Assembly: GCA_046091195.1 (NCBI GenBank)
Contig: JBJTBD010000065.1
Span: 1-58,123, forward strand
DNA from: Actinomycetota bacterium
Lineage (GTDB): Bacteria; Actinomycetota; Actinomycetes; S36-B12
DNA length: 58,123 bases
Direction of reading: 5' to 3'
Shown here: positions 1 through 58,123 of the stretch, piece after piece
Position numbering within the stretch: the stretch's first letter is position 1
How the letters are laid out: each line of letters starts with the position of its first letter
The notes under the pieces: generated by a model
Seen by the model: the letters and a program-made list of their open reading frames with translations, nothing else
What the model was told of the DNA's origin: nothing
Databases searched by the model: none
Made by a program: the position numbers and the translations under genes

Positions 1-1
1 C

Positions 2-142
2 CGTCAATCTGCAACGACGTCGGTGACGCTGCCCGCCAGCGGCGGGAAAGGCACCACCTACGTGGTGGTGAACACCCAGGGGCTCACCCTCGCCGAGATC
101 AAGAACGTCGTGCGGAGCCTCGTACCCGTTCGCTCGCGCTAA
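2..142 (+). CDS. C-terminal fragment of a hypothetical protein (5' end outside window)
   Basis: Open frame from the window edge to TAA at 140-142 (...GTTYVVVNTQGLTLAEIKNVVRSLVPVRSR*). GC3-rich codon use. Abuts the stop of the convergent gene at 143. No family recognised. Confidence 0.3.
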   Translation, partial: RQSATTSVTLPASGGKGTTYVVVNTQGLTLAEIKNVVRSLVPVRSR

Positions 143-1618
143 CTAGCGAACCCGGTAGTTGGCAACGTAGGAGTTCGCCGCCCACTGGCCGGGAACACCG
201 GGTGCCGATCCGACCACCTGGCAGGAGCCCTTCGCGGTGAGCTTCACTCGGAGGCTCCCTTTGGCCTTCACAACCTTGCAACTGGACTTCCCCGACGTTA
301 CCTTCCAGGCGATCGGCTTGTTGAGGCTGGTCCGTGCACCCACGGGTGCGAGCACCAGCGTCTTGCCCTTCTTGTAGGTCCCGCTGGCCATCGGTTGGAT
401 CGCGGCGGTCTGCGTGCCGACCCCCTGCTGGATCGTCCAGGTCTGGCTCCCGGGAGCGAACCCGTTTCCACCCGGTGTCGTCGCGGTCAGTGTGCAGGGG
501 TTCCCGACTCCGAGGACCGTCAGTGTCGTGCCGTTGAGGCTGCACGGGGATGTGACGCTGAGGTTCACCGGAAGGCCCGAGGCGCTCGAGACGCCGAGTT
601 GCACGGTTGCGCCGTTCGGCAGGCCCTGGGTGGACCCCGCTGGCCACGGACCCGCAGGCCCCTGCGGGTTGATCGTGATGACGTCGGGCTTGAGGGGTTG
701 GATCACGTTCACCTGGTTCGTCGCCGTGCCCCCCGGCACGCCGTTACCCCCGCTATAGACAGCCTTGAGGGTGAAGGTGCCGGTGGACGCGGGAACCCAC
801 GTGATGGTCGCGACACCGTTGGTCACATTCGCATTGCCGAGCGCAGAGTTGTTCGCGGAGAACGACACCGTTCCGGTGCCGCTCGGCGGAGTGATCTTGG
901 CGGTGAGCTGGGTGGGGGATCCCGCGTAGTTCGTCTGCGCCACCACGAGCGACACCGAGGGCTGACCGGAGACCACCTTGATGGTGTCCGAACCGCTACG
1001 ACCAGACGCCTCGGCATTCGCATCGCCGTTGTAGATCACGTAGAGCGACACGTTGCCGGGAGTGGCGGGAGTCGTGTAAGTGATGTTCGCCTTGCCGTTC
1101 CCATCGAGTCCCGCGGTGCCGACGTTGGTGCCATTGGACGTGTAGAAGGTGACCGAGCCGGTCGGTACGTACTTGCCCACCTTGGCGCGCACGGTGGCGC
1201 CGAGGGATACCTGGGTCGAGGTCGTCGCGTTGCCCGGGACCGTGATCGACGCCTGCGTTCCCACCTTGGCGACCGAAGTGCTTGTGGTGTCTGAGCCTCC
1301 GCCGCTGAACGCGGCGGTGATATTCACGGAATCTCCCGCAGAACCCGGCGTCCAGGCCACGGACGCCGTGGTTCCATCGGCACCGCCCACGGAGTCGGTG
1401 CCGACGTTCTGGCCGTTCACGGTGAAAGTCACCGTTCCCACGTCGCCACCGAACGTGCCCGAGGCGGTGACGGTCGCATTCAGTTTCTGCTGGACGCCGA
1501 CGACGCCGTTGCGCACTCCGCCGAGGGTGACCTGGGCGTCGGCGGACGCGGGCGCTGCGAGGGCGATGGTTCCCGCAGTGAGTCCGGTGATCGACAGGAG
1601 CCCGAGGAATCGCTTCAT
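143..1618 (-). CDS. secreted Ig-like (Big) domain repeat protein
   Basis: 491-aa ORF with a Sec signal peptide (MKRFLGLLSITGLTAGTIALAAPASA). The Thr/Gly/Ser/Val-rich body has recurring ~90-aa units (VTFTVNGQNVGT..., VTFYTSNGTNVGTAGLDGNGKANITYT, VSFSANNSALGNANVTNGVATITWV) typical of bacterial Ig-like repeats. No LPXTG motif or C-terminal TM segment seen. Confidence 0.8.
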   Translation of the reverse strand: MKRFLGLLSITGLTAGTIALAAPASADAQVTLGGVRNGVVGVQQKLNATVTASGTFGGDVGTVTFTVNGQNVGTDSVGGADGTTASVAWTPGSAGDSVNITAAFSGGGSDTTSTSVAKVGTQASITVPGNATTSTQVSLGATVRAKVGKYVPTGSVTFYTSNGTNVGTAGLDGNGKANITYTTPATPGNVSLYVIYNGDANAEASGRSGSDTIKVVSGQPSVSLVVAQTNYAGSPTQLTAKITPPSGTGTVSFSANNSALGNANVTNGVATITWVPASTGTFTLKAVYSGGNGVPGGTATNQVNVIQPLKPDVITINPQGPAGPWPAGSTQGLPNGATVQLGVSSASGLPVNLSVTSPCSLNGTTLTVLGVGNPCTLTATTPGGNGFAPGSQTWTIQQGVGTQTAAIQPMASGTYKKGKTLVLAPVGARTSLNKPIAWKVTSGKSSCKVVKAKGSLRVKLTAKGSCQVVGSAPGVPGQWAANSYVANYRVR

Positions 1619-1668
1619 CGTGGGTGTCCTTCTCTCGGTGGTGACTGGCGGAGCCTATGCGAGCGTTC

Positions 1669-1893
1669 CTACTCGCCCTCGAATTTCCGGATCGTGAAGT
1701 ACCAGGTGTAGTAGGCGGCGAGTGCTGGTCCGCCGAGGATGATGGCGTAGGGGACGAAGCCCCCGACGCCCTGGCCGATGTAGTCCAATCCCTGACGGAC
1801 GAGGATGATCGCCACGATGATCAGGACCGCGCTGAGAACGTAGTTCTGCGGCTTCTTCGCCGACCAGGGGCGTGGATCCCGACTCTCCGTCAT
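1669..1893 (-). CDS. small two-TM membrane protein
   Basis: Internal ATG (cat at 1891-1893) of the 148-aa track ORF gives 74 aa (MTESRDPRPWSAKKPQNYVLSAVLIIVAIILV...GGPALAAYYTWYF...) with two hydrophobic helices. The longer version would overlap the MarR gene in another frame. Lies 11 nt downstream of the MarR stop. Confidence 0.55.
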   Translation of the reverse strand: MTESRDPRPWSAKKPQNYVLSAVLIIVAIILVRQGLDYIGQGVGGFVPYAIILGGPALAAYYTWYFTIRKFEGE

Positions 1894-1904
1894 TGCGCTT
1901 CCCT

Positions 1905-2381
1905 TCAGTCCACGACGCGGCGCGCGCCGGATCGTTCCACCAGATCGTCCACGATCATCCTGCATGTGTCGCCGAATTCGGCGAACCGCTCCGGACCGAG
2001 TAGGTCGACAAGGTGCTCGCGCACCGCCATGACGTGATCCGGTGCCGCGGCCACGATGGTCTTCCACCCCGTATCCGTGAGGACGGCAAAGGATCCGCGC
2101 CGGTCGTCCGAGCACGCCTCCCGCGTGACGAGTCCAGCGTCCACCATCCGATCGATCTGATGGGAGAGGCGGCTCCGGGAGCTCAGGGTGCGTTCGGCGA
2201 GTTCGCTCATGCGAATCCGCTGCTCCGGGTGCTCCGACAACTGGACGAGGATTTCGTAGTCGGCCATGGTCAGGCCGTGCTTCTCGGCGAGGGCCCGGCT
2301 AAGTCGGTCGGGAAGGAGCAGAGAGGCGTTCAGCCACGCGCGCCAGTTGCGCTGCTCATCGTCACTGAGCCAGCGGGTCAT
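1905..2381 (-). CDS. MarR family transcriptional regulator
   Basis: 158 aa. Winged-helix core LTMADYEILVQLSEHPEQRIRMSELAERTLSSRSRLSHQIDRMVDAGLVTRE...DDRRG is the typical MarR pattern. Confidence 0.85.
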   Translation of the reverse strand: MTRWLSDDEQRNWRAWLNASLLLPDRLSRALAEKHGLTMADYEILVQLSEHPEQRIRMSELAERTLSSRSRLSHQIDRMVDAGLVTREACSDDRRGSFAVLTDTGWKTIVAAAPDHVMAVREHLVDLLGPERFAEFGDTCRMIVDDLVERSGARRVVD

Positions 2382-2392
2382 GGTCAGGGAGC

Positions 2393-3130
2393 CTAATCGG
2401 CGAAGTCCCAGGCGCGGACTCCTCCGACGATGCCCGCGGAATTCGACACGATTGTGCCCTTCGGTCCCACATCCGAGGGATCAAGATGTTTCGCGTTACC
2501 ACCCCCTACGTACACGCGGTCGAAATACAGCATCGTGTCGAAGACATCGATGGCGGCACGAACGCGGGCACGCCAGTGATCGCGTTCGAGGCGCTTGCGT
2601 TCCACGTTGCCCAGGGCGGTGTCGATGCTGACGTCCTTCTTGAAGGGTCCGTGGGACAACTCCAGGTGGGGGAGCAGGCGCCCGTCGAGGAAAAGCGCCG
2701 TGCCGACACCGGTCCCCAGGGTGATCACGAATTCCAGCCCCCGGCCGGCAACGACCGCGCAGCCCTGGACGTCTGCGTCATTGAGCAGCTTGGTCGGGAT
2801 CCCGAACGCCTCCTGGAGCGCCGCTTCGAGCGGGAAGCGATCCCATCGGTGCTGCAGGTCGACGTCGGTGTCCCCGTCGTAGCGGGCACGGGTGAGGGAG
2901 GGCACGTGCAGGACGCGGCCGTCGCGCACCAGCCCCGGAAAACCGACGGTTGCCCGATCCGCACGACCCAGAGGTGTGACGAGATCGGTGAGGGCTGCCA
3001 CCAGTCGCTCGGGCGGGCACGGATACGGGGTGTCCACGCGCAGGCGCTCCGTCATCAGATCACCGTGCAGGTCGACCATGGCGGCCTTCAAGCCGCTGCC
3101 GCCTATGTCGACACAGAGTGTCGTGATCAT
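2393..3130 (-). CDS. ppgK: ROK family polyphosphate glucokinase
   Basis: Start taken at [21 protein letters not shown] (cat 3128-3130), which overlaps the map stop as ATGA. Shows the ROK/PpgK pattern ([32 protein letters not shown]). Confidence 0.8.
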
Positions 3131-3987
3131 GCTGACTCCGAGGGCGTCGTGAGGATCTCTGCACCCTCGTCGGTCACCACGATCGTGTGCTCGAATTGCG
3201 CGGTCCACTTCCGATCACGGGTCACCACGGTCCAGCCATCCGACCAGATCTCGTAGTCGATCGTCCCGAGGGTCAGCATCGGCTCGATGGTGAATGTCAT
3301 TCCAGGCTGGAGTTCGGTATCGAGGTCGGGGTCTTCGAAGTGGGGAACGATCAGGCCGGAGTGGAAAGAGGTGCTGATCCCGAGTCCGGTGAAGGCGCTG
3401 ACCTCCCCGTAGTCGAATCGCTTGGCGTAACTCTCGATCACGGTTCCGATCACGTTGAGCGGCCGCCCGGGCTTGACCGCGCGGATGGCGCGCATCGTCG
3501 CCTCGCGAGTGCGGTCGACCAGATCCACGACCTCCGGGGCCACATTTCCGGCGAGGAAGGTCGCGTTGGTGTCCCCATGGACTCCGCCGATATAGGCGGT
3601 GATGTCGATGTTGCAGATGTCCCCGTCCTCGATCACGGTGGAGTCCGGGATCCCATGGCAGATCACCTCATTGAGCGAGGTGCAGAGAGACTTCGGGAAG
3701 CTTCGGTAGCCCAGGGTTGACGGGTAGGCGCCGTGGTCGCAGAGGTACTCGTGCCCGATGCGGTCCAACTCGTCCGTCGTGACGCCGGGAGCGACATGCC
3801 GCCCGACCTCCTGCAGCGCATTGGCGACGAGGCGTCCTGCGACCCGCATGGCTTCCAGGGTGTCCGGGGACTGCACATCGGAACCGCCGAAGGGCGACGG
3901 TGCGGGTCGGCCGACGTACTCCGGGCGCTCGATCTGCTGCGGAACCTGCCGAGTCGGCGAGATGCGCCCAGGGCTCAACGTGCGCAT
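3127..3987 (-). CDS. map: type I methionine aminopeptidase (MapB-like, with N-terminal extension); canonical metal-ligand His replaced by Leu
   Basis: Start at MRTLSPGR (cat 3985-3987). Strong MetAP pattern: [54 protein letters not shown]. The expected FTGHGIG reads FTGLGIS (CTC codon at 3382-3384). Confidence 0.85.
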
Positions 3988-4052
3988 GTCGGGTGAGTGT
4001 ACGGGTGGATACAGTGGGACGGCAGACCTCAGATCGCCGGAGTGGAGTCCCC

Positions 4053-4214
4053 ATGAGTTGGTACGACTGCCTGACCCATCAACGTGTGGAACCCGACGAC
4101 GGGTGCGCGAACGACCAGCGGATGGGTCCCTATGCGACCGAGGCCGAGGCATCGACGGCGCTGACCCGCGCCGCGGAGCGCAACGCCGCATTCGACGCCC
4201 AGGACGACGACTAG
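4053..4214 (+). CDS. small conserved hypothetical protein
   Basis: 53 aa ([53 protein letters not shown]). Divergent from map and followed by a strong hairpin. The longer 104-aa track ORF overlaps the map 5' end and is unlikely. Confidence 0.5.
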
Positions 4215-4221
4215 ACAGACA

Positions 4222-4255
4222 CAAAGGCCCGCATCCCGAAGGATGCGGGCCTTTG
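4222..4255. terminator. perfect 15-bp stem / 4-nt loop hairpin between convergent genes (bidirectional terminator candidate)
   Basis: CAAAGGCCCGCATCC-CGAA-GGATGCGGGCCTTTG. Lies between the stop at 4214 (+) and the stop at 4270 (-). No clear U-run on either side. Confidence 0.7.
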
Positions 4256-4269
4256 CTGACGCCTGAGGG

Positions 4270-4590
4270 CTACTTCTTCTTCCGACGGACAGCCTTCTTG
4301 GCTGCCTTGCGCGGAGCTGCCTTCTTGGCTGCCTTCTTAGCAGGACGACGCTTGGCTGCCTTCTTCGCCGCCTTCTTGGCCGGACGCTTCTTCGCTGCCT
4401 TACGCGGTGCTGCCTTCTTCGCTGAGCGCTTCTTTGCAGCCTTCCTGGCCGGAGCCTTCTTTGCTGCCTTCTTCGCTGTGCGCTTGGCTGCCTTCTTGGC
4501 AGGGCGCTTCTTGGCTGCCTTCTTGGCTGCCTTGCGAGGTGCCGCCTTCTTGGCCGACGCCTTGCGAGCAGTCTTCTTTGCGACCGCCAC
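4270..4590 (-). CDS. Lys/Ala-rich histone H1-like repetitive protein
   Basis: GTG start (cac 4588-4590) lies 4 nt after AGGAGG. 106 aa made almost entirely of AKKAAKK/PRKAAKK repeats (VAVAKKTARKASAKKAAPRKAAKKAAKKRPAKK...). No HU or Lsr2 domain. Confidence 0.7.
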   Translation of the reverse strand: MAVAKKTARKASAKKAAPRKAAKKAAKKRPAKKAAKRTAKKAAKKAPARKAAKKRSAKKAAPRKAAKKRPAKKAAKKAAKRRPAKKAAKKAAPRKAAKKAVRRKKK

Positions 4591-4635
4591 ATTGCCTCCT
4601 GTGTTAGCGGACCATGCTCCTGTACACGGTCCTCT

Positions 4636-4663
4636 GAGATAACTCTGACAGAGCAATTGTCAA
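4636..4663 (-). promoter_or_regulatory. candidate sigma-70-type promoter for the histone-like gene in the window's most AT-rich patch
   Basis: Minus strand reads TTGACA (4663-4658), a 15-16 nt spacer, then TTATCT/TATCTC (about 4642-4636), roughly 45 nt upstream of the GTG. The -10 element is imperfect. Confidence 0.3.
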
Positions 4664-4723
4664 AATACAAAGATATTCGCGTCGTGCGCGTGTTTCGTGT
4701 CGCGGCCGTGGTAGTCAGAGGGC

Positions 4724-5410
4724 ATGTCAGAGTCCCCGAATCCCGATCCACGCACACTTCCTGATGTCTCGCATCTGCATGTAGGTGTGCTCGGTGGAAC
4801 GGGGGAGCAAGGTCGTGGACTTGCGCGTCGCCTGGCCATGGCCGGGCAGCGAGTGACCATCGGATCGCGTGATGGAGAGCGCGCAGCGATGATTGCGGCG
4901 GATCTGGGTCACGGAGTCCTCGGTGCGGATAACTCCACCACCGCGCGCGAGGCTGATGTGGTGATCGTCGCCGTGCCGTGGGATGGACACGCGGACACTC
5001 TGTCGTCACTCCGCGAGGATCTCGTCGGCACGATCGTTGTTGATTGCGTGAACCCCTTGGGATTCGACAAGCAGGGGGCTTTTCCCCTTGCGGTTGCTGA
5101 AGGATCGGCCGCTCAGCAGGCTGCGGCGATCCTCACCGAGAGCACCGTCGTCGCCGCGTTTCATCACGTTTCCGCGGTGCTTCTGCTAGATCCCGAGATC
5201 GCAAGCATCGACACGGACATCCTCGTTCTCGGTGATGATCGTGCTGCCACGGACGTGGTGCAAGCGCTCGCAGGTCGGATCCCCGGTGCGCGTGGGGTGT
5301 ACGGCGGTCGCCTCCGCAATGCCGGTCAGGTCGAGGCGTTCACTGCGAATCTGATCTCGATGAATCGCCGCTACAAGATCCACGCCGGGATCCGCGTCAC
5401 CGACCTCTGA
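4724..5410 (+). CDS. npdG: NADPH-dependent F420 reductase
   Basis: 228 aa. VGVLGGTGEQGRGLARRLAMAGQRVTIGSRD Rossmann motif, with a C-terminal ...AFTANLISMNRRYKIHAGIRVTDL typical of the Fno/NpdG family. Confidence 0.8.
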   Translation: MSESPNPDPRTLPDVSHLHVGVLGGTGEQGRGLARRLAMAGQRVTIGSRDGERAAMIAADLGHGVLGADNSTTAREADVVIVAVPWDGHADTLSSLREDLVGTIVVDCVNPLGFDKQGAFPLAVAEGSAAQQAAAILTESTVVAAFHHVSAVLLLDPEIASIDTDILVLGDDRAATDVVQALAGRIPGARGVYGGRLRNAGQVEAFTANLISMNRRYKIHAGIRVTDL

Positions 5411-5411
5411 C

Positions 5412-6227
5412 CTACGAGTAGGACTCCTGCTCCGACGGGTAGCGACCCTCGATCACATCGCTGTTCCACCGCGACACTGCGTCGGACATCACTGTCCGAA
5501 CATCGGCGTAGGTGCGAACAAATCGCGGGAGCGGACCCGGGGTGAGTCCGACAAGGTCCTGCCAGACGATCACCTGGGCGTCGGTTCCCGACCCCGCCCC
5601 GATCCCGATCGTCGGGATGGACAACATGTCGCTGACCCGGGTGGCCAACTCAGCGGGAATGAGTTCCAGGACGATCGCGCTCGCCCCGGCCGCCTCGAAT
5701 GCCTTGGCATCGCGCAGCAGGACGTCCGCGGATTCCCCACGACCCTGCACCCGGTACCCCCCGAGGGCGTTGACCGACTGGGGAGTGAGGCCGAGATGGG
5801 CGATGACCGGGACGCCGGCCGAGGTGAGTGCCTCGACCTGCGGGAGCATGGGAGACCCGCCTTCGAGTTTGACCGCGTGGGCACCGGCAACCTTCATGAA
5901 TTCCGACGCAGTCTCCAGTGCTTGCGCTGGTGATCCCTGGTAGGAGCCGAAGGGGAGGTCTGCGATCACGACGGCGCGTTCGGAGCCGCGCCGCACGGCG
6001 GCAACGAGCGGAAGGAGTTCCTGGACGGTCACGGGAACCGTGGAGTCATACCCGTAGACAACCATCGCGGCGGAATCGCCGACGAGCATCGCCGGAATAC
6101 CCGCCTCATCGAAGATCCGCGCGGTCATCGCGTCGTAGGCGGTGATCATCGACCAGCGCTCACCGCGCGCGGTCATCTCCTGCAGATCACGGATAGTGGT
6201 GCGCCTCTGCGCAGCATGAACAGACAT
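5412..6227 (-). CDS. panB: 3-methyl-2-oxobutanoate hydroxymethyltransferase
   Basis: 271 aa. MITAYDAMTARIFDEAGIPAMLVGDSAAMVVYGYDSTVPVT, IADLPFGSY, HAVKLEGG and HLGLTPQS motifs. Confidence 0.9.
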   Translation of the reverse strand: MSVHAAQRRTTIRDLQEMTARGERWSMITAYDAMTARIFDEAGIPAMLVGDSAAMVVYGYDSTVPVTVQELLPLVAAVRRGSERAVVIADLPFGSYQGSPAQALETASEFMKVAGAHAVKLEGGSPMLPQVEALTSAGVPVIAHLGLTPQSVNALGGYRVQGRGESADVLLRDAKAFEAAGASAIVLELIPAELATRVSDMLSIPTIGIGAGSGTDAQVIVWQDLVGLTPGPLPRFVRTYADVRTVMSDAVSRWNSDVIEGRYPSEQESYS

Positions 6228-6357
6228 CTCGCTCCCGTCTCGAGGCTCCCTGCGGAGTCCCCGGATACGTGAAGTGTGTCACGTCGGCTCGGGCCGTGCC
6301 AGTGCACACGGGCGAGTAGCCTCGGGCTGATCGCCCCGCATTCCGCGTCGGGCAGCC

Positions 6358-8088
6358 ATGAAGGATCCCGTGACCTCACCTGAGACCGTGTCCGAGCAGC
6401 CCGACTGGATGACCTCGGGGGAGGGCCACCCTCGGCGCTGGTCGATCCTGGCCGTCGTCGTGGTCAGCCTGCTCGTGGTCGTCCTCGACAACACGGTGCT
6501 GAACATCGCCCTCCCCACGATCCAGAAGGACCTGGGTGCCACCCAGGGCCAACTCGTCTGGGCGGTGGACTCCTACATATTGGTGTTCGCCGCCCTCCTC
6601 TTCACCTGGGGCGTCCTCGGGGACACGTGGGGCCGCAAGAAGGTCCTGATGATCGGCTTGGTGATCTTCGCCGTGGCATCGGCGATCTGCGCGTTCTCGA
6701 GCAGCGCGGGCATGCTGATCGGGTTCCGCGCCGTGATGGGGATCGGCGGCGCGGCCGTGCTCCCCTGCACGCTGGCCATCATCACCGTCGTCTTCCCACC
6801 CCACGAGCGCGGAAAGGCCATCGGGGCGTGGGCGGGTACGGTCGGTGCCGCCGTGGCGCTGGGTCCCGTGCTCGGGGGCATCCTGCTGCAGCACCCCTCC
6901 TGGTCGAACTGGCTTACCGGGAACGACTGGGGCTCCGTGTTTCTGATCAACGTCCCGATCATTGCTGTGGGCCTCGTCGCGATCTGGCGGGTGGTTCCGG
7001 AGACCCGCAACCCGCAGGGCCGTCGGCTCGATTTGCTCGGTCTCGTGATCTCGGTCGTGGGACTGACATCCCTGCTCTACGGGATCATCCACGCGTCAGA
7101 GACCCGCGACTGGCTGGCCCCGCTCGTCCTCGGTCCGATCATCGCGGGTATTGCCATCATCGCCCTGTTCCTCTGGATGGAGACGCGCAGCGATCACCCC
7201 AGCTTCGATGTGGCTCTGTTCAAGAATCGCGGGTACGCGATCAGTCTGACCGCGGTCTCCCTGGCCTTCTTCGCACTCTCCGGCATCACCTTCACGATTC
7301 CGTTCTACCTGCAGATTCTCCGGGGTTACGACACCCTGACGGCCGGGCTGTGCTTCCTGCCGTTCGCGGTGGGTCAGTTGCTCGCGGCTCCGCGAAGCGC
7401 ACGCATGGTCGACCGATTCGGGTACCGGGCGGTGATGACCACCGGACTGGCCCTGGTCACCATCTCCTCGGTGGCGCTCGTCTTCCTGCGCTTGGAGACG
7501 CCGATCTGGGTCTTGCTCGTGGTGTTCTTCATCTTCGGGTTCGGGATGGGCAACGTGATCGCACCGGCCTCCACGGTGATGCAGAACGTCCTTCCGCTCA
7601 TGCGAGCAGGCGCGGGGTCCGCGGTGCAGAACACTGTTCGCCAGGTAGGCGGTGCCCTCGGCGTGGCCGTGATCGGCACCGTGCTGGCCACCCAATATGC
7701 GAGCAACCTCGAGACGTCCCTGGCCCAGGCCCCTCTCCCCCTTCCTCCGGAAGCGGTGGCCGCTGCGTCCGAATCAGTGGTGGCCTCGGTCACCGTCCTC
7801 GACACGGCTCCCGGCGTGCCGGATGCGATTCGGGCGCAACTGGAGACGGGTGCCTTCGAAGCTTTTCTCTCGGCCTCGCACCTCACGTCGATTATCTCCG
7901 CGGTCGTGGTGTTCATCGCAGCCCTGGTCGTCGGGATCTGGTTGCCTAAGATCACTCCCCCCACCAAGAAGGCGCAGCCAGCGCAGGACGACACCGACGC
8001 CCTCGTCCAGGACGAGGTGGCCGACTACCCCGAGCAGGCCGCGGAGGAGTACCCGTCGGGTTCTAGCCCTCGCGCCAGTGATGCGTGA
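6358..8088 (+). CDS. MFS transporter, DHA2 (14-TMS drug:H+ antiporter) family
   Basis: 576 aa. VVVLDNTVLNIALPTIQKDLGAT, GVLGDTWGRKKVLMIGL, about 14 hydrophobic segments and an acidic C-terminal tail. Confidence 0.85.
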   Translation: MKDPVTSPETVSEQPDWMTSGEGHPRRWSILAVVVVSLLVVVLDNTVLNIALPTIQKDLGATQGQLVWAVDSYILVFAALLFTWGVLGDTWGRKKVLMIGLVIFAVASAICAFSSSAGMLIGFRAVMGIGGAAVLPCTLAIITVVFPPHERGKAIGAWAGTVGAAVALGPVLGGILLQHPSWSNWLTGNDWGSVFLINVPIIAVGLVAIWRVVPETRNPQGRRLDLLGLVISVVGLTSLLYGIIHASETRDWLAPLVLGPIIAGIAIIALFLWMETRSDHPSFDVALFKNRGYAISLTAVSLAFFALSGITFTIPFYLQILRGYDTLTAGLCFLPFAVGQLLAAPRSARMVDRFGYRAVMTTGLALVTISSVALVFLRLETPIWVLLVVFFIFGFGMGNVIAPASTVMQNVLPLMRAGAGSAVQNTVRQVGGALGVAVIGTVLATQYASNLETSLAQAPLPLPPEAVAAASESVVASVTVLDTAPGVPDAIRAQLETGAFEAFLSASHLTSIISAVVVFIAALVVGIWLPKITPPTKKAQPAQDDTDALVQDEVADYPEQAAEEYPSGSSPRASDA

Positions 8089-9769
8089 TCGGGAGGCGCC
8101 GATCGCGCCCGAACGCCCGCAGTGAGATTTTCGTTCCCGGTGGGTACTGACGTCGCTTGTATTCCGCTCGGTCGGTGAGCGCGATCACGCGTCGGGCCGT
8201 CTCCCGATCGAATCGGGTGGCGAGATGGCCCAGGTCGTGGTCGCCGGAGACGTACTCCTCGAGGATCGCGTCCAGTTTGGCGTAATCCGGAAGCGAATCG
8301 GTGTCCAATTGACCGGGGCGCAACTCCGCACTCGGCGGCTTGGTGATGCTCGAGGGTGGGATCGGTTGGCCCGGTCCCACGTCATTGCGCCACCGGGCCA
8401 GTTCCCAGACGAGCGTCTTGGGCACGTCCTTGATGGGGGCGAACCCGCCGACCGCGTCGCCGTAGATGGTCGAGTATCCGACCGCCAACTCGCTCTTGTT
8501 GCCCGTCGCGAGGACCAGGTGCCCCTCCGCATTCGACAGGCTCATCAGGATCATGCCCCGGATGCGCGCCTGGAGGTTCTCGGCGGCGAGACCATCGAGG
8601 GCCAATGACTCCTGGAAGGCCGCGAACATAGGTTCGATGGGCACCTCCCGGAAGTTCAATACGGTGCGCTCCGCAAGATCTCGCGCATCGGAGCGCGAGT
8701 GCTCGGAGGAGTAGCGGCTAGGCATGCCCACACCGAATACCCGGTTCGCACCGAGCGCATCGCAGGCGAGGGACGCCACGAGTGCGGAGTCGATGCCGCC
8801 ACTGAGACCCAGCATCACAGAGGCGAAACCGTTCTTCTCCACGTAGTCGCGCAGCCCGAGGACGAGAGCACCGTGCACCTCGGTCAGGTCATCTGCGCGC
8901 GGCCGCGTCATAGACGGGGGAGTTGTAGACGGGGCGTGTGAGCGCTCGATGCTGATCGGCAGGGAAATACGGCTGCGTGGCACCGAGATATCGACGGTGA
9001 ACACACCCGATTCAAATTGTGGTGCGCGCAGCAGGACGGAACCGTCGGCGTCGACCGTCATCGAATCCCCGTCGAAGACAAGTTCATCCTGACCGCCGAC
9101 GAGGTTGACGTAGACGAGAGCGGAGCCGGCTTCCCGTGCCCGCGCTTGACAGAGCGCTAGGCGGGTGTCGTCCTTGCTGCGTTCATAGGGTGAGGCGTTG
9201 AGAACTGCAAGCAACCCCGGGCCGGTCTCGCGAGCCCAGGCCACCGGTCCGCCTGCACGCCAGAGGTCCTCGCAGATCGCGATACTCACTTTCGCTCCTT
9301 CGAGGAGGAACTCGACGGGTGTGTCACCCGCGACGAAATAACGGGCCTCGTCGAAGACCCCGTAGTTGGGCAGGTGGTGTTTGACGTAGCGGGCGCGCAC
9401 CTGACCGTCGTGCACGAGTGCGGTGGCATTGAGCGGTCCACCCGCCGGTTGATCGGCGCGGAGTTCATCGCTGTGATCGAGGTAGCCGACGAGGCAGGGC
9501 AGATCACCGAGTCCGAGTGCGTGCACCTCCGCGGCCCACGCGTGCATCGCGGCGCGACTTGCGCGCTGGAACGAGGGGCGCAGAGCGAGATCCTCGACCG
9601 GGTACCCGTCCAGCACGAGCTCCGGGAAGACCACGAGGTCTGCGCCGGCGCTGTGGGCCTCACGCAGCGCCTGGGTCATCAGCGATGCATTAGCGGACAG
9701 GTCTCCCACGGTGGGATTGATCTGGGCCAGGGCCACCCTGAGGGTGGTGTCACCCGTGCTCTCGGCCAC
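8063..9769 (-). CDS. nadE: glutamine-dependent NAD+ synthetase
   Basis: N-terminal CN-hydrolase domain (LRVALAQINP, VVFPELVLDGYP, YVKHHLPNYGVFDE, IAICEDLW) plus an NAD synthetase domain (LGLSGGIDS). Start set at GTG 9769 just upstream of TTLRVALAQ. The track ORF extends to 9865, but that extension would run across the glnA2 start at 9832. Start uncertain. Confidence 0.85.
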   Translation of the reverse strand: MAESTGDTTLRVALAQINPTVGDLSANASLMTQALREAHSAGADLVVFPELVLDGYPVEDLALRPSFQRASRAAMHAWAAEVHALGLGDLPCLVGYLDHSDELRADQPAGGPLNATALVHDGQVRARYVKHHLPNYGVFDEARYFVAGDTPVEFLLEGAKVSIAICEDLWRAGGPVAWARETGPGLLAVLNASPYERSKDDTRLALCQARAREAGSALVYVNLVGGQDELVFDGDSMTVDADGSVLLRAPQFESGVFTVDISVPRSRISLPISIERSHAPSTTPPSMTRPRADDLTEVHGALVLGLRDYVEKNGFASVMLGLSGGIDSALVASLACDALGANRVFGVGMPSRYSSEHSRSDARDLAERTVLNFREVPIEPMFAAFQESLALDGLAAENLQARIRGMILMSLSNAEGHLVLATGNKSELAVGYSTIYGDAVGGFAPIKDVPKTLVWELARWRNDVGPGQPIPPSSITKPPSAELRPGQLDTDSLPDYAKLDAILEEYVSGDHDLGHLATRFDRETARRVIALTDRAEYKRRQYPPGTKISLRAFGRDRRLPITHHWREG

Positions 9770-9792
9770 GTCGCGAGCGTAGTTCGGCGTAC

Positions 9793-9808
9793 TTAACCTC
9801 CCCGTAAC
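9793..9808 (+). promoter_or_regulatory. GlnR-box-like direct repeat upstream of glnA2
   Basis: TTAAC-CTCCCC-GTAAC lies 24 nt upstream of the GTG at 9832. Resembles the actinobacterial GlnR half-site spacing gTnAc-n6-GaAAc. Confidence 0.25.
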
Positions 9809-9831
9809 AACCCCGCCGCCACTATGGACCC

Positions 9832-11169
9832 GTGGACAAGCAGGCAGAGTTCGTTCTCCGCACAATCGAAGAGCGCGATATTCGCTTCATCCGACTGTGG
9901 TTCACCGACGTCCTCGGGACCCTGAAGTCCGTGGCGATCGCCCCAGCGGAACTGGAGGGCGCCTTCGCCGAAGGCATCGGATTCGACGGCTCGGCCATCG
10001 AAGGTTTCGCGCGCGTCTACGAGTCCGACATGATCGCGCGCCCCGATCCGAGCACGTTCTCGATCCTTCCCTGGCGCACCGAGGGCCCGGCTGTTGCACG
10101 TCTGTTCTGCGACATCCTGTTGCCCGACGGGTCGCCGTCGTATGCCGATCCTCGGCATGTGCTCAAGCGCAGTCTGGCGAAGGCGGCCGATCTCGGATTC
10201 ACCTTCTATACGCACCCCGAGGTGGAGTTCTACCTGTTCAAGGGGATGCCGGAGCCCGGTTCACCGCCCGTGCCCGTGGATCACTACGGCTATTTCGACA
10301 ATGCCCCGCATGGCATCGGTCATGACTTCCGACGTCAGGCGATCACCATGCTCGAGGCGATGGGCATCTCCGTCGAGTTCAGTCACCACGAAGGTGGTCC
10401 CGGCCAGCAGGAGATCGACCTGCGCTACGCCGATGCACTCACCACCGCGGACAACCTGATGACCTTCCGCCTGGTCGTGCAGGAAGTTGCACTCGAGCAG
10501 GGACTCTTCGCCTCCTTCATGCCCAAGCCGCATCGGGACCACCCCGGCAACGGGCTGCATACCCACCTGTCGCTGTTCGAGGGGGACCGCAACGCGTTCT
10601 TCGAACCGGGCGCGGAGTATCAGCTCTCCAAAGTCGCCCGCTCCTTTATCGCGGGACTGCTCGTGCATGCGCCGGAGATCACCGCGATCACCAACCAGTG
10701 GGTCAACTCCTACAAGCGCCTCGCCGGAGGCGCGGAGGCACCGGCCTGGATCTGTTGGGGTCACAACAATCGATCCGCATTGATCCGCGTTCCCATGTAC
10801 AAGCCCTCCAAGGGCAACAGCACGCGCATCGAGTACCGCGCCATGGACAGCGCCACGAATCCCTATCTCGCCTTCGCCGTCTTACTTGCCGCGGGGATGA
10901 AGGGCATTGAGGAGTCCTATGAACTTCCGCCGGGATCCGAGGACGACGTCTGGGCCCTGACGGCCTCCGAGCGTCGGGCCCTGGGTATGGAGCCCCTCCC
11001 GGCGAGCCTGGATCAGGCCATCGCGCTCACGGAGAAGTCCGAGTTGGTCGCCGAGACTCTGGGGGAGCACGTCTTCGACTTCTTCCTGCGCAACAAGCGG
11101 GCGGACTGGGAGGACTACCGCCGCCAGGTGACCCCGTGGGAGCTCGAGAGGTACCTTCCCTCACTGTGA
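9832..11169 (+). CDS. glnA2: type I glutamine synthetase, GlnA2-type
   Basis: 445 aa, GTG start. IRFIRLWFTDVLGTLKSVAI, FDGSAIEGF, HHEGGPGQQEIDLRY, and NSYKRL...AP..ICWGHNNRSALIRVP. Confidence 0.9.
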   Translation: MDKQAEFVLRTIEERDIRFIRLWFTDVLGTLKSVAIAPAELEGAFAEGIGFDGSAIEGFARVYESDMIARPDPSTFSILPWRTEGPAVARLFCDILLPDGSPSYADPRHVLKRSLAKAADLGFTFYTHPEVEFYLFKGMPEPGSPPVPVDHYGYFDNAPHGIGHDFRRQAITMLEAMGISVEFSHHEGGPGQQEIDLRYADALTTADNLMTFRLVVQEVALEQGLFASFMPKPHRDHPGNGLHTHLSLFEGDRNAFFEPGAEYQLSKVARSFIAGLLVHAPEITAITNQWVNSYKRLAGGAEAPAWICWGHNNRSALIRVPMYKPSKGNSTRIEYRAMDSATNPYLAFAVLLAAGMKGIEESYELPPGSEDDVWALTASERRALGMEPLPASLDQAIALTEKSELVAETLGEHVFDFFLRNKRADWEDYRRQVTPWELERYLPSL

Positions 11170-14100
11170 CCAGCGAGCGTCAGTCAGCCCCGGCAATGCG
11201 GCTGGCTCGCTCGGGTTTCCGTGATCCGGAGCGTGCCGAGCGGCTCCTCGAGTCCCCGGTACTCGCCCACGTGCAGGCGGAGATCGGTGATCACCTCGCC
11301 TCCGCCCTGGGCTCGTGCGCCGATCCCGATCTCGGCCTGATGCAACTCACCAGGCTTGTCGAGACCGGATCGGATGCCGATCGCCGCCGCTGGGTCCGTG
11401 AATGGGGCGCGGATCCCGATGCACTCGCTCGACTCCTGGACATCATGGGTCTGTCGGTCGCGTTGGGCGACTTCCTCATCCGACACCCGGAAGTCCGCAC
11501 CGTGGTCATCGACTCGGAGGGGCTCACGCGGACGCCCACACCGGAGGGCATGCGCACAGCGCTCCTGCATTCCGTTGGTGCCGATCCACACGACGAGGCT
11601 CCGACCGCCACCCTCGCGGAGGACGCGGCCATGGATGCATTGCGCATTCGATACCGCGAGATCCTCCTCGGTATTGCGGTGCGTGACGTCTCCGGCGTGG
11701 CGTCCGTCGACATTGTGGCCGAGTGGCTATCCGATCTCGCCGACTCCGCTCTCGAAACGGCGCTTGCGATCGCCCGGGCGGCTAACCCTCACCATGCGGC
11801 CGCGACGCGGCTGGCGATCATCGGGATGGGCAAGTGCGGTGCACGCGAGTTGAACTACATCAGTGACGTCGATGTCATCTTCGTCGCGGCGGCCCCCGCA
11901 GGAGTCGAGGAGGCCGTCGCGGTGACGAGTGCCACGGTGCTCGCCACAGCGGTGATGCGCATCTGCAGCACCGCGACGGCCGAGGGCGGTCTCTGGGAGG
12001 TCGACGCTGCGCTTCGGCCGGAAGGCAAGCAAGGGGCACTCGTCCGCACGCTGGAATCCCACCTCGCCTATTACGGGCGCTGGGCGAAGACCTGGGAGTT
12101 CCAGGCGCTGCTGAAGGCTCGATTCTCTGCCGGCGATCGGGCCCTGGGTGACGCGTACGTCGACGCCGTCTCACCGCTGATCTGGTCCGCGGCGGACCGC
12201 GACGGCTTCGTCGGCGAAGTGCAGGCGATGCGTCGGCGGGTCGAGGAAAACGTCCCTGCGGCGCTCGCCGAACGTGAGATCAAGTTGGGTCCGGGTGGTC
12301 TGCGCGATATCGAGTTCAGCGTCCAACTCCTGCAGTTGGTGCATGGGCGAAGCGATGTGATGTTGCGGCGGCCGGCCACGCTGTCCTCGCTGGAGGCGCT
12401 CGCGACCTGGGGCTACGTCGCTCGCTCCGATTCGTCGAGTCTCGCGGATGCGTACCGATTCCTGCGCACCCTGGAGCACCGCCTCCAACTGCGTCACCTG
12501 CGTCGAACCCATGTTCTCCCCGAGGACGAGGATGAACTCCGGGTGATCGCCCGATCCCTGGGGTTCCGCTCCGACCCCATCGCGGAGTTGATGGCCGAGT
12601 GGCGGCGCCACGCCCGCGAAGCGCGGCGACTGCACGAGAAGTTGTTCTATCGACCACTGCTCCAGGCCGTGGCGCGCCTCGACGCAGGGGAGGCGCGGCT
12701 GTCACTGCAGGCGGCCGAGGAGCGCATGGCGGCACTGGGCTATGCCAACCCCAGCGGTGCGCTGGCGCACTTGACCGCGCTCACCACCGGGGTGAGTCGA
12801 CGCGCGACGATCCAGCGCACGCTGCTGCCCGTCCTGCTCGGATGGTTCGCCGACGGGCCGGATCCCGACGCAGGACTCCTGGGTTTCCGTCAGGTCAGCG
12901 ATGACCTCGGTGCCACACCCTGGTACCTGCGCCTGCTCCGGGACGAGTCGATCGTGGCCGAACGGATGGCCCACATCCTCAGCTCGAGTCGCTACGCGAC
13001 CGATCTTCTCCTGCGCGCACCTGCGTCGGTGCAGATGCTCGCCGCGGATGAAGAACTCGCCCCGCGGTCCCTGGAGTCCCTGACAACCGAAGTGGATGCG
13101 ATCGCAACCCGGCACGACACACCGGAGGCGATCGTGTCAGCGATCCGCGCCATGCGCCGCAAGGAGCTCTTCCGCCTGGCGGTGGGGGAGATCCTCGGGA
13201 CCACCGGTTCCGCGGACGTGGGTCGCGGTCTCACGGATGTCGCGACGGCGTCCATCGATGGAGCGTTACGTGCCGCATGGCAATCCATCGCAGGTGATGG
13301 GGTGCATCACGCTCGGATCGCGGTGATTGCGATGGGCCGTTTCGGTGGATCCGAACTCGGGTTCGCGAGTGATGCAGACGTCATGTTCGTCTACGAGGTT
13401 CTGCCCGATGCTGACGAGACGGAGGCGGGCAAGCAGGCCTTCGCGGTCGCCAATGAGTTGCGCGCACTGTTGATGACCGCCTCGACCGATCCGGCGCTGG
13501 AGATCGACGCGGATCTGCGCCCGGAGGGTAAGTCCGGCCCGCTCGTGCGGTCCCTGGATTCGTATCAGTCCTATTACGCCCGCTGGTCCTCACCCTGGGA
13601 GGCGCAGGCCCTGCTGCGGGCCCGCGCCGTTGCTGGTGATCCAGATCTGGGCGCCCGGTTCATTGCGATGATCGACCCATTGCGCTACCCGATCGAGGGA
13701 CTTGCACCCGATGCCCTGCGCGAGATGCGCAGGATCAAGGCACGCATGGAGTCCGAGCGTCTCCCGCGCGGTGCGGACCCGCGCCTGCACGCCAAGTTGG
13801 GCCCGGGTGGACTCAGCGACGTGGAGTGGGTTGCCCAACTCCTCCAGTTGCAGCATGCGCACCACATCCCCGACCTCCAGGACACGAGCACGCTGTCGGT
13901 GCTCGACGCCGCGGTCACGCACTCACTCCTGAGTGTTCAGGATGCTGCAACCCTGCGTTCGTCATGGTTGCTGGCAACATCGATCCGCAATGCGGTGATG
14001 CTCGCCCGTGGTCGTCCGAGCGACATGGTTCCCACCGACCCCCGGGAGGCGATGGCGGTGGGCTTCATCCTCGGCCGCGGTGCTCGCGCTGGGACCGAGA

Positions 14101-14171
14101 TGCGCGAGGAGTACCTCCGAGTCAGCCGACGGGCTCGGCAGGTCATGGAGCGCGTCTTCTACGGCGAGTGA
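11166..14171 (+). CDS. glnE: bifunctional glutamine synthetase adenylyltransferase/adenylyl-removing enzyme
   Basis: About 1000 aa with two duplicated nucleotidyltransferase halves (GMGKCGARELNYISDVDVIFV and AMGRFGGSELGFASDADVMFV; LRPEGKQGALV and LRPEGKSGPLV). GTG 11166 overlaps the glnA2 stop (GTGA). The ATG of MRLARSGF is an alternative start. Confidence 0.9.
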   Translation: MTSERQSAPAMRLARSGFRDPERAERLLESPVLAHVQAEIGDHLASALGSCADPDLGLMQLTRLVETGSDADRRRWVREWGADPDALARLLDIMGLSVALGDFLIRHPEVRTVVIDSEGLTRTPTPEGMRTALLHSVGADPHDEAPTATLAEDAAMDALRIRYREILLGIAVRDVSGVASVDIVAEWLSDLADSALETALAIARAANPHHAAATRLAIIGMGKCGARELNYISDVDVIFVAAAPAGVEEAVAVTSATVLATAVMRICSTATAEGGLWEVDAALRPEGKQGALVRTLESHLAYYGRWAKTWEFQALLKARFSAGDRALGDAYVDAVSPLIWSAADRDGFVGEVQAMRRRVEENVPAALAEREIKLGPGGLRDIEFSVQLLQLVHGRSDVMLRRPATLSSLEALATWGYVARSDSSSLADAYRFLRTLEHRLQLRHLRRTHVLPEDEDELRVIARSLGFRSDPIAELMAEWRRHAREARRLHEKLFYRPLLQAVARLDAGEARLSLQAAEERMAALGYANPSGALAHLTALTTGVSRRATIQRTLLPVLLGWFADGPDPDAGLLGFRQVSDDLGATPWYLRLLRDESIVAERMAHILSSSRYATDLLLRAPASVQMLAADEELAPRSLESLTTEVDAIATRHDTPEAIVSAIRAMRRKELFRLAVGEILGTTGSADVGRGLTDVATASIDGALRAAWQSIAGDGVHHARIAVIAMGRFGGSELGFASDADVMFVYEVLPDADETEAGKQAFAVANELRALLMTASTDPALEIDADLRPEGKSGPLVRSLDSYQSYYARWSSPWEAQALLRARAVAGDPDLGARFIAMIDPLRYPIEGLAPDALREMRRIKARMESERLPRGADPRLHAKLGPGGLSDVEWVAQLLQLQHAHHIPDLQDTSTLSVLDAAVTHSLLSVQDAATLRSSWLLATSIRNAVMLARGRPSDMVPTDPREAMAVGFILGRGARAGTEMREEYLRVSRRARQVMERVFYGE

Positions 14172-14298
14172 GGCCCGCTTGAGTCGGGGCATCACCCCGA
14201 GGTCTACGAGTTCCGCCTAGACCATGGAGGACGCGCCGTGTGTCCGGTGGCGACACGTACGCCGTCGAAACCTTTCTGTTTCCTTTCGGAACACCCGA

Positions 14299-15408
14299 TC
14301 AGGGTGCGGCGACGAGGACCAGGAAGCCGGCCAACAGCGATAGGTGGATGCTGCCCTGCAGCACGGTCGCGCGTCCTGCGAGCACGGTCGCCAAGCCGGT
14401 GAACAGGGTTGCGGCGAGGAGCACGATGGCTGTCGCGTCGAGGCCCAGGATCAACTGGTAATCGAATAGCCAGGAGATCACGGCAATGGTGGGGATCGTC
14501 AGCCCGATACTCGCCATAGCCGATCCATAGGCGAGGTTCAGACTCGTTTGGATCCGGTTGCGTCGAGCGGCTCGGACTGCCGCGATCGACTCCGGAAGCA
14601 GAACCAGCAGGGCGATTGAGACCGCCACCGCGGCCGACGGAAGTCCCACATTGACCAGCCCGGCCTCGATCAGCGGACTCGACACCTTGGCAAGACCGAC
14701 AACGGCGACCAACGCGATCACCAACAGGATCAAGCTGCCCAGAGCGGTTCGTCCGGTGGGGGGTACCACGTGCACGGACTCCGGCAGCGGGGTAGGCGTT
14801 GCCTCGTCCGCGTCGGGAAGGAAGTAGTCCCGATGCCGCACCGTCTGGACGAGCACGAACACCAGGTAGACGGTGAGTGCCGCCAAAGCGGCGAACGCGA
14901 GCTGGGTCGTATTCAGGGTTGGTCCCGCCGTACTGGTGGTGAAGGTCGGAAGGATCAGGCAGAACGTGGAAATGGCGGCGATCGCGGACAATCCCGACAC
15001 GGCGCCTGCTGCGTTGAAGGTCGCCTCACCACCCCGCAGAGTCCGTGTGATCAGTGCGATCCCCACAATGCCGTTACAGGTGATCATGAGGGCGGCGAAG
15101 ATGGTGTCCCGGGCCAAGGTCTGCGTCCCGAGTGGGTCCGAAGTCATCAAAGTGACGATCAGGGCGACCTCGATGATCGTCACCGCCACGGCCAGCGTGA
15201 GTGACCCGAAGGGTTCACCGACCTTGGCGGCGACAACCTCGGCATGGTGGACCGCACTCAGGATCGCCAGTGCGAGCACGAGGGAGGTGAGCACCAGGGT
15301 GAGCGTGGGCAGTTCCCTGTTCCAGGTGAGCGCGAGAACGATGACCGCCACGATCGGCACCGCGACGTGCCAGACGCGTCGCCGGGTGGGAATCTCTCGT
15401 CCTGCCAT
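14299..15408 (-). CDS. chaA: calcium:proton antiporter (CaCA/ChaA family)
   Basis: 369 aa and about 11 TM segments, with two internally related halves each carrying a GEPFGS/..LPESIAA-type alpha-repeat region. Confidence 0.75.
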   Translation of the reverse strand: MAGREIPTRRRVWHVAVPIVAVIVLALTWNRELPTLTLVLTSLVLALAILSAVHHAEVVAAKVGEPFGSLTLAVAVTIIEVALIVTLMTSDPLGTQTLARDTIFAALMITCNGIVGIALITRTLRGGEATFNAAGAVSGLSAIAAISTFCLILPTFTTSTAGPTLNTTQLAFAALAALTVYLVFVLVQTVRHRDYFLPDADEATPTPLPESVHVVPPTGRTALGSLILLVIALVAVVGLAKVSSPLIEAGLVNVGLPSAAVAVSIALLVLLPESIAAVRAARRNRIQTSLNLAYGSAMASIGLTIPTIAVISWLFDYQLILGLDATAIVLLAATLFTGLATVLAGRATVLQGSIHLSLLAGFLVLVAAP

Positions 15409-15447
15409 GGTCCTACCCTCGCACGTTCTGTGGACCCCTCCAACTGA

Positions 15448-15480
15448 GAACGGCCCCCCGGGAGTCCCGGGGGGCCGTTC
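15448..15480 (-). terminator. GC-rich perfect hairpin downstream of glnA
   Basis: GAACGGCCCCCCGGGA-GT-CCCGGGGGGCCGTTC, about 40 nt after the glnA stop. No U-run. Confidence 0.6.
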
Positions 15481-15521
15481 GTTTCCCAGTGCGCGCGAGG
15501 CGAATCGACGCGACGGGGGGA

Positions 15522-16946
15522 TCAGATGTCGTAGTACATCTCGAACTCGTGCGGATGCGGGCGGAGGCGAATCGGATCCACCTCGTTGCTCCGCTTGTAG
15601 TCCACCCAGGTCTCGATGAGATCCGCGGGGAATACGCCACCGGCCTGCAGGTAGTCGTTGTCCTTCTCGAGGGCATCCAGCACTTCTGTGAGGGATCCGG
15701 GGACCTGCGGGATATTCGCCAACTCATCCGGAGGAAGCTCGTACAGGTCCTTGTCCACCGGTGCCATCGGCTCAATCTTGTTCTTCACGCCGTCGATGCC
15801 CGCCATCATCATCGCCGCGAAAGCGAGATAGGGGTTGCTGGACGGATCGGGGACGCGGAACTCGATGCGCTTGGCCTTCGGCGAGTTACCGGTGACCGGG
15901 ATTCGGATGCACGCCGAGCGGGTACGGGCCGAGTAGACCAGGTTCTCCGGGGCTTCGAAGCCAGGCACCAGGCGGTGGTAGGAGTTCACCGTCGGGTTGG
16001 TGAACGCGAGCAGCGACGGTGCGTGGTGGAGCAGTCCACCGATGTACCAGCGGGCGATGTCGGAGAGGCCGCCGTAGCCCATCTCGTCGTAGAACAGCGG
16101 CTTGCCGTCCTTCCAGAGCGACTGGTGGCAGTGCATGCCGGAGCCGTTGTCGCCGAAGAGTGGCTTGGGCAGGAAGGTGGCGGTCTTGCCATGCGCCCAG
16201 GCGACGTTCTTGATGACGTACTTGAACAGCATCACCTGGTCGGCCGCGGCCTGCAGGGAGTTGAACTTGTAGTTGATCTCACCCTGGCCGGCAGTGCCGA
16301 CTTCATGGTGCGAACGCTCGACTTCCAGGCCGACCTTGAGCAGCGTCGTGACCATGTCGTCGCGGATATCGGCGAAGTGGTCGACCGGCGGGACCGGGAA
16401 GTAGCCACCCTTGTAGCGGGTCTTGTAGCCGCGGTTGCCACCCTCCTCGATGCGACCGGTGTTCCATGCACCCTCGATGGAGTCGATGAAGTAGTAGCTG
16501 GAGTGCTGGTTGGTCTCGAAGCGCACATCATCGAAGACGTAGAACTCCGCTTCTGGACCGAAGTACACCGTGTCCGCGATCCCGGTCGAGCGCAGATAGG
16601 CCTCGGCCTTGGCGGCGACGTTGCGGGGATCACGGCTGTACGGCTCGTTGGTGAACGGATCCAGGATGGAGAAGTTCATCACGAGCGTCTTGGCGGACCG
16701 GAACGGGTCGATGTAGGCGGTGGCCGGATCCGGGACCAACTTCATGTCGGACTCGTGGATCGCCTGGAAGCCGCGGATCGATGAACCGTCGAACATCAGG
16801 CCATCCTCGAATGCCTCGATACCGAATGATGATGCGGGCACGTTGAAGTGCTGCATCACACCGGGGAGATCTATGAAGCGAACGTCGACGAATTCGACGT
16901 TCTCGTGCTTGATGTACTTGAGTACATCGTCGGCGTTCTTGAACAT
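15522..16946 (-). CDS. glnA: type I glutamine synthetase (GSI-beta)
   Basis: Start [29 protein letters not shown] (cat 16944-16946) is preceded by GGAGG. 474 aa. The adenylylation-site context [10 protein letters not shown] is present. The 626-aa track ORF is an upstream over-extension. Confidence 0.95.
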
Positions 16947-17028
16947 GGAACCTCCGTACTCGCCTCGCGCGGTGACTTTCACCGGTTCCGACGCTAGGCA
17001 GGGGCCGTGACGCGGCCGTATCCCGTCT

Positions 17029-17057
17029 GTTTCACCCGTGTTAACCGCTAGCGTTCC
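17029..17057 (-). promoter_or_regulatory. GlnR-box-like repeats upstream of glnA
   Basis: Minus strand reads GGAAC-GCTAGCG-GTTAAC-ACGGGT-GAAAC, 83-111 nt upstream of the glnA ATG. TTAAC-n6-GAAAC fits the gTnAc-n6-GaAAc consensus. Confidence 0.35.
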
Positions 17058-17060
17058 GGA

Positions 17061-17441
17061 ATGCGCGAGGACTACGCGGGTCTCCCGCCTGCCCGGCTCG
17101 GCCGTCGCGTCGTCGCCCTCGCCATCGACTGGCTTGCCTCGCTCCTCGTGGCACGCCTGGCATTCAGTCAGTTCGCCTACGGCTCGACGGATTCCTCGTT
17201 CGCGACCCTGGCGATCTTCTTCGTCGAAGTGACCCTGCTCACATGGCTGATCCAGGGGTCCTTCGGGCAACTGGTGGTCGGTCTGCGTGTGGTACCTATC
17301 ACCGGGGGGCGACTGTCCCTCTGGCGGGCCGCGCTGCGGACCGCACTGGTCTGCCTGGTGATCCCGGCAGTGGTCTACGACGAGGACGGCCGTGGGCTGC
17401 ACGACCGGGCCGTGGGGTCCGTCTGCGTGCGGGTGCGTTAG
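17061..17441 (+). CDS. RDD family membrane protein
   Basis: 126 aa. [19 protein letters not shown]..., ...[10 protein letters not shown] and ...[14 protein letters not shown]. Occupies the conserved position next to glnA (as Rv2219 does). Confidence 0.75.
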
Positions 17442-18109
17442 CGGGGCCTGCGCACCTGGCGAGGTGATGTCGGAATCGGGCCCTTGGGTACCGGCATCGA
17501 GTTCCGTGCATTGCCGAGTGCCTCGAGTCGGCGACGGACTTCGGTGATCTCGCCCCCTCGGAGACTGCGCGGCAACTTCTGGATCGAGCGCTGGAGCTTG
17601 AGCAGAGTGATCTGCCCTTCGTCGTCACCGACCTGAATCTCGTATATCGGCACCTCGGGTACCCAGCGCGCGGTGCGCTTACGTTCATTGGCGAGCATGT
17701 GCGTGATCCGTGACGCGGGTCCCTCGCCTACGAGGATCACGCCCGGCTTGCCAACGACGCGACTGATCATGTCCTGGTTCTTGCTCACGGCGACGGCGGG
17801 CGTCACTGCCCAGCCGCGCATGCTGTCGAGAACAGCAGCGGCAGCGCCGGGCTGGCCTTCGATCCGCTTGTATGCGGCACGGACGGCCCGGCGGCTGAAC
17901 CAGAAGGTCGCCGCGAGGAGTCCGACGGGGATTCCGAGCAGGATGCCCGTGAGCCAGTTGACGAGGAGTCCGACCGGAATCGCGACGGCCGCCCCCACGC
18001 CGAGGAGCAGGCCGATCAACTCGAGAGGGAGTGTCGGATAGGCCTGCGACGTCATCTTCCAGTTCTGTCCGATCGCGGACAGGCTTGTGCGTATGCGTCC
18101 CTTAGCCAT
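17438..18109 (-). CDS. DUF4191 domain-containing membrane protein
   Basis: Start [20 protein letters not shown] (cat 18107-18109). Two TM helices followed by [18 protein letters not shown]...[14 protein letters not shown]. Conserved actinobacterial neighbour of lipA. Confidence 0.75.
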
Positions 18110-18123
18110 GGCGGGAAGCCTAA

Positions 18124-18657
18124 CTACAGCGGCGGGTGGAGCGTGATGCTGTCCCCGGGGCGAACGACGCCCGGGTGATCGACCCAGCCGGTGAGACCGC
18201 GCAGACCCATGGCGGCCTTCGGGAACGACTCGGCTCGAGTGCCGTATGCGTCTTCGACCAGTCCGCCCGCGATCACGCACGGAAAATTCTCCCCGCCCAG
18301 GATCACGACTGCGCCGCTGCTGAACTCCATGCGGGTCATCCGAGGAAGACTCGTGAGGTCGGGGATTCCCGACGTGCAGATGTTGTCCGCGATCACCCCG
18401 GGCTCCAGCCGCGGAATCCCCATGCGAGACGCGATGGTCTCGAGTTCGCCGGTGTCGACGATCGACGCCTGACGGTGATTGCGGATGGTCGTGCCGCGGG
18501 CATAGACCTTCGTCTGACGCGTGTCCGATGCCATTGTCTCGCCGAAGTGGCGGTCGCCGACGACACCCGCGAACGTCAACTCCAGGTTGTCGACCGAAAT
18601 CGGTGTGGGGGAGTCGGCGGGCCAGACGTGGACGGCGACCACATGGGGGCTGGTCAT
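18124..18657 (-). CDS. MOSC domain-containing protein
   Basis: 177 aa. GVVGDRHFG, ...[25 protein letters not shown] and [17 protein letters not shown] match the MOSC beta-barrel pattern, including the conserved Cys. The ATG overlaps the lipA stop (ATGA). Confidence 0.55.
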
Positions 18658-19583
18658 GTTTGCGCCGCCACGGCCTGGGCGAAGAGTCGACCCGCGCGGT
18701 AGCTGGAGCGCACGAGGGGTCCGCTCATGACCCCGAGGAACCCAATTTCCTCAGCGCGTTCGGACCAGCGCACGAACTCATCCGGATGCACCCACCGCTC
18801 GACCGGATGGTGACGCTTCGTGGGGCGTAGGTACTGCGTGATCGTGATCAGATCGCACCCGGAGTCGTGCAGGTCTCGCAGTGCGTGATCGATCTCGTCG
18901 TCAGTTTCACCGAGGCCGAGGAGGAGATTGCTCTTGGTCACCAGGCCCGCGGTGCGCGCCTGCGTCAGGACATCAAGGCTGCGCTCGTATCGGAACGCGG
19001 GACGGATCCGGCTGAAGATGCGCGGAACCGTTTCGAGATTGTGGGCCAGCACACTTGGCTGCGCATCGAACACCTGGCCGAGGAGTGCGGGATTTCCGGA
19101 AAAGTCGGGGATGAGGACCTCGACCCCGATGCCCGGGTTGAGGTAATGGATCTGCCGCACCGTCTCCGCGTACAGCCAGGCACCCTCGTCGGGGAGATCA
19201 TCGCGTGCGACTCCGGTCACCGTGGCGTAGCGAAGACCCATGGACTGGACGGACTCCGCCACCCGCCGGGGCTCATCGCGGTCCAGGGGTGAGGGCTTGC
19301 CCGTATCGATCTGGCAGAAGTCGCAGCGACGGGTGCATTGCTCACCGCCGATGAGGAAGGTCGCCTCCCGGTCCTCCCAGCACTCGTAGATGTTGGGGCA
19401 GCCGGCCTCCTGGCACACCGTGTGCAGGCCCTCGCGCGCGACGAGGTCGCGGATCTGGGTGTACTCGGGTCCGGTCTTCATCGAGGTGCGGATCCAGGTG
19501 GGCTTGCGCTCGATCGGGACCGCGGCGTTGCGCGCCTCGATGCGCAGCAGCCTGCGACCCTCGGGATCGACGCCGACACTCAC
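18654..19583 (-). CDS. lipA: lipoyl synthase
   Basis: [13 protein letters not shown] and [10 protein letters not shown] cluster motifs, with C-terminal [11 protein letters not shown] start overlaps the lipB stop. Confidence 0.95.
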
Positions 19584-20236
19584 GCGGTCAGCCTAGGTAA
19601 GAGCGACAGGTGGGGCAGCAGCATCTCGGTGACCTCGGGCACGCTCACGTCGCGACCGAGTTCCCTGCTGAGCGACGTCACCGACGCATCTCTGATCCCG
19701 CACGGCACGATGCGGTCGAACCAGGAGAGGTCGCAGTCGCAGTTCAGGGCGAAGCCGTGCATCGTCACGCCCTCGGCGACGCGGATTCCGATGGCCGCGA
19801 TCTTCCGGTCCGGTCCCCGGTCGTCCTGCGGAACCCAGACTCCGCTGCGGCCCTCGACGCGATCGGTAGAGAGGCCGAAGTCCGCACACACTGCGATGAT
19901 CATCGACTCGATGCGGCGGACGTGTGCGACGACGTCGATCGGATCGGGTAGCCGCAGGATCGGGTAGCCGACGAGTTGGCCCGGGCCGTGCCAGGTGATC
20001 TTCCCGCCGCGATCGACGTCGATCACCGGCGTTCCATCGAGCGGCCGCTCGAGCATCTCGGTGCGACGCCGCGCGGTGTAGACGGGCGGGTGCTCGAGCA
20101 GCAGGACGACATCGGGTGCGCCGGCGACCACATCCGCATGCACGCGGCGCTGCAGCTCCCACGCGGACTGGTACTCCACTGCATCGTCGCCGAAACCGAC
20201 GATGCGCACGTCGAGCGCCAGCGCCTCAGGTGTCAC
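19580..20236 (-). CDS. lipB: lipoyl(octanoyl) transferase
   Basis: [28 protein letters not shown] and IVPCGI motifs. Confidence 0.9.
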
Positions 20237-21489
20237 TCGATGACCCTAACCCCGAGCGAACGGAGCGCTGCATCGGCTGCACGGCGTCCGCTCACCATCG
20301 CGCCCTGGATGGAGGAGGTGTCCCGATGATCACCCGCGACGAAGAGTCCGTCGCCGAGAGACACCGGGCGCCGCACTTCGAAGGGTGGCAGCATGGCCGG
20401 GAGTGCATGGGCGATGGGGTACACACCGATCATTTCCCACGTGGTCGTGGGCGTCCCGAGCATGCGCTGGAGGTGCGCGCGCACGCGTTCCAGGTGTTCG
20501 GTACCGGTGTCGGTTCCCAGAACGGATGCGGAGACGAGCACCCGGGAATCGGGGGAGTAGCTCGCCACCGCGTTGCTCAACGCCACCGTGTTGATCACCG
20601 GTCCCGAGTCATCCCCGTCGAGGACCAGCACTCCGAGGCCGTCGGTGATCGTCGTACCCGCGGGCGCCACGAAGTACCAGGTTGTGACGGAGTTCCACTG
20701 GGGTGCAGCAAGTGCGGGAATCAAGGTCGATGCGTTCGTACCGTCTGCGGCGACGATCACCGCGCGTGCCTCGAGGGAGCCGCCGTCGTATTCGACGATG
20801 CCCGGAGCGACCCGCCGAACCGGGCTACCCACGGTGACGGTGCCGTCGGGGAGCGCATCGCGCAGTTGGTAGGGAATCGCGCGCATACCGTGTGCCGGGA
20901 GAGAGGGGCGACCGCGCACGAATGAGCGGAGGGTGAGATCGAGGAAATGCCGAGACGTGCGCAGTTCGGGCTCGAGGAAGACTCCCGTCAGGAAGGGACG
21001 GAGGACGCGGTCGTAGAGACGGGCGTCGATTCCCGCGGCGCGCAGGGCGACGCTGGCGGGCTTGTCTTCCCGGTCGAGCACCTCGTCGATGCGATCGCGC
21101 GAGCAGGACCACGCATAGCGGGCGAATCGCACTTTGCTCGCCACCGACCCGGTGCGCGGCGATGCTGCGTCCGTAGTCCAGCCAGGGAGTCTTCGTGGAT
21201 CACCGAGTCGGGCATGTGATTCGCCCACGGCGACCACCACGCCCGGGGTGAGTGCGGTCAATGCGAGGGCATCGTGGTCGAGAACCCGTGCCGGCTCTGG
21301 ATACGCGGGGTTGTAGAGCTGGAATCCGCGGTCGAGGAGGAATCCGTCCACGGCATCGGTGCGCACGCGTCCACCGACATCATCTGCGGCTTCGATGACT
21401 CGCACGTCGAGACCATGGATCGCCACCTCGCGTGCGGCGGCGAGGCCGGCGAGGCCGGCACCGACGACGGCGATGTCGTAGCGGGCCAT
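20233..21489 (-). CDS. NAD(P)/FAD-dependent oxidoreductase (amine-oxidase/phytoene-desaturase-like fold)
   Basis: Start [22 protein letters not shown] (cat 21487-21489). GxGxxG dinucleotide motif, with C-terminal [24 protein letters not shown] typical of the family. Confidence 0.75.
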
Positions 21490-21493
21490 AGCC

Positions 21494-22387
21494 CTAGGAA
21501 TCGAGCGCTGCGCGGATGGCGCTGCTGATGGTGGGGTCGAGCCAGGTGAATCCGTGCTGCTCGAGGACCGTGGGAAGTACGCGGATGCTGCCGAGGACTT
21601 CGGAGGAGAACTCACCGAGCACCGTCTTCAGGGCCAGCGCGGGAACGGGGAACAGGGTCGGACGCCCGAGGACGCGCCCCATCGCCGCGGTGATCTCCGC
21701 ATTGGTCGAGGGTTGCGGTGCGACGAGGTTCACCGCGCCGGTGAGGTCCTCGCGTTCGGCGAGGAGCTGCAGTGCGCGGACTTCGTCGCGCAGGGAGATC
21801 CATGACCAGTACTGACGACCCGAGCCCATGCGGCCACCGAGGCCGAGCCGGAACAGCGGGAACATGCGCGACCAGGCACCGCCCTCCTTGGCCACCACCA
21901 GCCCGGTGCGCGCGTGGGTGACGCGGATACCGGCTGCCGCAGCGGGCTCGGACGCGGCCTCCCATGCCCGTACGACGTCCGCGAGGAATCCGGTTCCCGC
22001 GGGGGAGGACTCGTCCACGGCGCGATCACCGGTATCCCCGTAGTAACCGATCGCGGAGCCGGCGACGAGTGCCTGCGGACGCGGTTCGAGCTCGAGCATC
22101 GCGCGCACGATCGTGTGCGTGCCATCGACGCGTGAGTCGAGGATCTCGCGCTTGTACTCATCGGTCCACCGGTGATCCCCCACACCGGCACCCGCGAGGT
22201 GGACGACGACATCCGTTCCCGCCAGACCTGCAACATCGACCGTGCCCCGCTTCGGATCCCAGCGCACTTCGTCGGGGCCCTGCGGATCGCGGCGGACCAG
22301 ACGGAGAACCTCATTGCCCTCCGCACGCAGATGCCGGACAAGGGCCCCACCGATGAGGCCCGATGCCCCCGTCACCGCGTAGCGCAT
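21494..22387 (-). CDS. TIGR01777-type epimerase family protein (SDR39U1-like, C-terminal DUF1731)
   Basis: MRYAVTGASGLIGGALVRHL. 297 aa. Occupies the conserved position between E2 and lipB (as Rv2216 does). Confidence 0.8.
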   Translation of the reverse strand: MRYAVTGASGLIGGALVRHLRAEGNEVLRLVRRDPQGPDEVRWDPKRGTVDVAGLAGTDVVVHLAGAGVGDHRWTDEYKREILDSRVDGTHTIVRAMLELEPRPQALVAGSAIGYYGDTGDRAVDESSPAGTGFLADVVRAWEAASEPAAAAGIRVTHARTGLVVAKEGGAWSRMFPLFRLGLGGRMGSGRQYWSWISLRDEVRALQLLAEREDLTGAVNLVAPQPSTNAEITAAMGRVLGRPTLFPVPALALKTVLGEFSSEVLGSIRVLPTVLEQHGFTWLDPTISSAIRAALDS

Positions 22388-22392
22388 GACGA

Positions 22393-24039
22393 CTACAGCC
22401 CGAGCTCGGCGTCGAACTCCGCTGATTCCAGGCGCGACTTGATCACCGAAAGGAACCGTGCGGCGTCGGCACCATCGACGATGCGATGGTCGTACGACAG
22501 GGCGAGGTAGACCATCGATCGGATGGCGATCACGTCCTGACCGGCGTCATCCTGGGTGACGATCGGGCGCTTCACGACCGAACCGGTTCCCAGGATCGCG
22601 ACCTGCGGCATGTTGACGATCGGCGTGTCGAAGAGAGCACCGCGACTTCCGGTGTTGGTCACCGTGAAGGTGCCACCGGACAACTCTTCCGGGGAGACCT
22701 TGTTGGTGCGGGTGCGCTCGGCGAGGTCGGCGATCTTGCGCGCCAATCCGGCGATGCTGAGATCACCGGCGTCGCGGATCACCGGCACGAGCAGGCCGCG
22801 CTCGGTGTCTACGGCGATGCCGAGGTTCTCCTGATCGTGATACGTGACAGTGCGCGCCTCCATGTTTATCGACGCGTTCAACTGCGGGAACTGCTTCAGG
22901 GCCTCGATCGCCGCCTTGCAGAAGAACGGCAGGAAGGTCAGCTTCACGCCCTCGCGCGCTTCGAAATCCCGCTTCACGCGGGTGCGCAGGCCGTTGATGC
23001 GTGTGACATCGACCTCGACGACCGTGGTCAACTGCGCGGAGGTCTGCAGCGACTCGAGCATGCGCTCGGCGATGATCTGGCGCAGTCGCGACATCTTCTC
23101 GGTGCGCCCGCGGAGCGCGGCTGGTGCCGCTGGAGCTGCGGGTGCCGCTGGAGTCGTGGAGACCGGAATCGGTGTCGGGGGCTTCGGTGGTGCTGCGGGA
23201 GCGGCCGGTGCCGGTGCCGGCTCGGGGGGAGAATCCTGTCCTGCGGCGGCGAGGACATCGGACTTCCGGATTCGGCCGCCCACTCCGGTTCCCGTCACGC
23301 GGGACAGGTCCACCCCGTGCTGCGCGGCCAGACGGCGGACGAGCGGGGTGACGTAGGAATCGGATGCGTCGGACGCTTCTGCGACCGCGGGAGCGGTGGG
23401 TGCTGGGGCCGGTGCTGCCGGAGTCGGTGCGGGGGCAGCGGGTGCGGAAGCCGGTGCTCCGGATGCAATGCGACCGCTTTCCGATCCGACGGGAACCACC
23501 GCATCCTGGGCCGCGGTGATCGCGACGAGGACGCCACTGGCCGGGGCCGGAATCTCGGTGTCGACCTTGTCGGTGGAGATCTCGAGCAGTGGTTCGTCGG
23601 CGACGACGGTGTCGCCGACGGCCTTGAGCCAGCGGGTGACCGTTCCCTCGGTCACGCTCTCCCCCAGTGCCGGGAGTACGACCGAGGTCTCGCTCCCCGA
23701 TGCGACGGGGACGGGTGCCGCCGGGGCCGCGGGAGCGGGTGCTGCAGGAGCGGGTGCTGCAGGAGCGGGTGCTGCAGGAGGGGGAGTCGTGGGGGCGTCC
23801 GCGCTGTCGCCGATCACTCCGAGCGGTGCACCCACCGCCACGACGTCGTCTTCCTGGGCTGCGATCGAGACGAGGACGCCACTGGCCGGTGCGGGGATCT
23901 CGGTATCGACCTTGTCGGTGGAGATCTCGAGCAGTGGTTCGTCGGCGACGACGGTGTCGCCGACGGCCTTGAGCCAGCGGGTGACGGTTCCTTCGGTGAC
24001 GCTCTCGCCGAGTTGCGGCATGGTCACGGTGACCGACAT
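22393..24039 (-). CDS. sucB: 2-oxoacid dehydrogenase E2 component (dihydrolipoyllysine-residue succinyl/acetyltransferase) with two lipoyl domains
   Basis: Two lipoyl domains ([17 protein letters not shown] twice), Pro/Ala linkers, a subunit-binding domain ([19 protein letters not shown]) and a catalytic domain with [16 protein letters not shown]. Confidence 0.9.
23524..24012. repeat. near-identical 144-bp direct repeat (23524-23667 and 23869-24012) encoding the duplicated lipoyl-domain core
   Basis: The two copies are offset by 345 bp. Both encode the same 48-aa stretch ([48 protein letters not shown]), and the DNA differs only at a few synonymous sites. Confidence 0.9.
23735..23779. repeat. 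3 x 15-bp perfect tandem repeat in the Pro/Ala linker of E2
   Basis: GCGGGTGCTGCAGGA occurs three times on the plus strand, encoding (APAAP)n on the minus strand. Confidence 0.9.
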
Positions 24040-24056
24040 CGTCCTACTCCTTCTCG

Positions 24057-25445
24057 TTATGCGTGGGAGTGCAGGGGCTTGCCGGCGAGTGCGAGGTGTG
24101 CCTCGCCCATCGCCTCATTCTGTGTGGGGTGCGCATGGATCAGGGTGGCGACATCTTCTGGATATGCCTCCCAATTCACGATCAGTTGTGCTTCACCGAT
24201 CTGCTCGCCGACGCGGGAGCCGACCATGTGGACGCCGATGACGGGTCCGTCCTTGAGTTGCACCAGCTTGATGAACCCCGCCGTGTCGAGGATCTGGCTC
24301 TTGCCGTTGCCGCCCAGGTTGTATTCGTAGGTCGTCACGGCATCCGCGCCGTGCGCGGCCTTCGCCTCAGCCTCCGTCAGGCCGACGCTGGCGACCTCGG
24401 GTTCGCAGTAGGTGACGCGGGGGATGTTCACGTCGGAGATCACCACCGGGTTCAGGCCAGCGATGTCCTCGGCGACGAAGATCCCGTGCTGGAATCCGCG
24501 GTGCGCGAGTTGGAGTCCGGGGGTGATGTCACCGACCGCGTAGATGCCGGGAATGTTCGTGCGCAGGCGATCATCGACGAGCACCCAACCACGCTCCATC
24601 GCGATGCCCTGCTCGTCATATCCCATGCCGGCCGTGTTCGGTCCGCGTCCCACGGCCACGAGCAGGATCTCGGCGGTCACGGTCTTCCCGTCTTCGAGGG
24701 TGACGGTCACACCCGTCGCGTCCTGGGTTGCGGAGGCGAACCTGGTGCCGAGGATGAAGGTGATCCCACGCTTGCGATAGGCGCGCTCGAGGGCCTTCGA
24801 GCAGGCTTCATCCTCGTTGGGCACCAGGTGCGGAAGACCTTCGACGATCGTGACCTCGGAGCCGAAGGAGCGCCAGACACTGGCGAATTCGACACCGATC
24901 ACCCCGCCTCCGAGGACGATCACGCTCGTGGGGACGTAGTCGAGATTGAGGGCCTGATCGGAGGTCATGATGCGGCCACCGATCTCGAGGCCCGGGAGGG
25001 TGCGTGCGTAGGAACCCGTTGCGAGGACGACGTTCGTTCCGGTGTACTTCTCGCCGTTCACCTCGACGGTGTTCGGGCCGACGAGGCGTCCTTCGCCCTC
25101 GACCAACGTGATGTCGCGGCTCTTGACCAGACCCTGAAGTCCCTTATAGAGACGCGCCACGACCCCGTCGCGGTACTCGTTCACCTTGGGCATGTCGATG
25201 CCGTCGAGGTTGGCCTTCACGCCGAAGTGCTCGGACTCGCGGGCGCTATCCGCCACCTCGGCTGCGTGGAGGAGGGCTTTCGTGGGGATGCATCCGCGGT
25301 GCAGGCAGGTGCCACCAAGCTTGTCCCGGTCGATCAGGATCACACTCTTGCCCAACTCGGCTGCGCGCAGCGCACACGCGTAGCCCCCGCTGCCTCCTCC
25401 GAGAATAACCAGATCTGCCTGCGGCACGCGACTGCTCCTCACCAA
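24057..25445 (-). CDS. lpdA: dihydrolipoyl dehydrogenase
   Basis: [29 protein letters not shown] redox disulfide, and C-terminal HAHPTQNEA His-Glu dyad. Confidence 0.9.
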
Positions 25446-25505
25446 GTGATTGGGACGCCTTTATCCTTCCACCGTCCCACGGGTGAGTTCACTCGGGCCG
25501 GTTCT

Positions 25506-26987
25506 TCACCTGCTGTTCGCCAACCGGCGGGCCATTTCGACGAAGGTGCGCACCGCGGCACCCGTCCCGCCCTTGGGGGTGTAGCCGTAGGCAGCCTTGT
25601 CATTGAACGCCGGGCCGGCAATGTCCAGATGTACCCAGGGCTGCCCCGGGGGGATGAACTCCTTCAGGAACACCCCGGCCGAGAGCATCCCGCCCATGCG
25701 GTCGCCGATGTTGGCGATGTCGGCGGTTGCGGAGTCAAGGGAGCTGCGCAGATCCTCCGGCAGGGGCATCGGCCACATCGCCTCGCCCGCTGCATCGGCG
25801 GCCTCGCACACCTGAGTGCGTGCATCGTCCTTGTTCGACATGACTCCCGCGGTGCGGCTTCCGAGGGCGATTCGCTGCGCACCGGTCAACGTGGCCGCGT
25901 CGATGATGAGATCGGGCTTCTCCTCGACGGCCATGCCCAGCGCGTCAGCGAGGATCAGGCGCCCCTCGGCGTCGGTGTTGAGCACTTCGACCGTGGTGCC
26001 GTCGTAGGTGCTGAAGACGTCACCGGGTCGCTGCGCCGTTCCGCTGGGCATGTTCTCGGCGCTCGGCACCCAGCCTGTGACGCGCACGGGGAGTCGCAAT
26101 GCTGCAATGGCCTGCATCGCCGCGATCACGGCAGCTGCACCCGCCATATCGCCCTTCATCTCGTCCATATTGGCCGCGGGCTTGATCGAGATACCGCCGG
26201 TGTCGAATGTGATGCCCTTACCTACGATCGCCAAATGCTTCGACGCACCCTTCGGTGCGTACTCGAGCTTCACTAGGCGCGGTGGGTTCGCCGAACCCTG
26301 GCCCACGGCCAGGATTCCGCCGCAGCCATCTCGCTGCAACGCCTTCTCGTCCCAGATGGTGACCTTCACCGGTGCAGCCGCCACCGCGGCCTTCGCCTCG
26401 CGGGCGAGTGTCGCGGGCGGCAGCGCGTTCGGTGGAGTGTTGACCAGGTCACGGGCGAGGTCGACCGCGTCACCGATAACCGCGACTTCATGGACGAGAG
26501 ACCGCTGCTCGGCGCTGACACGGTCCGCACAGAGGAAGGTGATCGTCTGCACCGGAGAGTTCTCCTTCTTCGGTGCGGACTTGAAGGCGGTGAAAGCGTA
26601 GTTCGCGAGCCGCGCTCCGAGTACGGCTGCTGCCCAGTTCTCTTGAGGGAGGACGATCGATATCCGACGCTTTCCCGTCAACGCTCGTACGGCATTCCCG
26701 TACGAACGTCGGACGGATTCCGCATCCGCAGATTTCGCTGCGTCACCGAGCCCGACCGTCACAACGAGTCCGGCCTTGATCCCGGAGACGTCTGCGAGCT
26801 TCGTGACCTCACCTGCGGTGCCGGTCGCCCCCAAGGCGCGCGCGGCATTCACGATCTTCTCGGTCTGGGATCTGGTCAGGTCGGGCGTGGCCACGGTGAT
26901 GGTTGATCCCTTGGGCTGGATGGGGAGGACCAGTGCTTCCCCGGCGGCCTGGGCGGGAGCGGTTGCGGTGATCGTGAGAGTCGTCAT
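25506..26987 (-). CDS. pepA: leucyl aminopeptidase (M17)
   Basis: VGKGITFDTGGISIKP and NTDAEGRLILADAL motifs. 493 aa. Confidence 0.9.
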   Translation of the reverse strand: MTTLTITATAPAQAAGEALVLPIQPKGSTITVATPDLTRSQTEKIVNAARALGATGTAGEVTKLADVSGIKAGLVVTVGLGDAAKSADAESVRRSYGNAVRALTGKRRISIVLPQENWAAAVLGARLANYAFTAFKSAPKKENSPVQTITFLCADRVSAEQRSLVHEVAVIGDAVDLARDLVNTPPNALPPATLAREAKAAVAAAPVKVTIWDEKALQRDGCGGILAVGQGSANPPRLVKLEYAPKGASKHLAIVGKGITFDTGGISIKPAANMDEMKGDMAGAAAVIAAMQAIAALRLPVRVTGWVPSAENMPSGTAQRPGDVFSTYDGTTVEVLNTDAEGRLILADALGMAVEEKPDLIIDAATLTGAQRIALGSRTAGVMSNKDDARTQVCEAADAAGEAMWPMPLPEDLRSSLDSATADIANIGDRMGGMLSAGVFLKEFIPPGQPWVHLDIAGPAFNDKAAYGYTPKGGTGAAVRTFVEMARRLANSR

Positions 26988-27050
26988 GTTCGCAGGTTAG
27001 TCAGGATCACAGCGTTCGCGCCCGGGTGGTCACGTCGCTAGCGTTCGTTC

Positions 27051-28139
27051 ATGACCGCACTTCAGCGCACTCCGCTCTTCGACCGGCACGTCCGTCTCGG
27101 CGCCAAGCTGGCCGACTTCGGCGGCTGGGAGATGCCCATCGAGTATTCGGGCACCGTGGGGGAGCACGCCGCCGTTCGTGAAGCGGTCGGGATCTTCGAT
27201 GTATCCCACATGGGGAAGGTGCGGATCACCGGTCCGGGCGCGCTCGATTTCGTCAACGGCATCGTCGCCAACGACGTACATCGCATCGCGGATGGTCAGG
27301 CCCAGTACTCGATGGTGTGCACCGAGGACGGCGGCATCATCGACGACCTCATCGTGTACCGGTTCGGCCCCGAGGACATCTTCATCGTTCCCAACGCGTC
27401 CAATGCCGCAGCGGTGGTCGCCGTCTTCCGGGCTGCCGTGCCACCCCAGATCGACATTGCCGATCAGCACCATGAACGGGGAATCATCGCGGTCCAGGGA
27501 CCTCGCTCTGCCGATGTATTGGAGGCGCTGGGTCTACCGACGGATCACGACTACATGGCGATGGTCGAGGCACCGTGGCGCGACTATCGGGTGCTCGTGT
27601 GTCGCACGGGGTACACCGGTGAGCGCGGTTTCGAACTGATCGCTCCGGCCGCGTCCCTGGGTGAGCTGTGGGATGCGCTGATGATGGAGGTCACCGCCGC
27701 GGGAGGTACGCCCGCAGGGCTCGGTGCGCGCGACACCTTGCGCACCGAGATGGGCTATCCGCTGCATGGCCAGGACATCTCGACCTCGACCACTCCGGTC
27801 GCGGCGGGGCTCGGCTGGGCCGTGGGCTGGGACAAGCCCGCATTTCACGGGCGCGATGCGCTGCTCGCGGTGAAGGCGGCCGGACCGGACCGGCGACTCC
27901 GCGGCGTGATGGTCGTGGGTCGCGGGATCCCGCGGCCGCACATGCCCGTTCACCGCGCGGGTGCGCAAGTGGGGGAGACCACGAGCGGAACCTTCTCTCC
28001 GACCCTGCGTCAGGGAATCGCGTTGGCCTACCTCCCCGTGGACATTGCGGTCGGTGACTCGGTGCAGGTGAATGTGCGTGGCACCCTGGTCGACGCCGAA
28101 GTTGTCACCCCGCCGTTCGTGCCCTCGCACGTGCGTTAG
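27051..28139 (+). CDS. gcvT: glycine cleavage system aminomethyltransferase
   Basis: TPLFDRHVRLGAKLADFGGWEMPIEY, GIFDVSHMGKVRITG and RTGYTGERGFELI. Confidence 0.9.
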   Translation: MTALQRTPLFDRHVRLGAKLADFGGWEMPIEYSGTVGEHAAVREAVGIFDVSHMGKVRITGPGALDFVNGIVANDVHRIADGQAQYSMVCTEDGGIIDDLIVYRFGPEDIFIVPNASNAAAVVAVFRAAVPPQIDIADQHHERGIIAVQGPRSADVLEALGLPTDHDYMAMVEAPWRDYRVLVCRTGYTGERGFELIAPAASLGELWDALMMEVTAAGGTPAGLGARDTLRTEMGYPLHGQDISTSTTPVAAGLGWAVGWDKPAFHGRDALLAVKAAGPDRRLRGVMVVGRGIPRPHMPVHRAGAQVGETTSGTFSPTLRQGIALAYLPVDIAVGDSVQVNVRGTLVDAEVVTPPFVPSHVR

Positions 28140-28807
28140 TCGATACCGATCAGCGCGGCGTGCACACGCGCGCCAATCTCCGAATGGGTGGGGAGTCCTA
28201 GGTCGAGTCCTGGATCGACTCCGATGCGCATCACCGCGGCCCGGATCGCGGGATCGTTGCTCGTCCCGGCCCCGTGCCACCACGTCTTCGCGCGGAACGA
28301 GAGCCGATCCGCGGCGACGGCGGCCGCCCACACGGTCAAGCCTTCGAGCAGAACGGGCGTTCGGCGTGCGCTCGCGGTCACGAGTGCACCGGCCACGTCC
28401 ATCGCATGCGGAACTGTGTCGAGGAGCGCCTCGATGTCACCCTGGTGGGAGCGAAGATCGGCCACCTGGTCCCGGACCAGGATCACCTGTTCCATCCACG
28501 CGGCATCTGTCATCCCGGTGGGTTGGGGAACGACTGCATTCGCCTCTGCGCCCGTCAGCAGAGCAATCAGTGCACGCTCATCCACGGCGTCGTCGGTGGC
28601 CGCTCGAATGACGACAAGGCGCGCACCGGAATCGATGGCCGCGTCGATTCCCGCCGGTTCCACTTCCACGAAGCTGGACGTAGTGACGTCGCGCTCCCGC
28701 AACCAGTGGTGATACGCGCTCAGAGTTGCGCCCTGCGATTCCTCTGCATCACCGGGGCGAGAAGGGGCGGACGTGATGACCGATGCACGGTCGGCGAGTG
28801 CGCCCAT
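28136..28807 (-). CDS. truncated, motif-degenerate CobT-like protein (nicotinate-nucleotide--DMB phosphoribosyltransferase family)
   Basis: 223 aa. From memory, collinear with the C-terminal two-thirds of CobT (ALIALLTG..., RRTPVLLEGLTVWAAAVAA, GVDPGLDLGL...). The GIGNTT-type and LGEGTGA-type motifs read AATDD and THSEIGA. Lies 9 nt downstream of the S-component gene, as the last gene of the riboswitch operon. Confidence 0.5.
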   Translation of the reverse strand: MGALADRASVITSAPSRPGDAEESQGATLSAYHHWLRERDVTTSSFVEVEPAGIDAAIDSGARLVVIRAATDDAVDERALIALLTGAEANAVVPQPTGMTDAAWMEQVILVRDQVADLRSHQGDIEALLDTVPHAMDVAGALVTASARRTPVLLEGLTVWAAAVAADRLSFRAKTWWHGAGTSNDPAIRAAVMRIGVDPGLDLGLPTHSEIGARVHAALIGID

Positions 28808-28816
28808 TTCTCGAGC

Positions 28817-29611
28817 CTACGAGGCTCCCACCATCGGCTGCGGCTGGAACCGGGCCCGGCGTGCGGCGCGGTGGAGGGCATCGAGGATCGAGCGACCTGC
28901 GATCAGAATGAGGATCGCGGCGAGCGCGGCACGGGGGATGTCGAAGCCCAAGGAGGTGGTGATCGTGAAGCGCCACCAGTGTTCGAGATTCACCACGACC
29001 CCGGCACCGGGCGCGAACGCCAGTTGCGGCGGCAGGGATGTGGCGAATGGCCAGAACCACAGGTTCATCACGAAGCCATAGGCGATGCAGGCACCCACCG
29101 CATAACCGGCGAGCAGCAGGACCTCGCGCCGTCCGGCCATCCGCGGAAGGAGGCCCGCACCCACTCCGACCCAGCCGGCCGCGATCATCTGGAACGGAAG
29201 CCACGGCCCCACACCGCCGGTGATGATCGCCGATGCCGCGAGTGACACCGTGCCGAGCACGAATCCGAAAGCGGGGCCCATGGCGCGGGCGCCGAGGATC
29301 AGGATGACCCAGATCGGCTCGATACCGGCGAGGCCGGCGCCCAATGGTCGTAGTGCGGTGATGATGGCGGCCAGAATCCCGAGCAGCGCGATCGCCTTTG
29401 CATCGATGCGCGCGTGGATGAACTCCGAGAACGTGATCGCCAGAACCAACACCATCACGAGTGCAAAGAGCCAGGGAACGATGGACGACTGCGATGCCAA
29501 CTGCGTTCCGGGTGTGATGAGAAACGGCCACAGGAACGCGAGCAGGCCAACTGCACTTGACACCACGAGGGCGACGGTCGTTGACGGGCGGAGCGCGATC
29601 GCGTGACTCAT
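28817..29611 (-). CDS. ECF transporter S (substrate-capture) component, unassigned specificity
   Basis: 264 aa, about 6-7 TM helices. The ATG overlaps the ATPase stop (ATGA). No recognisable CbrT, BioY, RibU or similar signature. Confidence 0.7.
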   Translation of the reverse strand: MSHAIALRPSTTVALVVSSAVGLLAFLWPFLITPGTQLASQSSIVPWLFALVMVLVLAITFSEFIHARIDAKAIALLGILAAIITALRPLGAGLAGIEPIWVILILGARAMGPAFGFVLGTVSLAASAIITGGVGPWLPFQMIAAGWVGVGAGLLPRMAGRREVLLLAGYAVGACIAYGFVMNLWFWPFATSLPPQLAFAPGAGVVVNLEHWWRFTITTSLGFDIPRAALAAILILIAGRSILDALHRAARRARFQPQPMVGAS

Positions 29612-31218
29612 GCGCGCCGCTCCTCAGCGAGGGCGGATTCGACGTCGGCAACCGTGAGCCAGATTCCGGGGGACATGATCTTGGTGACCTGCGGGGCGAA
29701 CATCGGTGAGGACGTCACCACCTCGGATGTCGGTCCGTGGGCGACCACCTCGCCGTCGGCGAGGATCAGCACGGTGTCGGCGACCTCGGCCACCAATTCG
29801 ACATCGTGAGTGGCGATCACGACGGCATGACCCTGCGATGCGAGATCTCGGAGGTGCTCGGCGAGGCGAGACTTCGTGGGGTAGTCGAGGCCCCGCGTCG
29901 GTTCGTCGAGTACGACGAGCGGTGGTCGCGACGCGAGGATGATCGCCAGAACCAGCGATACCTGTTGCCCGGCGGACAGGTCACGTGGGTGGGTGTCATC
30001 ACGGACATCCGGTGCGAGGAGTGCGAGGAGGGCGCGCGTCGTGCCCGCGAGGACCCGCGCATCGCGATCGGAGAGCCTGCACTCGTCTGCAACGGTGGCG
30101 CACTCGAGGAGATCGGTCGGGTTCTGGGGGACGAGTCCCACATGGCGTACGAGCTCGGGACCCTCGAGTCGCGAGGGATCGACCCCATCGACCTGCACGT
30201 GCCCGGTGGTCGGCGTGATCATGCCCGCGAGCAGGGAAAGCAGGGTGGACTTGCCGGCACCGTTGCGTCCCATCACGGCGAGCACCTGCCCACCGCGCAC
30301 CTCGATGTCCACACCGCGCAGTGCGGGGGTGCGGCCATAGGCGGCATCGACGCTGTCAATGGTTGCTCGTCGCACGCCGACGGGAGGGTGTGGCCGCTGC
30401 GAGGAGCGTCCTACGAGGATCCTGCGGAGTGGTTCGGCTTCACGTCGTGCATCGCGAATCGTGAGGGGGAGGGGGTTCCAGCCCGCAAGCCTGCCGAGTT
30501 CGACGACGGGCGGCGCGATGGGAGCGTCGGTCATCATTGCCTGCGGGATTCCCTCGCGCACACCACCCGGTTCGAGGACCAGGACGCGATCGACGTATTG
30601 CACGACCCGTTCAAGTCGGTGTTCCGCGATCACGGCGGTGACTCCGAGATCGTGGACGATGCGCTGGAGCGAGGCGAGAACCTCCTCTGCTGCTCCCGGG
30701 TCCAGTGCGGATGTCGGTTCGTCGAGTATCAGGACTCTCGGATGCGATGCCATCGCTGCACCGATCGCCACGCGCTGGCGTTGACCCCCGCTCAGGGCGA
30801 CCAGGGGCCTCGCCCTCACTTCGTCGAGTCCGAGCAGATCGAGGGTTTCCTCGACACGTCGACGCATCGTCGTGGGAGCGACGCCGAGACTCTCCATCGC
30901 GTAGGCAAGCTCCTCCTCGACGGTGTCCGTGACGAAGCCGCTCATTGGATCCTGCGGCACGTAGCCGACGACATCGGCGAGTTCCCGCGGGGGAGTGATG
31001 CGTATCGAGCGGCCGTGGACACGCACATCGCCGAGAAATTCACCGCCGGTGAAGTGTGGAACGAGCCCGTTGATGGCCCGCAGCAGGGTGGACTTGCCGC
31101 TTCCCGTTGTTCCTACGACAAGCGTGAACTCACCCTCCGGGATGCGCAGGCATACATCGCGCAGGATCCAGGGGGTGCCGGCGTCGTACCGGAAGGAGAC
31201 GTCATCGAACTCGATCAC
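29608..31218 (-). CDS. ECF transporter fused double ATPase (EcfA1-EcfA2)
   Basis: Two ABC cassettes: GTTGSGKST/LSGGQRQRV/LILDEPT/EHR and GRNGAGKST/LSAGQQVSL/VVLDEPT/THD. GTG start VIEFDDVSFRY (cac 31216-31218) overlaps the EcfT stop (GTGA). The track ORF running to 31407 is an over-extension. Confidence 0.85.
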   Translation of the reverse strand: MIEFDDVSFRYDAGTPWILRDVCLRIPEGEFTLVVGTTGSGKSTLLRAINGLVPHFTGGEFLGDVRVHGRSIRITPPRELADVVGYVPQDPMSGFVTDTVEEELAYAMESLGVAPTTMRRRVEETLDLLGLDEVRARPLVALSGGQRQRVAIGAAMASHPRVLILDEPTSALDPGAAEEVLASLQRIVHDLGVTAVIAEHRLERVVQYVDRVLVLEPGGVREGIPQAMMTDAPIAPPVVELGRLAGWNPLPLTIRDARREAEPLRRILVGRSSQRPHPPVGVRRATIDSVDAAYGRTPALRGVDIEVRGGQVLAVMGRNGAGKSTLLSLLAGMITPTTGHVQVDGVDPSRLEGPELVRHVGLVPQNPTDLLECATVADECRLSDRDARVLAGTTRALLALLAPDVRDDTHPRDLSAGQQVSLVLAIILASRPPLVVLDEPTRGLDYPTKSRLAEHLRDLASQGHAVVIATHDVELVAEVADTVLILADGEVVAHGPTSEVVTSSPMFAPQVTKIMSPGIWLTVADVESALAEERRA

Positions 31219-32327
31219 GGCGTCTCCTCGGGTCGTGAAGTGCTGAGGTAGCCCGCACATCCAGCGCTCACCAGCGCAAGAAGTGCGCCGATCGGGAGCG
31301 ACGGCCAGGTCGGAGGGTCCGTGGGCGGGTTCATGGCGAGGGGGCTCAGGGTTGTGGTGAGGACGCTGATCACCAGTGTCAGGGCTCCCGAGGCGACGAC
31401 GAGCCACTCCGATCGACCCCAGGGATCAGGCCGATACACCGTGCGATTGCGGTGCCGGGATGCGAGCACGAGCGCACCTGCGGCCGCGACGAGTGCCCCA
31501 GCGGCGAGACTCCAGGAGAGCACTGCGGGTACCTGTGCGGCCATGAGGCCAAAGAGCCCGATCGCACCCGCGATCACTGCGACTCCGATGAGCGCCACGA
31601 CGAAGCGACGTTCACGTGCGTGCGCCGTTCCCATGCGCCCGTATCCGCGGGCATCCATGGCGGCCGCGAGTTCGATCGACTGGTCGAGGGCGCTGTGCAG
31701 CACGGGGAGTGCCGCGCCTGCGAATGCGCGTGGTCCTCGAGTCGCGCGTCCGCGGAGACGCCGGGAAGTCCGTACACGTTCGATGTCGTGAACCAACTGC
31801 GGCGCGAACGTGAGGGCGATGACGATGCTGACACCGAATTCGTAGAGCGCACTGGGAAGAGACTTCAGGAGTCGACGCGGTGAGGCAAGGGCATTCGCCG
31901 CGCCGATGCACAGGATGATCGCGGCGAGCCGAAGTCCGTCGTAGAAGCCGGCGAGGATCACTTCGAGCACGACCGGACCACCGAGCCGAAGTCCTGCGGC
32001 CCACACAGGCAGTGTGATGCTCGGCAGGGTTGCGATCACCGTGTCGCCCCAGGCGCCACCCAGGAGCATCTGCGCGAGGACGCGGATCACCACGATCACC
32101 GCGGCGATGCGCAGGAAGAACGTGAACGTGTGTCCCCCGGGGCGTTCGCGCCGGTGGACCACGAGTGCGAGGACGCAGATCAACAGGATGAGGAACAGCG
32201 GGTTCGTGGTGCGGCTCGCGGTTACGGCGAGGAGGAGACTCCACAGCCACCATGCACCCGGGTGCGTCCAGCGCCCGAGACGTGCGGTGCCGACGATCGT
32301 GTCGGGTGCGATGGCGGTGGCGGTCAT
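31215..32327 (-). CDS. ecfT: energy-coupling factor transporter transmembrane component EcfT (CbiQ family)
   Basis: 370 aa multi-TM protein with cytoplasmic coupling-helix Arg motifs (RVRTSRRLRG, AAAMDARGYG). The ATG overlaps the upstream gene stop (ATGA). Confidence 0.8.
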   Translation of the reverse strand: MTATAIAPDTIVGTARLGRWTHPGAWWLWSLLLAVTASRTTNPLFLILLICVLALVVHRRERPGGHTFTFFLRIAAVIVVIRVLAQMLLGGAWGDTVIATLPSITLPVWAAGLRLGGPVVLEVILAGFYDGLRLAAIILCIGAANALASPRRLLKSLPSALYEFGVSIVIALTFAPQLVHDIERVRTSRRLRGRATRGPRAFAGAALPVLHSALDQSIELAAAMDARGYGRMGTAHARERRFVVALIGVAVIAGAIGLFGLMAAQVPAVLSWSLAAGALVAAAGALVLASRHRNRTVYRPDPWGRSEWLVVASGALTLVISVLTTTLSPLAMNPPTDPPTWPSLPIGALLALVSAGCAGYLSTSRPEETP

Positions 32328-32956
32328 CGTCGCCGCCAGACGTCAAGGCCGACGATCGCGGCGACCGCGAGCACGCCGAGGGTCCACCACGGTGTTCCGG
32401 ACGACTCCTCCGATGGAGCCTGGGCGACATCCGACGCCACGGGTGCGGGTTCCGGGGCGTCGATGATCGGCGCGCATTCCTCCCGCGGGAATCCATCGAT
32501 GCCGCAGAGGAAGCCGCCGTCGGCACGGACATCCGCGACAGCGGACAGGCTCTGGAACCCGTTGGCACCGGCGTCGACCACGGCGCATTCAGTCCTCGGT
32601 GCCGGTGGCGTCTCACCCGCGGGCGCGATGTCGGCCGTGCCGAAGTCGAGTACCACGGCGACGGCCTTCTGACCCTGGTTCGATGCGACGGTGCCACAGG
32701 CCTGCTGCCAGACCCGGCGTGGATCCAGGGTCGGTGGCCCACCTGCATCGGTCATGCCTTCCGACACCACGAAGGTCCACCCCTCGACATCCCCGTCCTG
32801 AGGGATCGTGGTTCCCGCTCCCTGGGCCGCGTACGACCAGGCACCGTCCGAGCCGTTCCAATACGACCAGTAGCGCGTCAGGCCCTCGGCGTGTGCGGTG
32901 GGTGCGCCGATGAAAGCCGCTGTCACGGCACAACCCACCAGCACACGACGGATCAC
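32324..32956 (-). CDS. secreted, C-terminally membrane-anchored protein (SCO2322-family-like)
   Basis: GTG start (cac 32954-32956) overlaps the upstream stop (GTGA). Signal peptide VIRRVLVGCAVTAAFIGAPTAHA, a Cys-containing domain (RYWSYWNGSDGAWSYAAQGAGTTIPQDGDVEGWTF...), a Pro/Glu/Ser linker, and a C-terminal TM segment plus RRR stop-transfer (WWTLGVLAVAAIVGLDVWRRR). Confidence 0.6.
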   Translation of the reverse strand: MIRRVLVGCAVTAAFIGAPTAHAEGLTRYWSYWNGSDGAWSYAAQGAGTTIPQDGDVEGWTFVVSEGMTDAGGPPTLDPRRVWQQACGTVASNQGQKAVAVVLDFGTADIAPAGETPPAPRTECAVVDAGANGFQSLSAVADVRADGGFLCGIDGFPREECAPIIDAPEPAPVASDVAQAPSEESSGTPWWTLGVLAVAAIVGLDVWRRR

Positions 32957-33972
32957 CGCATCGACCCCGTCAGCGCTGACGCGAGATTGACGCCACCGAA
33001 ATTGCGCGGCGATGTTCCCGTTGCTTCCGCCACCATGAGGAGGAGGCCGATCGCACCGGGATTGGCCACGCCACCCTTCAGCGCATAGTCGCGCGCTGCC
33101 GAAGTCAGTGTGCGCGTACCGGTTCGCACAGCGGCGCGGCCGACGCCGAGCTCGCTGAGTCCGATCACGGCGCGGGCGGTGGAGCCGAGGTCCTGACCGG
33201 TTCCGAGGTCGGATGTGAGCGAGCCTTTCGCGGTGATCTGCGACGCGAGATACCTCGCCAGGCGCGTGGGCATGCCCTTCCCGCACGGCGGATTCCGCGT
33301 CAGAGTCCCGGCCCGATCAATGGGAAGACTCGCCGCGACGCCGGCGATCGTCTCGGATGACGCGAGGGAATTCGCTGCGCCACCCGCCTGGTACGGGAGG
33401 GCTCCTGCCGATGCGCTCCCGCAGGGGAACTGCAGGGAGGCAAGGAAACGGACCGCATTGGGGACACGCGCACTGCGATCCTGCGGACTCACGGTGCGGA
33501 GTGCCGCGATCGCGAGGGCGGTGGAGTTGGCATCGGACTCGCCACCGGCGTAGTACGGCCAGCCCCAGTCGTCGTTCTGCGCATTGTTGAGCCACACGAC
33601 CGCCTTACGTGCCGCCGACTGCTCTCCGACGAGGGCGAGTGCTGTGGCTGCGGCGGCCGTGGAATTGACGTCCGGTCCGCTGAATGCGGTGGGATTCGAC
33701 GCGGTGCACGGCACCGTGGTGTTCGTGCGGTACGCCTCGAAGCTGCCGTCGGCACATTGCTGTCCCAGGAGCCAGGTGATCGCAGAAGGCGCGGGCGGAA
33801 GATCCACCGATGTCAGTCCCATGATGGCCAGGGACTGACGGAGGACGCCGTCGTAGACGGGGTCCGTTGATCCGTACAAGCCGCGATCCGCCGCATGGGC
33901 TGGTGCAGCGATGGTGATGGCTACGGCGGATGCCACACAGAGTGACAGTGCGCTGCGCAGAATGCGTGTCAT
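32953..33972 (-). CDS. secreted prenyltransferase/squalene-oxidase repeat (alpha/alpha-toroid) protein
   Basis: 339 aa. Signal peptide MTRILRSALSLCVASAVAITIAAPAHA. Repeated QW-like motifs (LLGQQCADGSFEA, LNNAQNDDWGWPYY, LASLQFPCGSASAGALPY). GAGAGGAA Shine-Dalgarno sequence upstream. First gene after the riboswitch. Confidence 0.75.
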   Translation of the reverse strand: MTRILRSALSLCVASAVAITIAAPAHAADRGLYGSTDPVYDGVLRQSLAIMGLTSVDLPPAPSAITWLLGQQCADGSFEAYRTNTTVPCTASNPTAFSGPDVNSTAAAATALALVGEQSAARKAVVWLNNAQNDDWGWPYYAGGESDANSTALAIAALRTVSPQDRSARVPNAVRFLASLQFPCGSASAGALPYQAGGAANSLASSETIAGVAASLPIDRAGTLTRNPPCGKGMPTRLARYLASQITAKGSLTSDLGTGQDLGSTARAVIGLSELGVGRAAVRTGTRTLTSAARDYALKGGVANPGAIGLLLMVAEATGTSPRNFGGVNLASALTGSMR

Positions 33973-34016
33973 GTGTTCCTCTCACTAAGCGGTCGGACAC
34001 GCTCTCGAGAGGGCCG

Positions 34017-34045
34017 AAAAAAGAGTCCCTTCCAATGGAAGGGAC
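34017..34045 (-). terminator. intrinsic terminator of the riboswitch expression platform
   Basis: GUCCCUUCC-AUU-GGAAGGGAC followed by UCUUUUUU. An upstream GGGACG (34070-34065) can pair with CGUCCC (34046-34041) as an antiterminator. Confidence 0.75.
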
Positions 34046-34190
34046 GTTCGGTTGCCCGAGCGCTCGTCCCGTTACCTCGACGGATGGAGCCGCTCGTACC
34101 TGCCAGGTGCTCCGACTCGCCGAAAGGCACACGGTTGCGGGACAGCGCCGGAATCTCACCGGACTTCCCCTGGACTTCAGGTACGTGGAT
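34017..34190 (-). promoter_or_regulatory. cobalamin (B12) riboswitch: aptamer 34095-34185 plus antiterminator/terminator expression platform
   Basis: Minus-strand RNA: P1 CGUACCUG...CAGGUACG. Core GGGGAAGUCCGGUGAGAUUCCGGCGCUGUCCCGCAACCGUG. B12-box-like GAGUCGGAGCACCUGGC. Followed by the terminator listed as its own feature. Confidence 0.85.
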
Positions 34191-34224
34191 GTAGTTGTGT
34201 TCGGACCCTACTGCATCGTGGGCG

Positions 34225-34434
34225 TCATTCGGGCGGATGCAGACTCATCGGTCCGTAGACCTCACGTCCATCCTCCAGAAGGGACACCTGATCGACGCCC
34301 TCGCCCAGGAGATCGCGCCAAAATTCGCCGATCCACGACTCGGCATCTGCTTGGGAGGGGAAGGAGCCTCCAGGGTTGAGGGTCACGTTCACCGGCGTGT
34401 CGTCGAAGCGCAGGTACGACCAGGTCCAGGACAT
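34225..34434 (-). CDS. small hypothetical protein
   Basis: 69 aa (MSWTWSYLRFDDTPVNVTLNPGGSFPSQADAESWIGEFWRDLLGEGVDQVSLLEDGREVYGPMSLHPPE). GC3-rich. Begins 7 nt after the AKR stop. No family recognised. Confidence 0.5.
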   Translation of the reverse strand: MSWTWSYLRFDDTPVNVTLNPGGSFPSQADAESWIGEFWRDLLGEGVDQVSLLEDGREVYGPMSLHPPE

Positions 34435-34441
34435 GTCGCGC

Positions 34442-35440
34442 CTAGGGCCGGGTCGCTGGTGACGCAGTGCGCGTCGGGTCGGTGGTGATCAAGTCGCCCA
34501 GGATGTAGTCGATGGCACTGCGCACATCCTCGGGAAGAGTGATGCCCGACGCGGCCGCGTTCTCGGCGATCTGCTCGGGCCGAGACGCGCCCACGATCGC
34601 CGATGCGACATTGGAATTGCCCAGGACCCAGGCGATCGCCATCTGGGCCGGGGTCAGGCGCATGTCCGCGGCGATCGGGATGAGCTTCTGAACCGCATGA
34701 AGGATGTCGTCGTCCATGAATCGCTGGATGTAGGTCTGTCCTTCCCCGACCGACGCGCGGGAGTCACTCGGGGGTGGGGATCCGGGTACGTACTTACCGG
34801 TCAAAACCCCTTGGGCGATCGGAGACCACACGATCTGGCTGACCCCGAGTTCCTCGCACGTCGGGACAACCTCTCCTTCGATGACCCGCCACAGCATTGA
34901 GTACTGCGGTTGATTGCTGATGATTCTGGTGAGGCCCATCTCATCCGCGATGCGGATGGCTTCGCGGATTTCCTCGGCGCGCCATTCCGAGACGCCGATG
35001 TAGAGCACCTTCCCCTGGCGGACGAGATCGTCGAAGGCGCGCAGTGTCTCTTCAAGCGGAGTCTCATAATCGAAGCGGTGGGCTTGGTAGACGTCGATGT
35101 AGTCGGTGCGGAGACGCCGTAGCGACGCATGGCACGCCTCCATGATGTGCTTTCGGGACAGGCCCCGGTCGTTTACCCCTGGACCGACCGGCCAGTAGAT
35201 CTTGGTCAGGATCTCCAAGCCCTCGCGACGTTGACCATGGAGTGCATCGCCCATGAGTGCCTCAGCCTTGGTGGCGGCATAGACGTCAGCGGTGTCGAAG
35301 GTGGTGATACCCGCGTCGAGTGCTGCATGGATGGTTGCGGTTGCAGCGGCATCGTCGACCTGCGAGCCATGGGTAATCCAGTTGCCGAACGTGATCTCGC
35401 TGACCTTGAGGCCGCTGCGTCCGAGGTATCGGAACTCCAT
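34442..35440 (-). CDS. aldo/keto reductase
   Basis: MEFRYLGRSGLKVSEITFGNW, FDTADVYA, ILTKIYW and ISNQPQYSML. 332 aa. Confidence 0.9.
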   Translation of the reverse strand: MEFRYLGRSGLKVSEITFGNWITHGSQVDDAAATATIHAALDAGITTFDTADVYAATKAEALMGDALHGQRREGLEILTKIYWPVGPGVNDRGLSRKHIMEACHASLRRLRTDYIDVYQAHRFDYETPLEETLRAFDDLVRQGKVLYIGVSEWRAEEIREAIRIADEMGLTRIISNQPQYSMLWRVIEGEVVPTCEELGVSQIVWSPIAQGVLTGKYVPGSPPPSDSRASVGEGQTYIQRFMDDDILHAVQKLIPIAADMRLTPAQMAIAWVLGNSNVASAIVGASRPEQIAENAAASGITLPEDVRSAIDYILGDLITTDPTRTASPATRP

Positions 35441-36030
35441 CAGGACTTTGACTCCACCGGTGCGCCGCCGCGCTTGACGCGCGGGGGAGGCAGACGTAGC
35501 CGGCGGAATTGCAGGGTGCGGAGGAGTGCATAGAGGAGCAAACCCTTGCGTTCGACGGGGTCGGGGAACTGCTTCGCCGCCCGCGACCTCAGTGTGAGGA
35601 GCAGGATCGCAGTGTCGACGACGATGACGGCTACAAGGACGAAGAAGCCGAGTGACACCATCGACTGGATCTGGGGATTGGGGACGAATCCCAGAACGAG
35701 GACCGCGATGGCGATGAAGATGAAGAACTCGGCGACTGTGAAGCGCGAGTCGACGAAGTTGCGGGTGAATTGCTTCGCCGGGCCGCGGTCGCGTAGGGGC
35801 ATGAATCGCTCGTCACCGGCCAACATGCCTTGGCGGGCGCGTACTCGATCCTGCCTGTCGCGCTCGCGCGCTGCCTTCTTGCCTTCCTTCGTCCCACGCG
35901 GTGTGCGAAGCCCCTGCTTGCGGGCAGCCTCGGCCTCCTTGCGACTTGGAGTGGGTCGGCCTTTGGGGGCACGCGGATCCTCGGAGGGGGTTTCCGTCGG
36001 GGATTCCTCGGGTGAGCGGCGGCCGAACAT
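35440..36030 (-). CDS. DUF3043 domain-containing membrane protein
   Basis: Basic N-terminal region (KGRPTPSRKEAEAARK...), RDRGPAKQFTRNFVDSR, then two TM helices. Typical actinobacterial DUF3043 layout. Confidence 0.8.
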   Translation of the reverse strand: MFGRRSPEESPTETPSEDPRAPKGRPTPSRKEAEAARKQGLRTPRGTKEGKKAARERDRQDRVRARQGMLAGDERFMPLRDRGPAKQFTRNFVDSRFTVAEFFIFIAIAVLVLGFVPNPQIQSMVSLGFFVLVAVIVVDTAILLLTLRSRAAKQFPDPVERKGLLLYALLRTLQFRRLRLPPPRVKRGGAPVESKS

Positions 36031-36122
36031 GACCGGCAGCGTATCTCGGAGCGCGTGAGCGCTGCCTCCCGTACAGTGGAAGCGAAGCCCGCAGGGGGCA
36101 TGCAGAAACGAGAGATAGAGGA

Positions 36123-36857
36123 GTGGCCATGGGCCTCTGGCAGCGCTTCACGATGATCTTCAAGTCCAAGGCGAATCGCGCCCTTGATCGGGCGGAGGAT
36201 CCGCGGGAGACCCTCGACTACTCCTACGAGAAGCAGTTGGAGCTTCTCCAGAAGGTGCGCCGCGGAGTGGCCGACGTTGCCACCAGTCGCAAGCGCCTGG
36301 AACTCCAGATCCAGGGTCTAGGCCAGCAGGAGGCGAAGCTCGAGCAGCAGGCACGTGCCGCTCTCGGCCAGGGACGCGAGGACCTCGCGCGCGAAGCACT
36401 CACCCGGCGCAGTGGCCTCCACCAGCAGGTCGCCGATCTCCAGGCGCAGTTGGCTCAACTCGCCGAGCAGGAGGAGAAGCTCACGGTTGCGGCTCAGCAA
36501 TTGCAGACCAAGGTCGAGCAGTTCCGCACGCGCAAGGAAACCATCAAGGCCACCTACTCCGCCGCTGAGGCACAGACCAAGATCAACGAAGCGTTCACCG
36601 GGATCTCGAGTGAACTCGGCGATGTCGGCCTGGCGATCCAGCGTGCTGAAGACAAAACCGCGCAGATGCAGGCCCGGGCGGGGGCTATCGACGAGCTCAT
36701 GGCCTCGGGTGCTCTCGAAGATGTGTCCGGGATGGGCAAGGACTCCCTCACCATTGAACTGGAGCGGATGGCGAGCGAATCCGAGGTTGAAAACCAGTTG
36801 GCCGCGCTGAAGCGCGAAGTCGGTCCCGGCTCGTCGCCCCAGGAACTCGAGAAGTAG
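36123..36857 (+). CDS. pspA: PspA/IM30 family protein
   Basis: MGLWQRFTMIFKSKANRALDRAEDPRETLDYSYEKQLELLQKVRR followed by long coiled-coil heptads. 244 aa. Confidence 0.85.
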   Translation: MAMGLWQRFTMIFKSKANRALDRAEDPRETLDYSYEKQLELLQKVRRGVADVATSRKRLELQIQGLGQQEAKLEQQARAALGQGREDLAREALTRRSGLHQQVADLQAQLAQLAEQEEKLTVAAQQLQTKVEQFRTRKETIKATYSAAEAQTKINEAFTGISSELGDVGLAIQRAEDKTAQMQARAGAIDELMASGALEDVSGMGKDSLTIELERMASESEVENQLAALKREVGPGSSPQELEK

Positions 36858-36885
36858 TAGCTGCGCGCGTTCTGCGGGAGGGGTA

Positions 36886-37791
36886 GTGGCAAAGACCAGG
36901 TACGGCATCGACCGTGGGCTGACCCGTCGGATGTTCGGGACCATGTTCGGTCTCGGACTGATGTACGTGGTGCTCGCGGCTCTTCTCTACGCCCTGGGGT
37001 TCAGTGCGATCTTCGTACTGGGCATCAGCGCCGCGCTCCTGTTCGGGCAGTGGTGGTTCTCGGATTCCCTGGCAATGTCCGCCATGCGCGCTGTGGTGGT
37101 GACACCCGAACAGGCACCGCAGTTGCACGCGATGGTCGACCGCCTCTGCCTGCTGGCCGACATGGAGAAGCCGCGGATTGGGATCGCCGATTCAGATGTC
37201 CCCAACGCCTTCGCCACCGGCCGCACCCCGAGTCGCTCCGTCGTCGTGGTGACCACCGGCCTGCTGCGTCGACTCGACCCCGATGAACTCGAGGGTGTGC
37301 TTGCGCACGAGTTGTCCCACGTAGCCCACCGCGATGTCACGGTCATGACGATCGCCTCCTTCACCGCGATCGTCGCCGGGTTCCTTGCCCGCAGTTTCAT
37401 GTGGGGCTCGATGATGCGGGACAACCGGAACCAGAACGCGGCGGTCATGTTCATCGTCGTCATGCTGGTCAGCGTCGTCGTCTACTTCATCTCCTATCTC
37501 CTGATCAATGGCCTGTCGAGGTACCGGGAGTTAGGAGCGGACCGCGGAGGGGCGCTGATCACAGGTAAGCCCACTGCGCTCGCGAACGCCCTGGTCAAGA
37601 TCACCGGTGACATGGCGCAGATCCCCACCCGCGATATCCGGCAGATGGAGCCGGTCAGCAACCTCGCCTTCGCTCCCGCGGTTGCGAGCAAGAAGGGCTT
37701 CACCCTCGAGGGGCTTATGTCCACACACCCCTCGCTGGAGAAGCGCCTGGAGAACCTCGCGAAGGTGGCCAACGAGCTCGGCCAGCGGTAG
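36886..37791 (+). CDS. htpX: zinc metalloprotease HtpX (M48)
   Basis: GTG start after GGGAGGGG. HELSHVAHRD zinc motif, downstream RYRELGADR, and four TM segments. Confidence 0.9.
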   Translation: MAKTRYGIDRGLTRRMFGTMFGLGLMYVVLAALLYALGFSAIFVLGISAALLFGQWWFSDSLAMSAMRAVVVTPEQAPQLHAMVDRLCLLADMEKPRIGIADSDVPNAFATGRTPSRSVVVVTTGLLRRLDPDELEGVLAHELSHVAHRDVTVMTIASFTAIVAGFLARSFMWGSMMRDNRNQNAAVMFIVVMLVSVVVYFISYLLINGLSRYRELGADRGGALITGKPTALANALVKITGDMAQIPTRDIRQMEPVSNLAFAPAVASKKGFTLEGLMSTHPSLEKRLENLAKVANELGQR

Positions 37792-38366
37792 TGGGGCTTT
37801 TTGATTCCCTCATGGGGCGGCGCGAGCCCGCCCGCCCCAACCTCGATGCACTCTTCGCGCTGCCCGGATGTGCGATCACCCTGGACGTCGAGTTGGACTT
37901 CCGTCCCACGGGGACGGGGTCCGTTGCCTTCCGTGCACCCGAGGGTCGGGCGTTCGCGGATGTCGAGGCCGACGTCCGGGCCCTCCTGGACGCTGATGCC
38001 GGACCGCCGGTCGAACTCGTGCAGGACTCCTTCGGATTCACCTGGCTCGTGGTGCGCACCGAGCCGCCGGATCTGTCCTCCGTGGTCACCGATCTGCATG
38101 CGGTGAACAGCAGTCTTGTCAACGCGGGGTTCGGGCCCCAACTCCTGTGTTCGCTCGTACCCTTTCGCGATCCGACAGGCCGGGAGATCGCACTCGTCTA
38201 CCTCTACAAGCAGGGGACCTTCTACCCCTTCGCGCCCGTGTCCGGGTCGGAGCAGAAGCGCGACAACGTCTTGGAACTGCGGCTGCGTGACATGTTGACC
38301 CGGGAATTGCCGCTGGAGCCCGACCTCCAGCGCTGGCTCGCGGTCTGGGAAGCCCCGGGGCTCTAG
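37791..38366 (+). CDS. conserved hypothetical protein coupled to htpX
   Basis: 191 aa with good GC3 coding signal. GTG overlaps the htpX stop by 1 nt (TAGTG). No motif I can assign. Sits in the pspA-htpX neighbourhood. Confidence 0.6.
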   Translation: MGLFDSLMGRREPARPNLDALFALPGCAITLDVELDFRPTGTGSVAFRAPEGRAFADVEADVRALLDADAGPPVELVQDSFGFTWLVVRTEPPDLSSVVTDLHAVNSSLVNAGFGPQLLCSLVPFRDPTGREIALVYLYKQGTFYPFAPVSGSEQKRDNVLELRLRDMLTRELPLEPDLQRWLAVWEAPGL

Positions 38367-39622
38367 TCCCGGCTAGCGGTCGGCCCCGGCAGGGCCAGCA
38401 TGCGGTCGAGTGCGACGCGTGCCCAGTGTTGGGTGTCCGAGTCCACCGTGATCTGGTTCACCACGGTGCCCTCGACAAGGGATTCCAGCGACCACACCAG
38501 GTGCGGAAGGTCGATGCGGTTCATGGTCGAGCAGAAGCAGACGGTCTTGTCGAGGTAGACGATTTCCTTATCCGGATGCTGCAGCGCGAGCCGCTTCACC
38601 AGGTTCAACTCTGTGCCGACAGCCCAGGACGTTCCGGGTTCGGCGGCGGCGATCGTGGCGATGATCTTCTCGGTGGAACCGACCACATCGGCCTTCTCGA
38701 CGACCTCGTACGTGCACTCTGGATGCACGATGACCGTGACGCCGGGAACGCGCTCCCGAACTTCGTCGACGCACGATGGCGTGAAGCGGCCATGGACAGA
38801 GCAGTGTCCGCGCCACAGGATCATGCGCGCCGTCTGCAACTGCTCCACGGTAAGCCCGCCGTTCGGCTTCCGCGGGTCGTAGACCACGCAGTCATCGAGT
38901 GCCATGCCGAGATCACGCACGGCAGTGTTGCGACCGAGGTGCTGATCAGGGAGGAAGAGCACCTTCTTCTCCGATGTCTGCCAGTCATCATCGAACGCCC
39001 ACTCGAGGCTGCGCTCGGCATTGCTGGATGTGCAGATCGACCCGCCGTGGCGGCCGGTGAAGGCCTTGATCGCCGCCGAGGAATTCATGTACGTGATGGG
39101 GACCGTGACGTCTGCCACCCCCGCGGCCTCGAGATCGCGCCAGCACTGCTCCACCTGTCCGATCTCGGCCATGTCCGCCATGGAGCACCCCGCGGCGAGA
39201 TCGGGCAGGATCACGCGCTGCTCGTCGGCAGTGAGGATGTCGGCACTTTCGGCCATGAAGTGCACACCGCAGAAGACGATGAACTCGGCTTCCGGGTTGG
39301 CTGCGGCCATCTGCGAGAGCTTGAATGAATCACCGGTCACATCGGCGAACTGGATGACCTCGTCGCGCTGGTAGTGGTGGCCCAGGATGTAGACGCGGGA
39401 GCCGAGCGCCGCCTTGGCCCTCGCGGCCCGCGCTACGAGGTCGGGGTCACTCGGTGCCGGCAGATCCCCCGGGCACTCCACTCCGCGCTCACTGCCCGAG
39501 TCTGCGCCGTGTCCGAGGAGCAGGAGGGCGAGCGGGGTCGGTTGCGGTTCCACGAAGGTCCCTGCCATGGCACGAGTCTGCCAAAGTCCCGCGGGGCAGG
39601 CGGATCCGCCCGAGGCGAACAT
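38363..39622 (-). CDS. nadA: quinolinate synthase
   Basis: ILGHHYQRDEVIQFAD.TGDSFKLS, FCGVHFMAESADIL, LPD..AGCSMADMA, HPECT and ...TVCFCSTMNRID. Start uncertain (ATG 39622 or ATG 39568). Confidence 0.85.
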   Translation of the reverse strand: MFASGGSACPAGLWQTRAMAGTFVEPQPTPLALLLLGHGADSGSERGVECPGDLPAPSDPDLVARAARAKAALGSRVYILGHHYQRDEVIQFADVTGDSFKLSQMAAANPEAEFIVFCGVHFMAESADILTADEQRVILPDLAAGCSMADMAEIGQVEQCWRDLEAAGVADVTVPITYMNSSAAIKAFTGRHGGSICTSSNAERSLEWAFDDDWQTSEKKVLFLPDQHLGRNTAVRDLGMALDDCVVYDPRKPNGGLTVEQLQTARMILWRGHCSVHGRFTPSCVDEVRERVPGVTVIVHPECTYEVVEKADVVGSTEKIIATIAAAEPGTSWAVGTELNLVKRLALQHPDKEIVYLDKTVCFCSTMNRIDLPHLVWSLESLVEGTVVNQITVDSDTQHWARVALDRMLALPGPTASRD

Positions 39623-39687
39623 GTCCCGGCTGTCGCAGGTGCTCGGTCCATGTCATAGTGGTGTCCCCAGAGAGTGAAGGACAGGTT

Positions 39688-40026
39688 ATGGAGACCACCA
39701 CCGACGGCATCGTGTTGACGGATGCGGCCGCCTCCAAGGTCAAGGCACTTCTCGACGCCGAGGGCCGTGACGACCTCACCCTGCGCATCGCGGTGCAGCC
39801 GGGCGGCTGCTCCGGGCTTCGCTACCAACTCTTCTTCGACGACCGTGATCTCGATGGTGACGTCAGCAAGGACTTCGGTGGAGTCGCGGTCGTCACCGAC
39901 CGGATGAGCGCTCCCTACCTGTCGGGGGCGACTATCGACTTCGTCGACACCATCGAGAAGCAGGGCTTCACGATCGATAATCCGAACGCCACCGGCTCGT
40001 GCGCCTGCGGAGACTCCTTCCACTAG
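39688..40026 (+). CDS. erpA: iron-sulfur cluster insertion protein (HesB/IscA family)
   Basis: Start METTTDGIVLTDAAASKVKALL. GGCSGLRYQLFFD and C-terminal SCACGDSFH. Confidence 0.85.
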   Translation: METTTDGIVLTDAAASKVKALLDAEGRDDLTLRIAVQPGGCSGLRYQLFFDDRDLDGDVSKDFGGVAVVTDRMSAPYLSGATIDFVDTIEKQGFTIDNPNATGSCACGDSFH

Positions 40027-40095
40027 AACGTGCGGGTCTCGAAGTCTCGGTGATTCGGGTGCCGAGTCACTGATGGCCCGATAGGGTCCTTCGAC

Positions 40096-41082
40096 GTGGC
40101 GATCCTCATCACCGGGTCCATTGCGACCGACCACCTCATGACCTTCCCGGGACGTTTCGCGGACTCGTTCGTCGCGAAAAAGATCGACAAGGTCTCGCTC
40201 TCGTTCCTCGTCGAGGAGTTGCAGATTCGTCGCGGGGGTGTGGCCCCCAACATCGCCTTCGGCATGGGTTGCCTCGGGCTCCAGCCCGTGCTCGTGGGTG
40301 CGGTCGGGCCGGATTTCGCGGACTACGAGTCCTGGTTGCAGCGGCACGGGGTGGACACCTCGGGCGTGCACGTCTCCGAAACCGCGCACACGGCGCGCTT
40401 CGTGTGCACGACGGACGTCGAGCAGAACCAGATCGCCTCCTTCTATCCGGGGGCGATGAGTGAGGCACGCAACATCGAGCTGAAACCGATCATCGAATCG
40501 ATCGGTGACGCGGACGTCGTCCTCATCGGTGCGAATGATCCGCAGGCCATGCTCCGACACAGCGAGGAATGTCGATTCCGCGGCTACCCCTTCGCCGCCG
40601 ATCCCTCGCAGCAGTTGGCGCGAATGGAAGGCGAGGAGATCCGTCCCCTCGTCGAGGGGGCTACCTACCTCTTCACGAACGAGTACGAGGCCGCCCTGAT
40701 CCAACAGAAGACCGGGTGGAGTGCGGCAGATCTGCGCGCCATGGTCGACATCTGGGTGACCACCCTGGGACCCGGGGGCTCGCGCGTCGAGCGACGCGGG
40801 GAGGAACCCGTGCAGGTCTCCGTCCCGGAAGAGGAGCGACGCGCAGACCCCACGGGAGTGGGCGATGCCTTCCGCGCAGGATTCCTGGCGGGGCAGGCGT
40901 GGGGGATCTCTGATCAGCGTTCGGCCCAAGTGGGATCGCTGATGGCGACGTACGTGATCGAGACCATCGGCACCCAGGAGTACGAACTCGCGCAGCGTCA
41001 CTTCCTGGAGCGGATGGCGAAGACCTACGGCGAGGATGCGGCCGCCGAGGTCGAGCACCACGTGTCCTGTCCCCGCCCGTAG
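40096..41082 (+). CDS. PfkB family carbohydrate/nucleoside kinase (adenosine-kinase-like)
   Basis: GTG start. ILITGSIATDHLMTFPGRF, RRGGVAPNIAFG and C-terminal DPTGVGDAFRAGFL motif. Confidence 0.8.
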   Translation: MAILITGSIATDHLMTFPGRFADSFVAKKIDKVSLSFLVEELQIRRGGVAPNIAFGMGCLGLQPVLVGAVGPDFADYESWLQRHGVDTSGVHVSETAHTARFVCTTDVEQNQIASFYPGAMSEARNIELKPIIESIGDADVVLIGANDPQAMLRHSEECRFRGYPFAADPSQQLARMEGEEIRPLVEGATYLFTNEYEAALIQQKTGWSAADLRAMVDIWVTTLGPGGSRVERRGEEPVQVSVPEEERRADPTGVGDAFRAGFLAGQAWGISDQRSAQVGSLMATYVIETIGTQEYELAQRHFLERMAKTYGEDAAAEVEHHVSCPRP

Positions 41083-41084
41083 CG

Positions 41085-41747
41085 GTGCGCGACCTCCCGG
41101 CGCCGCAGTGGCACCTGCCGGATCCGCGTGAGGCGGAGGCCGGTGATGACGTCGTGGCCCTCGGCGGCGACCTCGATCCGGGCACGGTGCTCAGCGCCTA
41201 CGCGCACGGGATGTTCCCGATGCACCTCGACGACACCCTGGCGTGGTGGTCACCGGATCCACGGGGGGTGCTCCCCCTCGATCGCCTCGTGGTCAGCGAC
41301 AGTCTCCGCGCATCGACGCGGCGCTATCGCTGCACCGTCGACACCGACTTCGAAGGTGTGGTCCTCGGTTGCGCCGATCCGAATCGACCGAAGGGATGGA
41401 TCACGCCGGAGATCACCGCGGCCTACGTGGAGTTGCACGCGCTCGGTTTCGCCCACTCGGTGGAGGTGTGGGACGACGACGGCGCCCTGGTGGGCGGCCT
41501 CTACGGCGTTGAAATCGGTGGTCTTTTCGCCGGGGAGTCGATGTTCCACCGGGCTCGCGATGCGTCCAAAGTCGCACTGGTGCACTTGGTCTCGATACTT
41601 CGTCAGTGCCCCGGACCGCGTCTTCTGGATGTCCAATGGCGGACCGAGCACCTGGCGAGCCTCGGAGTGATCGAGATTCCCCGGGAGCGCTACCTCGTGC
41701 TTCTCGCCGAGGCCCTGCCGACCTACGAGTGCCTTACCCGGGCGTGA
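41085..41747 (+). CDS. aat: leucyl/phenylalanyl-tRNA--protein transferase
   Basis: LSAYAHGMFPM, WWSPDPRGVLPLD and YGVEIGGLFAGESMFH. Confidence 0.85.
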   Translation: MRDLPAPQWHLPDPREAEAGDDVVALGGDLDPGTVLSAYAHGMFPMHLDDTLAWWSPDPRGVLPLDRLVVSDSLRASTRRYRCTVDTDFEGVVLGCADPNRPKGWITPEITAAYVELHALGFAHSVEVWDDDGALVGGLYGVEIGGLFAGESMFHRARDASKVALVHLVSILRQCPGPRLLDVQWRTEHLASLGVIEIPRERYLVLLAEALPTYECLTRA

Positions 41748-42882
41748 CGACCTCGCAGAGCGCGTCCGCGAATTCTTCGACGGTCTGAGCAGTGCATCCG
41801 AAAGGTAATGAGATGCGGATACTTGCGAGGCCGCGGTAGCCCAGGGCTTCCACGACGTGGCTGGCGCGTGCCGCGTCCGCGGTGCACGCCGATCCGCTCG
41901 CGATCGAGATCCCCCGACGACCGAGTGCGATGACGACTTCCTCGCCCACGCCGGATTCCAGCACCATCGTCAGAATGTGGGGGAGTCGCTCATGCGGATC
42001 GCCGAGGACGACGAGTCCCGGGATGCGCGGCGGAAGCGATTCACGCAGGGTCGCCACCAGCGCGTGTTGCTCCTGCGCCATCGACCCGACGTGCGGGGCG
42101 AGCACCTCGAGTGCGGCGGCGCAGGCCGCCGCTGCGGGGATGTCGGGGAAGCCACCCAGCCATCCGCGATCGGGTGCCAGGGGTGGGGTCCATCGGATCC
42201 CCGGGCGGACCGCGACGAAAGCCGCCCCCGGGACACCGCCCCAGTCGCGTCCCGCGCACACCAACACGTCCCACGCCGTGGGAACCGGGCCGCGGCCGAT
42301 CACCTGGGCCGCGTCGACCACGAGCGGAAGGCCCATGGCCTGACAGCGGGAGTGCACGCCGTCGAGGGCCTGTCGGGTACCGATCTCGGCGTTGGCGGCT
42401 TGGACGCAGACAAGTGCCGTGTCCGGAGTTAACGCCGCCCCCAGGACGTCGGGGTCGACGGCACCCGTGGAAGTCACATCGACGACGACGATCTCGGCGT
42501 CCGGGGTCATCGCGCATGCCCCGATGACCGCAAAGGATTCGACGGACGTGTGGACGAGGCGCGGGCCGCAGCCGGCAGCCACCCGGGACCTCGTCACGCC
42601 ACCGATCACCATCGCCAGGCCTTCGGCTGCACTTCCGGCGAGATACAAGTCCGCGGGGCGAACTCCCAGGTAGCCGGCGAGCGAGGCGCGTGATGCGTCG
42701 AGGATCGCTCCGGCCGTCCTTCCCGGGTGGTGGAGGCGCGCCGGGTCCGACCAGGCACGGTCGAGGGCGGCCGTCATCGACGCCCGGACGGGGTCGGTGG
42801 CAGGCTGTCCGCCGATGGCATCCAGGTACCCGGCGGGTGGCCGGAACAATGTGTCCGAACCCGGATGTGATGTGTCTGACAT
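41734..42882 (-). CDS. class-V aminotransferase / cysteine desulfurase-like protein lacking any lysine (probable pseudo-enzyme or atypical)
   Basis: Start MSDTSHPGSD (cat 42880-42882). NifS/IscS-like layout (GYLDAIGGQPATDPV..., ANAEIGTRQ, SGSACTADAARASHVVEALG). The 382-aa product contains no K, and the expected SxHK region reads CAGRDWGG. Confidence 0.7.
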   Translation of the reverse strand: MSDTSHPGSDTLFRPPAGYLDAIGGQPATDPVRASMTAALDRAWSDPARLHHPGRTAGAILDASRASLAGYLGVRPADLYLAGSAAEGLAMVIGGVTRSRVAAGCGPRLVHTSVESFAVIGACAMTPDAEIVVVDVTSTGAVDPDVLGAALTPDTALVCVQAANAEIGTRQALDGVHSRCQAMGLPLVVDAAQVIGRGPVPTAWDVLVCAGRDWGGVPGAAFVAVRPGIRWTPPLAPDRGWLGGFPDIPAAAACAAALEVLAPHVGSMAQEQHALVATLRESLPPRIPGLVVLGDPHERLPHILTMVLESGVGEEVVIALGRRGISIASGSACTADAARASHVVEALGYRGLASIRISLPFGCTAQTVEEFADALCEVVTPG

Positions 42883-42979
42883 GTCCCGTTTCCGCCTCAC
42901 GGCCCAGGAGGGAATTGGACTGCGGTGTGCGCTAGTCTGCCAGTACAACGGACGCGGCACGGAAGGCCTCGATTTCAGC

Positions 42980-43813
42980 ATGGAAAGCTGGCGATGGGGA
43001 CGGAGCTCCGTCCTGGTTCTCGGGGCGCTCGGGCTCGTCCTGTTCACCTCCGGATGCACTGCCAACGAGGCGTTCTTCTTCGATATGCCCGAGCCGGCAA
43101 GCAAAGAAGCCCCGATCATGCTCAGCCTCTGGAACGGATCGTGGATCGCGGCCTGGGGCGTGGGCATCGTCACCTGGGGCCTGATGCTCTGGGCGGCCAT
43201 CGCCTACCGCCGCCGCCATAAGGACGAGATCCCGGCGCAGACCAAGTACAACCTGCCGATCGAAGTCCTCTACACGGTCGTGCCGCTCATCATGATCCTC
43301 GGCTTGTTCTGGTTCACCGCCAGGGATCAGACTGAACTGCTTACCCTGGAGAACGACCAGAAGCAGACGGTGAACGTCGTCGGCTTCCGATGGTCCTGGG
43401 CGTTCAACTACCTCGATGAGAACGTCTACTCGATCGGCATGCCGCAGGGTGAGAACTCGGTCGGTGAGCCTCCCGTCCTCGTCCTGCCGGTCGACGAGAA
43501 GGTGCGCTTCGAGCTCACATCCCCCGACGTCATACTCTCCTTCTGGGTGCCCAACTGGCTGTTCAAGATGGACGTGATCCCGGGGAAGGCCAACGCCTTC
43601 GAATTGACCCCGGACCGCGTTGGCACGTTCGTCGGCAAGTGCGCGGAATTGTGCGGGACGGACCATGCCCGCATGCTCTTCGAGGTGAAGGTCGTCGAAC
43701 GCGACGAGTTCGACGCGTACATCGAGGGCCTGCGCGAAATCGGCCAAACCGGCTTTATCGACAGCGAACTTTCCACAGCAGAGGGACAGCGTCCCGGGGA
43801 GCGATTGCTATGA
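42980..43813 (+). CDS. ctaC: cytochrome c oxidase subunit II (lipoprotein); first CuA His replaced by Leu
   Basis: Start MESWRWG. Lipobox LFTSGC, two TM helices, and CuA motif [14 protein letters not shown]. The upstream ligand context reads DVILSFWVP instead of DVIHSFWVP (CTC at 43535-43537). Confidence 0.85.
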
Positions 43814-45510
43814 CGATCCTGAATGAGCCGGTTGCGCCCACCGCATCCCCGCCGCCACACCGCCCGCGTAAGAAGCCATTGGGCTCGGTCATCGTCAGCT
43901 GGATCACGTCCACCGACCACAAGACGATCGGCTACTTGTACCTCATCACCGCCTCGATCTGGTTTTTCCTCGCCGGTGCCATGGCCCTGGCGATTCGCGC
44001 CGAGTTAGCCGTTCCGGGACTGCAGATGATCTCGCTCGAGCAGTACAACCAGCTCTTCACGATGCACGGCACGATCATGCTGCTCCTCTTCGCCACACCG
44101 TTGTTCATCGGCTTCGGCAACGTAATCATGCCCCTGCAGATCGGCGCCCCCGACGTCGCCTTCCCGCGCCTGAACATGCTCGGGTACTGGCTATTCGCCT
44201 TCGGTGGCCTGATCGTCGCCCTGGGCTTCTTCACTCCCGGTGGAGCGGCCGCCTTCGGCTGGTTCGCCTACGCGCCGCTGAGCAACGCGGTGAACTCCCC
44301 GGAGGTCGGCGCCGATTTGTGGCTGCTGGGCCTGGCACTGGGCGGTCTGGGCACGATCCTCGGCGGGGTCAACTTCATCACCACGATCTTCACGATGCGT
44401 GCCCCCGGCATGACGATGTTCCGGATGCCGATCTTCACCTGGACGGTGTTCATTACCAGCGTCCTGGCGCTCATCGCCTTCCCGGTCCTCGCCGCAGCCC
44501 TTGCGATGGCCTTCATCGACCGGCAGTACGGAGCGGTGGTCTTCGAGGCGGAGAACGGCGGTGCGATCCTCTGGCAGCACCTGTTCTGGTTCTTCGGCCA
44601 CCCCGAGGTCTACATCCTGGCGTTGCCCTTCTTCGGCATCGCGAGCGAGATCATCCCGGTCTTCTCGCGTAAGCCGATCTTCGGCTACAAGGGCCTGGTC
44701 TTCGCGACCATGGCGATCGGTGCCCTCTCAATAGCCGTCTGGGCCCACCACATGTACGTCACCGGCTCGGTCTACCTGCCGTTCTTCGCCCTGATGACCA
44801 TGCTCATCGCCGTTCCGACGGGTGTGAAGTTCTTCAACTGGATCGGCACCATGTGGAAGGGCTCGATCAGTTTCGACACTCCGATGCTCTGGACGATGGG
44901 CTTCCTCATCACCTTCCTCTTCGGTGGCCTGACCGGCATCATCCTGTCCTCGCCCCCGCTCGACTTCCACGTCTCCGACTCGTACTTCGTCGTCGCCCAC
45001 TTCCACTACACGGTGTTCGGCACGGTCGTGTTCATGTTCTTCGCCGGCCTCTATTTCTGGTGGCCGAAGATGACTGGCAAGATGCTGAACGAGCGTTTGG
45101 GCAAGATTCACTTCTGGATGCTGTTCATCGGTTTCCAGGTCACCTTCCTGGTCCAGCACTGGCTGGGGGTGCAGGGCATGCCTCGGCGCTACGGGGACTA
45201 CCTGCCCTCCGACGACTTCACCCTCCTCAACACCGTCTCGAGCGTGGGTGCCGCGATCCTCGGCCTGTCCAGCATCTTCTTCTTCTGGAACGTGTTCGTC
45301 ACGACGAAGTACGCACCCAAGGTCAAGGTTGACGATCCCTGGGGCTGGGGTGGATCCCTTGAGTGGGCCACCAGCTGCCCACCGCCGCGCCACAACTTCA
45401 CCTCGCTGCCGCGCATCCGCAGTGACCGGCCCGCCTTCGACCTCCACCACCCCGAACTGGCAGCGGCCGGAACACACAAGGCGAGTGTCACGGGAGGTGC
45501 ATCCACGTGA
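43810..45510 (+). CDS. ctaD: cytochrome c oxidase subunit I
   Basis: ATG overlaps the ctaC stop (ATGA). [32 protein letters not shown] and [11 protein letters not shown]. Confidence 0.95.
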
Positions 45511-45902
45511 AGCTCGAATCCCTCCTTTTCGGCCTCGGTTTCCTATTCTTCGCGCTGGTCGCCGGCATCTACTGGTACTTCAGCCGCGACGAGATCGGAA
45601 CCACGGCGCTCGCGCTGACCGGTGCGCTGGCCTTCCTGGTGGCCTTCTACCTCTGGTACACCTCCAAGCGCGTGTACCCGCGCCCGGAGGACCGCCCGGA
45701 TGCTGAGATCGATGAGGCCGATCCGGAATACGGGTTCTTCAGTCCGCATTCGTGGTGGCCGTTGCCCGTTGCAGGCGGCGCGGCCATCATCGCCCTGGGA
45801 TTGATCTTCGCGGTGTGGTTAATCATCGTCGGGGTATTCGTCCTGCTGATCGGCCTGGTGGGCTGGCTCTTCGAGTACTACCGGGGCGAGTTCGCCCACT
45901 AG
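45507..45902 (+). CDS. ctaF: cytochrome c oxidase subunit IV (actinobacterial CtaF)
   Basis: GTG overlaps the ctaD stop. 131 aa, four TM helices, C-terminal [10 protein letters not shown]. Confidence 0.8.
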
Positions 45903-45928
45903 CGCCTCGCGGCCCCTAGGGTTCGCGC

Positions 45929-46777
45929 ATGTTCGCCCCCGGGCCCCGGCAGAGCGCACGTCGACTGCGCAGCCTCGCGTTGGTGTCGTCGGCCGTATTG
46001 GTGACGGTCTATCTGCTGGGTGTGCGCACGGCGGCGGGACAGGCGCTGGGTGATGCCGCGTATCTCGGACGCCTCGCTGAGTCAAAGGATCTCCGGGTTG
46101 TCGATAAGCACTTCCTGGAGGCCATCGATATCCGGGTGTTCCTCCTCGGAGGCGCAGCACTCCTCCTTGTGGCCGCGGTGCGCCGGCTATGGCGCGCGGG
46201 ATTCTTCGTCACGGGTGCGTACCTCGCGGCGATCCTCTCGGCCGAAATCCTCAAGGCCGTCCTGACCCGGCCCATCCTGGCCCCCGAGATGGAGGTACTC
46301 ATGGGGGCCAAGCAGGGACTGAACACCTACCCGAGCGGACACTCGACTTTTGCAACGGCACTCACCCTGGGCGTGATCTTCCTGGTGCCGGCGGTTGCCA
46401 GGGCGTGGGTCGCCATGGGCGGAATCGGGTTCGTCGTCCTCGTCACCGGGGCCGTAGTCACGGCGGGATGGCATCGTCCCAGCGACGCCCTCGCCGGAAT
46501 CGCCCTAGCCACGATCTGGATCAGCCTCATTGCGGCTCTGATCATCCGGCGCACCGGGGTGACAACTGCTGTTCCGGCAGCAATGCGGCTGGTGCCCTAC
46601 GTCGGCACCGTGATCGGAGTGGTGGGGGCGATCATCCTCGTGGTGATGCTCGCTCACCCGGAGACCACGGGAGCGCTCGCCATGCTCGCCGTGAAGGTGC
46701 TGATCTTCGCGTGGGCGGTGAGCGCCGTCACGGCCTTCAGCTACGCCCTGCGGGGTGTGGACCTGACCCGTGCCTAG
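45929..46777 (+). CDS. PAP2 family phosphatase
   Basis: KAVLTRP, YPSGHSTF and WHRPSDALAG acid-phosphatase motifs. Multi-TM. Confidence 0.8.
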   Translation: MFAPGPRQSARRLRSLALVSSAVLVTVYLLGVRTAAGQALGDAAYLGRLAESKDLRVVDKHFLEAIDIRVFLLGGAALLLVAAVRRLWRAGFFVTGAYLAAILSAEILKAVLTRPILAPEMEVLMGAKQGLNTYPSGHSTFATALTLGVIFLVPAVARAWVAMGGIGFVVLVTGAVVTAGWHRPSDALAGIALATIWISLIAALIIRRTGVTTAVPAAMRLVPYVGTVIGVVGAIILVVMLAHPETTGALAMLAVKVLIFAWAVSAVTAFSYALRGVDLTRA

Positions 46778-48534
46778 CTGCGGGTTTCCTCGGCGATCTG
46801 CTCTGCGTTGGTCTCGGGCATGCCCGGGTGATGCAGCACACCACCGTGCGCGTTGTAGATGACGTCGCGATCCTCGTACTCGTGCAGGGGAGCTTCGATG
46901 GCTGCCTGCTCGGCCGCATGGTGCTGGCCGTGCTCGATCTCCGCGGCTGACGGCTTGGGGACGTTGTCACCGTAGAAGAAGGTGCTGAGGCGGTGCCGGA
47001 GTGAGTGGACCAGATACCTCGGGTTGCGGACACCGTCGGTGTCGGTCTTCTGCGGGGCCGGGAGTACCGCGTGGTCCGTCTTGGACGTGATGACAGCCAT
47101 CTCCTTGACGTTGATCGGCTGGTGCACCTCGATGAACTCACCATGCGGGAGGCGGAGAACACGTCCGGATTCGTATCCGTGGAGGAGCTTGTCGCGATCC
47201 TTGCGCTGGAGGCCCAGGCAGATCCGCTTGGTGATGATAAAGGCGATCGGCGGCGCCACGATCAACAGGATGCGCAGGGCCCAGGAAATCGAGTTGATCG
47301 AGAGGTCGAAGGCAACGGCGACAATGTCGTTGCCACCGCCGATCCACAGAATTCCGTAAAAGACGATGGCCATCACACCGATGCCGGTGCGCACCGGTGC
47401 GTTGCGCGGACGCTCGAGCAGGTTGTGCTCACGCTTGTCCCCGGTGACCCAGGCTTCGATGAACGGGTAGAGGGCCAGCAGGGTGAACAGGATCCCTGGG
47501 ATGATCACGGACGGGATCAGGACGTTCCAGGAGATGGTGTAGCCGGCGACAACCGTCTCCCAGTTGGGCATGAGCCGCAGCGCACCATCGAGCCAGCCGA
47601 TGTACCAGTCGGGCTGGGTGCCCGCGGAGACCTGATCCGGGGTGTAGGGACCGAAGATCCAGATCGGGTTGATCGTGACCAGCCCACTGATCAACGCGAT
47701 GACTCCGAAGACCACGAAGAAGAAACCGCCCGCCTTGGCCATGTAGACCGGCATGAGGGGGTAGCCGACGACGTTGGTGTTGGTGCGCCCCGGCCCGGGG
47801 TACTGGGTGTGCTTCTGCACCCACACCATCATCAGGTGGACCGTCACAACGGCCAGAATCAGGCCGGGGACGAGCAGAATGTGGGCCGAATACAGCCGGG
47901 AGATGATGTCCGTGCCCGGATATTCGCCACCGAAGATGAAGAACGCCAACCAGGTTCCCACCACGGGGATGGCCTGGATGATGCCGCGGATGATCTGCAG
48001 GCCCGTGCCGGAGAGCAGGTCGTCCGGGAGGGAGTAACCGGTGAATCCCGCTGCGAGCGCGAGGGTCAACAGGACCACGCCGAGGATCCAGTTGAGTTCG
48101 CGGGGCTTGCGGTAGGCACCGGTGAAGAAGACGCGGAAGGCGTGGACGACCATCGCCGCCACGAAAATGAGCGCCGCCCAGTGGTGCATCTGGCGGATGA
48201 GCAGGCCACCGCGCACGTCGAAGGAGATGTCCAGGGACGAGGCGTACGCCTCGGACATCATGACGCCCTTCAGCGGGACGTACGAGCCGTCGTAGACCAC
48301 CTCAACCATCGAGGGCTTGAAGAACAGGGTCAGATACACGCCGGTGAGCAGGATGACGATGAAGCTATAGAGCACGATCTCGCCGAGCATGAAGGACCAG
48401 TGGTCGGGGAACACCTTGCCGAGGTTGCGACCGAGGGCCTTGTTGCTGCCCAGCCGCTGATCCAGGTAGGTCGCGACGGCGCCTCCCGCCTTCTCGACGG
48501 GGGCTGGCTTCTCCAGCGGGCTGGTGGTGCTCAT
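46774..48534 (-). CDS. qcrB: cytochrome bc1 complex cytochrome b subunit
   Basis: 586 aa. FGEIVLYSF-type N-terminus (MLGEIVLYSFIV), heme-ligand His pairs in helices B and D, and a long actinobacterial C-terminal extension. Confidence 0.9.
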   Translation of the reverse strand: MSTTSPLEKPAPVEKAGGAVATYLDQRLGSNKALGRNLGKVFPDHWSFMLGEIVLYSFIVILLTGVYLTLFFKPSMVEVVYDGSYVPLKGVMMSEAYASSLDISFDVRGGLLIRQMHHWAALIFVAAMVVHAFRVFFTGAYRKPRELNWILGVVLLTLALAAGFTGYSLPDDLLSGTGLQIIRGIIQAIPVVGTWLAFFIFGGEYPGTDIISRLYSAHILLVPGLILAVVTVHLMMVWVQKHTQYPGPGRTNTNVVGYPLMPVYMAKAGGFFFVVFGVIALISGLVTINPIWIFGPYTPDQVSAGTQPDWYIGWLDGALRLMPNWETVVAGYTISWNVLIPSVIIPGILFTLLALYPFIEAWVTGDKREHNLLERPRNAPVRTGIGVMAIVFYGILWIGGGNDIVAVAFDLSINSISWALRILLIVAPPIAFIITKRICLGLQRKDRDKLLHGYESGRVLRLPHGEFIEVHQPINVKEMAVITSKTDHAVLPAPQKTDTDGVRNPRYLVHSLRHRLSTFFYGDNVPKPSAAEIEHGQHHAAEQAAIEAPLHEYEDRDVIYNAHGGVLHHPGMPETNAEQIAEETRS

Positions 48535-49589
48535 CCACGCTCCCAGAAACTCGGTCCGACAGGCTGTTGGAAATCTGACTTCGCCACGAGGAATCCTTCC
48601 TCATCCACGCCGATCGGCAACTGCGGCATGCGCCGGGCCGCCGGCCCGAAGATCACGTCCCCGGAGTCGGCCAGGTCGAAGGTGGACTGGTGGCACGGGC
48701 AAAGCAAGTGATGGGTCCGGTGCTCGTAGAGGGCGATGGGGCAGCCCACGTGGGTGCAGATCTTGGAGTAGGCCAGGATCCCCTGGTAGTCCCAGCCCTC
48801 TCCCTGTTGCGACCGGATCTCGCTGGGATCCATGCGCACGAGGATGATCGCCGCCTTGCCGCGGGCGTTGAGGTTGTGCTCGGCCTTCTGGATTTCCATG
48901 ATGTCGATGGGCAGGGCGGAGACCAGGCCTCCGACCGGGATGTCCTCCGGCCGAATGCCCTTCACGAACTCCCCGGTGGTCTCGCCGGTGTCGGGGACGA
49001 TCCGCAAGCCGTCGCGCCACGCGGTGGTGGACAGCAGCTCGACGGGGTTCTCGCCGGGCGGGGTCTGCCAGAGGTCGCGCAGCATGACCACGAGCGGGAT
49101 CGGGAACAGGGCCAATGCACCGATCAGGGTGCGTCGGATGATCGTGTACCGGGCGAAGCCGGACTCCTCCTTGCCGCGCTCGTAGTCGGCCTTGGCCTCC
49201 TCGTCCTCCTTCGGGGTTGAGGCCATGCTGTGCCGCTCCTGTACGACCTCCACGTCGGGCATGAGCTTCTTGGCCCACTGGATCGCACCCGTCCCGATCA
49301 GCAGGATCGCCATGCCGAAGGTGAAGCCGAGGGCGATTTGGCTGGCCCCCACCACGCCGAGCACCGGGATGTACACCACCGCGGACTTGTCGATGGTCAC
49401 GAAAGCCACGACGAAGAGGACGACAAAGACCATGGAGAGCAGGAACATGCTCGCCACCTGGCGCTCGGCCCGGCGGGCGGCCTTCGGGTCGGTGTCGGTA
49501 ACGCGCGGTGTGTGCGGGATGTCCGCGATTGGAAGGTGGCCCGGCTCGTTGTGCGGGTCCACCGGCAGCAGGTCCTTGTCGGTGCTCAT
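48531..49589 (-). CDS. qcrA: cytochrome bc1 complex Rieske iron-sulfur subunit
   Basis: CTHVGCP...CPCHQSTF Rieske boxes and three N-terminal TM helices. Confidence 0.9.
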   Translation of the reverse strand: MSTDKDLLPVDPHNEPGHLPIADIPHTPRVTDTDPKAARRAERQVASMFLLSMVFVVLFVVAFVTIDKSAVVYIPVLGVVGASQIALGFTFGMAILLIGTGAIQWAKKLMPDVEVVQERHSMASTPKEDEEAKADYERGKEESGFARYTIIRRTLIGALALFPIPLVVMLRDLWQTPPGENPVELLSTTAWRDGLRIVPDTGETTGEFVKGIRPEDIPVGGLVSALPIDIMEIQKAEHNLNARGKAAIILVRMDPSEIRSQQGEGWDYQGILAYSKICTHVGCPIALYEHRTHHLLCPCHQSTFDLADSGDVIFGPAARRMPQLPIGVDEEGFLVAKSDFQQPVGPSFWERG

Positions 49590-50377
49590 CGGGCCTTGAT
49601 CCCGATCCAGACGGCGGCAGCGATCAGCGCCGCGAAGACGGCTGTCCAGAGGAAGAGGCCCTCGACGACGGGGCCGAGGCGGCCGAGGGAGAGGCCCCCG
49701 GGGCTCGGTGCCTGCTGGAGCTCGTTCACGTAGGCGATGATCGCCTTCTTCTCCTCCACGGGGAGGGTCTCATCGGAGAAGACCGGCATGTTCTGCGGGC
49801 CGGTCAGCATCGCCTCGTAGATCTCCGTGGGCGTGGCGTTCATGAGCGACGGGGCGTACTTGCCCTGGGTGAGGGCGCCCCCCTGCCCCGCAGCCTGGTG
49901 ACATTGGGCGCAGTTGATCCGGAAGAGGACACCACCCTTGGCCACGTCAGCGTCGGCGTAGTCGACCTGCTCCGCCGAGGGAATCGCCGGGCCCGGGGCC
50001 AGAGTGGCGACGTACGCGGCCATCTTGGCGACCTCGTCCTCGTTGTAGGCGGGGGGTTTGGCAACCGCCTGGGCCCCGGGTGCCGCGAGGGGCATGCGAC
50101 CGGTGCCGACCTGGAAGTGCACGGATGCGGCGCCGACGCCGATCAGGGTCGGTCCGTACTTCGTGCCCTGGGCGTTGAGTCCATGGCAGGAGGAGCACCC
50201 CTCGAGGTAGAGCTTCTTGCCTTCCTCGACCTGGGTCTGCGAACCCATCGCGGCAACCGCCGGCTGCGCGTTGCTCGCGAGCGAGTACGCACCGCCGACG
50301 ACGACAAGGGCAAGCAGGAGGAGGGCAATGGCCACGGCCGGGTTGCGGCGCCGGGCTGCCAGGAACTTCACGGTCAT
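49586..50377 (-). CDS. qcrC: cytochrome bc1 complex diheme cytochrome c subunit
   Basis: Start MTVKFLAARRRN (cat 50375-50377). CSSCH and CAQCH heme motifs, plus a C-terminal TM anchor. Confidence 0.9.
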   Translation of the reverse strand: MTVKFLAARRRNPAVAIALLLLALVVVGGAYSLASNAQPAVAAMGSQTQVEEGKKLYLEGCSSCHGLNAQGTKYGPTLIGVGAASVHFQVGTGRMPLAAPGAQAVAKPPAYNEDEVAKMAAYVATLAPGPAIPSAEQVDYADADVAKGGVLFRINCAQCHQAAGQGGALTQGKYAPSLMNATPTEIYEAMLTGPQNMPVFSDETLPVEEKKAIIAYVNELQQAPSPGGLSLGRLGPVVEGLFLWTAVFAALIAAAVWIGIKAR

Positions 50378-50397
50378 GTGCCTTTCTCGGGATGCTG

Positions 50398-51000
50398 CTA
50401 CTGGAGGATGTAGATCATGAAGAACAGGGCGATCCACACCACGTCGACGAAGTGCCAGTAGTACGAGGTGACGATGGCGCGGGTCGCTTGGTCGTGGGTG
50501 AAGCGTTTAGTGACGTAGGTGGTGGCGAGCACGAAGAGGAAGGCGATCAGGCCTCCGGTGACGTGCAGACCGTGGAATCCGGTGGTGAGGTAGAAGGCGC
50601 TCCCATAGGCGTTGGACGAGAGAGTCAGGCCTTCGTGCACGAGCTCCACATATTCGGTCACCTGGCCGGCGATGAAGAAGGCGCCCATGAGGAAGGTGAT
50701 GATGAACCAGCGGCGCAGGCCCTTGACGTCTCCACGCTCCGCGGCGAAGACACCGAGCTGGCACGTCACGCTGGAGAGCACCAGCACGGTGGTGTTGACG
50801 CTGGCGAAGGGGATGTTCAGGAGTTGGGTCTCTTCGGCCCAGAGTTCCGGGTTCACCGCGCGCATCGTGAAGTACATGGCGAAGAGCGCGGCGAAGAACA
50901 TCAATTCGCTCGAGAGCCACACGATGGTCCCGATCGAGACCATGTTCGGACGGTTGGCCGGAGCGTGGGCGTAGGCAGCCGGAATTGTCGCGTTCGCCAC
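50398..51000 (-). CDS. ctaE: cytochrome c oxidase subunit III
   Basis: 200 aa, five TM helices. [20 protein letters not shown] and YWHFVDVVW. Confidence 0.9.
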
Positions 51001-51086
51001 GGTCCGAGTCTGTCAGATCTCGGGCGTCTTCTCCCCCCGGCCCCCTCATGAATCGGGATGGTGTTGGTCACGTCGGCGGTCCGGGA

Positions 51087-51509
51087 ATGCCCGGCTACAG
51101 TGAGGGCGTGCCCGAGGCCCCCACCGTCCAGGTCCTGGTCTATAGCGACGACCGGCTGGTCCGGCAGCAGGTGCGCATGGCCCTCGGTCGCCGACCCGCC
51201 GCAGACCTCCCCGCACTGAACTACACCGAGGTCGCCACGGCCCCCGCGCTGGAGGCCTTGGTTGATGAGAACCGCTACGACTTGATCATCCTCGACGGTG
51301 AGGCCGTCCCCGCCGGTGGAATGGGAATCGCCCGCCAGTTGAAGGACGAGATCTACCGCTGCCCGCCGATCCTCCTGCTCGTCGGACGCCCCCAGGATGC
51401 GTGGCTCGCCACCTGGTCGCGGGCCGACGCCGTCGTGGCGCATCCGATTGACGCCATCGCCCTGGCCCGCGCCGCGGAGAAATTGCTGCGCCCACGCGTC
51501 AGCGCATGA
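51087..51509 (+). CDS. stand-alone receiver (CheY-like) domain protein
   Basis: VLVYSDD acidic pocket, YDLIILDGEAVPAGGMGIARQLK (candidate phospho-acceptor Asp) and PPILLLVGR. No output domain. Start is ATG 51087 or GTG 51108. Confidence 0.6.
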   Translation: MPGYSEGVPEAPTVQVLVYSDDRLVRQQVRMALGRRPAADLPALNYTEVATAPALEALVDENRYDLIILDGEAVPAGGMGIARQLKDEIYRCPPILLLVGRPQDAWLATWSRADAVVAHPIDAIALARAAEKLLRPRVSA

Positions 51510-51513
51510 GCCC

Positions 51514-52605
51514 ATGTCCGAGCGCACCTGGGCGTCGGTTCTCGCGTCCCTGACTTCCGGGCAGGACCTGCCTCCCGACGCCGCCCGGTGGGCGATGGGC
51601 GAAATCCTGCGCGGGGATGCAACACCCGCCCAGACCGCAGGGTTCATCATCGGACTGCGGATGAAGGGGGAGCAGGCCGCCGAGGTCCGGGATCTCACCG
51701 AGGTAATGCTCGAGTTCGCCAACCTCGTTCCCCGTCCCGAGGGTCTCGACGTGGTGCTCGACGTGGTGGGGACCGGGGGTGACGGATCCGGTTCGGTGAA
51801 CATCTCCACGATGTCGGCGCTTATCGCCGCGGCCGCGGGCGCGCCGGTGATCAAGCACGGCAATCGGGCAGCGTCGAGTCAAGCCGGTGCCGCGGATGTG
51901 CTGGAAGCCGTTGGTGTCACCATCACCCTGACGCCGGAAGCCGTCGGACGTTGCGCGGCGGACGGCGGGATCGGTTTTTGCTTCGCACCTGCGCACCATC
52001 CGGCGTTGCGTCACGCGGCTCCCGTGCGCCGGGAACTCGGTGTGCCATCGGTGTTCAACATCCTCGGCCCGCTGACCAATCCCGGGTTGGCGAACGCATC
52101 GCTTGTCGGGTGTTCGAATGAACGCCTGGCCCCACTCATCGCCGCAGTGCTGCACGAGCGGGGTGTCTCAGCGCTCGTGGTGCGCGGCACCGACGGACTT
52201 GATGAGATCTCGGTGTCCGCGGACACTCGTGTCTGGGATGCGACGGGGGACGACGTGGTGGAGACCACTCTCGGCCCGACGCAGTTGGGTATTCCAGCAA
52301 TCGAACCGGCACTTCTGCGCGGCGGGGAACCCGCGCGCAACGCGGAACTGCTCCTGAAGGTGCTCGACCCCGAGACACCCCAGGATGATCCGGACGCTGC
52401 CGCCGTGGACGCGATCCGGCACGCGGTCACTGTCAACGCGGCTGCCGCATTGGTCGCCTTCGATGCGGCGTGCGGAAACCGGGGGAGCGGCGACCTGACG
52501 AGTCGTGTCCTCGCGCGGATGACCAGTGCACGTGCGGCACTCGATGACGGTGCGGCATTGGCCGTGCTCCGCGCATGGATCGCACGCAGCGCCGAGGTGG
52601 CTTAA
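51514..52605 (+). CDS. trpD: anthranilate phosphoribosyltransferase
   Basis: Start MSERTWASVL. DVVGTGGDGSGSVNIST, KHGNRAASSQAGAADVLEA and FNILGPLTNP. Confidence 0.9.
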   Translation: MSERTWASVLASLTSGQDLPPDAARWAMGEILRGDATPAQTAGFIIGLRMKGEQAAEVRDLTEVMLEFANLVPRPEGLDVVLDVVGTGGDGSGSVNISTMSALIAAAAGAPVIKHGNRAASSQAGAADVLEAVGVTITLTPEAVGRCAADGGIGFCFAPAHHPALRHAAPVRRELGVPSVFNILGPLTNPGLANASLVGCSNERLAPLIAAVLHERGVSALVVRGTDGLDEISVSADTRVWDATGDDVVETTLGPTQLGIPAIEPALLRGGEPARNAELLLKVLDPETPQDDPDAAAVDAIRHAVTVNAAAALVAFDAACGNRGSGDLTSRVLARMTSARAALDDGAALAVLRAWIARSAEVA

Positions 52606-54407
52606 GCGCTCGCGCGAATCCTGGTCACGGCATCAAGCCGCGGCCCCCAGGGTCGCGGTGCGGGATCGGTCTCGAAAGCGCGCAGGGAGTCACGGGCATC
52701 GCCGAAGCGGGCGAGCCACGACCCACCTCCGTTCACGGGTAATGCCCAGGTGCGGGTGCACGAGACCAGGCGGATGCCTGCGGATTCCAACCAGTGCAGA
52801 AGGTCCAGGGCTTCTTCCGAGGTCCCGGCCGGTGCGGGCACGGTGCCCGGTGTGACGCTGGCAGCGGTGGAGCGCAGCGCATCCACTCGCGCATGCGCAT
52901 CCTCGTTCGGGTCGACGAATCCTGCGGCGGCTAGATATCCGTAGCGGATCACGTGGAGCGCCCACCCCTCTCCCTCGGGAACGGCCGCGATGATCTCCGG
53001 TTCACCTGCGATCAGTGCCAAGCGCTGGCGGCGCAGTGTTGCGGACATGAAGCAGGTGAGTCGCTCCCGCCACCGCGCTGCCTCCTCGTACCGCTCGGCT
53101 TCGGCGAGTTCGCGCATACGCGCGGTGATTGTGTCTTCCACGAGCGCGACGTCTCCCAGCATCGCTCGACGCACGGATTCCACCGCTGCGGTGTACGCAT
53201 CGGAATCATGTCCTGCGCGACAGGGCGCTAGGCAGCGACCCAACTCACCGAGTGCGCACCCTGCGACGGTGCTGCGCGGTGACCGTGCGATGCGCGGTGT
53301 GCAGGTGCGGATTGGATACGTGTATTCCAGTGCCTCCGCTGCAAGCCGTGCCACTGCGTGCGATGTAAATGGACCGAGGTAGGTCCCACCGTCGTCGGCG
53401 ATCCGCGACACAACGCTTAATCGGGGCGCATTGTCCGTGGTGAGCTTGACCCACGACGGCTCACTCGCCCGACGGGAGCGACGGTTGTATCGGGGCTGCT
53501 CGTCGACGATGAGGCGACGCTCCCTGACCCGGGCCTCCAGGGTGGTGGCGCACTCGATCGCCCGCACGGAGTGGGCGATGGTGATCATCTCGCTCATCCG
53601 GCGACGCTGCTCCGCAGCGGTGAAGTAGGAGCGGACACGCTGCCGGATGTTCTTGGATGTCCCTATATAGAGGGGTCGTCCCTCCCGGTCCTCGAAGATG
53701 TAGACCCCCGGTCCCTTGGGGAGCCGGTCTGCCAGATGCCGCTTGGTGCGCTGAGCGTTGCTGACCCGCCCGGTGAAGGCCCGCAGGTCCTCGAGCGTCA
53801 TGACCCCGAAGTTGCCCACCCGCTCCAGGAGATGGTGGAACACCTCGGCCGTGGCACGGGCGTCGGCAAGCGCCCGGTGCGAGGGCTCGGTGGCGGTGCG
53901 GAAGTACGCGGCGAGTGTGCCGAGTTTGCAGTTGCGCACCTCATCGCGTTGCAGTGCCGAGCGGGCGAGGCGGGCGGTATCGACGACCGGGCCGTGATTC
54001 CACGTGAGGTCGTGGCGCTCGCAGGCCGCCCGCAGGAAGCCGAGGTCGAAGGGGGCGTTGTGCGCGACCACGGCGGCGTCCCCGGCGAACTCGAGGAACA
54101 TGGCCACGGCCGTGAGCACGCTGGGAGCACCGGCGACATCCGCGTTGGTGATGCCGGTGAGGGCGGCGATGAAGGGCGGGATCGGGATTCCGGGATTCAC
54201 CAGGGTGGTGAACTCGCCCAGTACCTCGCCGCCGCGGACTTTCACGGCACCGATCTCGGTGATCGCGCAGTCGCGACTGCTCCCGCCTGTGGTTTCGAGG
54301 TCGACCACGACAAACGTGGCGAGGGACAGGGGAGTCCCCGCCTCGTCAAGCGAGAGCTGCTGATCGGACATCGGGTTCACCGTACGGGCAGGGTGAGACG
54401 ACTGCAC
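52602..54407 (-). CDS. DEDD 3'-5' exonuclease domain fused to GIY-YIG (UvrC-like) nuclease domain protein
   Basis: FVVVDLETTG, VAHNAPFDLGFL and HRALADARAT (DnaQ-like), then GVYIFEDREGRPLYIGTSKNIRQRVRSYF (GIY-YIG). Rv2191-like. Start is GTG 54407 or ATG 54371. Confidence 0.8.
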   Translation of the reverse strand: MQSSHPARTVNPMSDQQLSLDEAGTPLSLATFVVVDLETTGGSSRDCAITEIGAVKVRGGEVLGEFTTLVNPGIPIPPFIAALTGITNADVAGAPSVLTAVAMFLEFAGDAAVVAHNAPFDLGFLRAACERHDLTWNHGPVVDTARLARSALQRDEVRNCKLGTLAAYFRTATEPSHRALADARATAEVFHHLLERVGNFGVMTLEDLRAFTGRVSNAQRTKRHLADRLPKGPGVYIFEDREGRPLYIGTSKNIRQRVRSYFTAAEQRRRMSEMITIAHSVRAIECATTLEARVRERRLIVDEQPRYNRRSRRASEPSWVKLTTDNAPRLSVVSRIADDGGTYLGPFTSHAVARLAAEALEYTYPIRTCTPRIARSPRSTVAGCALGELGRCLAPCRAGHDSDAYTAAVESVRRAMLGDVALVEDTITARMRELAEAERYEEAARWRERLTCFMSATLRRQRLALIAGEPEIIAAVPEGEGWALHVIRYGYLAAAGFVDPNEDAHARVDALRSTAASVTPGTVPAPAGTSEEALDLLHWLESAGIRLVSCTRTWALPVNGGGSWLARFGDARDSLRAFETDPAPRPWGPRLDAVTRIRASA

Positions 54408-54438
54408 CCGGCACGCCGCGCCTCGCTAGGGTTCGGAT

Positions 54439-54708
54439 ATGCCGCAATTGCCCGACGAAACCACCCGGTTGCGCTGCGCTCACTGCGGCAACCTGACCCG
54501 TTTCGACGTGATCCGCACCGTTCGGTCCCAGGAGTTCTGGCACGCCACCATGTCCGGGGACGTTCAAATCGACGAGACCACGGTTCTCTCTGAGGAAGTC
54601 GAGGAAGTCCGCTGCCGGTGGTGCTCGGCATCGGACCGGATCGAGGTCGTGCCCCGTCCCGAGTTCGGGGGACCCGAGTCCGAGGGCCCCGGTGACGGCG
54701 AGGTTTAG
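54439..54708 (+). CDS. small zinc-ribbon protein
   Basis: 89 aa with CAHCGN...CRWCS (two CxxC pairs) and an acidic C-terminal tail. GC3-rich. Confidence 0.5.
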   Translation: MPQLPDETTRLRCAHCGNLTRFDVIRTVRSQEFWHATMSGDVQIDETTVLSEEVEEVRCRWCSASDRIEVVPRPEFGGPESEGPGDGEV

Positions 54709-54713
54709 CCGGG

Positions 54714-56774
54714 ATGCGTACCGCGTCAGTGGGATTGCGCGTGGGTAGCCCGGACGCGGATCTGCTGGCTCGGTCCAACCGACTCGGCAGTGATAAGCGC
54801 AATACGAACTACGCCGGCGGCAATACGTCCGCACAGGGCGTTGCTGTCGACCCCGTCACAAGTGACGACGTCGAGTTGATGTGGGTGAAGGGTTCGGGAG
54901 GCGATCTGGGAACGCTCACCGCTGCCGGTCTCTCCGTGTTGCGACTCGATCGCCTTCGGGCCCTCTGCGACGTCTACCCGGGCATCGACCGGGAAGACGA
55001 GATGGTGCACGCCTTCACGTACTGCCTGCACGGGACAGGCGGTGCCGCGCCGTCGATCGACACGGCGATGCACGGTCTGGTGGAGTCCGCACACGTCGAT
55101 CATCTGCATCCGGACTCGGGCATCGCTCTGGCAACGAGTGCCGACGGTGAGCGTCTCACGCGCGAGTGTTTCGGGGATTCGGTCGTGTGGGTTCCCTGGC
55201 GCAGGCCCGGGTTCCAGTTGGGACTGGACATCCGTGACATCCAGTGCCGTAACCCGCAGGCCATCGGCTGCATCCTTGGTGGCCACGGGATCACCGCGTG
55301 GGGTGCCACGAGCGAGGAATGCGAGGCCAACTCGCTGCGCATCATTCGCGGTGCCGAGGAATTCATCGCAGCACGGGGGCGTCCGGATCCCTTCGGACCG
55401 GTTGTGCCCGGGTTCGAGCCCCTGCCCGAGGAGGAGCGCCGTGCGCGCGCGGCCCAGATCGCACCGGTGATCCGGGGCCTGGCGTCGATGGACCGTCGCA
55501 TGGTGGGTCACTACGACGACAGTGACGCGGTTCTCGACTTCCTCAGTCGCACCGAACACCCGCGACTCGCGGTGCTCGGCACCTCATGCCCCGACCACTT
55601 CCTGCGCACCAAGGTGCGCCCGATGGTGGTCGACCTTCCACCCACGGCACCGCTCGACGACGTGGTCGTCCGGCTACGGGAACTGCATGAGGCCTACCGA
55701 GCCGATTACGAGGCCTATTACTCACGGCACGCACTTCCGGACAGTCCTCCAATGCGGGGCGCGGATCCGGCGATCGTCCTGGTTCCCGGAATCGGGATGT
55801 TCTCCTTCGGGGCAACGAAGCAGACGGCGCGGGTGGCCGGAGAGTTCTACATCAACGCGATCAACGTCATGCGGGGCGCCGAGGCGATTTCCTCTTATGC
55901 CCCGATAGACGAGTCGGAGAAGTTCCGCATCGAGTACTGGGAACTCGAGGAAGCCAAACTGCGCAGGCTTCCGGCCCCGAAGCGCCTGGCGACGCGGATC
56001 GCGGTCGTCACCGGAGGCGCCAGCGGCATCGGTTTGGCTACCGCGAAGGCGCTGGTGGCGGACGGCGCGTGCGTCGTGATTGCCGATCTGGACGAAGCGA
56101 AAGCGAATGCCGTTGCCGAGGAACTCGGCGGGAGCGATATCGCCATCGGTGTGGGCGCGGACATTTCGTCAGAGAGTGCGATCGAGAACATGATCCGACG
56201 CGCGTGCCTGGCCTTCGGGGGCGTGGACATCGTGGTGAACAACGCGGGACTCTCGCTGTCGCGTCCGCTCCTCGAGACGACGGCTGCCGACTGGGATCTC
56301 CAACACGATGTCATGGCCCGAGGATCGTTCCTGGTGAGTCGCGATGGTGCCCGAGTCATGATCGCTCAAGGAATGGGCGGCGACATCATCTACATCGCCA
56401 GCAAGAACGCGGTCTTCGCAGGTCCGTCCAACATCGCGTACAGCGCCACCAAGGCCGATCAGGCGCATCAGGTTCGGCTACTCGCCGTGGAGCTGGGCGA
56501 GTTCGGCATTCGTGTCAACGGCATCAACCCCGATGGAGTGGTCCAGGGATCGGGGATCTTCTCCAGCGGATGGGGTGCCAACCGGGCTGCCGTCTACGGG
56601 GTGAAGGAAGAGGACCTCGGGAAGTTTTATGCGAACCGAACGATCCTCAAGCGTGAGGTGCTCCCCGAGCACGTTGCCCACGCGGTTGCCGCGCTGTGCT
56701 CGGATGAGTTCTCCCGCACCACCGGGCTCCTCGTGCCCGTCGACTCCGGCGTTGCCGCCGCATTCCTGAGGTGA
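54714..56774 (+). CDS. bifunctional class II aldolase (rhamnulose-1-phosphate aldolase-like) / short-chain dehydrogenase
   Basis: 686 aa. N-terminal GGNTSAQG...WVKGSGGDLGT aldolase half. C-terminal SDR half (VTGGASGIGLATA, NNAG, YSATKA). Confidence 0.85.
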   Translation: MRTASVGLRVGSPDADLLARSNRLGSDKRNTNYAGGNTSAQGVAVDPVTSDDVELMWVKGSGGDLGTLTAAGLSVLRLDRLRALCDVYPGIDREDEMVHAFTYCLHGTGGAAPSIDTAMHGLVESAHVDHLHPDSGIALATSADGERLTRECFGDSVVWVPWRRPGFQLGLDIRDIQCRNPQAIGCILGGHGITAWGATSEECEANSLRIIRGAEEFIAARGRPDPFGPVVPGFEPLPEEERRARAAQIAPVIRGLASMDRRMVGHYDDSDAVLDFLSRTEHPRLAVLGTSCPDHFLRTKVRPMVVDLPPTAPLDDVVVRLRELHEAYRADYEAYYSRHALPDSPPMRGADPAIVLVPGIGMFSFGATKQTARVAGEFYINAINVMRGAEAISSYAPIDESEKFRIEYWELEEAKLRRLPAPKRLATRIAVVTGGASGIGLATAKALVADGACVVIADLDEAKANAVAEELGGSDIAIGVGADISSESAIENMIRRACLAFGGVDIVVNNAGLSLSRPLLETTAADWDLQHDVMARGSFLVSRDGARVMIAQGMGGDIIYIASKNAVFAGPSNIAYSATKADQAHQVRLLAVELGEFGIRVNGINPDGVVQGSGIFSSGWGANRAAVYGVKEEDLGKFYANRTILKREVLPEHVAHAVAALCSDEFSRTTGLLVPVDSGVAAAFLR

Positions 56775-56778
56775 TCCG

Positions 56779-57990
56779 ATGAGCCGCAGACTTCCGCGCC
56801 CATCGGAGATCCTCCCTCTCATCGGGCGCCCCGATCGTTCGCGGACGCACCTGCAGCGGCGTCTGAACCGGTGTGCGAGCGTCTGGGACGTGCGCGCCAT
56901 GGCGAAGAAGCGCACTCCGACCGCGGTGTTCGACTACACCGATGGCGCTGCGATGAGCGAGTCGAGTCTCGAGCGCAGTCGCGATGCCTATGCCCGGGTC
57001 GAGTTCACCCCGCGAGTGCTGCGCGATGTGTCCGAGGTGGACATGAGCGTGTCGATGCTCGGCGGAGTCAATGCTCTGCCGTTTGCCTTCGCGCCCACCG
57101 GCTTCACCCGGATGATGCATCACGCGGGGGAGCCCGCGGTCGCGGCTGCAGCGGAGCGTTTCGGGATCGCGTACAGCCTCTCGACGTTGGGAACGACCAG
57201 CATCGAGGCCCTTGCCGCAGCGAGCCCGGGAACCCGGCGCTGGTTCCAGTTGTATGTGTCCCGCGAGCGCGATCGGGCCGAAGACCTCATGCATCGCGCG
57301 AAGGCCTCCGGCTACGACGCGCTGATCCTGACCGTCGATACCGCTGTGGGTGGGATTCGTCGACGCGAGATCCGCAACGGTCTCACCATCCCACCGCAGT
57401 TGACGCTGAAGGCCATGGCGGACATGACGTTGTATCCGCGGTGGTGGTTCAACGTGTTGACCACCGAGCCGCTGGAGTTTGCCAGTCTCACCAGTTCCGG
57501 GGGGACGGTCGGTGATCTCCTCACTCGGGTTTTCGACCCCGGGGTCACCGCAGCCGACATCGCCTGGATCCGGCAGCACTGGACGGGTCCATTGATCGTC
57601 AAGGGCGTGCAGAGTGTTGCCGATGCCCGCATCGTGCGTGACCTGGGCGTCGACGCCATCGTGGTGTCCAACCACGGTGGACGTCAGATCGACCGGGGCA
57701 ATGTCCCGATCGAGATCCTTCCCAGCGTCGTGACCGCGGTCGGCTCGGACATCGAGGTCTACGTCGATGGCGGGATCACCTCAGGCACCGACATCGTGGC
57801 CGCACTCGCCCTCGGTGCCAGGGGGACCTTCGTCGGGCGGGCCTATCTCTACGGGCTCATGGCGGGGGGCTACGACGGGGTCGTGCGCGTGGTGGAGATC
57901 CTGGAGAAGGAGATCCGGACCACGATGCAACTGCTGGGCGTGACCTCGGTGGCCGAGCTCGAGCCCGGGATGGTCCGCCTCCGCCCCTGA
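56779..57990 (+). CDS. FMN-dependent alpha-hydroxy-acid oxidising enzyme (L-lactate dehydrogenase-like)
   Basis: FDYTDGAAMSE, WFQLYV, LTVDT, VKGV, VVSNHGGRQID and DGGITSGTDIV motifs. Confidence 0.85.
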   Translation: MSRRLPRPSEILPLIGRPDRSRTHLQRRLNRCASVWDVRAMAKKRTPTAVFDYTDGAAMSESSLERSRDAYARVEFTPRVLRDVSEVDMSVSMLGGVNALPFAFAPTGFTRMMHHAGEPAVAAAAERFGIAYSLSTLGTTSIEALAAASPGTRRWFQLYVSRERDRAEDLMHRAKASGYDALILTVDTAVGGIRRREIRNGLTIPPQLTLKAMADMTLYPRWWFNVLTTEPLEFASLTSSGGTVGDLLTRVFDPGVTAADIAWIRQHWTGPLIVKGVQSVADARIVRDLGVDAIVVSNHGGRQIDRGNVPIEILPSVVTAVGSDIEVYVDGGITSGTDIVAALALGARGTFVGRAYLYGLMAGGYDGVVRVVEILEKEIRTTMQLLGVTSVAELEPGMVRLRP

Positions 57991-58018
57991 TGTCGGACCC
58001 CCGACCTACCGTCGGTCC

Positions 58019-58123
58019 ATGATCATCGACTGTGGAAGTTGCAGGGTCGCGGGAGACGCCTGCTCGGACTGCGTGGTCTCCGTCCTCCTCGGGCCGCCGG
58101 GCACTGTCCAGATAGCGGACGAG
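58019..58123 (+). CDS. 5' fragment of a Cys-rich hypothetical protein (continues past window end)
   Basis: ATG at 58019, open to the window end (MIIDCGSCRVAGDACSDCVVSVLLGPPGTVQIADE). Too short to assess. Confidence 0.25.
   Translation, partial: MIIDCGSCRVAGDACSDCVVSVLLGPPGTVQIADE

What the first reader, a model, noticed from the sequence alone, without database searches (positions are those of the whole stretch)
28136..34190. B12-riboswitch-controlled six-gene operon: two extracytoplasmic proteins + dedicated ECF transporter + degenerate CobT-like protein (candidate uncharacterised corrinoid capture/uptake system)
**What the sequence shows.** A cobalamin riboswitch with its terminator platform (34017-34190, minus strand) lies directly upstream of six co-directional genes. 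In order they are:
- a secreted alpha/alpha-toroid protein (32953-33972);
- a secreted, C-terminally anchored SCO2322-like protein (32324-32956);
- EcfT (31215-32327);
- a fused EcfA1A2 ATPase (29608-31218);
- an S component (28817-29611);
- a truncated CobT-like protein (28136-28807).

Four junctions are 4-nt GTGA/ATGA overlaps and the last is a 9-nt gap. The unit is therefore almost certainly one translationally coupled transcript.

**Why it is unusual.** The ECF B12 importer I know of (ECF-CbrT) has neither the two exported partner proteins nor a CobT-like gene. I recall the same gene neighbourhood in Streptomyces coelicolor (SCO2322-SCO2325), annotated only by family names and without an assigned function.

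**Inference.** This is a B12/corrinoid (or lower-ligand) scavenging system in which cell-surface binding proteins feed a dedicated ECF module.
Basis: partly seen in the sequence, partly recalled or inferred. Interest (0 to 1): 0.88.

Follow-up and report, generated by a model that had tools for sequence, protein, structure and literature searches.

The report
B12-riboswitch ECF corrinoid uptake operon
A vitamin-B12-sensing RNA switch controls a six-gene operon that most likely captures B12-type cofactors at the cell surface and pumps them in; the kind of system was predicted before, but this widespread actinobacterial/Chloroflexota version has never been tested.

Summary
A cobalamin-clan riboswitch (best model AdoCbl-II RF01689, 51.3 bits, window 34097-34183, minus strand) with an intrinsic terminator precedes six co-directional genes. 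Four junctions are 4-nt overlaps and one is a 9-nt gap.

The genes are: a secreted alpha/alpha-toroid protein, a membrane-anchored SCO2322-family protein, EcfT, a fused EcfAA', an S component and a short CobT-like protein.

The corrinoid-uptake reading is well supported:
- In 17 fetched related loci (about a dozen distinct) from Actinomycetota and Chloroflexota that include the upstream region, a cobalamin riboswitch precedes the toroid/SCO2322/ECF set; 16 pass Rfam's threshold, one misses by 0.5 bit.
- The S-component profile hits only CbrT (PDB 6FNP) among solved structures.
- Relatives extend the operon with cobU-cobT-cobS or PduO/cobS/cobU.

The novelty claim is overstated. Exported toroid plus small beta proteins next to CbiQ/CbiO genes were predicted to scavenge B12 in 2007. 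A Lactobacillus sakei homologue was studied, and acI genomes were noted to carry a riboswitch-fronted ECF module.

New here:
- The SCO2322 domain is a circular permutant of the Chloroflexota beta domain, and its predicted fold has no PDB match.
- The CobT-like protein lacks all catalytic motifs yet is under purifying selection.

Verdict: new variant of a known kind, experimentally untested.

The parts
34205..34210 (-). Candidate -10 promoter hexamer TAGGGT
   Evidence: Sequence read. The block GTAGGGTCCGAACACAACT upstream of the aptamer is conserved in four close leaders and partly in L004. The sigma-70 consensus scan found nothing. The promoter assignment is inference only.
34097..34183 (-). 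Cobalamin riboswitch aptamer (AdoCbl-II class)
   Evidence: RF01689, 51.3 bits, E 1.4e-9, full model 1-81. Nearly invariant in the leaders of L002, L003 and L016, whose proteins are 57-94% identical.
34046..34096 (-). Expression platform with alternative pairings
   Evidence: On its own this stretch folds into a long hairpin, CGAGCGGCUCC...CGGGACGAGCGCUCG. It is conserved in L002, L003 and L016. Its role in switching is inferred.
34016..34045 (-). Intrinsic terminator (9-bp GC-rich stem, 3-nt loop, U tract)
   Evidence: Found by the terminator scan and read directly. Conserved in L002, L003 and L016.
33977..33983 (-). Shine-Dalgarno-like GAGAGGA, 4 nt before the ATG of the first gene
   Evidence: Read directly from the sequence.
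32953..33972 (-). Secreted alpha/alpha-toroid protein (339 aa, SCO2321-like, no C-terminal anchor)
   Evidence: Pfam Prenyltrans/SQHop hits and NCBIfam SCO2321_fam at 221 bits. AlphaFold model pLDDT 91.6. Foldseek matches terpene cyclases, farnesyltransferase beta subunit and complement TED at E down to 4e-9. N-terminal signal peptide and four invariant Cys. No DxDD or DDxxD motif in the sequence.
32324..32956 (-). SCO2322-family beta-rich protein (210 aa): signal peptide, about 140-aa Cys-containing domain, linker, C-terminal TM helix plus RRR
   Evidence: NF040672 147 bits; PF28005 on all homologues. Conserved YWSYW...DGDVEGW motif and three invariant plus one nearly invariant Cys. Model pLDDT 86. 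No PDB fold match. Circular permutant of the Chloroflexota domain.
31215..32327 (-). EcfT with a system-specific C-terminal extension
   Evidence: Pfam CbiQ covers residues 25-230. The extension carries the invariant R..RT.YRP.PW motif, shared across Actinomycetota and Chloroflexota.
29608..31218 (-). Fused EcfA-EcfA' ATPase (536 aa)
   Evidence: Two ABC_tran domains. ECF_ATPase_1 and ECF_ATPase_2 score 301 and 306 bits.
28817..29611 (-). S component, distant CbrT homologue (264 aa)
   Evidence: PF12822, 32.9 bits. An 8-sequence profile hits only 6FNP_A (CbrT) in the PDB, E 1.4e-7. 6FNP is confirmed as ECF-CbrT.
28136..28807 (-). Short, catalytically dead CobT paralogue (223 aa)
   Evidence: Aligns only to the C-terminal half of CobT/ArsA. 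The N-terminal half and the GIGNTT and GEGxGA motifs are absent. dN/dS is 0.17-0.25. It always follows the S gene in its lineage.

Best explanation
This is a riboswitch-controlled, dedicated (group I) ECF importer for cobalamin-type corrinoids, with a two-protein cell-surface capture module.

Shown here:
- The leader carries an AdoCbl-II-class aptamer and a terminator.
- The six genes form one translationally coupled unit.
- The gene set and the riboswitch are co-conserved across Actinomycetota and Chloroflexota.

Inferred:
- When intracellular cobalamin is sufficient, the aptamer binds it and the terminator stops transcription.
- When B12 is scarce, the operon is expressed.
- The secreted alpha/alpha-toroid protein and the membrane-anchored SCO2322-domain protein together bind a corrinoid outside the cell. 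This is analogous to the alpha and beta domains of transcobalamin sandwiching B12.
- They pass the corrinoid to the CbrT-like S component.
- EcfT, whose conserved C-terminal extension may dock the surface proteins, and the fused EcfAA' ATPase drive import.
- The last gene encodes a non-catalytic CobT paralogue. It is left over from, or accessory to, a cobU-cobT-cobS nucleotide-loop cluster that relatives still carry at this position. Its role is unknown; it may be a cytoplasmic corrinoid or lower-ligand-binding accessory.
For: - Riboswitch and terminator are present.
- Gene junctions are overlapping.
- In 17 fetched related loci (about a dozen distinct after near-duplicates) found by homology to the SCO2322 or CobT-like protein alone and retaining upstream DNA, a cobalamin-clan riboswitch precedes the toroid gene. 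It is RF01689 in L001-L004, L016 and L022. It is RF00174 in L005-L007, L009-L014 and L023. L021 scores 31.0 bits against a gathering score of 31.5.
- Toroid, SCO2322-like, S, T and AA' genes are co-located in these loci.
- The S-component profile hits only CbrT among all PDB chains.
- Chloroflexota L006 continues with PduO adenosyltransferase, CobS, a TIM-barrel protein and CobU. L007 also has PduO.
- Longivirga L021 and L022 continue with MBL-CobU, full-length CobT and CobS. In L021 these are overlap-coupled to the S gene.
- In Chloroflexota the toroid protein is fused to a paralogue of the small beta domain. This is a fusion argument that the two act together.
- Both exported proteins have signal peptides and conserved Cys.
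- ECF-CbrT is experimentally shown to import cobalamin and cobinamide (PMC5997447).
- Literature precedent for the architecture exists.
Against: - No binding, transport or expression data exist for any member.
- The beta protein could not be shown to be a transcobalamin-type SLBB/DUF4430 domain. Pfam gives no hit. HMM searches against the PDB give no hit. Foldseek's best E-value is 1.5. The best planned pairwise hhalign reaches P 0.007 but only 5% probability.
- The toroid protein is closer to terpene cyclases than to transcobalamin.
- RNA folding places the terminator in the lowest-energy structure with or without the aptamer folded, so the direction of control is not demonstrated.
- The L. 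sakei homologue was reported to affect heme uptake.
- The B12 biosynthetic status of this organism is unknown.
Confidence: 0.7

Rival explanations
1. The ECF module imports corrinoids, but the toroid and SCO2322 proteins are not a capture device. They could serve another envelope role: storage or sequestration of B12 at the surface, protection from B12 analogues, or an unrelated cell-wall function that merely shares the operon.
For: - There is no significant similarity of the beta protein to any known B12 binder.
- ECF S components usually bind substrate with high affinity without helpers, as CbrT does (PMC5997447).
- The toroid is nearest to terpene cyclases.
Against: - The pair shows strict co-conservation, fixed gene order and overlap coupling with the ECF genes in two phyla.
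- The beta domain is fused to the toroid in Chloroflexota.
- The proteins are extracytoplasmic and lack cyclase motifs.
- The precedent is transcobalamin-like pairs next to CbiO/CbiQ.
Confidence: 0.14
2. The substrate is another metal or tetrapyrrole, namely cobalt/nickel (as for CbiMNQO) or heme (as claimed for L. sakei Lsa1836-1840), rather than a corrinoid.
For: - B12 riboswitches also control cobalt transporters in B12 producers (PMC3766115).
- The T and A components hit 'cobalt transport' models.
- A L. sakei deletion of the related operon lowered heme uptake.
Against: - The S component is not CbiM/NikM-like, and there is no CbiN. Its only structural relative is CbrT.
- The neighbours in relatives are corrinoid salvage genes, not chelatase or early cob genes.
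- Hemin does not compete with cobalamin in ECF-CbrT (PMC5997447).
- A B12 sensor regulating heme uptake has no rationale.
Confidence: 0.07
3. The system imports the lower ligand or its riboside (DMB or alpha-ribazole, as proposed for CblT), as the CobT-like gene might suggest.
For: - A CobT-family gene ends the operon.
- cobT and cobS follow the S gene in L021 and L022.
- CblT/CblS-type salvage operons exist.
Against: - The CobT-like protein lacks every catalytic motif.
- It is absent from the Streptomyces and Chloroflexota versions of the operon.
- No cobS or cobU lies in the 58-kb window, so an imported base could not be used locally.
- The S component resembles CbrT.
- A large toroid cavity suits a corrinoid better than a benzimidazole (inference).
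Confidence: 0.05

Closest known systems
ECF-CbrT cobalamin/cobinamide importer of Lactobacillus delbrueckii (PDB 6FNP; PMC5997447)
   Same: It is an ECF-type ABC importer. Its S component is the only solved structure hit by the window's S-component profile (E 1.4e-7). The cbrT family was originally predicted from B12-riboswitch regulons.
   Different: - CbrT is 182 aa and uses the shared, group II ECF module.
- Here the S component is 264 aa with a dedicated EcfT (with a C-terminal extension) and a fused EcfAA' in the same operon.
- Here there are also two exported proteins and a dead CobT paralogue.
Transcobalamin-like SLBB plus alpha/alpha-toroid extracellular proteins encoded with CbiO/CbiQ genes (Burroughs et al. 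2007, PMC1796856), including L. sakei Lsa1836-1840 (bioRxiv 10.1101/864751)
   Same: - An exported toroid protein and an exported or anchored small beta protein, sometimes fused and sometimes with a second paralogue, lie in an operon with the ECF S, T and AA' genes.
- These were predicted to scavenge B12 or its precursors.
   Different: - The small partner here is the SCO2322 family (PF28005). It is a circular permutant with extra disulfides, is not recognised by Pfam DUF4430, and has no PDB fold match.
- The taxa are Actinomycetota and Chloroflexota rather than Firmicutes.
- The L. sakei system was assigned to heme.
ECF module preceded by cobalamin/AdoCbl riboswitches in acI freshwater Actinobacteria (Kang et al. 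2017, PMC5301498)
   Same: Freshwater actinobacteria, with a riboswitch-fronted ECF module proposed as the cobalamin transporter. The closest relatives of the window are lake MAGs.
   Different: That paper gives one sentence. It does not mention the exported proteins or the CobT-like gene. I did not show that its loci are identical to this one.
Mammalian transcobalamin / intrinsic factor / haptocorrin
   Same: An alpha/alpha toroid plus a small beta domain acts as an extracellular B12 clamp. This is the functional analogy, and the toroid fold class is shared (for the transcobalamin architecture).
   Different: - There the two parts are one chain; here they are two proteins.
- No significant sequence similarity was found for either part. 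The best result is P 0.007 at 5% probability for the beta domain after un-permuting it.
CobT / ArsAB NaMN:base phosphoribosyltransferases
   Same: The last gene aligns to the C-terminal half of CobT and ArsA. It sits where relatives have cobU-cobT-cobS.
   Different: - It lacks about 130 N-terminal residues, the GIGNTT phosphate loop and the catalytic Glu of GEGxGA.
- NCBIfam scores are 58-70 bits against cut-offs above 300.
- It is a distinct short paralogue that coexists with true CobT in L022.

Membership tests
Cobalamin riboswitch clan CL00101 (AdoCbl-II, RF01689) | Covariance-model score at or above the curated gathering score | tested here: met
   51.3 bits against 36.5, E 1.4e-9, full-length model match.
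Cobalamin riboswitch clan CL00101 (AdoCbl-II, RF01689) | Located in the 5' leader of same-strand genes, with an expression platform | tested here: met
   The aptamer ends 124 nt before the first ATG. A terminator at 34016-34045 lies between them. The leader is conserved in relatives.
Cobalamin riboswitch clan CL00101 (AdoCbl-II, RF01689) | Binds a cobalamin and changes expression | not testable with these tools
   Folding alone does not reveal the direction of control.
ECF transporter, group I (dedicated module) | EcfT (CbiQ family) transmembrane component | tested here: met
   PF02361, 26.0 bits against a cut-off of 25. Conserved across loci.
ECF transporter, group I (dedicated module) | Two EcfA-type ABC ATPase domains | tested here: met
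   Two ABC_tran stretches. TIGR04520 and TIGR04521 score 301 and 306 bits, just under their single-domain equivalog cut-offs of 315 and 330. TIGR01166 cbiO scores 242 against 212.
ECF transporter, group I (dedicated module) | S component encoded in the same operon as T and A | tested here: met
   PF12822, 32.9 against 30.7. The ATGA overlap links it to the ATPase gene.
CbrT family (cobalamin S component) | Detectable homology to CbrT | tested here: met
   Profile A3 against the PDB: 6FNP_A is the only significant hit, E 1.4e-7, covering profile positions 67-188 and CbrT residues 10-125. The relationship is distant: single-sequence phmmer finds nothing.
CbrT family (cobalamin S component) | Transports cobalamin/cobinamide | not testable with these tools
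   Needs uptake or complementation assays.
Transcobalamin-like SLBB (DUF4430) + toroid surface B12 binders | Exported alpha/alpha-toroid protein encoded next to CbiQ/CbiO-type genes | tested here: met
   Signal peptide and toroid model. Operon position shown.
Transcobalamin-like SLBB (DUF4430) + toroid surface B12 binders | Partner domain is an SLBB/DUF4430 beta-grasp | tested here: inconclusive
   - No Pfam hit.
- No PDB HMM hit.
- Foldseek best E 1.5, but Foldseek depends on sequence order and the domain is permuted.
- hhalign of the un-permuted merged profile against the transcobalamin beta domain is collinear over 81 columns, with P 0.007 and probability 5%.
SCO2322 family (NF040672 / PF28005) | Score above the curated cut-off | tested here: met
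   147.4 bits against 85. All homologues carry PF28005.
SCO2321 family membrane protein (NF053823, equivalog) | Score above the curated cut-off, full-length match | tested here: not met
   221.5 bits against 300. The match covers profile positions 11-352 of 405, so the C-terminal (anchor) part is missing. It is related to the family but is not an equivalog.
CobT (NaMN:DMB phosphoribosyltransferase) | Full-length DBI_PRT domain above the NCBIfam cut-off | tested here: not met
   Only profile positions 171-310 of 329 match. Scores are 69.7 and 58.2 bits against cut-offs of 306 and 319.
CobT (NaMN:DMB phosphoribosyltransferase) | Active-site motifs (N-terminal base-binding half, GIGNTT loop, catalytic Glu in GEGxGA) | tested here: not met
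   Alignment with the full-length CobTs of L021 and L022 shows all three are absent. GEGTGA reads HSEIGA.
Terpene cyclase / prenyltransferase enzymes | Catalytic DxDD or DDxxD motif and access to cytoplasmic isoprenoid substrates | tested here: not met
   The 339-aa sequence has no DxDD or DDxxD and does have a cleavable signal peptide. Only the fold and the QW-like repeats are shared.

The most novel reading that the evidence does not exclude
The SCO2322-domain protein and the secreted toroid form a previously unrecognised two-chain bacterial counterpart of transcobalamin, a 'corrinophore'.
- Its beta half is a circularly permuted, disulfide-stabilised beta-grasp.
- It is tethered to the membrane and hands corrinoids to a CbrT-like ECF transporter through the extended EcfT.
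- This would be the main B12 acquisition route of large monoderm clades: Streptomyces, freshwater Nanopelagicales-type Actinomycetota and Anaerolineae-type Chloroflexota.
- The dead CobT paralogue would act as a cytoplasmic corrinoid-handling accessory.
Probability: 0.35. Interest if true: 0.75.

Novelty: new variant of a known kind. Interest (0 to 1): 0.55.

Why it matters
B12 is made by few microbes and needed by many. How monoderm bacteria capture it at picomolar environmental levels is poorly understood beyond BtuFCD, ECF-CbrT and mycobacterial BacA.

This operon family is large: at least 441 clusters at 50% identity at E<=1e-30, and 2174 at E<=1e-3. It occurs in Streptomyces, which is genetically tractable, in abundant freshwater Actinomycetota, and in Chloroflexota.

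If the exported pair really is a B12 clamp, three things follow:
- It would give the first bacterial two-component analogue of transcobalamin feeding an ECF transporter.
- It would explain the B12 auxotrophy strategies of streamlined lake bacteria.
- It would offer a new corrinoid-binding fold.

If the exported pair is not a clamp, the operon is simply another CbrT-type importer.

Tried and rejected
- Split-transcobalamin hypothesis. I tested the idea that the toroid and beta protein correspond to the two transcobalamin domains.
  - The toroid shows only the generic fold and is closest to terpene cyclases. hhalign against the human TC alpha domain gives nothing.
  - The beta protein has no Pfam DUF4430 hit, no PDB HMM hit and no Foldseek hit. 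hhalign against the TC beta domain gives E 0.19, improving to P 0.007 at 5% probability after un-permuting. I kept this only as an analogy.
- The exhaustive profile search with A1 was meant to reach distant DUF4430 relatives. The 150 listed hits were all full-length family members, so it gave family size only.
- I tried to fetch DUF4430/CbrT-encoding plasmid CP013155 for a profile. It is not in the collection.
- Rodionov et al. 2009 (guessed id PMC2612444) is not held.
- Terpene cyclase or prenyltransferase enzyme reading for gene 1: rejected, because the protein is exported and has no catalytic motifs.
- P6 as a decaying pseudogene: rejected. The ORF is intact, dN/dS is about 0.2, and it coexists with full CobT in L022.
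- I tried to deduce ON versus OFF logic from alternative pairings. The terminator appears in every low-energy fold, so this is unresolved.
- The sigma-70 promoter scan found nothing.
- No cobU, cobS, full-length cobT, PduO or CbiR-like gene lies elsewhere in the window. The other window genes sampled are housekeeping genes.

Full report
**1. Observation**

A scan of all 58,123 bases against Rfam finds one RNA family. It is AdoCbl-II (RF01689, cobalamin clan) at 34097-34183 on the minus strand, with 51.3 bits and E 1.4e-9. A second clan member also passed its threshold but was suppressed as the lower-scoring overlap.

Downstream lies a 9-bp GC-rich hairpin followed by a U tract, at 34016-34045. 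A GAGAGGA Shine-Dalgarno-like sequence and the ATG at 33972 follow.

The junctions are GTGA, ATGA, GTGA and ATGA overlaps, plus one 9-nt gap.

- a Prenyltrans/SQHop-repeat protein related to the SCO2321 family;
- an SCO2322-family protein;
- CbiQ/EcfT;
- a double ABC ATPase of ECF type;
- a PF12822 S component;
- a protein matching only the C-terminal 140 positions of the CobT (DBI_PRT) profile.

The only corrections are the riboswitch subclass and the extent of the Streptomyces neighbourhood, which runs from an SCO2321-like gene to the S component.

**2. Is the riboswitch-gene association real?**

Loci were fetched by homology to the SCO2322-like protein or the CobT-like protein alone, without reference to RNA. 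In 17 fetched loci (about a dozen distinct after near-duplicates such as L011/L012) that keep the upstream DNA, a cobalamin-clan riboswitch sits in front of the toroid gene:
- RF01689 in L001-L004, L016 and L022;
- classic RF00174 in Chloroflexota L005-L007 and L009-L012, in L013, in Streptomyces L014 and in L023;
- in Longivirga L021, RF00174 at 31.0 bits against a gathering score of 31.5.

Two different aptamer classes front the same gene set in two phyla. That is strong evidence that B12 control is a selected property of the system.

In the closest lineage the whole leader is almost invariant while the proteins have diverged to 57-84% identity. This includes a TAGGGT box upstream of the aptamer and the terminator.

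**3. The transporter**

T, AA' and S are encoded together, so this is a dedicated (group I) ECF system.

The S component has no single-sequence PDB hit. A profile of eight orthologues from both phyla hits exactly one solved protein. That protein is chain A of 6FNP, the CbrT subunit of the L. delbrueckii ECF-CbrT cobalamin/cobinamide importer, at E 1.4e-7. No other S-component structure is hit.

EcfT is about 130 residues longer than the CbiQ domain. The extension carries an invariant R..RT.YRP.PW motif shared by Actinomycetota and Chloroflexota. This is a system-specific feature that could contact the surface proteins, but that role is inference.

**4. The exported pair**

*Gene 1.* It has a signal peptide and four invariant cysteines. 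It folds with pLDDT 91.6 into an alpha/alpha toroid. Its nearest solved structures are drimenyl diphosphate synthase, squalene-hopene cyclase, farnesyltransferase beta subunit and complement TED domains. It has no DxDD or DDxxD motif and is exported, so an enzymatic terpene role is rejected.

*Gene 2.* It has the following parts:
- a signal peptide;
- a domain of about 140 residues with a YWSYW...DGDVEGW motif and conserved cysteines;
- a low-complexity linker;
- a C-terminal TM helix with a basic tail.

Its model is confident in the core (pLDDT 86 overall, above 94 in the core). It has no fold match in the PDB: Foldseek's best E-value is 1.5. It also has no HMM match.

*Chloroflexota versions.* The operon there encodes a toroid protein with an N-terminal beta domain, plus a second, anchored protein carrying a paralogous beta domain. 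Profile-profile comparison shows the actinobacterial SCO2322 domain is a circular permutant of this domain:
- its N-terminal module equals the Chloroflexota C-terminal module (98.2%, E 5.6e-14);
- its C-terminal module equals the Chloroflexota N-terminal module (95.4%, E 1.8e-8);
- after un-permuting, the two families align collinearly.

The fusion of beta domain and toroid in one phylum, and their strict adjacency and overlap coupling in the other, argue that the two act together.

**5. Relation to transcobalamin**

Burroughs et al. 2007 described bacterial extracellular proteins that combine an alpha/alpha toroid with a transcobalamin-type beta-grasp (SLBB). These often have a second paralogous SLBB protein, lie in operons with CbiO/CbiQ genes, and were predicted to scavenge B12. 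[quoted passage not shown]

The present system has the same architecture. I could not show that its beta domain is an SLBB:
- Pfam finds nothing.
- HMM searches against the PDB find nothing.
- hhalign against the human TC beta domain gave E 0.19. I recalled that sequence from memory, and it proved 100% identical to 5NO0/2BB5.
- With the merged un-permuted profile, a collinear 81-column alignment reached P 0.007 but only 5% probability.

Foldseek depends on sequence order and would miss a permutant. The relationship is therefore suggestive, not established. The analogy of function does not depend on it.

**6. The CobT-like gene**

The 223-aa product aligns to CobT/ArsA residues of about 183-327 only. 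Compared with the full-length CobTs of L021 and L022:
- it lacks the N-terminal half;
- it lacks the GIGNTT loop;
- it lacks the catalytic Glu, with GEGTGA reading HSEIGA.

It is not a phosphoribosyltransferase. It is also not a pseudogene:
- The family is narrow, with 17 clusters, but intact.
- It always follows the S gene.
- dN/dS is 0.17-0.25, like the SCO2322 gene.
- In L022 a 248-aa member coexists with a full-length CobT. The window protein is closer to that short paralogue (123 bits) than to the L022 CobT (58 bits).

Synteny explains its position. In Longivirga (L021) and L022, the S gene is followed by MBL-CobU, CobT and CobS before the same convergent gcvT gene that abuts the window's operon. 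The window lineage has kept only the short paralogue. No cobU, cobS or full-length cobT is in the 58 kb.

The gene is absent from the Streptomyces and Chloroflexota operons. It is therefore a lineage-specific accessory and not part of the conserved core.

**7. Substrate**

Several observations point to corrinoids:
- The appended genes in relatives are all corrinoid salvage or nucleotide-loop functions. They are PduO adenosyltransferase, CobS, a TIM-barrel protein of the AP_endonuc_2 type and CobU in L006; PduO in L007; and CobU-CobT-CobS in L021 and L022.
- The S component resembles CbrT.
- The operon is under B12 sensing.

These disfavour cobalt, heme or free lower ligand, so the imported molecules are most likely cobinamide and/or complete cobamides. 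Where the salvage genes are gone, as in this window, complete cobamides are the likely useful substrate (inference).

**8. Regulation**

By analogy with other cobalamin riboswitches that control importers, ligand binding should favour the terminator and shut the operon off. RNA folding does not settle this. The terminator is in the minimum-energy structure both for the platform alone and for the unconstrained leader. Several GUCCC/GGGAC segments allow competing pairings. The direction of control and the ligand selectivity of this AdoCbl-II aptamer need experiments.

**9. Novelty and verdict**

No paper in the library mentions SCO2322-2325; SCO2321 appears once, in an unrelated peptide-delivery paper. 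No paper describes this system in Actinomycetota beyond one sentence on acI genomes. A 2025 review states that no ECF component is known in mycobacteria.

The kind of system was predicted in 2007 and studied once in Firmicutes. [quoted passage not shown]

I therefore rate this a new variant of a known kind. What is new is:
- the permuted SCO2322 beta domain, which has no solved homologue;
- the EcfT extension;
- the dead CobT paralogue;
- the breadth of the family.

Interest is moderate to good. The prediction is directly testable in Streptomyces and by E. coli complementation.

Noticed in passing
L021 13590-14999; L022 13293-14717: Fusion proteins of a metallo-beta-lactamase-fold domain (Lactamase_B_2) with CobU lie directly after the S gene and before full-length CobT and CobS. 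The role of the MBL half in nucleotide-loop assembly is unknown.
   Followed up: no
L006 13274-14113: A xylose-isomerase-like TIM-barrel (AP_endonuc_2) gene lies between CobS and CobU in the Chloroflexota operon. From memory, this is the superfamily of the cobamide-remodelling enzyme CbiR. It may indicate cobamide remodelling coupled to this uptake system.
   Followed up: no
window 31215-32327 (residues about 240-370 of EcfT): EcfT carries a C-terminal extension of about 130 aa with extra TM segments and an invariant R..RT.YRP.PW motif. The motif is conserved between Actinomycetota and Chloroflexota versions of the system.
   Followed up: partly
window 34225-34434 (-): A conserved small ORF (69 aa here; 64-73 aa in L016, L021, L022 and L023) sits between the aldo-keto reductase gene and the riboswitch. 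It has no Pfam hit on record. It ends only about 40 nt before the aptamer, so the operon's promoter must overlap its 3' end.
   Followed up: no
L005 7018-7686; window 32324-32400: The C-terminal anchor of the beta protein looks like a lineage-specific sorting signal. It is PEP-CTERM (28.6 bits) in one Chloroflexota locus. The window shows a weak GVDTG_CTERM hit. Source names for other homologues are LPXTG or MYXO-CTERM.
   Followed up: no
L002 (JBEIHR010000119.1): This contig is labelled as a Rubricoccaceae MAG but carries the operon at 76-94% protein identity to the window. It is probably a mis-binned actinobacterial contig.
   Followed up: no
window 34046-34150 (-): The leader contains GUCCC/GGGAC segments in the aptamer core, in the platform and in both terminator arms. 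It also has a conserved UCGG-GNAA-CCGA hairpin (GCAA in the window, GUAA in relatives). These allow at least three mutually exclusive pairings, and the switching logic is unresolved.
   Followed up: partly
L003 12114-12683: The CobT-like orthologue in L003 ends early (189 aa against 223). This hints at relaxed constraint or incipient loss in that lineage.
   Followed up: no
window 21494-28139 and 34442-36857: The operon is embedded in a conserved actinobacterial core region containing gcvT, pepA (M17), lpd, a 2-oxoacid dehydrogenase E2 gene, an aldo-keto reductase, DUF3043 and pspA. The same flanks are seen in L016, L021 and L022. From memory, mycobacterial cobT-cobS lie next to gcvT in the equivalent region.
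   Followed up: partly

What the first reader, a model, noticed from the sequence alone, without database searches (positions are those of the whole stretch)
32324..33972. Possible 'split transcobalamin': alpha/alpha-barrel secreted protein plus a small anchored domain with a DUF4430-like motif
**What is established or visible.**
- Eukaryotic B12 carriers (transcobalamin, intrinsic factor) consist of an alpha6/alpha6 barrel plus a small beta domain. The beta domain is homologous to bacterial DUF4430.
- Gene 1 here encodes a signal-peptide-bearing alpha/alpha-toroid protein with QW-like repeats (LLGQQCADGSFEA, LNNAQNDDWGWPYY, LASLQFPCGS..GALPY).
- Gene 2 encodes a signal-peptide protein whose N-terminal segment is RYWSYWNGSDGAWSYAAQGAGTTIPQDGDVEGWTF. 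From memory this resembles the DUF4430/transcobalamin beta-domain signature (W.Y.vNG....G...y.l.dGD.i.W.y).
- Gene 2 continues with a Cys-containing region, a Pro/Glu/Ser linker and a C-terminal TM anchor (WWTLGVLAVAAIVGLDVWRRR).
- The two genes overlap by GTGA.

**Inference.** The pair could form a two-chain, membrane-tethered corrinoid-binding module handing substrate to the ECF S component. The order of DUF4430-like sub-motifs may be permuted, but that is only an impression.
Basis: inference. Interest (0 to 1): 0.8.

Follow-up and report, generated by a model that had tools for sequence, protein, structure and literature searches.

The report
Surface helper proteins of B12 importer
Two small secreted proteins sit at the front of a vitamin-B12-sensing operon for a B12 importer in a high-GC actinobacterium. 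They probably catch B12-like molecules outside the cell, but the claim that the second one is a transcobalamin-type domain has only weak support.

Summary
**Observation: confirmed.**
- Gene 1 (33972-32953, minus strand) is a secreted alpha/alpha toroid.
- Gene 2 (32956-32324) overlaps it by GTGA. It has a signal peptide, a 140-residue four-cysteine domain, a linker and a C-terminal anchor.

**Context not cited in this finding.**
- An AdoCbl riboswitch with a terminator lies upstream.
- Four translationally coupled genes follow: ECF T, fused A-A', S, and a short CobT-like gene.
- The S-component profile matches CbrT of the solved B12 transporter ECF-CbrT (E=2.4e-9).
- Six related loci keep the riboswitch. 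Three add CobU-CobT-CobS.

A corrinoid importer is therefore well supported.

**Gene 2.**
- It belongs to the named but uncharacterised SCO2322 family (PF28005, NF040672).
- It is not a detectable member of DUF4430: no Pfam hit in 55 members, and no Foldseek hit.
- Profile-profile comparison gives a weak, reproducible similarity in circularly permuted order (P about 0.002 and 0.09). Part of this signal is compositional.
- A Firmicute operon has riboswitch, DUF4430, T, A-A', S in the same order, so SCO2322 sits where DUF4430 sits.

**Verdict.**
- "Split transcobalamin-like corrinoid catcher" is plausible as a mode of action.
- Family membership is unproven and binding is untested.
- Precedents exist: Burroughs 2007, and L. 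sakei Lsa1839/1840.
- I class it as a new variant of a known kind.

The parts
34097..34183 (-). AdoCbl-II (cobalamin) riboswitch aptamer at the head of the operon
   Evidence: Rfam RF01689 scores 51.3 bits against a gathering score of 36.5, E=1.4e-9, over the full model 1-81. A cobalamin-clan riboswitch lies at the same place in L001, L003, L005, L126 and L127.
34016..34045 (-). Terminator-like hairpin plus U-tract between aptamer and gene 1; probable expression platform
   Evidence: GTCCCTTCC-ATT-GGAAGGGAC followed by TCTTTTTT: 9 pairs, 6 of them G-C. The hairpin also forms in the minimum-free-energy fold of the leader. The off-switch function is inferred.
32953..33972 (-). Gene 1: secreted alpha/alpha-toroid protein (339 aa), related to the SCO2321 family but without a membrane anchor
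   Evidence: - Pfam Prenyltrans and SQHop_cyclase hits.
- NCBIfam SCO2321_fam scores 221.5 bits, below the 300 cut-off, and matches profile positions 11-352 of 405.
- AF2 pLDDT 91.7.
- Foldseek finds toroids.
- The mature protein has no DxDD motif and no histidine. Four cysteines are invariant.
32324..32956 (-). Gene 2: SCO2322-family protein (210 aa) with signal peptide, 140-aa four-Cys domain, acidic/Pro linker and C-terminal hydrophobic anchor ending RRR
   Evidence: - NCBIfam NF040672 scores 147.4 bits against a cut-off of 85.
- Precomputed Pfam family is PF28005 'SCO2322'.
- AF2 domain pLDDT about 96.
- Alignment A1 shows invariant D104, G106, A111, C124, R144, C151, G155, P157 and C161, and nearly invariant (>=90%) C87; C87 is invariant in the domain alignment A3.
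31215..32327 (-). ECF T component (CbiQ family), start overlaps gene 2 stop (ATGA)
   Evidence: Pfam CbiQ, 8.6e-6. Junction read.
29608..31218 (-). Fused ECF A-A' ATPase (536 aa from the GTG at 31218, overlapping the T stop by GTGA)
   Evidence: Two ABC_tran domains. Start inferred from the 536-aa orthologue and the junction. It is 32% identical over its full length to the fused ATPase of the Firmicute DUF4430 operon.
28817..29611 (-). ECF S component, CbrT-like
   Evidence: - Pfam ECF_trnsprt, 8e-8.
- The profile of 6 orthologues hits 6fnp_A at E=2.4e-9, covering residues 5-170 of 182.
- 6FNP is ECF-CbrT, shown to transport cobalamin and cobinamide (PMC5997447).
- That chain A is CbrT is my inference from its length and from the S-type profile that found it.
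28136..28807 (-). Short CobT-like protein (C-terminal half of DBI_PRT only), last gene of the cluster
   Evidence: Pfam DBI_PRT positions 171-310 of 329, E=5.7e-17. It is conserved as a separate short paralogue.

Best explanation
**Proposal.** The two genes encode extracytoplasmic accessory proteins of a dedicated, B12-riboswitch-repressed ECF importer for corrinoids (cobalamin and/or cobinamide). The membrane S component of that importer is a CbrT relative.

**How it would work.**
- Gene 2 (SCO2322 family) is tethered to the outer face of the membrane by its C-terminal anchor.
- Gene 1 is a soluble toroid made in step with gene 2 through translational coupling.
- Together, or gene 2 alone, they capture scarce corrinoid at the cell surface and raise its local concentration for, or pass it to, the S component.
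- When AdoCbl is plentiful, the riboswitch terminates transcription.

**Shown.** Operon anatomy, riboswitch, CbrT-like S component, secreted or anchored topology (read from the sequence), toroid fold, and conservation of the arrangement.

**Inferred.** That the two proteins bind corrinoid, that they form a complex, and that they hand substrate to the S component.

**Weakly supported.** That the SCO2322 domain is a circularly permuted relative of the DUF4430/transcobalamin beta (SLBB) domain.
For: **Regulation**
- AdoCbl-II riboswitch plus terminator upstream.
- A cobalamin-clan riboswitch lies at the same position in all 5 other loci whose DNA could be read. The L003 match scores 31.0 bits, 0.5 below the gathering score.

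**Transporter**
- The S-component profile hits the CbrT chain of ECF-CbrT at E=2.4e-9. The next hit is an uncharacterised membrane protein (5d0y_A, probably an S component) at 0.16, then FolT (5d3m_C) at 9.8.
- ECF-CbrT transports cobalamin and cobinamide, not hemin (PMC5997447).
- Three relatives place CobU-CobT-CobS (nucleotide-loop assembly, cobinamide salvage) directly after the S gene.

**Coupling of the two genes**
- All junctions from gene 1 to S are 4-nt overlaps.
- The gene 1/gene 2 overlap recurs in 5 of 6 other loci that carry both genes.
- Streptomyces and Longivirga toroids carry their own C-terminal anchor. The window's gene 1 lacks one, so only gene 2 is tethered here.

**Position equivalent to DUF4430**
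- Firmicute locus L023 has riboswitch, DUF4430 protein, CbiQ, fused A-A', S in the same order.
- Its components are homologous to the window's: S 2e-12, T 1e-7, A-A' 4e-83.
- 80 of 120 DUF4430 loci hold a fused A-A' homologue within 8 kb.
- 5 of 18 scanned have a cobalamin riboswitch upstream on the same strand.

**Toroid link**
- The gene 1 profile hits toroid domains that are fused to DUF4430 in Firmicute surface proteins (1e-12 to 8e-6).

**Sequence similarity of SCO2322 to DUF4430**
- hhalign matches the core at P=0.0022. The score is 23.9 against 11.0 +/- 2.3 (maximum 18.8) in 200 column shuffles.
- The N-terminal hairpin matches the DUF4430 C-terminal GWMYKVNG...GD.V.W.Y region at P=0.099, that is, in permuted order.
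- A 219-sequence alignment reproduces both matches.

**Precedent**
- Burroughs 2007 (PMC1796856).
- L. sakei Lsa1839/1840 (bioRxiv 10.1101/864751).
Against: **No direct evidence.** There is no binding or complex data of any kind.

**Gene 2 versus DUF4430**
- No PF14478 hit in 55 members.
- No transcobalamin or beta-grasp hit by Foldseek, best E=2.1.
- No such hit by profile search of the PDB.
- hhalign probability is 13% or less.
- Permuting the alignment lengthens the match to 112-116 columns but does not raise the score.
- Column-shuffled profiles still favour DUF4430 ORFs somewhat. The mean differences are 0.3-1.8, against 3.75 for the real profile. One shuffle put 7 DUF4430 ORFs in its top 10.

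**Gene 1**
- It is closer in sequence to squalene-hopene cyclase (74.6 bits) than to the DUF4430-linked toroids (40.7 bits).
- It shows no link to PF01122.

**Toroid may be optional.** One contig has SCO2322 plus the ECF genes without any toroid gene, and L023 has none either.

**Accessory proteins may not be needed.** ECF-CbrT works without accessory proteins in proteoliposomes (PMC5997447).
Confidence: 0.6

Rival explanations
1. The system imports cobalt (or another metal ion), and the two surface proteins are metal-capture or assembly factors, like NikK/NikL or CbiN in Nik/Cbi ECF systems.
For: - B12 riboswitches commonly control cobalt transporters (general knowledge; PMC2667541).
- The T component is in the family named CbiQ.
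- Gene 2 has four conserved cysteines, three invariant and one nearly invariant.
Against: - The S component matches PF12822 and CbrT. No CbiM-family match was found in the Pfam scan.
- The mature proteins contain no histidine, and gene 2 has a single methionine. The cysteines of secreted proteins are more likely in disulfides.
- The neighbours in relatives are CobU/T/S (corrinoid salvage). No cobalt chelatase genes appear among them.
Confidence: 0.08
2. The transporter and its helpers take up a different B12-related or tetrapyrrole compound: heme as proposed for the L. sakei system, or the lower ligand or alpha-ribazole.
For: - The L. sakei lsa1836-1840 ECF-like operon has separate transcobalamin alpha-like and beta-like genes and was linked to heme uptake (bioRxiv 10.1101/864751).
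- A short CobT-like gene ends the window's operon, and full CobT follows in relatives.
Against: - The riboswitch senses cobalamin.
- The nearest solved S component is CbrT, for which hemin did not compete (PMC5997447).
- A 30-kDa toroid plus a second domain seems oversized for a benzimidazole. This point is inference.
Confidence: 0.12
3. The two proteins do not bind the substrate. Gene 1 is a surface enzyme (a toroid hydrolase or cyclase), or the pair stabilises or positions the ECF complex in the envelope.
For: - The nearest sequence and fold relatives of gene 1 are enzymes: terpene cyclases, prenyltransferase beta, and the toroid hydrolase MmpH.
- The gene 2 fold has no recognised match.
Against: - Gene 1 lacks a DxDD motif. 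The mature protein has no histidine, which the prenyltransferase zinc site (Asp, Cys, His from my own knowledge) would need.
- It is secreted, away from isoprenoid diphosphate substrates.
- It is tightly coupled to a B12 importer in every locus examined.
- Non-enzymatic ligand-binding toroids exist (transcobalamin; PMC1796856).
Confidence: 0.15

Closest known systems
ECF-CbrT vitamin B12 transporter of Lactobacillus delbrueckii (PDB 6FNP; PMC5997447)
   Same: - It is an ECF-type importer.
- The S-component profile of the window's family hits CbrT at E=2.4e-9 over nearly the whole chain.
- It is linked to B12 use.
   Different: - CbrT shares a general group II ECF module. It has no dedicated T/A-A' genes, no riboswitch described in that paper, and no extracytoplasmic partner proteins.
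- Here the module is dedicated, the ATPases are fused, and two surface proteins precede it.
Gram-positive toroid + SLBB (DUF4430) surface proteins encoded with CbiO/CbiQ genes, predicted B12 scavengers (Burroughs et al. 2007, PMC1796856)
   Same: - The proteins are secreted or anchored.
- The operon carries ECF genes and is linked to B12.
- The gene 1 profile hits the toroids of such proteins.
- The operon order is identical to L023.
   Different: - The small domain here is SCO2322 (PF28005), not PF14478. Similarity is only weak and in permuted order.
- The toroid and the small domain are separate chains.
Lactobacillus sakei Lsa1839/Lsa1840 with ECF-like Lsa1836-1838 (bioRxiv 10.1101/864751)
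   Same: - Two separate genes for a transcobalamin alpha-like and a beta-like protein sit next to ECF genes.
- So a "split transcobalamin" has already been described.
   Different: - Those proteins were described as clearly homologous to transcobalamin subunits, and the system was assigned to heme uptake.
- Here the beta-like partner is not recognisably homologous, and the regulation points to cobalamin.
Mammalian transcobalamin / intrinsic factor / haptocorrin
   Same: An alpha/alpha toroid plus a small alpha/beta domain, extracellular, with a corrinoid context.
   Different: - Those are single chains.
- The window's proteins reach neither PF01122 nor PF14478.
- No Foldseek match of gene 2 to the beta domain.
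BtuF of BtuCD-F
   Same: It plays the functional role proposed here: an extracytoplasmic corrinoid catcher feeding an ABC importer.
   Different: It has an unrelated fold and serves a different transporter class. No sequence relation was seen.

Membership tests
Transcobalamin family (Pfam Cobalamin_bind PF01122 + DUF4430 PF14478) | N-terminal domain is an alpha6/alpha6 toroid | tested here: met
   The gene 1 AF2 model has 13 helices, pLDDT 91.7. Foldseek matches toroid proteins at 1e-8 to 1e-5. This holds at fold level only.
Transcobalamin family (Pfam Cobalamin_bind PF01122 + DUF4430 PF14478) | Sequence membership of the toroid in PF01122 | tested here: not met
   None of 53 family members hits PF01122 at E<=10. 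The profile search of the PDB finds no transcobalamin, intrinsic factor or haptocorrin. None is among the top 50 Foldseek matches.
Transcobalamin family (Pfam Cobalamin_bind PF01122 + DUF4430 PF14478) | Small domain belongs to DUF4430 (PF14478) | tested here: not met
   None of 55 SCO2322 members hits PF14478 at E<=10. The controls do hit it: human transcobalamin beta domain at 1.4e-6, and bacterial DUF4430 proteins at 1e-13 to 1e-21.
Transcobalamin family (Pfam Cobalamin_bind PF01122 + DUF4430 PF14478) | Small domain has the SLBB beta-grasp fold | tested here: inconclusive
   - Foldseek: best E=2.1, no beta-grasp match.
- hhalign against DUF4430: P=0.0022 and 0.099, in permuted order.
- The order of secondary-structure elements (b-b-a-b-b-a-b-b) is compatible with a permuted beta-grasp.
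- Model coordinates could not be inspected.
Transcobalamin family (Pfam Cobalamin_bind PF01122 + DUF4430 PF14478) | Both domains sandwich one corrinoid | not testable with these tools
   No multimer prediction or binding assay was available.
SCO2322 family (NCBIfam NF040672; Pfam PF28005) | Score above the curated cut-off over the whole domain | tested here: met
   147.4 bits against a cut-off of 85, profile positions 5-141 of 144. All 76 homologues carry PF28005.
SCO2321 family membrane protein (NCBIfam NF053823, equivalog) | Score above the cut-off, and a C-terminal membrane anchor | tested here: not met
   221.5 bits against a cut-off of 300. The match ends at profile position 352 of 405. 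The Streptomyces and Longivirga proteins have the anchor; gene 1 ends without one. It is homologous but truncated.
Class II terpene cyclases / protein prenyltransferase beta subunits | Catalytic DxDD motif, or the zinc ligands Asp, Cys and His | tested here: not met
   There is no D.DD string, and the only histidine lies in the signal peptide.
CbrT-type ECF S components (vitamin B12) | Sequence similarity to CbrT over the full S-component length | tested here: met
   Profile A4 against 6fnp_A: E=2.4e-9, 40.1 bits, chain residues 5-170 of 182. The single window sequence alone finds nothing.
Cobalamin riboswitch (Rfam clan CL00101) | Score above the gathering threshold, upstream of the operon on the same strand | tested here: met
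   RF01689 scores 51.3 bits against 36.5.

The most novel reading that the evidence does not exclude
The SCO2322 domain is a circularly permuted descendant of the DUF4430/SLBB corrinoid-binding domain. With a separately encoded toroid it forms a two-chain, membrane-tethered, transcobalamin-like receptor that feeds a CbrT-type ECF importer. This would be widespread in Actinomycetota (1866 clusters at 50% identity). It would also be a case of an ECF transporter that depends on extracytoplasmic substrate-capture proteins.
Probability: 0.3. Interest if true: 0.7.

Novelty: new variant of a known kind. Interest (0 to 1): 0.55.

Why it matters
**For the ECF field.** ECF transporters are taught as working without extracytoplasmic binding proteins. 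A large, conserved actinobacterial family in which a B12 importer is always preceded by one or two surface proteins would be a testable exception.

**For B12 uptake in Actinomycetota.** It would describe how these Gram-positive bacteria (Streptomyces among them) collect corrinoids. The only solved relative detected here is the lactobacillar ECF-CbrT.

**For two uncharacterised families.** It would give a function to SCO2321 and SCO2322, for which I found no functional study in the open-access literature searched.

**For evolution.** If the permuted-SLBB reading holds, it adds a structural variant to the lineage from which animal transcobalamins are thought to derive (PMC1796856).

Tried and rejected
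**Gene 2 against known sequences and folds**
- Foldseek of the gene 2 model against the PDB gave nothing below E=2.1.
- phmmer and profile searches of PDB sequences returned only chance hits.
- A Pfam scan of all 55 members had no DUF4430 hit. One isolated NQRA_SLBB hit at 0.085 is not significant across 55 scans.

**Search for a natural toroid-SCO2322 fusion (Rosetta stone) among the 150 best representatives**
- P0275 joins only the first 145 residues of a toroid to SCO2322. I read it as an assembly or gene-call artefact.
- The N-terminal part of P0254 is unrelated to the toroid.

**Tests of the permutation**
- Cyclic shifts of the alignment showed no sharp optimum at the predicted cut.
- The scan of 651 ORFs looked striking: 9 of the top 11 were DUF4430 proteins. 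Shuffled-profile controls showed a compositional component, so I down-weighted it.

**Literature**
- Searches for SCO2321-2324 found nothing relevant.
- Rodionov 2009 (PMC2612444) is not held in the library.

**The 320-aa ORF**
- The 320-aa ORF at 32324..33286 was rejected as the gene 2 product. It overlaps gene 1 in another frame, and homologues are 205-250 aa.
Full report
**1. What is there**

The finding covers two genes on the minus strand.

- Gene 1 (33972..32953, 339 aa) begins with a typical Sec signal, MTRILRSALSLCVASAVAITIAAPAHA|AD, and carries the quoted QW-like strings.
- Gene 2 does not use the long 320-aa ORF. It starts at the GTG at 32956, which overlaps the gene 1 stop as GTGA. 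The resulting 210 aa match homologues of 205-221 aa.
- Gene 2 has a signal peptide (AHA|EG), a conserved domain at residues 26-165, a Pro/Glu/Ser linker, and a hydrophobic C-terminal segment ending RRR.

**2. Surroundings**

The pair heads a translationally coupled operon.

- The junctions gene 2/T, T/A and A/S are ATGA, GTGA and ATGA.
- Downstream lie an ECF T component (CbiQ), a fused A-A' ATPase, and an ECF S component (PF12822). After a 9-nt gap comes a 223-aa protein that matches only the C-terminal half of CobT.
- Upstream of gene 1 lies an AdoCbl-II riboswitch aptamer (34183-34097, 51.3 bits). A 9-bp hairpin with a U-tract follows at 34045-34016.

**3. Conservation**

The gene 2 family is large. 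A profile of the domain finds 1866 representatives at 50% identity or less, 365 of them below 1e-30. The named members are Streptomyces, Longivirga and Acidothermaceae.

Six further loci carry toroid, SCO2322, T, A-A' and S in this order.
- In L005 the ECF genes look degenerate.
- Five of the six have the same 4-nt overlap between the first two genes.
- All five whose DNA could be read have a cobalamin-clan riboswitch in front of the toroid gene. One of these scores 0.5 bit under the gathering score.
- Three continue with a metallo-beta-lactamase-fold/CobU fusion, CobT and CobS. These are the enzymes that rebuild cobalamin from cobinamide.

One metagenomic contig has SCO2322 and the ECF genes without a toroid gene.

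**4. Substrate**

- The window's S component alone finds nothing in the PDB.
- A profile of six orthologues hits chain A of 6FNP at E=2.4e-9 over residues 5-170 of 182. The next hit is an uncharacterised membrane protein (5d0y_A) at 0.16, and the folate S component FolT (5d3m_C) follows at 9.8.
- 6FNP is ECF-CbrT, shown experimentally to transport cobalamin and cobinamide, with no competition by hemin (PMC5997447).
- Together with the riboswitch and the CobU/T/S neighbours, this makes a corrinoid importer the well-supported reading of the transporter.

**5. Gene 1**

- The AF2 model is confident (pLDDT 91.7) and is an alpha/alpha toroid.
- Foldseek and profile searches place it nearest to class II terpene cyclases, complement TED domains and prenyltransferase beta subunits.
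- It is unlikely to be such an enzyme. It is secreted, has no DxDD motif, and the mature chain has no histidine.
- It scores 221.5 bits on NCBIfam SCO2321_fam, under the 300-bit cut-off. It lacks the C-terminal anchor that the Streptomyces and Longivirga proteins carry.
- No link to transcobalamin was found at sequence level or in the 50 Foldseek matches listed.
- Its profile does hit the toroid domains that sit next to DUF4430 in large Firmicute surface proteins (L076 1e-12, L107 2e-7, L028 3e-6, L067 8e-6).
- It scores higher still on squalene-hopene cyclase, so this link is not specific.

**6. Gene 2 and the DUF4430 question**

Gene 2 is a member of NCBIfam SCO2322_fam (147 bits, cut-off 85) and of Pfam PF28005 'SCO2322'. 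Both are names without a function.

The domain model is confident (pLDDT about 96). Its element order is b(26-34), b(57-65), a(79-87), b(96-104), b(121-128), a(133-140), b(143-146), b(149-153).

The direct membership tests are negative:
- no PF14478 hit in 55 members at E<=10;
- no relevant PDB sequence hit;
- no Foldseek hit.

To test the recalled motif, I fetched real DUF4430 proteins by scanning genomes for GWMYKVNG. Pfam confirmed them, along with the human transcobalamin beta domain.

hhalign of the SCO2322 alignment against 31 non-redundant DUF4430 domains gives two pieces.
- SCO2322 domain residues 98-137 match the strand-helix-strand core of DUF4430 (P=0.0022, probability 13%). The score of 23.9 compares with 11.0 +/- 2.3 (maximum 18.8) in 200 column shuffles.
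- The N-terminal hairpin matches the C-terminal GWMYKVNG...GD.V.W.Y region (P=0.099).
- The order is what a circular permutation predicts.
- A permuted alignment runs collinearly over 112-116 columns.
- A 219-sequence alignment reproduces both pieces.

Three caveats apply.
- Permuting does not raise the score, and cyclic shifts show no sharp optimum.
- In a scan of 651 ORFs, DUF4430 proteins fill the top ranks.
- Shuffled profiles keep part of that preference, so composition (W, Y, G, D) contributes.

I rate true homology at roughly one in three.

**7. Positional evidence**

- Oscillospiraceae locus L023 has a cobalamin riboswitch, a 190-aa DUF4430 protein, CbiQ, a fused A-A' and S, in exactly the window's order.
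- Its components are homologous to the window's: S 37% identity, 2e-12; T 1e-7; A-A' 32% identity over the full length.
- 80 of 120 DUF4430 loci hold such a fused ATPase within 8 kb.
- SCO2322 therefore occupies the operon slot of DUF4430 in a homologous transporter.
- In both lineages the small protein is the constant partner and the toroid is optional.

**8. Comparison with what is known**

- Burroughs et al. 2007 predicted that Gram-positive toroid+SLBB surface proteins encoded with CbiO/CbiQ scavenge B12.
- A split alpha-like/beta-like pair next to ECF genes was described in L. sakei and assigned to heme.
- The idea of the finding is therefore not new in kind.
- What is new is the actinobacterial version. 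It has a different, possibly permuted, small domain. It is under riboswitch control and works with a CbrT-like S component. No functional study of either family turned up in the searches I made.

**9. Verdict**

The mode of action (surface corrinoid capture for an ECF importer) is the best explanation, at a confidence of about 0.6.
- Membership of gene 2 in DUF4430/transcobalamin is not established.
- Classification: new variant of a known kind. Interest: 0.55.

Noticed in passing
window 28136-28807 (-): A 223-aa protein equals only the C-terminal half of CobT (DBI_PRT positions 171-310 of 329). It is a conserved separate paralogue: it is 40% identical to L005:15601-16347, which lies beside a full-length CobT. 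So it is not a fresh truncation. Its role is unknown.
   Followed up: partly
window 34225-34434 (-): A 69-aa ORF ends 40 nt upstream of the riboswitch. It is conserved at 53-58% identity at the same position in L003, L126 and L005, with motifs WTW.Y...FPSQADAE.W.GE and YGPMSLHP. No family match was sought.
   Followed up: partly
L003 12590-15887; L005 12293-15567; L127 6329-9553: Relatives carry a metallo-beta-lactamase-fold/CobU fusion, CobT and CobS directly after the ECF S gene. The window lacks these genes at this place, and gcvT (27051-28139, +) follows instead. This hints at a lineage that imports complete cobalamin rather than salvaging cobinamide, or that keeps those genes elsewhere.
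   Followed up: no
metagenomic contig of P0029; L023 1927-6065: SCO2322 (in the actinobacterial contig) or DUF4430 (in the Firmicute) occurs with the ECF genes but without any toroid gene. The small protein looks like the constant partner of the transporter and the toroid like an optional one.
   Followed up: partly
window 34442-37791: The neighbourhood of aldo/keto reductase, DUF3043, PspA and M48 peptidase is syntenic with Longivirga (L003) and several MAG contigs. This helps place the window among non-Streptomyces Actinomycetes.
   Followed up: no
L048 (+ strand, 189-aa ORF) and L045 (334-aa ORF): These are second, divergent DUF4430-like proteins (GWMGTIDDW..., NDWFYYVNG...) in loci that already hold one DUF4430 gene. 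This agrees with the paralogous pairs noted by Burroughs 2007.
   Followed up: no

Follow-up and report, generated by a model that had tools for sequence, protein, structure and literature searches.

A compact class-II cobalamin riboswitch with a predicted terminator switch ahead of a probable B12-uptake operon in an actinobacterial genome

The window analysed here, a stretch of 58,123 nucleotides from an Actinomycetota bacterium, carries on its minus strand a group of genes preceded by a structured leader. The first of these regulated genes (ORF 32953-33972, with its start codon at 33970-33972) specifies a secreted alpha/alpha-toroid protein of 339 amino acids, in which the Prenyltrans and SQHop_cyclase_N domains score above their Pfam cut-offs and SQHop_cyclase_C scores below its own. 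Genes for a CbiQ-like T component and a fused ABC ATPase follow, and the operon, as judged by its sequence, encodes an ECF importer of the B12 type. A search of a genome collection kept 80 related toroid-gene loci, and 77 of them have the same aptamer upstream on the same strand. When 101 related genomes were searched with its Rfam model, RF01689, scores above cut-off were obtained in 70, nearly all of which have a single match.

On the other side of the leader lie co-directional genes, the last of which is a small ORF of 69 amino acids. Its stop codon ends at 34225, and the longest match to the riboswitch starts at 34198. This small ORF is a real conserved gene, with 42-62% identity across genera, and at most loci it adjoins the riboswitch. 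About half of the related loci have it on the opposite strand, in divergent orientation, and in those genomes the riboswitch must therefore have a promoter of its own. The same is probably true here. A putative -10 hexamer, TAGGGT (34205-34210, minus strand), lies 27 nt before the model-defined start of P1 at 34183 and is recognized only by the conservation of its position: of the 30 leaders listed, 15, drawn from five groups of relatives, have a TANNNT motif (TAGGGT, TAGGAT or TAAGGT) that stands 27-30 nt before the start of P1, and in other genera a TTGACA lies some 17-18 nt further upstream, at the distance of a -35 element. The transcript is predicted to start near 34198-34196. A scan with the sigma-70 consensus found no promoter here. 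A preliminary description of this DNA had remarked that no terminator separates the small ORF from the element, and indeed none was found there in our scan. The riboswitch could possibly also gate read-through from the upstream genes in this genus, but such gating is not needed to account for it.

That description had identified the leader as a cobalamin riboswitch, an assignment now borne out by two curated Rfam models, both above cut-off, which together define the element as 34198-34058 of the minus strand. RF01689 (AdoCbl-II) matches 34183-34097 (model positions 1-81) with 51.3 bits against a gathering score of 36.5 and an E-value of 1.4e-9 for the whole 58-kb window, whose scan against Rfam gave no other match above cut-off. 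At the same site RF01482 (AdoCbl) is matched over its entire length (model positions 1-149) by 34198-34058, with 53.6 bits against a cut-off of 50, and this longer match comprises an unpaired 5' leader, the aptamer and a hairpin called P13. The aptamer match is far beyond chance. RF00174 (Cobalamin, mostly class I) was the model by which the preliminary description had proposed that the identification should stand or fall; in a search of the assembly it gave 29.2 bits (E 8.9e-6), which is below its cut-off of 31.5. We rejected RF00174 as the right model and did not count its score against the riboswitch identity, because the element is of the compact class II and not of class I; the shortfall points to the class of the element and not to something other than a riboswitch. 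When the bacterium's own assembly (1.53 Mb in 78 contigs, 78.6% complete) was searched with RF00174, RF01482 and RF01689, all matches fell in one place only, which is thus the sole cobalamin-clan match found.

The helices of the aptamer can be read from the alignment to RF01689, in which all the conserved core positions are intact. P1 pairs 34183-34178 with 34102-34097 (6 bp) and extends to 8 bp at 34185/34095, so that its full arms are CGUACCUG (34185-34178) and CAGGUACG (34102-34095). P3 is formed by 34173-34169 and 34107-34103, P4 by 34163-34159 and 34151-34147 around a T-loop-like L4 (34158-34152), P5 by 34144-34142 and 34138-34136, and P6 by 34134-34132 and 34114-34112, all on the minus strand. 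The loop L5, UCCCG (34142-34138), is the aptamer side of the putative kissing loop and is identical to the published consensus (PMC10327014); its CCCG is the same in all the related leaders that were read. P6 is prolonged by a hairpin, UGCC-UUUC-GGCG with its flanks, which amounts to a 10-nt insertion (34130-34121) relative to RF01689, and at this site the relatives have hairpins of differing sequence and length. The B12-box-like segment GAGUCGGAGCACCUGGC (34118-34102), which aligns to the conserved AGUCnGAGCnCC columns of RF01689, covers the 3' end of L6, the 3' strand of P6, J6/3 (AGCA) and the 3' strand of P3. The P1 arms, the core and the B12-box-like segment, together with the terminator and the GGGACG/CGUCCC pair discussed below, all lie where the preliminary description had placed them, and the minus strand from 34190 to 34017 is identical to the sequence given there. 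Its naming of the hairpin CCGG-UGAGAUU-CCGG as P3 needs to be corrected, this being P4 with L4 in the standard numbering.

Between P1 and P3 the P2 stem-loop is absent, J1/3 being reduced to the four bases AAGU (34177-34174), and P6 spans only 34134-34112, with a 4-bp hairpin inside and no P7-P11 extension. The lack of both the P2 arm and the P7-P11 extension is how class Cbl-II is described, and within it the Cbl-IIb type, reported to bind adenosylcobalamin, has a short J1/3 and a short P6 hairpin (PMC7367189). By these features the build of the element is that of a compact class-II, Cbl-IIb-like riboswitch, and the classical class I is excluded. The selectivity of class II ranges widely, from AdoCbl-selective to MeCbl-selective (PMC6158498), and the preferred corrinoid form is therefore not something that can be read here from sequence. 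With the Cbl-IIb type and the two models of clan CL00101, RF01482 and RF01689, the element shares a match to both models at full length, a J1/3 of 4 nt, the absence of P2, a P6 with a short hairpin only, an L5 of sequence UCCCG and a P13 loop of the UCGAGG type. It differs in nothing of substance from the RF01689 consensus, J1/3 being 3 nt shorter here and the 10-nt hairpin being inserted in L6, and it departs from RF01482 in that the register of the outer P13 stem is shifted in the window's genus. We thus regard the element, on the strength of its sequence, as a genuine and ordinary cobalamin riboswitch of a catalogued compact type, with ligand binding as a prediction.

The arrangement of riboswitch and operon is likewise already known, having been published for the acI actinobacteria. 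In acI (Nanopelagicales) genomes an RF00174/RF01482 riboswitch precedes an ECF module that was taken to be a B12 importer (PMC5301498). These are, as the present organism appears to be, small-genome freshwater actinobacteria without a B12 synthesis pathway; that study, however, recorded the presence of the riboswitch only and contained no analysis of the expression platform, and the present genome belongs to a G+C-rich relative. The records closest to it come from lakes; they are metagenome-assembled genomes that carry the label Actinomycetota or Candidatus Nanopelagicales. The assembly contains a 1189-aa ORF with a B12-binding domain, MetH-like by its length, and CbiC, CobS and MetE were not found in this 78.6% complete sequence. 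The riboswitch, the only cobalamin sensor found, would hence control what is apparently the only entry route for B12 into a cell that apparently needs the vitamin and does not make it, which agrees with the view of freshwater actinobacteria as vitamin-dependent and genome-streamlined. For riboswitch research the value of the locus is modest; it lies in the roughly 100 related leaders, which constitute a natural series of class-II platforms with and without a terminator. We know of no Cbl-IIb structure, and of no dissection of the platform, for this group.

The aptamer is followed by the P13 hairpin (34096-34057, minus strand; -17.5 kcal/mol by RNAfold), which is contained in the RF01482 consensus. 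An outer stem, CGAGCG-G-CUC/GAG-CGCUCG, is separated by an internal loop from an inner stem, UCCGU/ACGGG, that carries the loop L13, CGAGGUA (34079-34073). The stretch that follows P1, CGAGCGGCUCC-AU-CCGU-CGAGGUA-ACGG, is nearly unchanged from the window's own genus out to Streptomyces. The RF01482 consensus holds P13 with a loop UCGAGGcAA, and the relatives match it over its full length. Among 77 non-redundant leaders the four apical pairs of P13 are kept, the fourth pair of the inner stem being U-A in 61, U-G in 10 and C-G in 5, and the CG-N-GG of L13 is near-invariant, with a U as its middle base in a few relatives. P13 with L13 is accordingly, by sequence comparison, a known and curated part of the family. 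The preliminary description did not mention P13, L13 or a kissing loop, which together form the part of the leader able to link ligand binding to the antiterminator.

The kissing loop would be formed, as we infer, by CCCG of L5 (34141-34138) and CG-A-GG of L13 (34079-34075), with the A left unpaired. Covariation between L5 and L13 was not found among the related leaders, in which neither loop varies, the sole exception being the unpaired middle base. Variation at this one base of L13 fits the proposed register, because the position is expected to be unpaired. According to published work L13 must sit on a stem-loop, one base or more is always left unpaired in the kissing loop, and perfect pairing there lets the loop assemble even when no ligand is present. 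A different L13 was also considered. The sequence CGGGAC (34071-34066) is a perfect 6-nt complement of GUCCCG and is paired with it in the lowest-energy fold; it was rejected as the kissing partner, since it is unconserved (CGGAAC, CGGUGC and CGGAGC occur elsewhere) and its CGG is part of the P13 inner stem. The published need for an L13 in a hairpin loop and for an imperfect kissing interaction also speaks against it.

Downstream of P13 stands a well-supported intrinsic terminator-like hairpin, GUCCCUUCC-AUU-GGAAGGGAC (34045-34025, minus strand), found by the terminator scan, with a stem of 9 bp (6 of them G-C) and a loop of 3 nt. It is directly followed by the U-run UCUUUUUU (34024-34017), and termination is predicted at this point. 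With its flanking bases the hairpin has a computed energy of -15.9 kcal/mol (RNAfold). The preliminary description had called it the only hairpin with a clear U-run, and this is nearly so: when both strands of the 58 kb were scanned under strict conditions, a perfect stem of at least 7 bp and at least 6 U in 8 being demanded, only this site and one further weak site at 4248-4271 came up. Such structures are therefore rare in this G+C-rich genome. About 40 of 103 non-redundant related leaders have a hairpin and a U-run 23-37 nt after the L13 motif, and the sequences of their stems differ from genus to genus (for example, GUCCCUCAUGC... with ...GCAUGAGGGAU, CCCCUCUUCGGU... with ...ACCGAUGAGGGG, and CCCCCGACUGC... 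with ...GCAGCGGGGG). In most of the leaders scored, including all those from Streptomyces, our scan found no terminator. Termination would therefore be a lineage-specific output of a shared sensor.

We propose that the element is quite probably a transcriptional OFF switch, which would shut down the B12-uptake operon by premature termination and would do so through the kissing loop, P13 and an antiterminator. The binding of the ligand, the register of the kissing loop, the bases of the antiterminator and the OFF logic are what we infer in this scheme. With a corrinoid bound, P1 and the four-way junction of P3-P6 would fold, and L5 would then kiss L13 and lock P13 (34096-34057). This would leave the terminator's C-rich 5' arm free to pair with its own 3' arm, and RNA polymerase would stop at the U-run (34024-34017). 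Without ligand, P13 would not be held by the kissing loop, and its 3' half, with two of the kissing bases in it, could pair with the 5' arm of the terminator (34046-34037); once this antiterminator had formed, transcription would continue into the genes of the secreted toroid protein and the ECF transporter. As the antiterminator takes two of the four kissing bases, it would exclude the kissing loop.

The core of the antiterminator had already been suggested in the preliminary description as a pairing of GGGACG (34070-34065) with CGUCCC (34046-34041), and the folding of the leader that it recommended gives this pairing partial support. In the lowest-energy fold of the nascent platform a longer candidate 5' strand, GG-U-AA-C-GGGACG (34076-34065, minus strand), which overlaps both L13 and P13's 3' half, forms a helix with CGUCCC-UU-CC (34046-34037), and the 5' half of P13 is folded back on itself. 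When the nascent platform extends no further than the terminator loop, the energy of the antiterminator fold is -21.2 kcal/mol, as against values for P13 that run from -17.5 (the hairpin alone) to -18.8 kcal/mol (the whole region before the arm), and the antiterminator fold is the more stable of the two in all 26 of 26 non-redundant terminator-bearing leaders. Once the platform is complete, the terminator state is favoured: P13 with the terminator has -34.7 kcal/mol versus -24.1 with the antiterminator enforced (RNAfold), all these switch energies being taken from folds of the platform only. The complete terminator state is thus better by about 10 kcal/mol, and read-through would therefore depend on kinetics. 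The part of the suggestion that did not stand is any special fit of the two strands. The energy of the duplex is no better than chance when compared with 200 shuffled terminator 5' arms (z = -0.05), and the gain of the nascent fold in the window is -2.4 kcal/mol for the real arm versus -2.4 +/- 1.9 for shuffled ones, with 44% of 100 shuffles being as good; averaged over the leaders, the gain is -7.6 for real versus -5.7 for shuffled arms. A C/U-rich arm finds the G-rich 3' half of P13 whatever the order of its bases. A helix with the GGGACG/CGUCCC core consequently remains, on these models, a plausible antiterminator.

The logic proposed for this platform resembles that of the metE riboswitch of Priestia megaterium, in which the 3' side of P13 pairs alternatively with the terminator's 5' side, under the control of the kissing loop, as was proven by compensatory mutations (PMC10327014). 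The two would have in common a kissing loop that stabilises P13, an internal loop within P13 and an antiterminator whose computed stability slightly exceeds that of P13. They differ in that the metE switch has five contiguous kissing pairs, UCCCG:CGGGA, whereas four pairs and a bulge, CG(A)GG, are predicted here, and in that the candidate antiterminator of the present leader also takes two of the kissing bases. The hydroxocobalamin riboswitch env8 (Cbl-IIa; PDB 4FRN, cited in PMC7367189; PMC5028336) is similar in its compact class-II aptamer, in the unpaired L13 purine(s) of its kissing loop, such as are predicted here, and in an L13 stem-loop that is joined to P1 by a short J1/13. Unlike the present element, env8 has a bulged J1/3 T-loop and a P6 with a loop only, and it exerts its control on translation, the ribosome-binding site being part of L13 (PMC5028336); here more than 100 nt separate L13 from the start codon, and a terminator follows L13.

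The main rival for the ligand-free state retains the riboswitch and its terminator and supposes that the antiterminator is built with the aptamer itself, a structure that the ligand would prevent by locking the aptamer. In this fold 34161-34103 would pair with 34096-34049 in a long imperfect helix, which includes GUCCCG:CGGGAC and GCGCU:AGCGC, and AGGGGA (34171-34166) would capture UCCCUU (34044-34039). The unconstrained lowest-energy fold of the nascent leader does have -65.1 kcal/mol against -44.2 with the aptamer helices enforced, and in models published for other corrinoid riboswitches, too, bases of the aptamer take part in the alternative structure. When whole nascent leaders were folded without constraints, the terminator arm paired with the 3' half of P13 in 13 of the 31 leaders, with a GGGRAA motif of the aptamer in 7, including all six from the window's genus, and with other parts of the aptamer in 11; these folds reveal no consensus partner for the arm, which goes to partners other than P13 in 18 of the 31. 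The complementarity in question, however, needs CGGGACGAGCGCUCGG, which is common to few genera, others having CGGAACGGAGCC and similar sequences, and in the same calculation the terminator wins as soon as its 3' arm exists. Moreover, nearest-neighbour folding ignores tertiary structure and the order of co-transcriptional folding, and G+C-rich RNA often forms long alternative helices, the z of the leader as a whole being only -2.1. We consider an antiterminator built with the aptamer to be rather improbable. Far more improbable still, to the point of being hardly credible, is that the element is a decayed or non-regulating look-alike whose hairpin and U-run merely terminate the transcript that comes from the DUF3043, AKR and small ORF genes upstream. 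These genes run in the same direction, and no terminator stands between them and the element, as such a role would suggest, but against it one must set an element that passes two curated models at full length with its conserved core intact and that precedes the same operon in nearly all the related loci, and a terminator placed as is usual in riboswitches, with the intact aptamer on one side and, 45 nt further on, the start codon of the operon on the other.

A rival that has a somewhat better claim than these two, although we still hold it to be distinctly less probable than termination, places the main output, or an additional one, at the level of translation. Its starting point is a pair of complementary boxes. 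GAGCGG (34095-34090, minus strand), comprising J1/13 and the base of P13, follows directly after P1 and occurs in most Nanopelagicales-type leaders; CCGCUU (33992-33987), just upstream of the ribosome-binding site, is complementary to it and reads CCGCUC in most relatives. Among 49 non-redundant leaders with GAGCGG, the exact CCGCUC is present in 38 and a complement that tolerates G-U pairs in 45, where dinucleotide shuffles lead one to expect 4.5, and the variants CCGCUU and CUGCUC still pair through G-U. Among the matches listed, the purine-rich tract ahead of the start codon lies a few bases downstream of the CCGCUC box. The box pair is, by this sequence comparison, real and conserved. It is conceivable that the GAGCGG-CCGCUU pairing, or its absence, sets the access of the ribosome, with a hairpin at 34012-33978 as the sequestrator. 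That hairpin (minus strand; -18.1 kcal/mol by RNAfold) pairs CCUCUCG (34012-34006) with UGAGAGG (33984-33978), has an inner stem GAGCG/CGCUU, and buries the ribosome-binding site, whose bases are unpaired with a probability of at most 0.03 in both of the modelled platform states. With the site buried in either state, termination may not be the only control. Ten platforms were folded, and the box helix is part of the most stable structure in several of them, mostly ones without a terminator; the overlap of GAGCGG with the base of P13 means that it could sense the formation of that hairpin. On the opposite side, GAGCGG never varies, so that there is no two-sided covariation, and to force the box helix in the window costs 4.7 kcal/mol when pseudoknots are left out of the model. 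Strong sequestration is a feature of this genus alone and is not general across genera, where the mean unpaired probability of the ribosome-binding site is 0.39 versus 0.44 in shuffled sequences.

While termination through the kissing loop and P13 thus remains our preferred account, we offer with due hesitation the thought that P13 might serve as a switch with two outputs, its 3' half (34076-34065) acting on transcription and its 5' base (34095-34090) on translation. If this were so, a single ligand-dependent hairpin would gate both levels of expression, and the translational link would be ancestral and widely kept in the relatives that have no terminator. The box pair is unexplained by current models and is the only feature of the locus that merits follow-up.

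The platform of the B12 riboswitch carries a GAGCGG box 3' of P1 (34090-34095, minus strand), and a complementary CCGCUC/CCGCUU box lies immediately upstream of the ribosome-binding site of the first operon gene (33987-33992, minus strand). The two are co-conserved in 45 of the 49 non-redundant homologous leaders with GAGCGG, as against the 4.5 expected by chance, and a long-range helix between them is possible. The ribosome-binding site itself, GAGAGG, is covered by a strong hairpin (33978-34012, minus strand; -18.1 kcal/mol) that buries it in all of the modelled states and is conserved within the genus, not beyond it.

A further complementarity, also on the minus strand, links the 3' half of the aptamer (34103-34161) to the platform (34049-34096); it amounts to about 35 pairs, in pieces, and because of it the unconstrained fold lies 21 kcal/mol below the aptamer fold. 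In the modelling, this aptamer-platform fold may represent a ligand-free trap, or it may be an effect of G+C content alone.

On its 5' side, P1 is preceded by an unpaired leader, ACAACUACAUCCA (34186-34198, minus strand), which is spanned by positions 1-13 of RF01482 and is kept across genera as CACAACUGAAUCC and similar sequences; transcription may start within it. Further upstream is a 69-aa ORF (34225-34434, minus strand) that has no Pfam match and is a real conserved gene, with 42-62% identity across genera. It adjoins the B12 riboswitch in most of the related loci, where it is divergent from the riboswitch in about half and on the same strand in some.

Two B12-binding-domain ORFs are present in the 78 contigs of the window's own assembly (contig C1, 11983-12339; contig C50, 11136-11393), one of them 1189 aa and MetH-like by length, and CbiC, CobS and MetE were not found in this 78.6% complete assembly, a pattern that fits a B12 auxotroph. 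The actinobacterial operon also occurs, at 45-86% protein identity, in several public metagenome-assembled genomes (loci L033, L035, L038, L054 and L059) whose records are titled Rubricoccaceae, Rubrivirga or Bifidobacterium breve; the taxonomy of these records looks mislabelled. Elsewhere in the window, the strict terminator scan passed, besides the riboswitch terminator, only a plus-strand hairpin with a weak stem containing G-U pairs and a U-rich tail (4248-4271).
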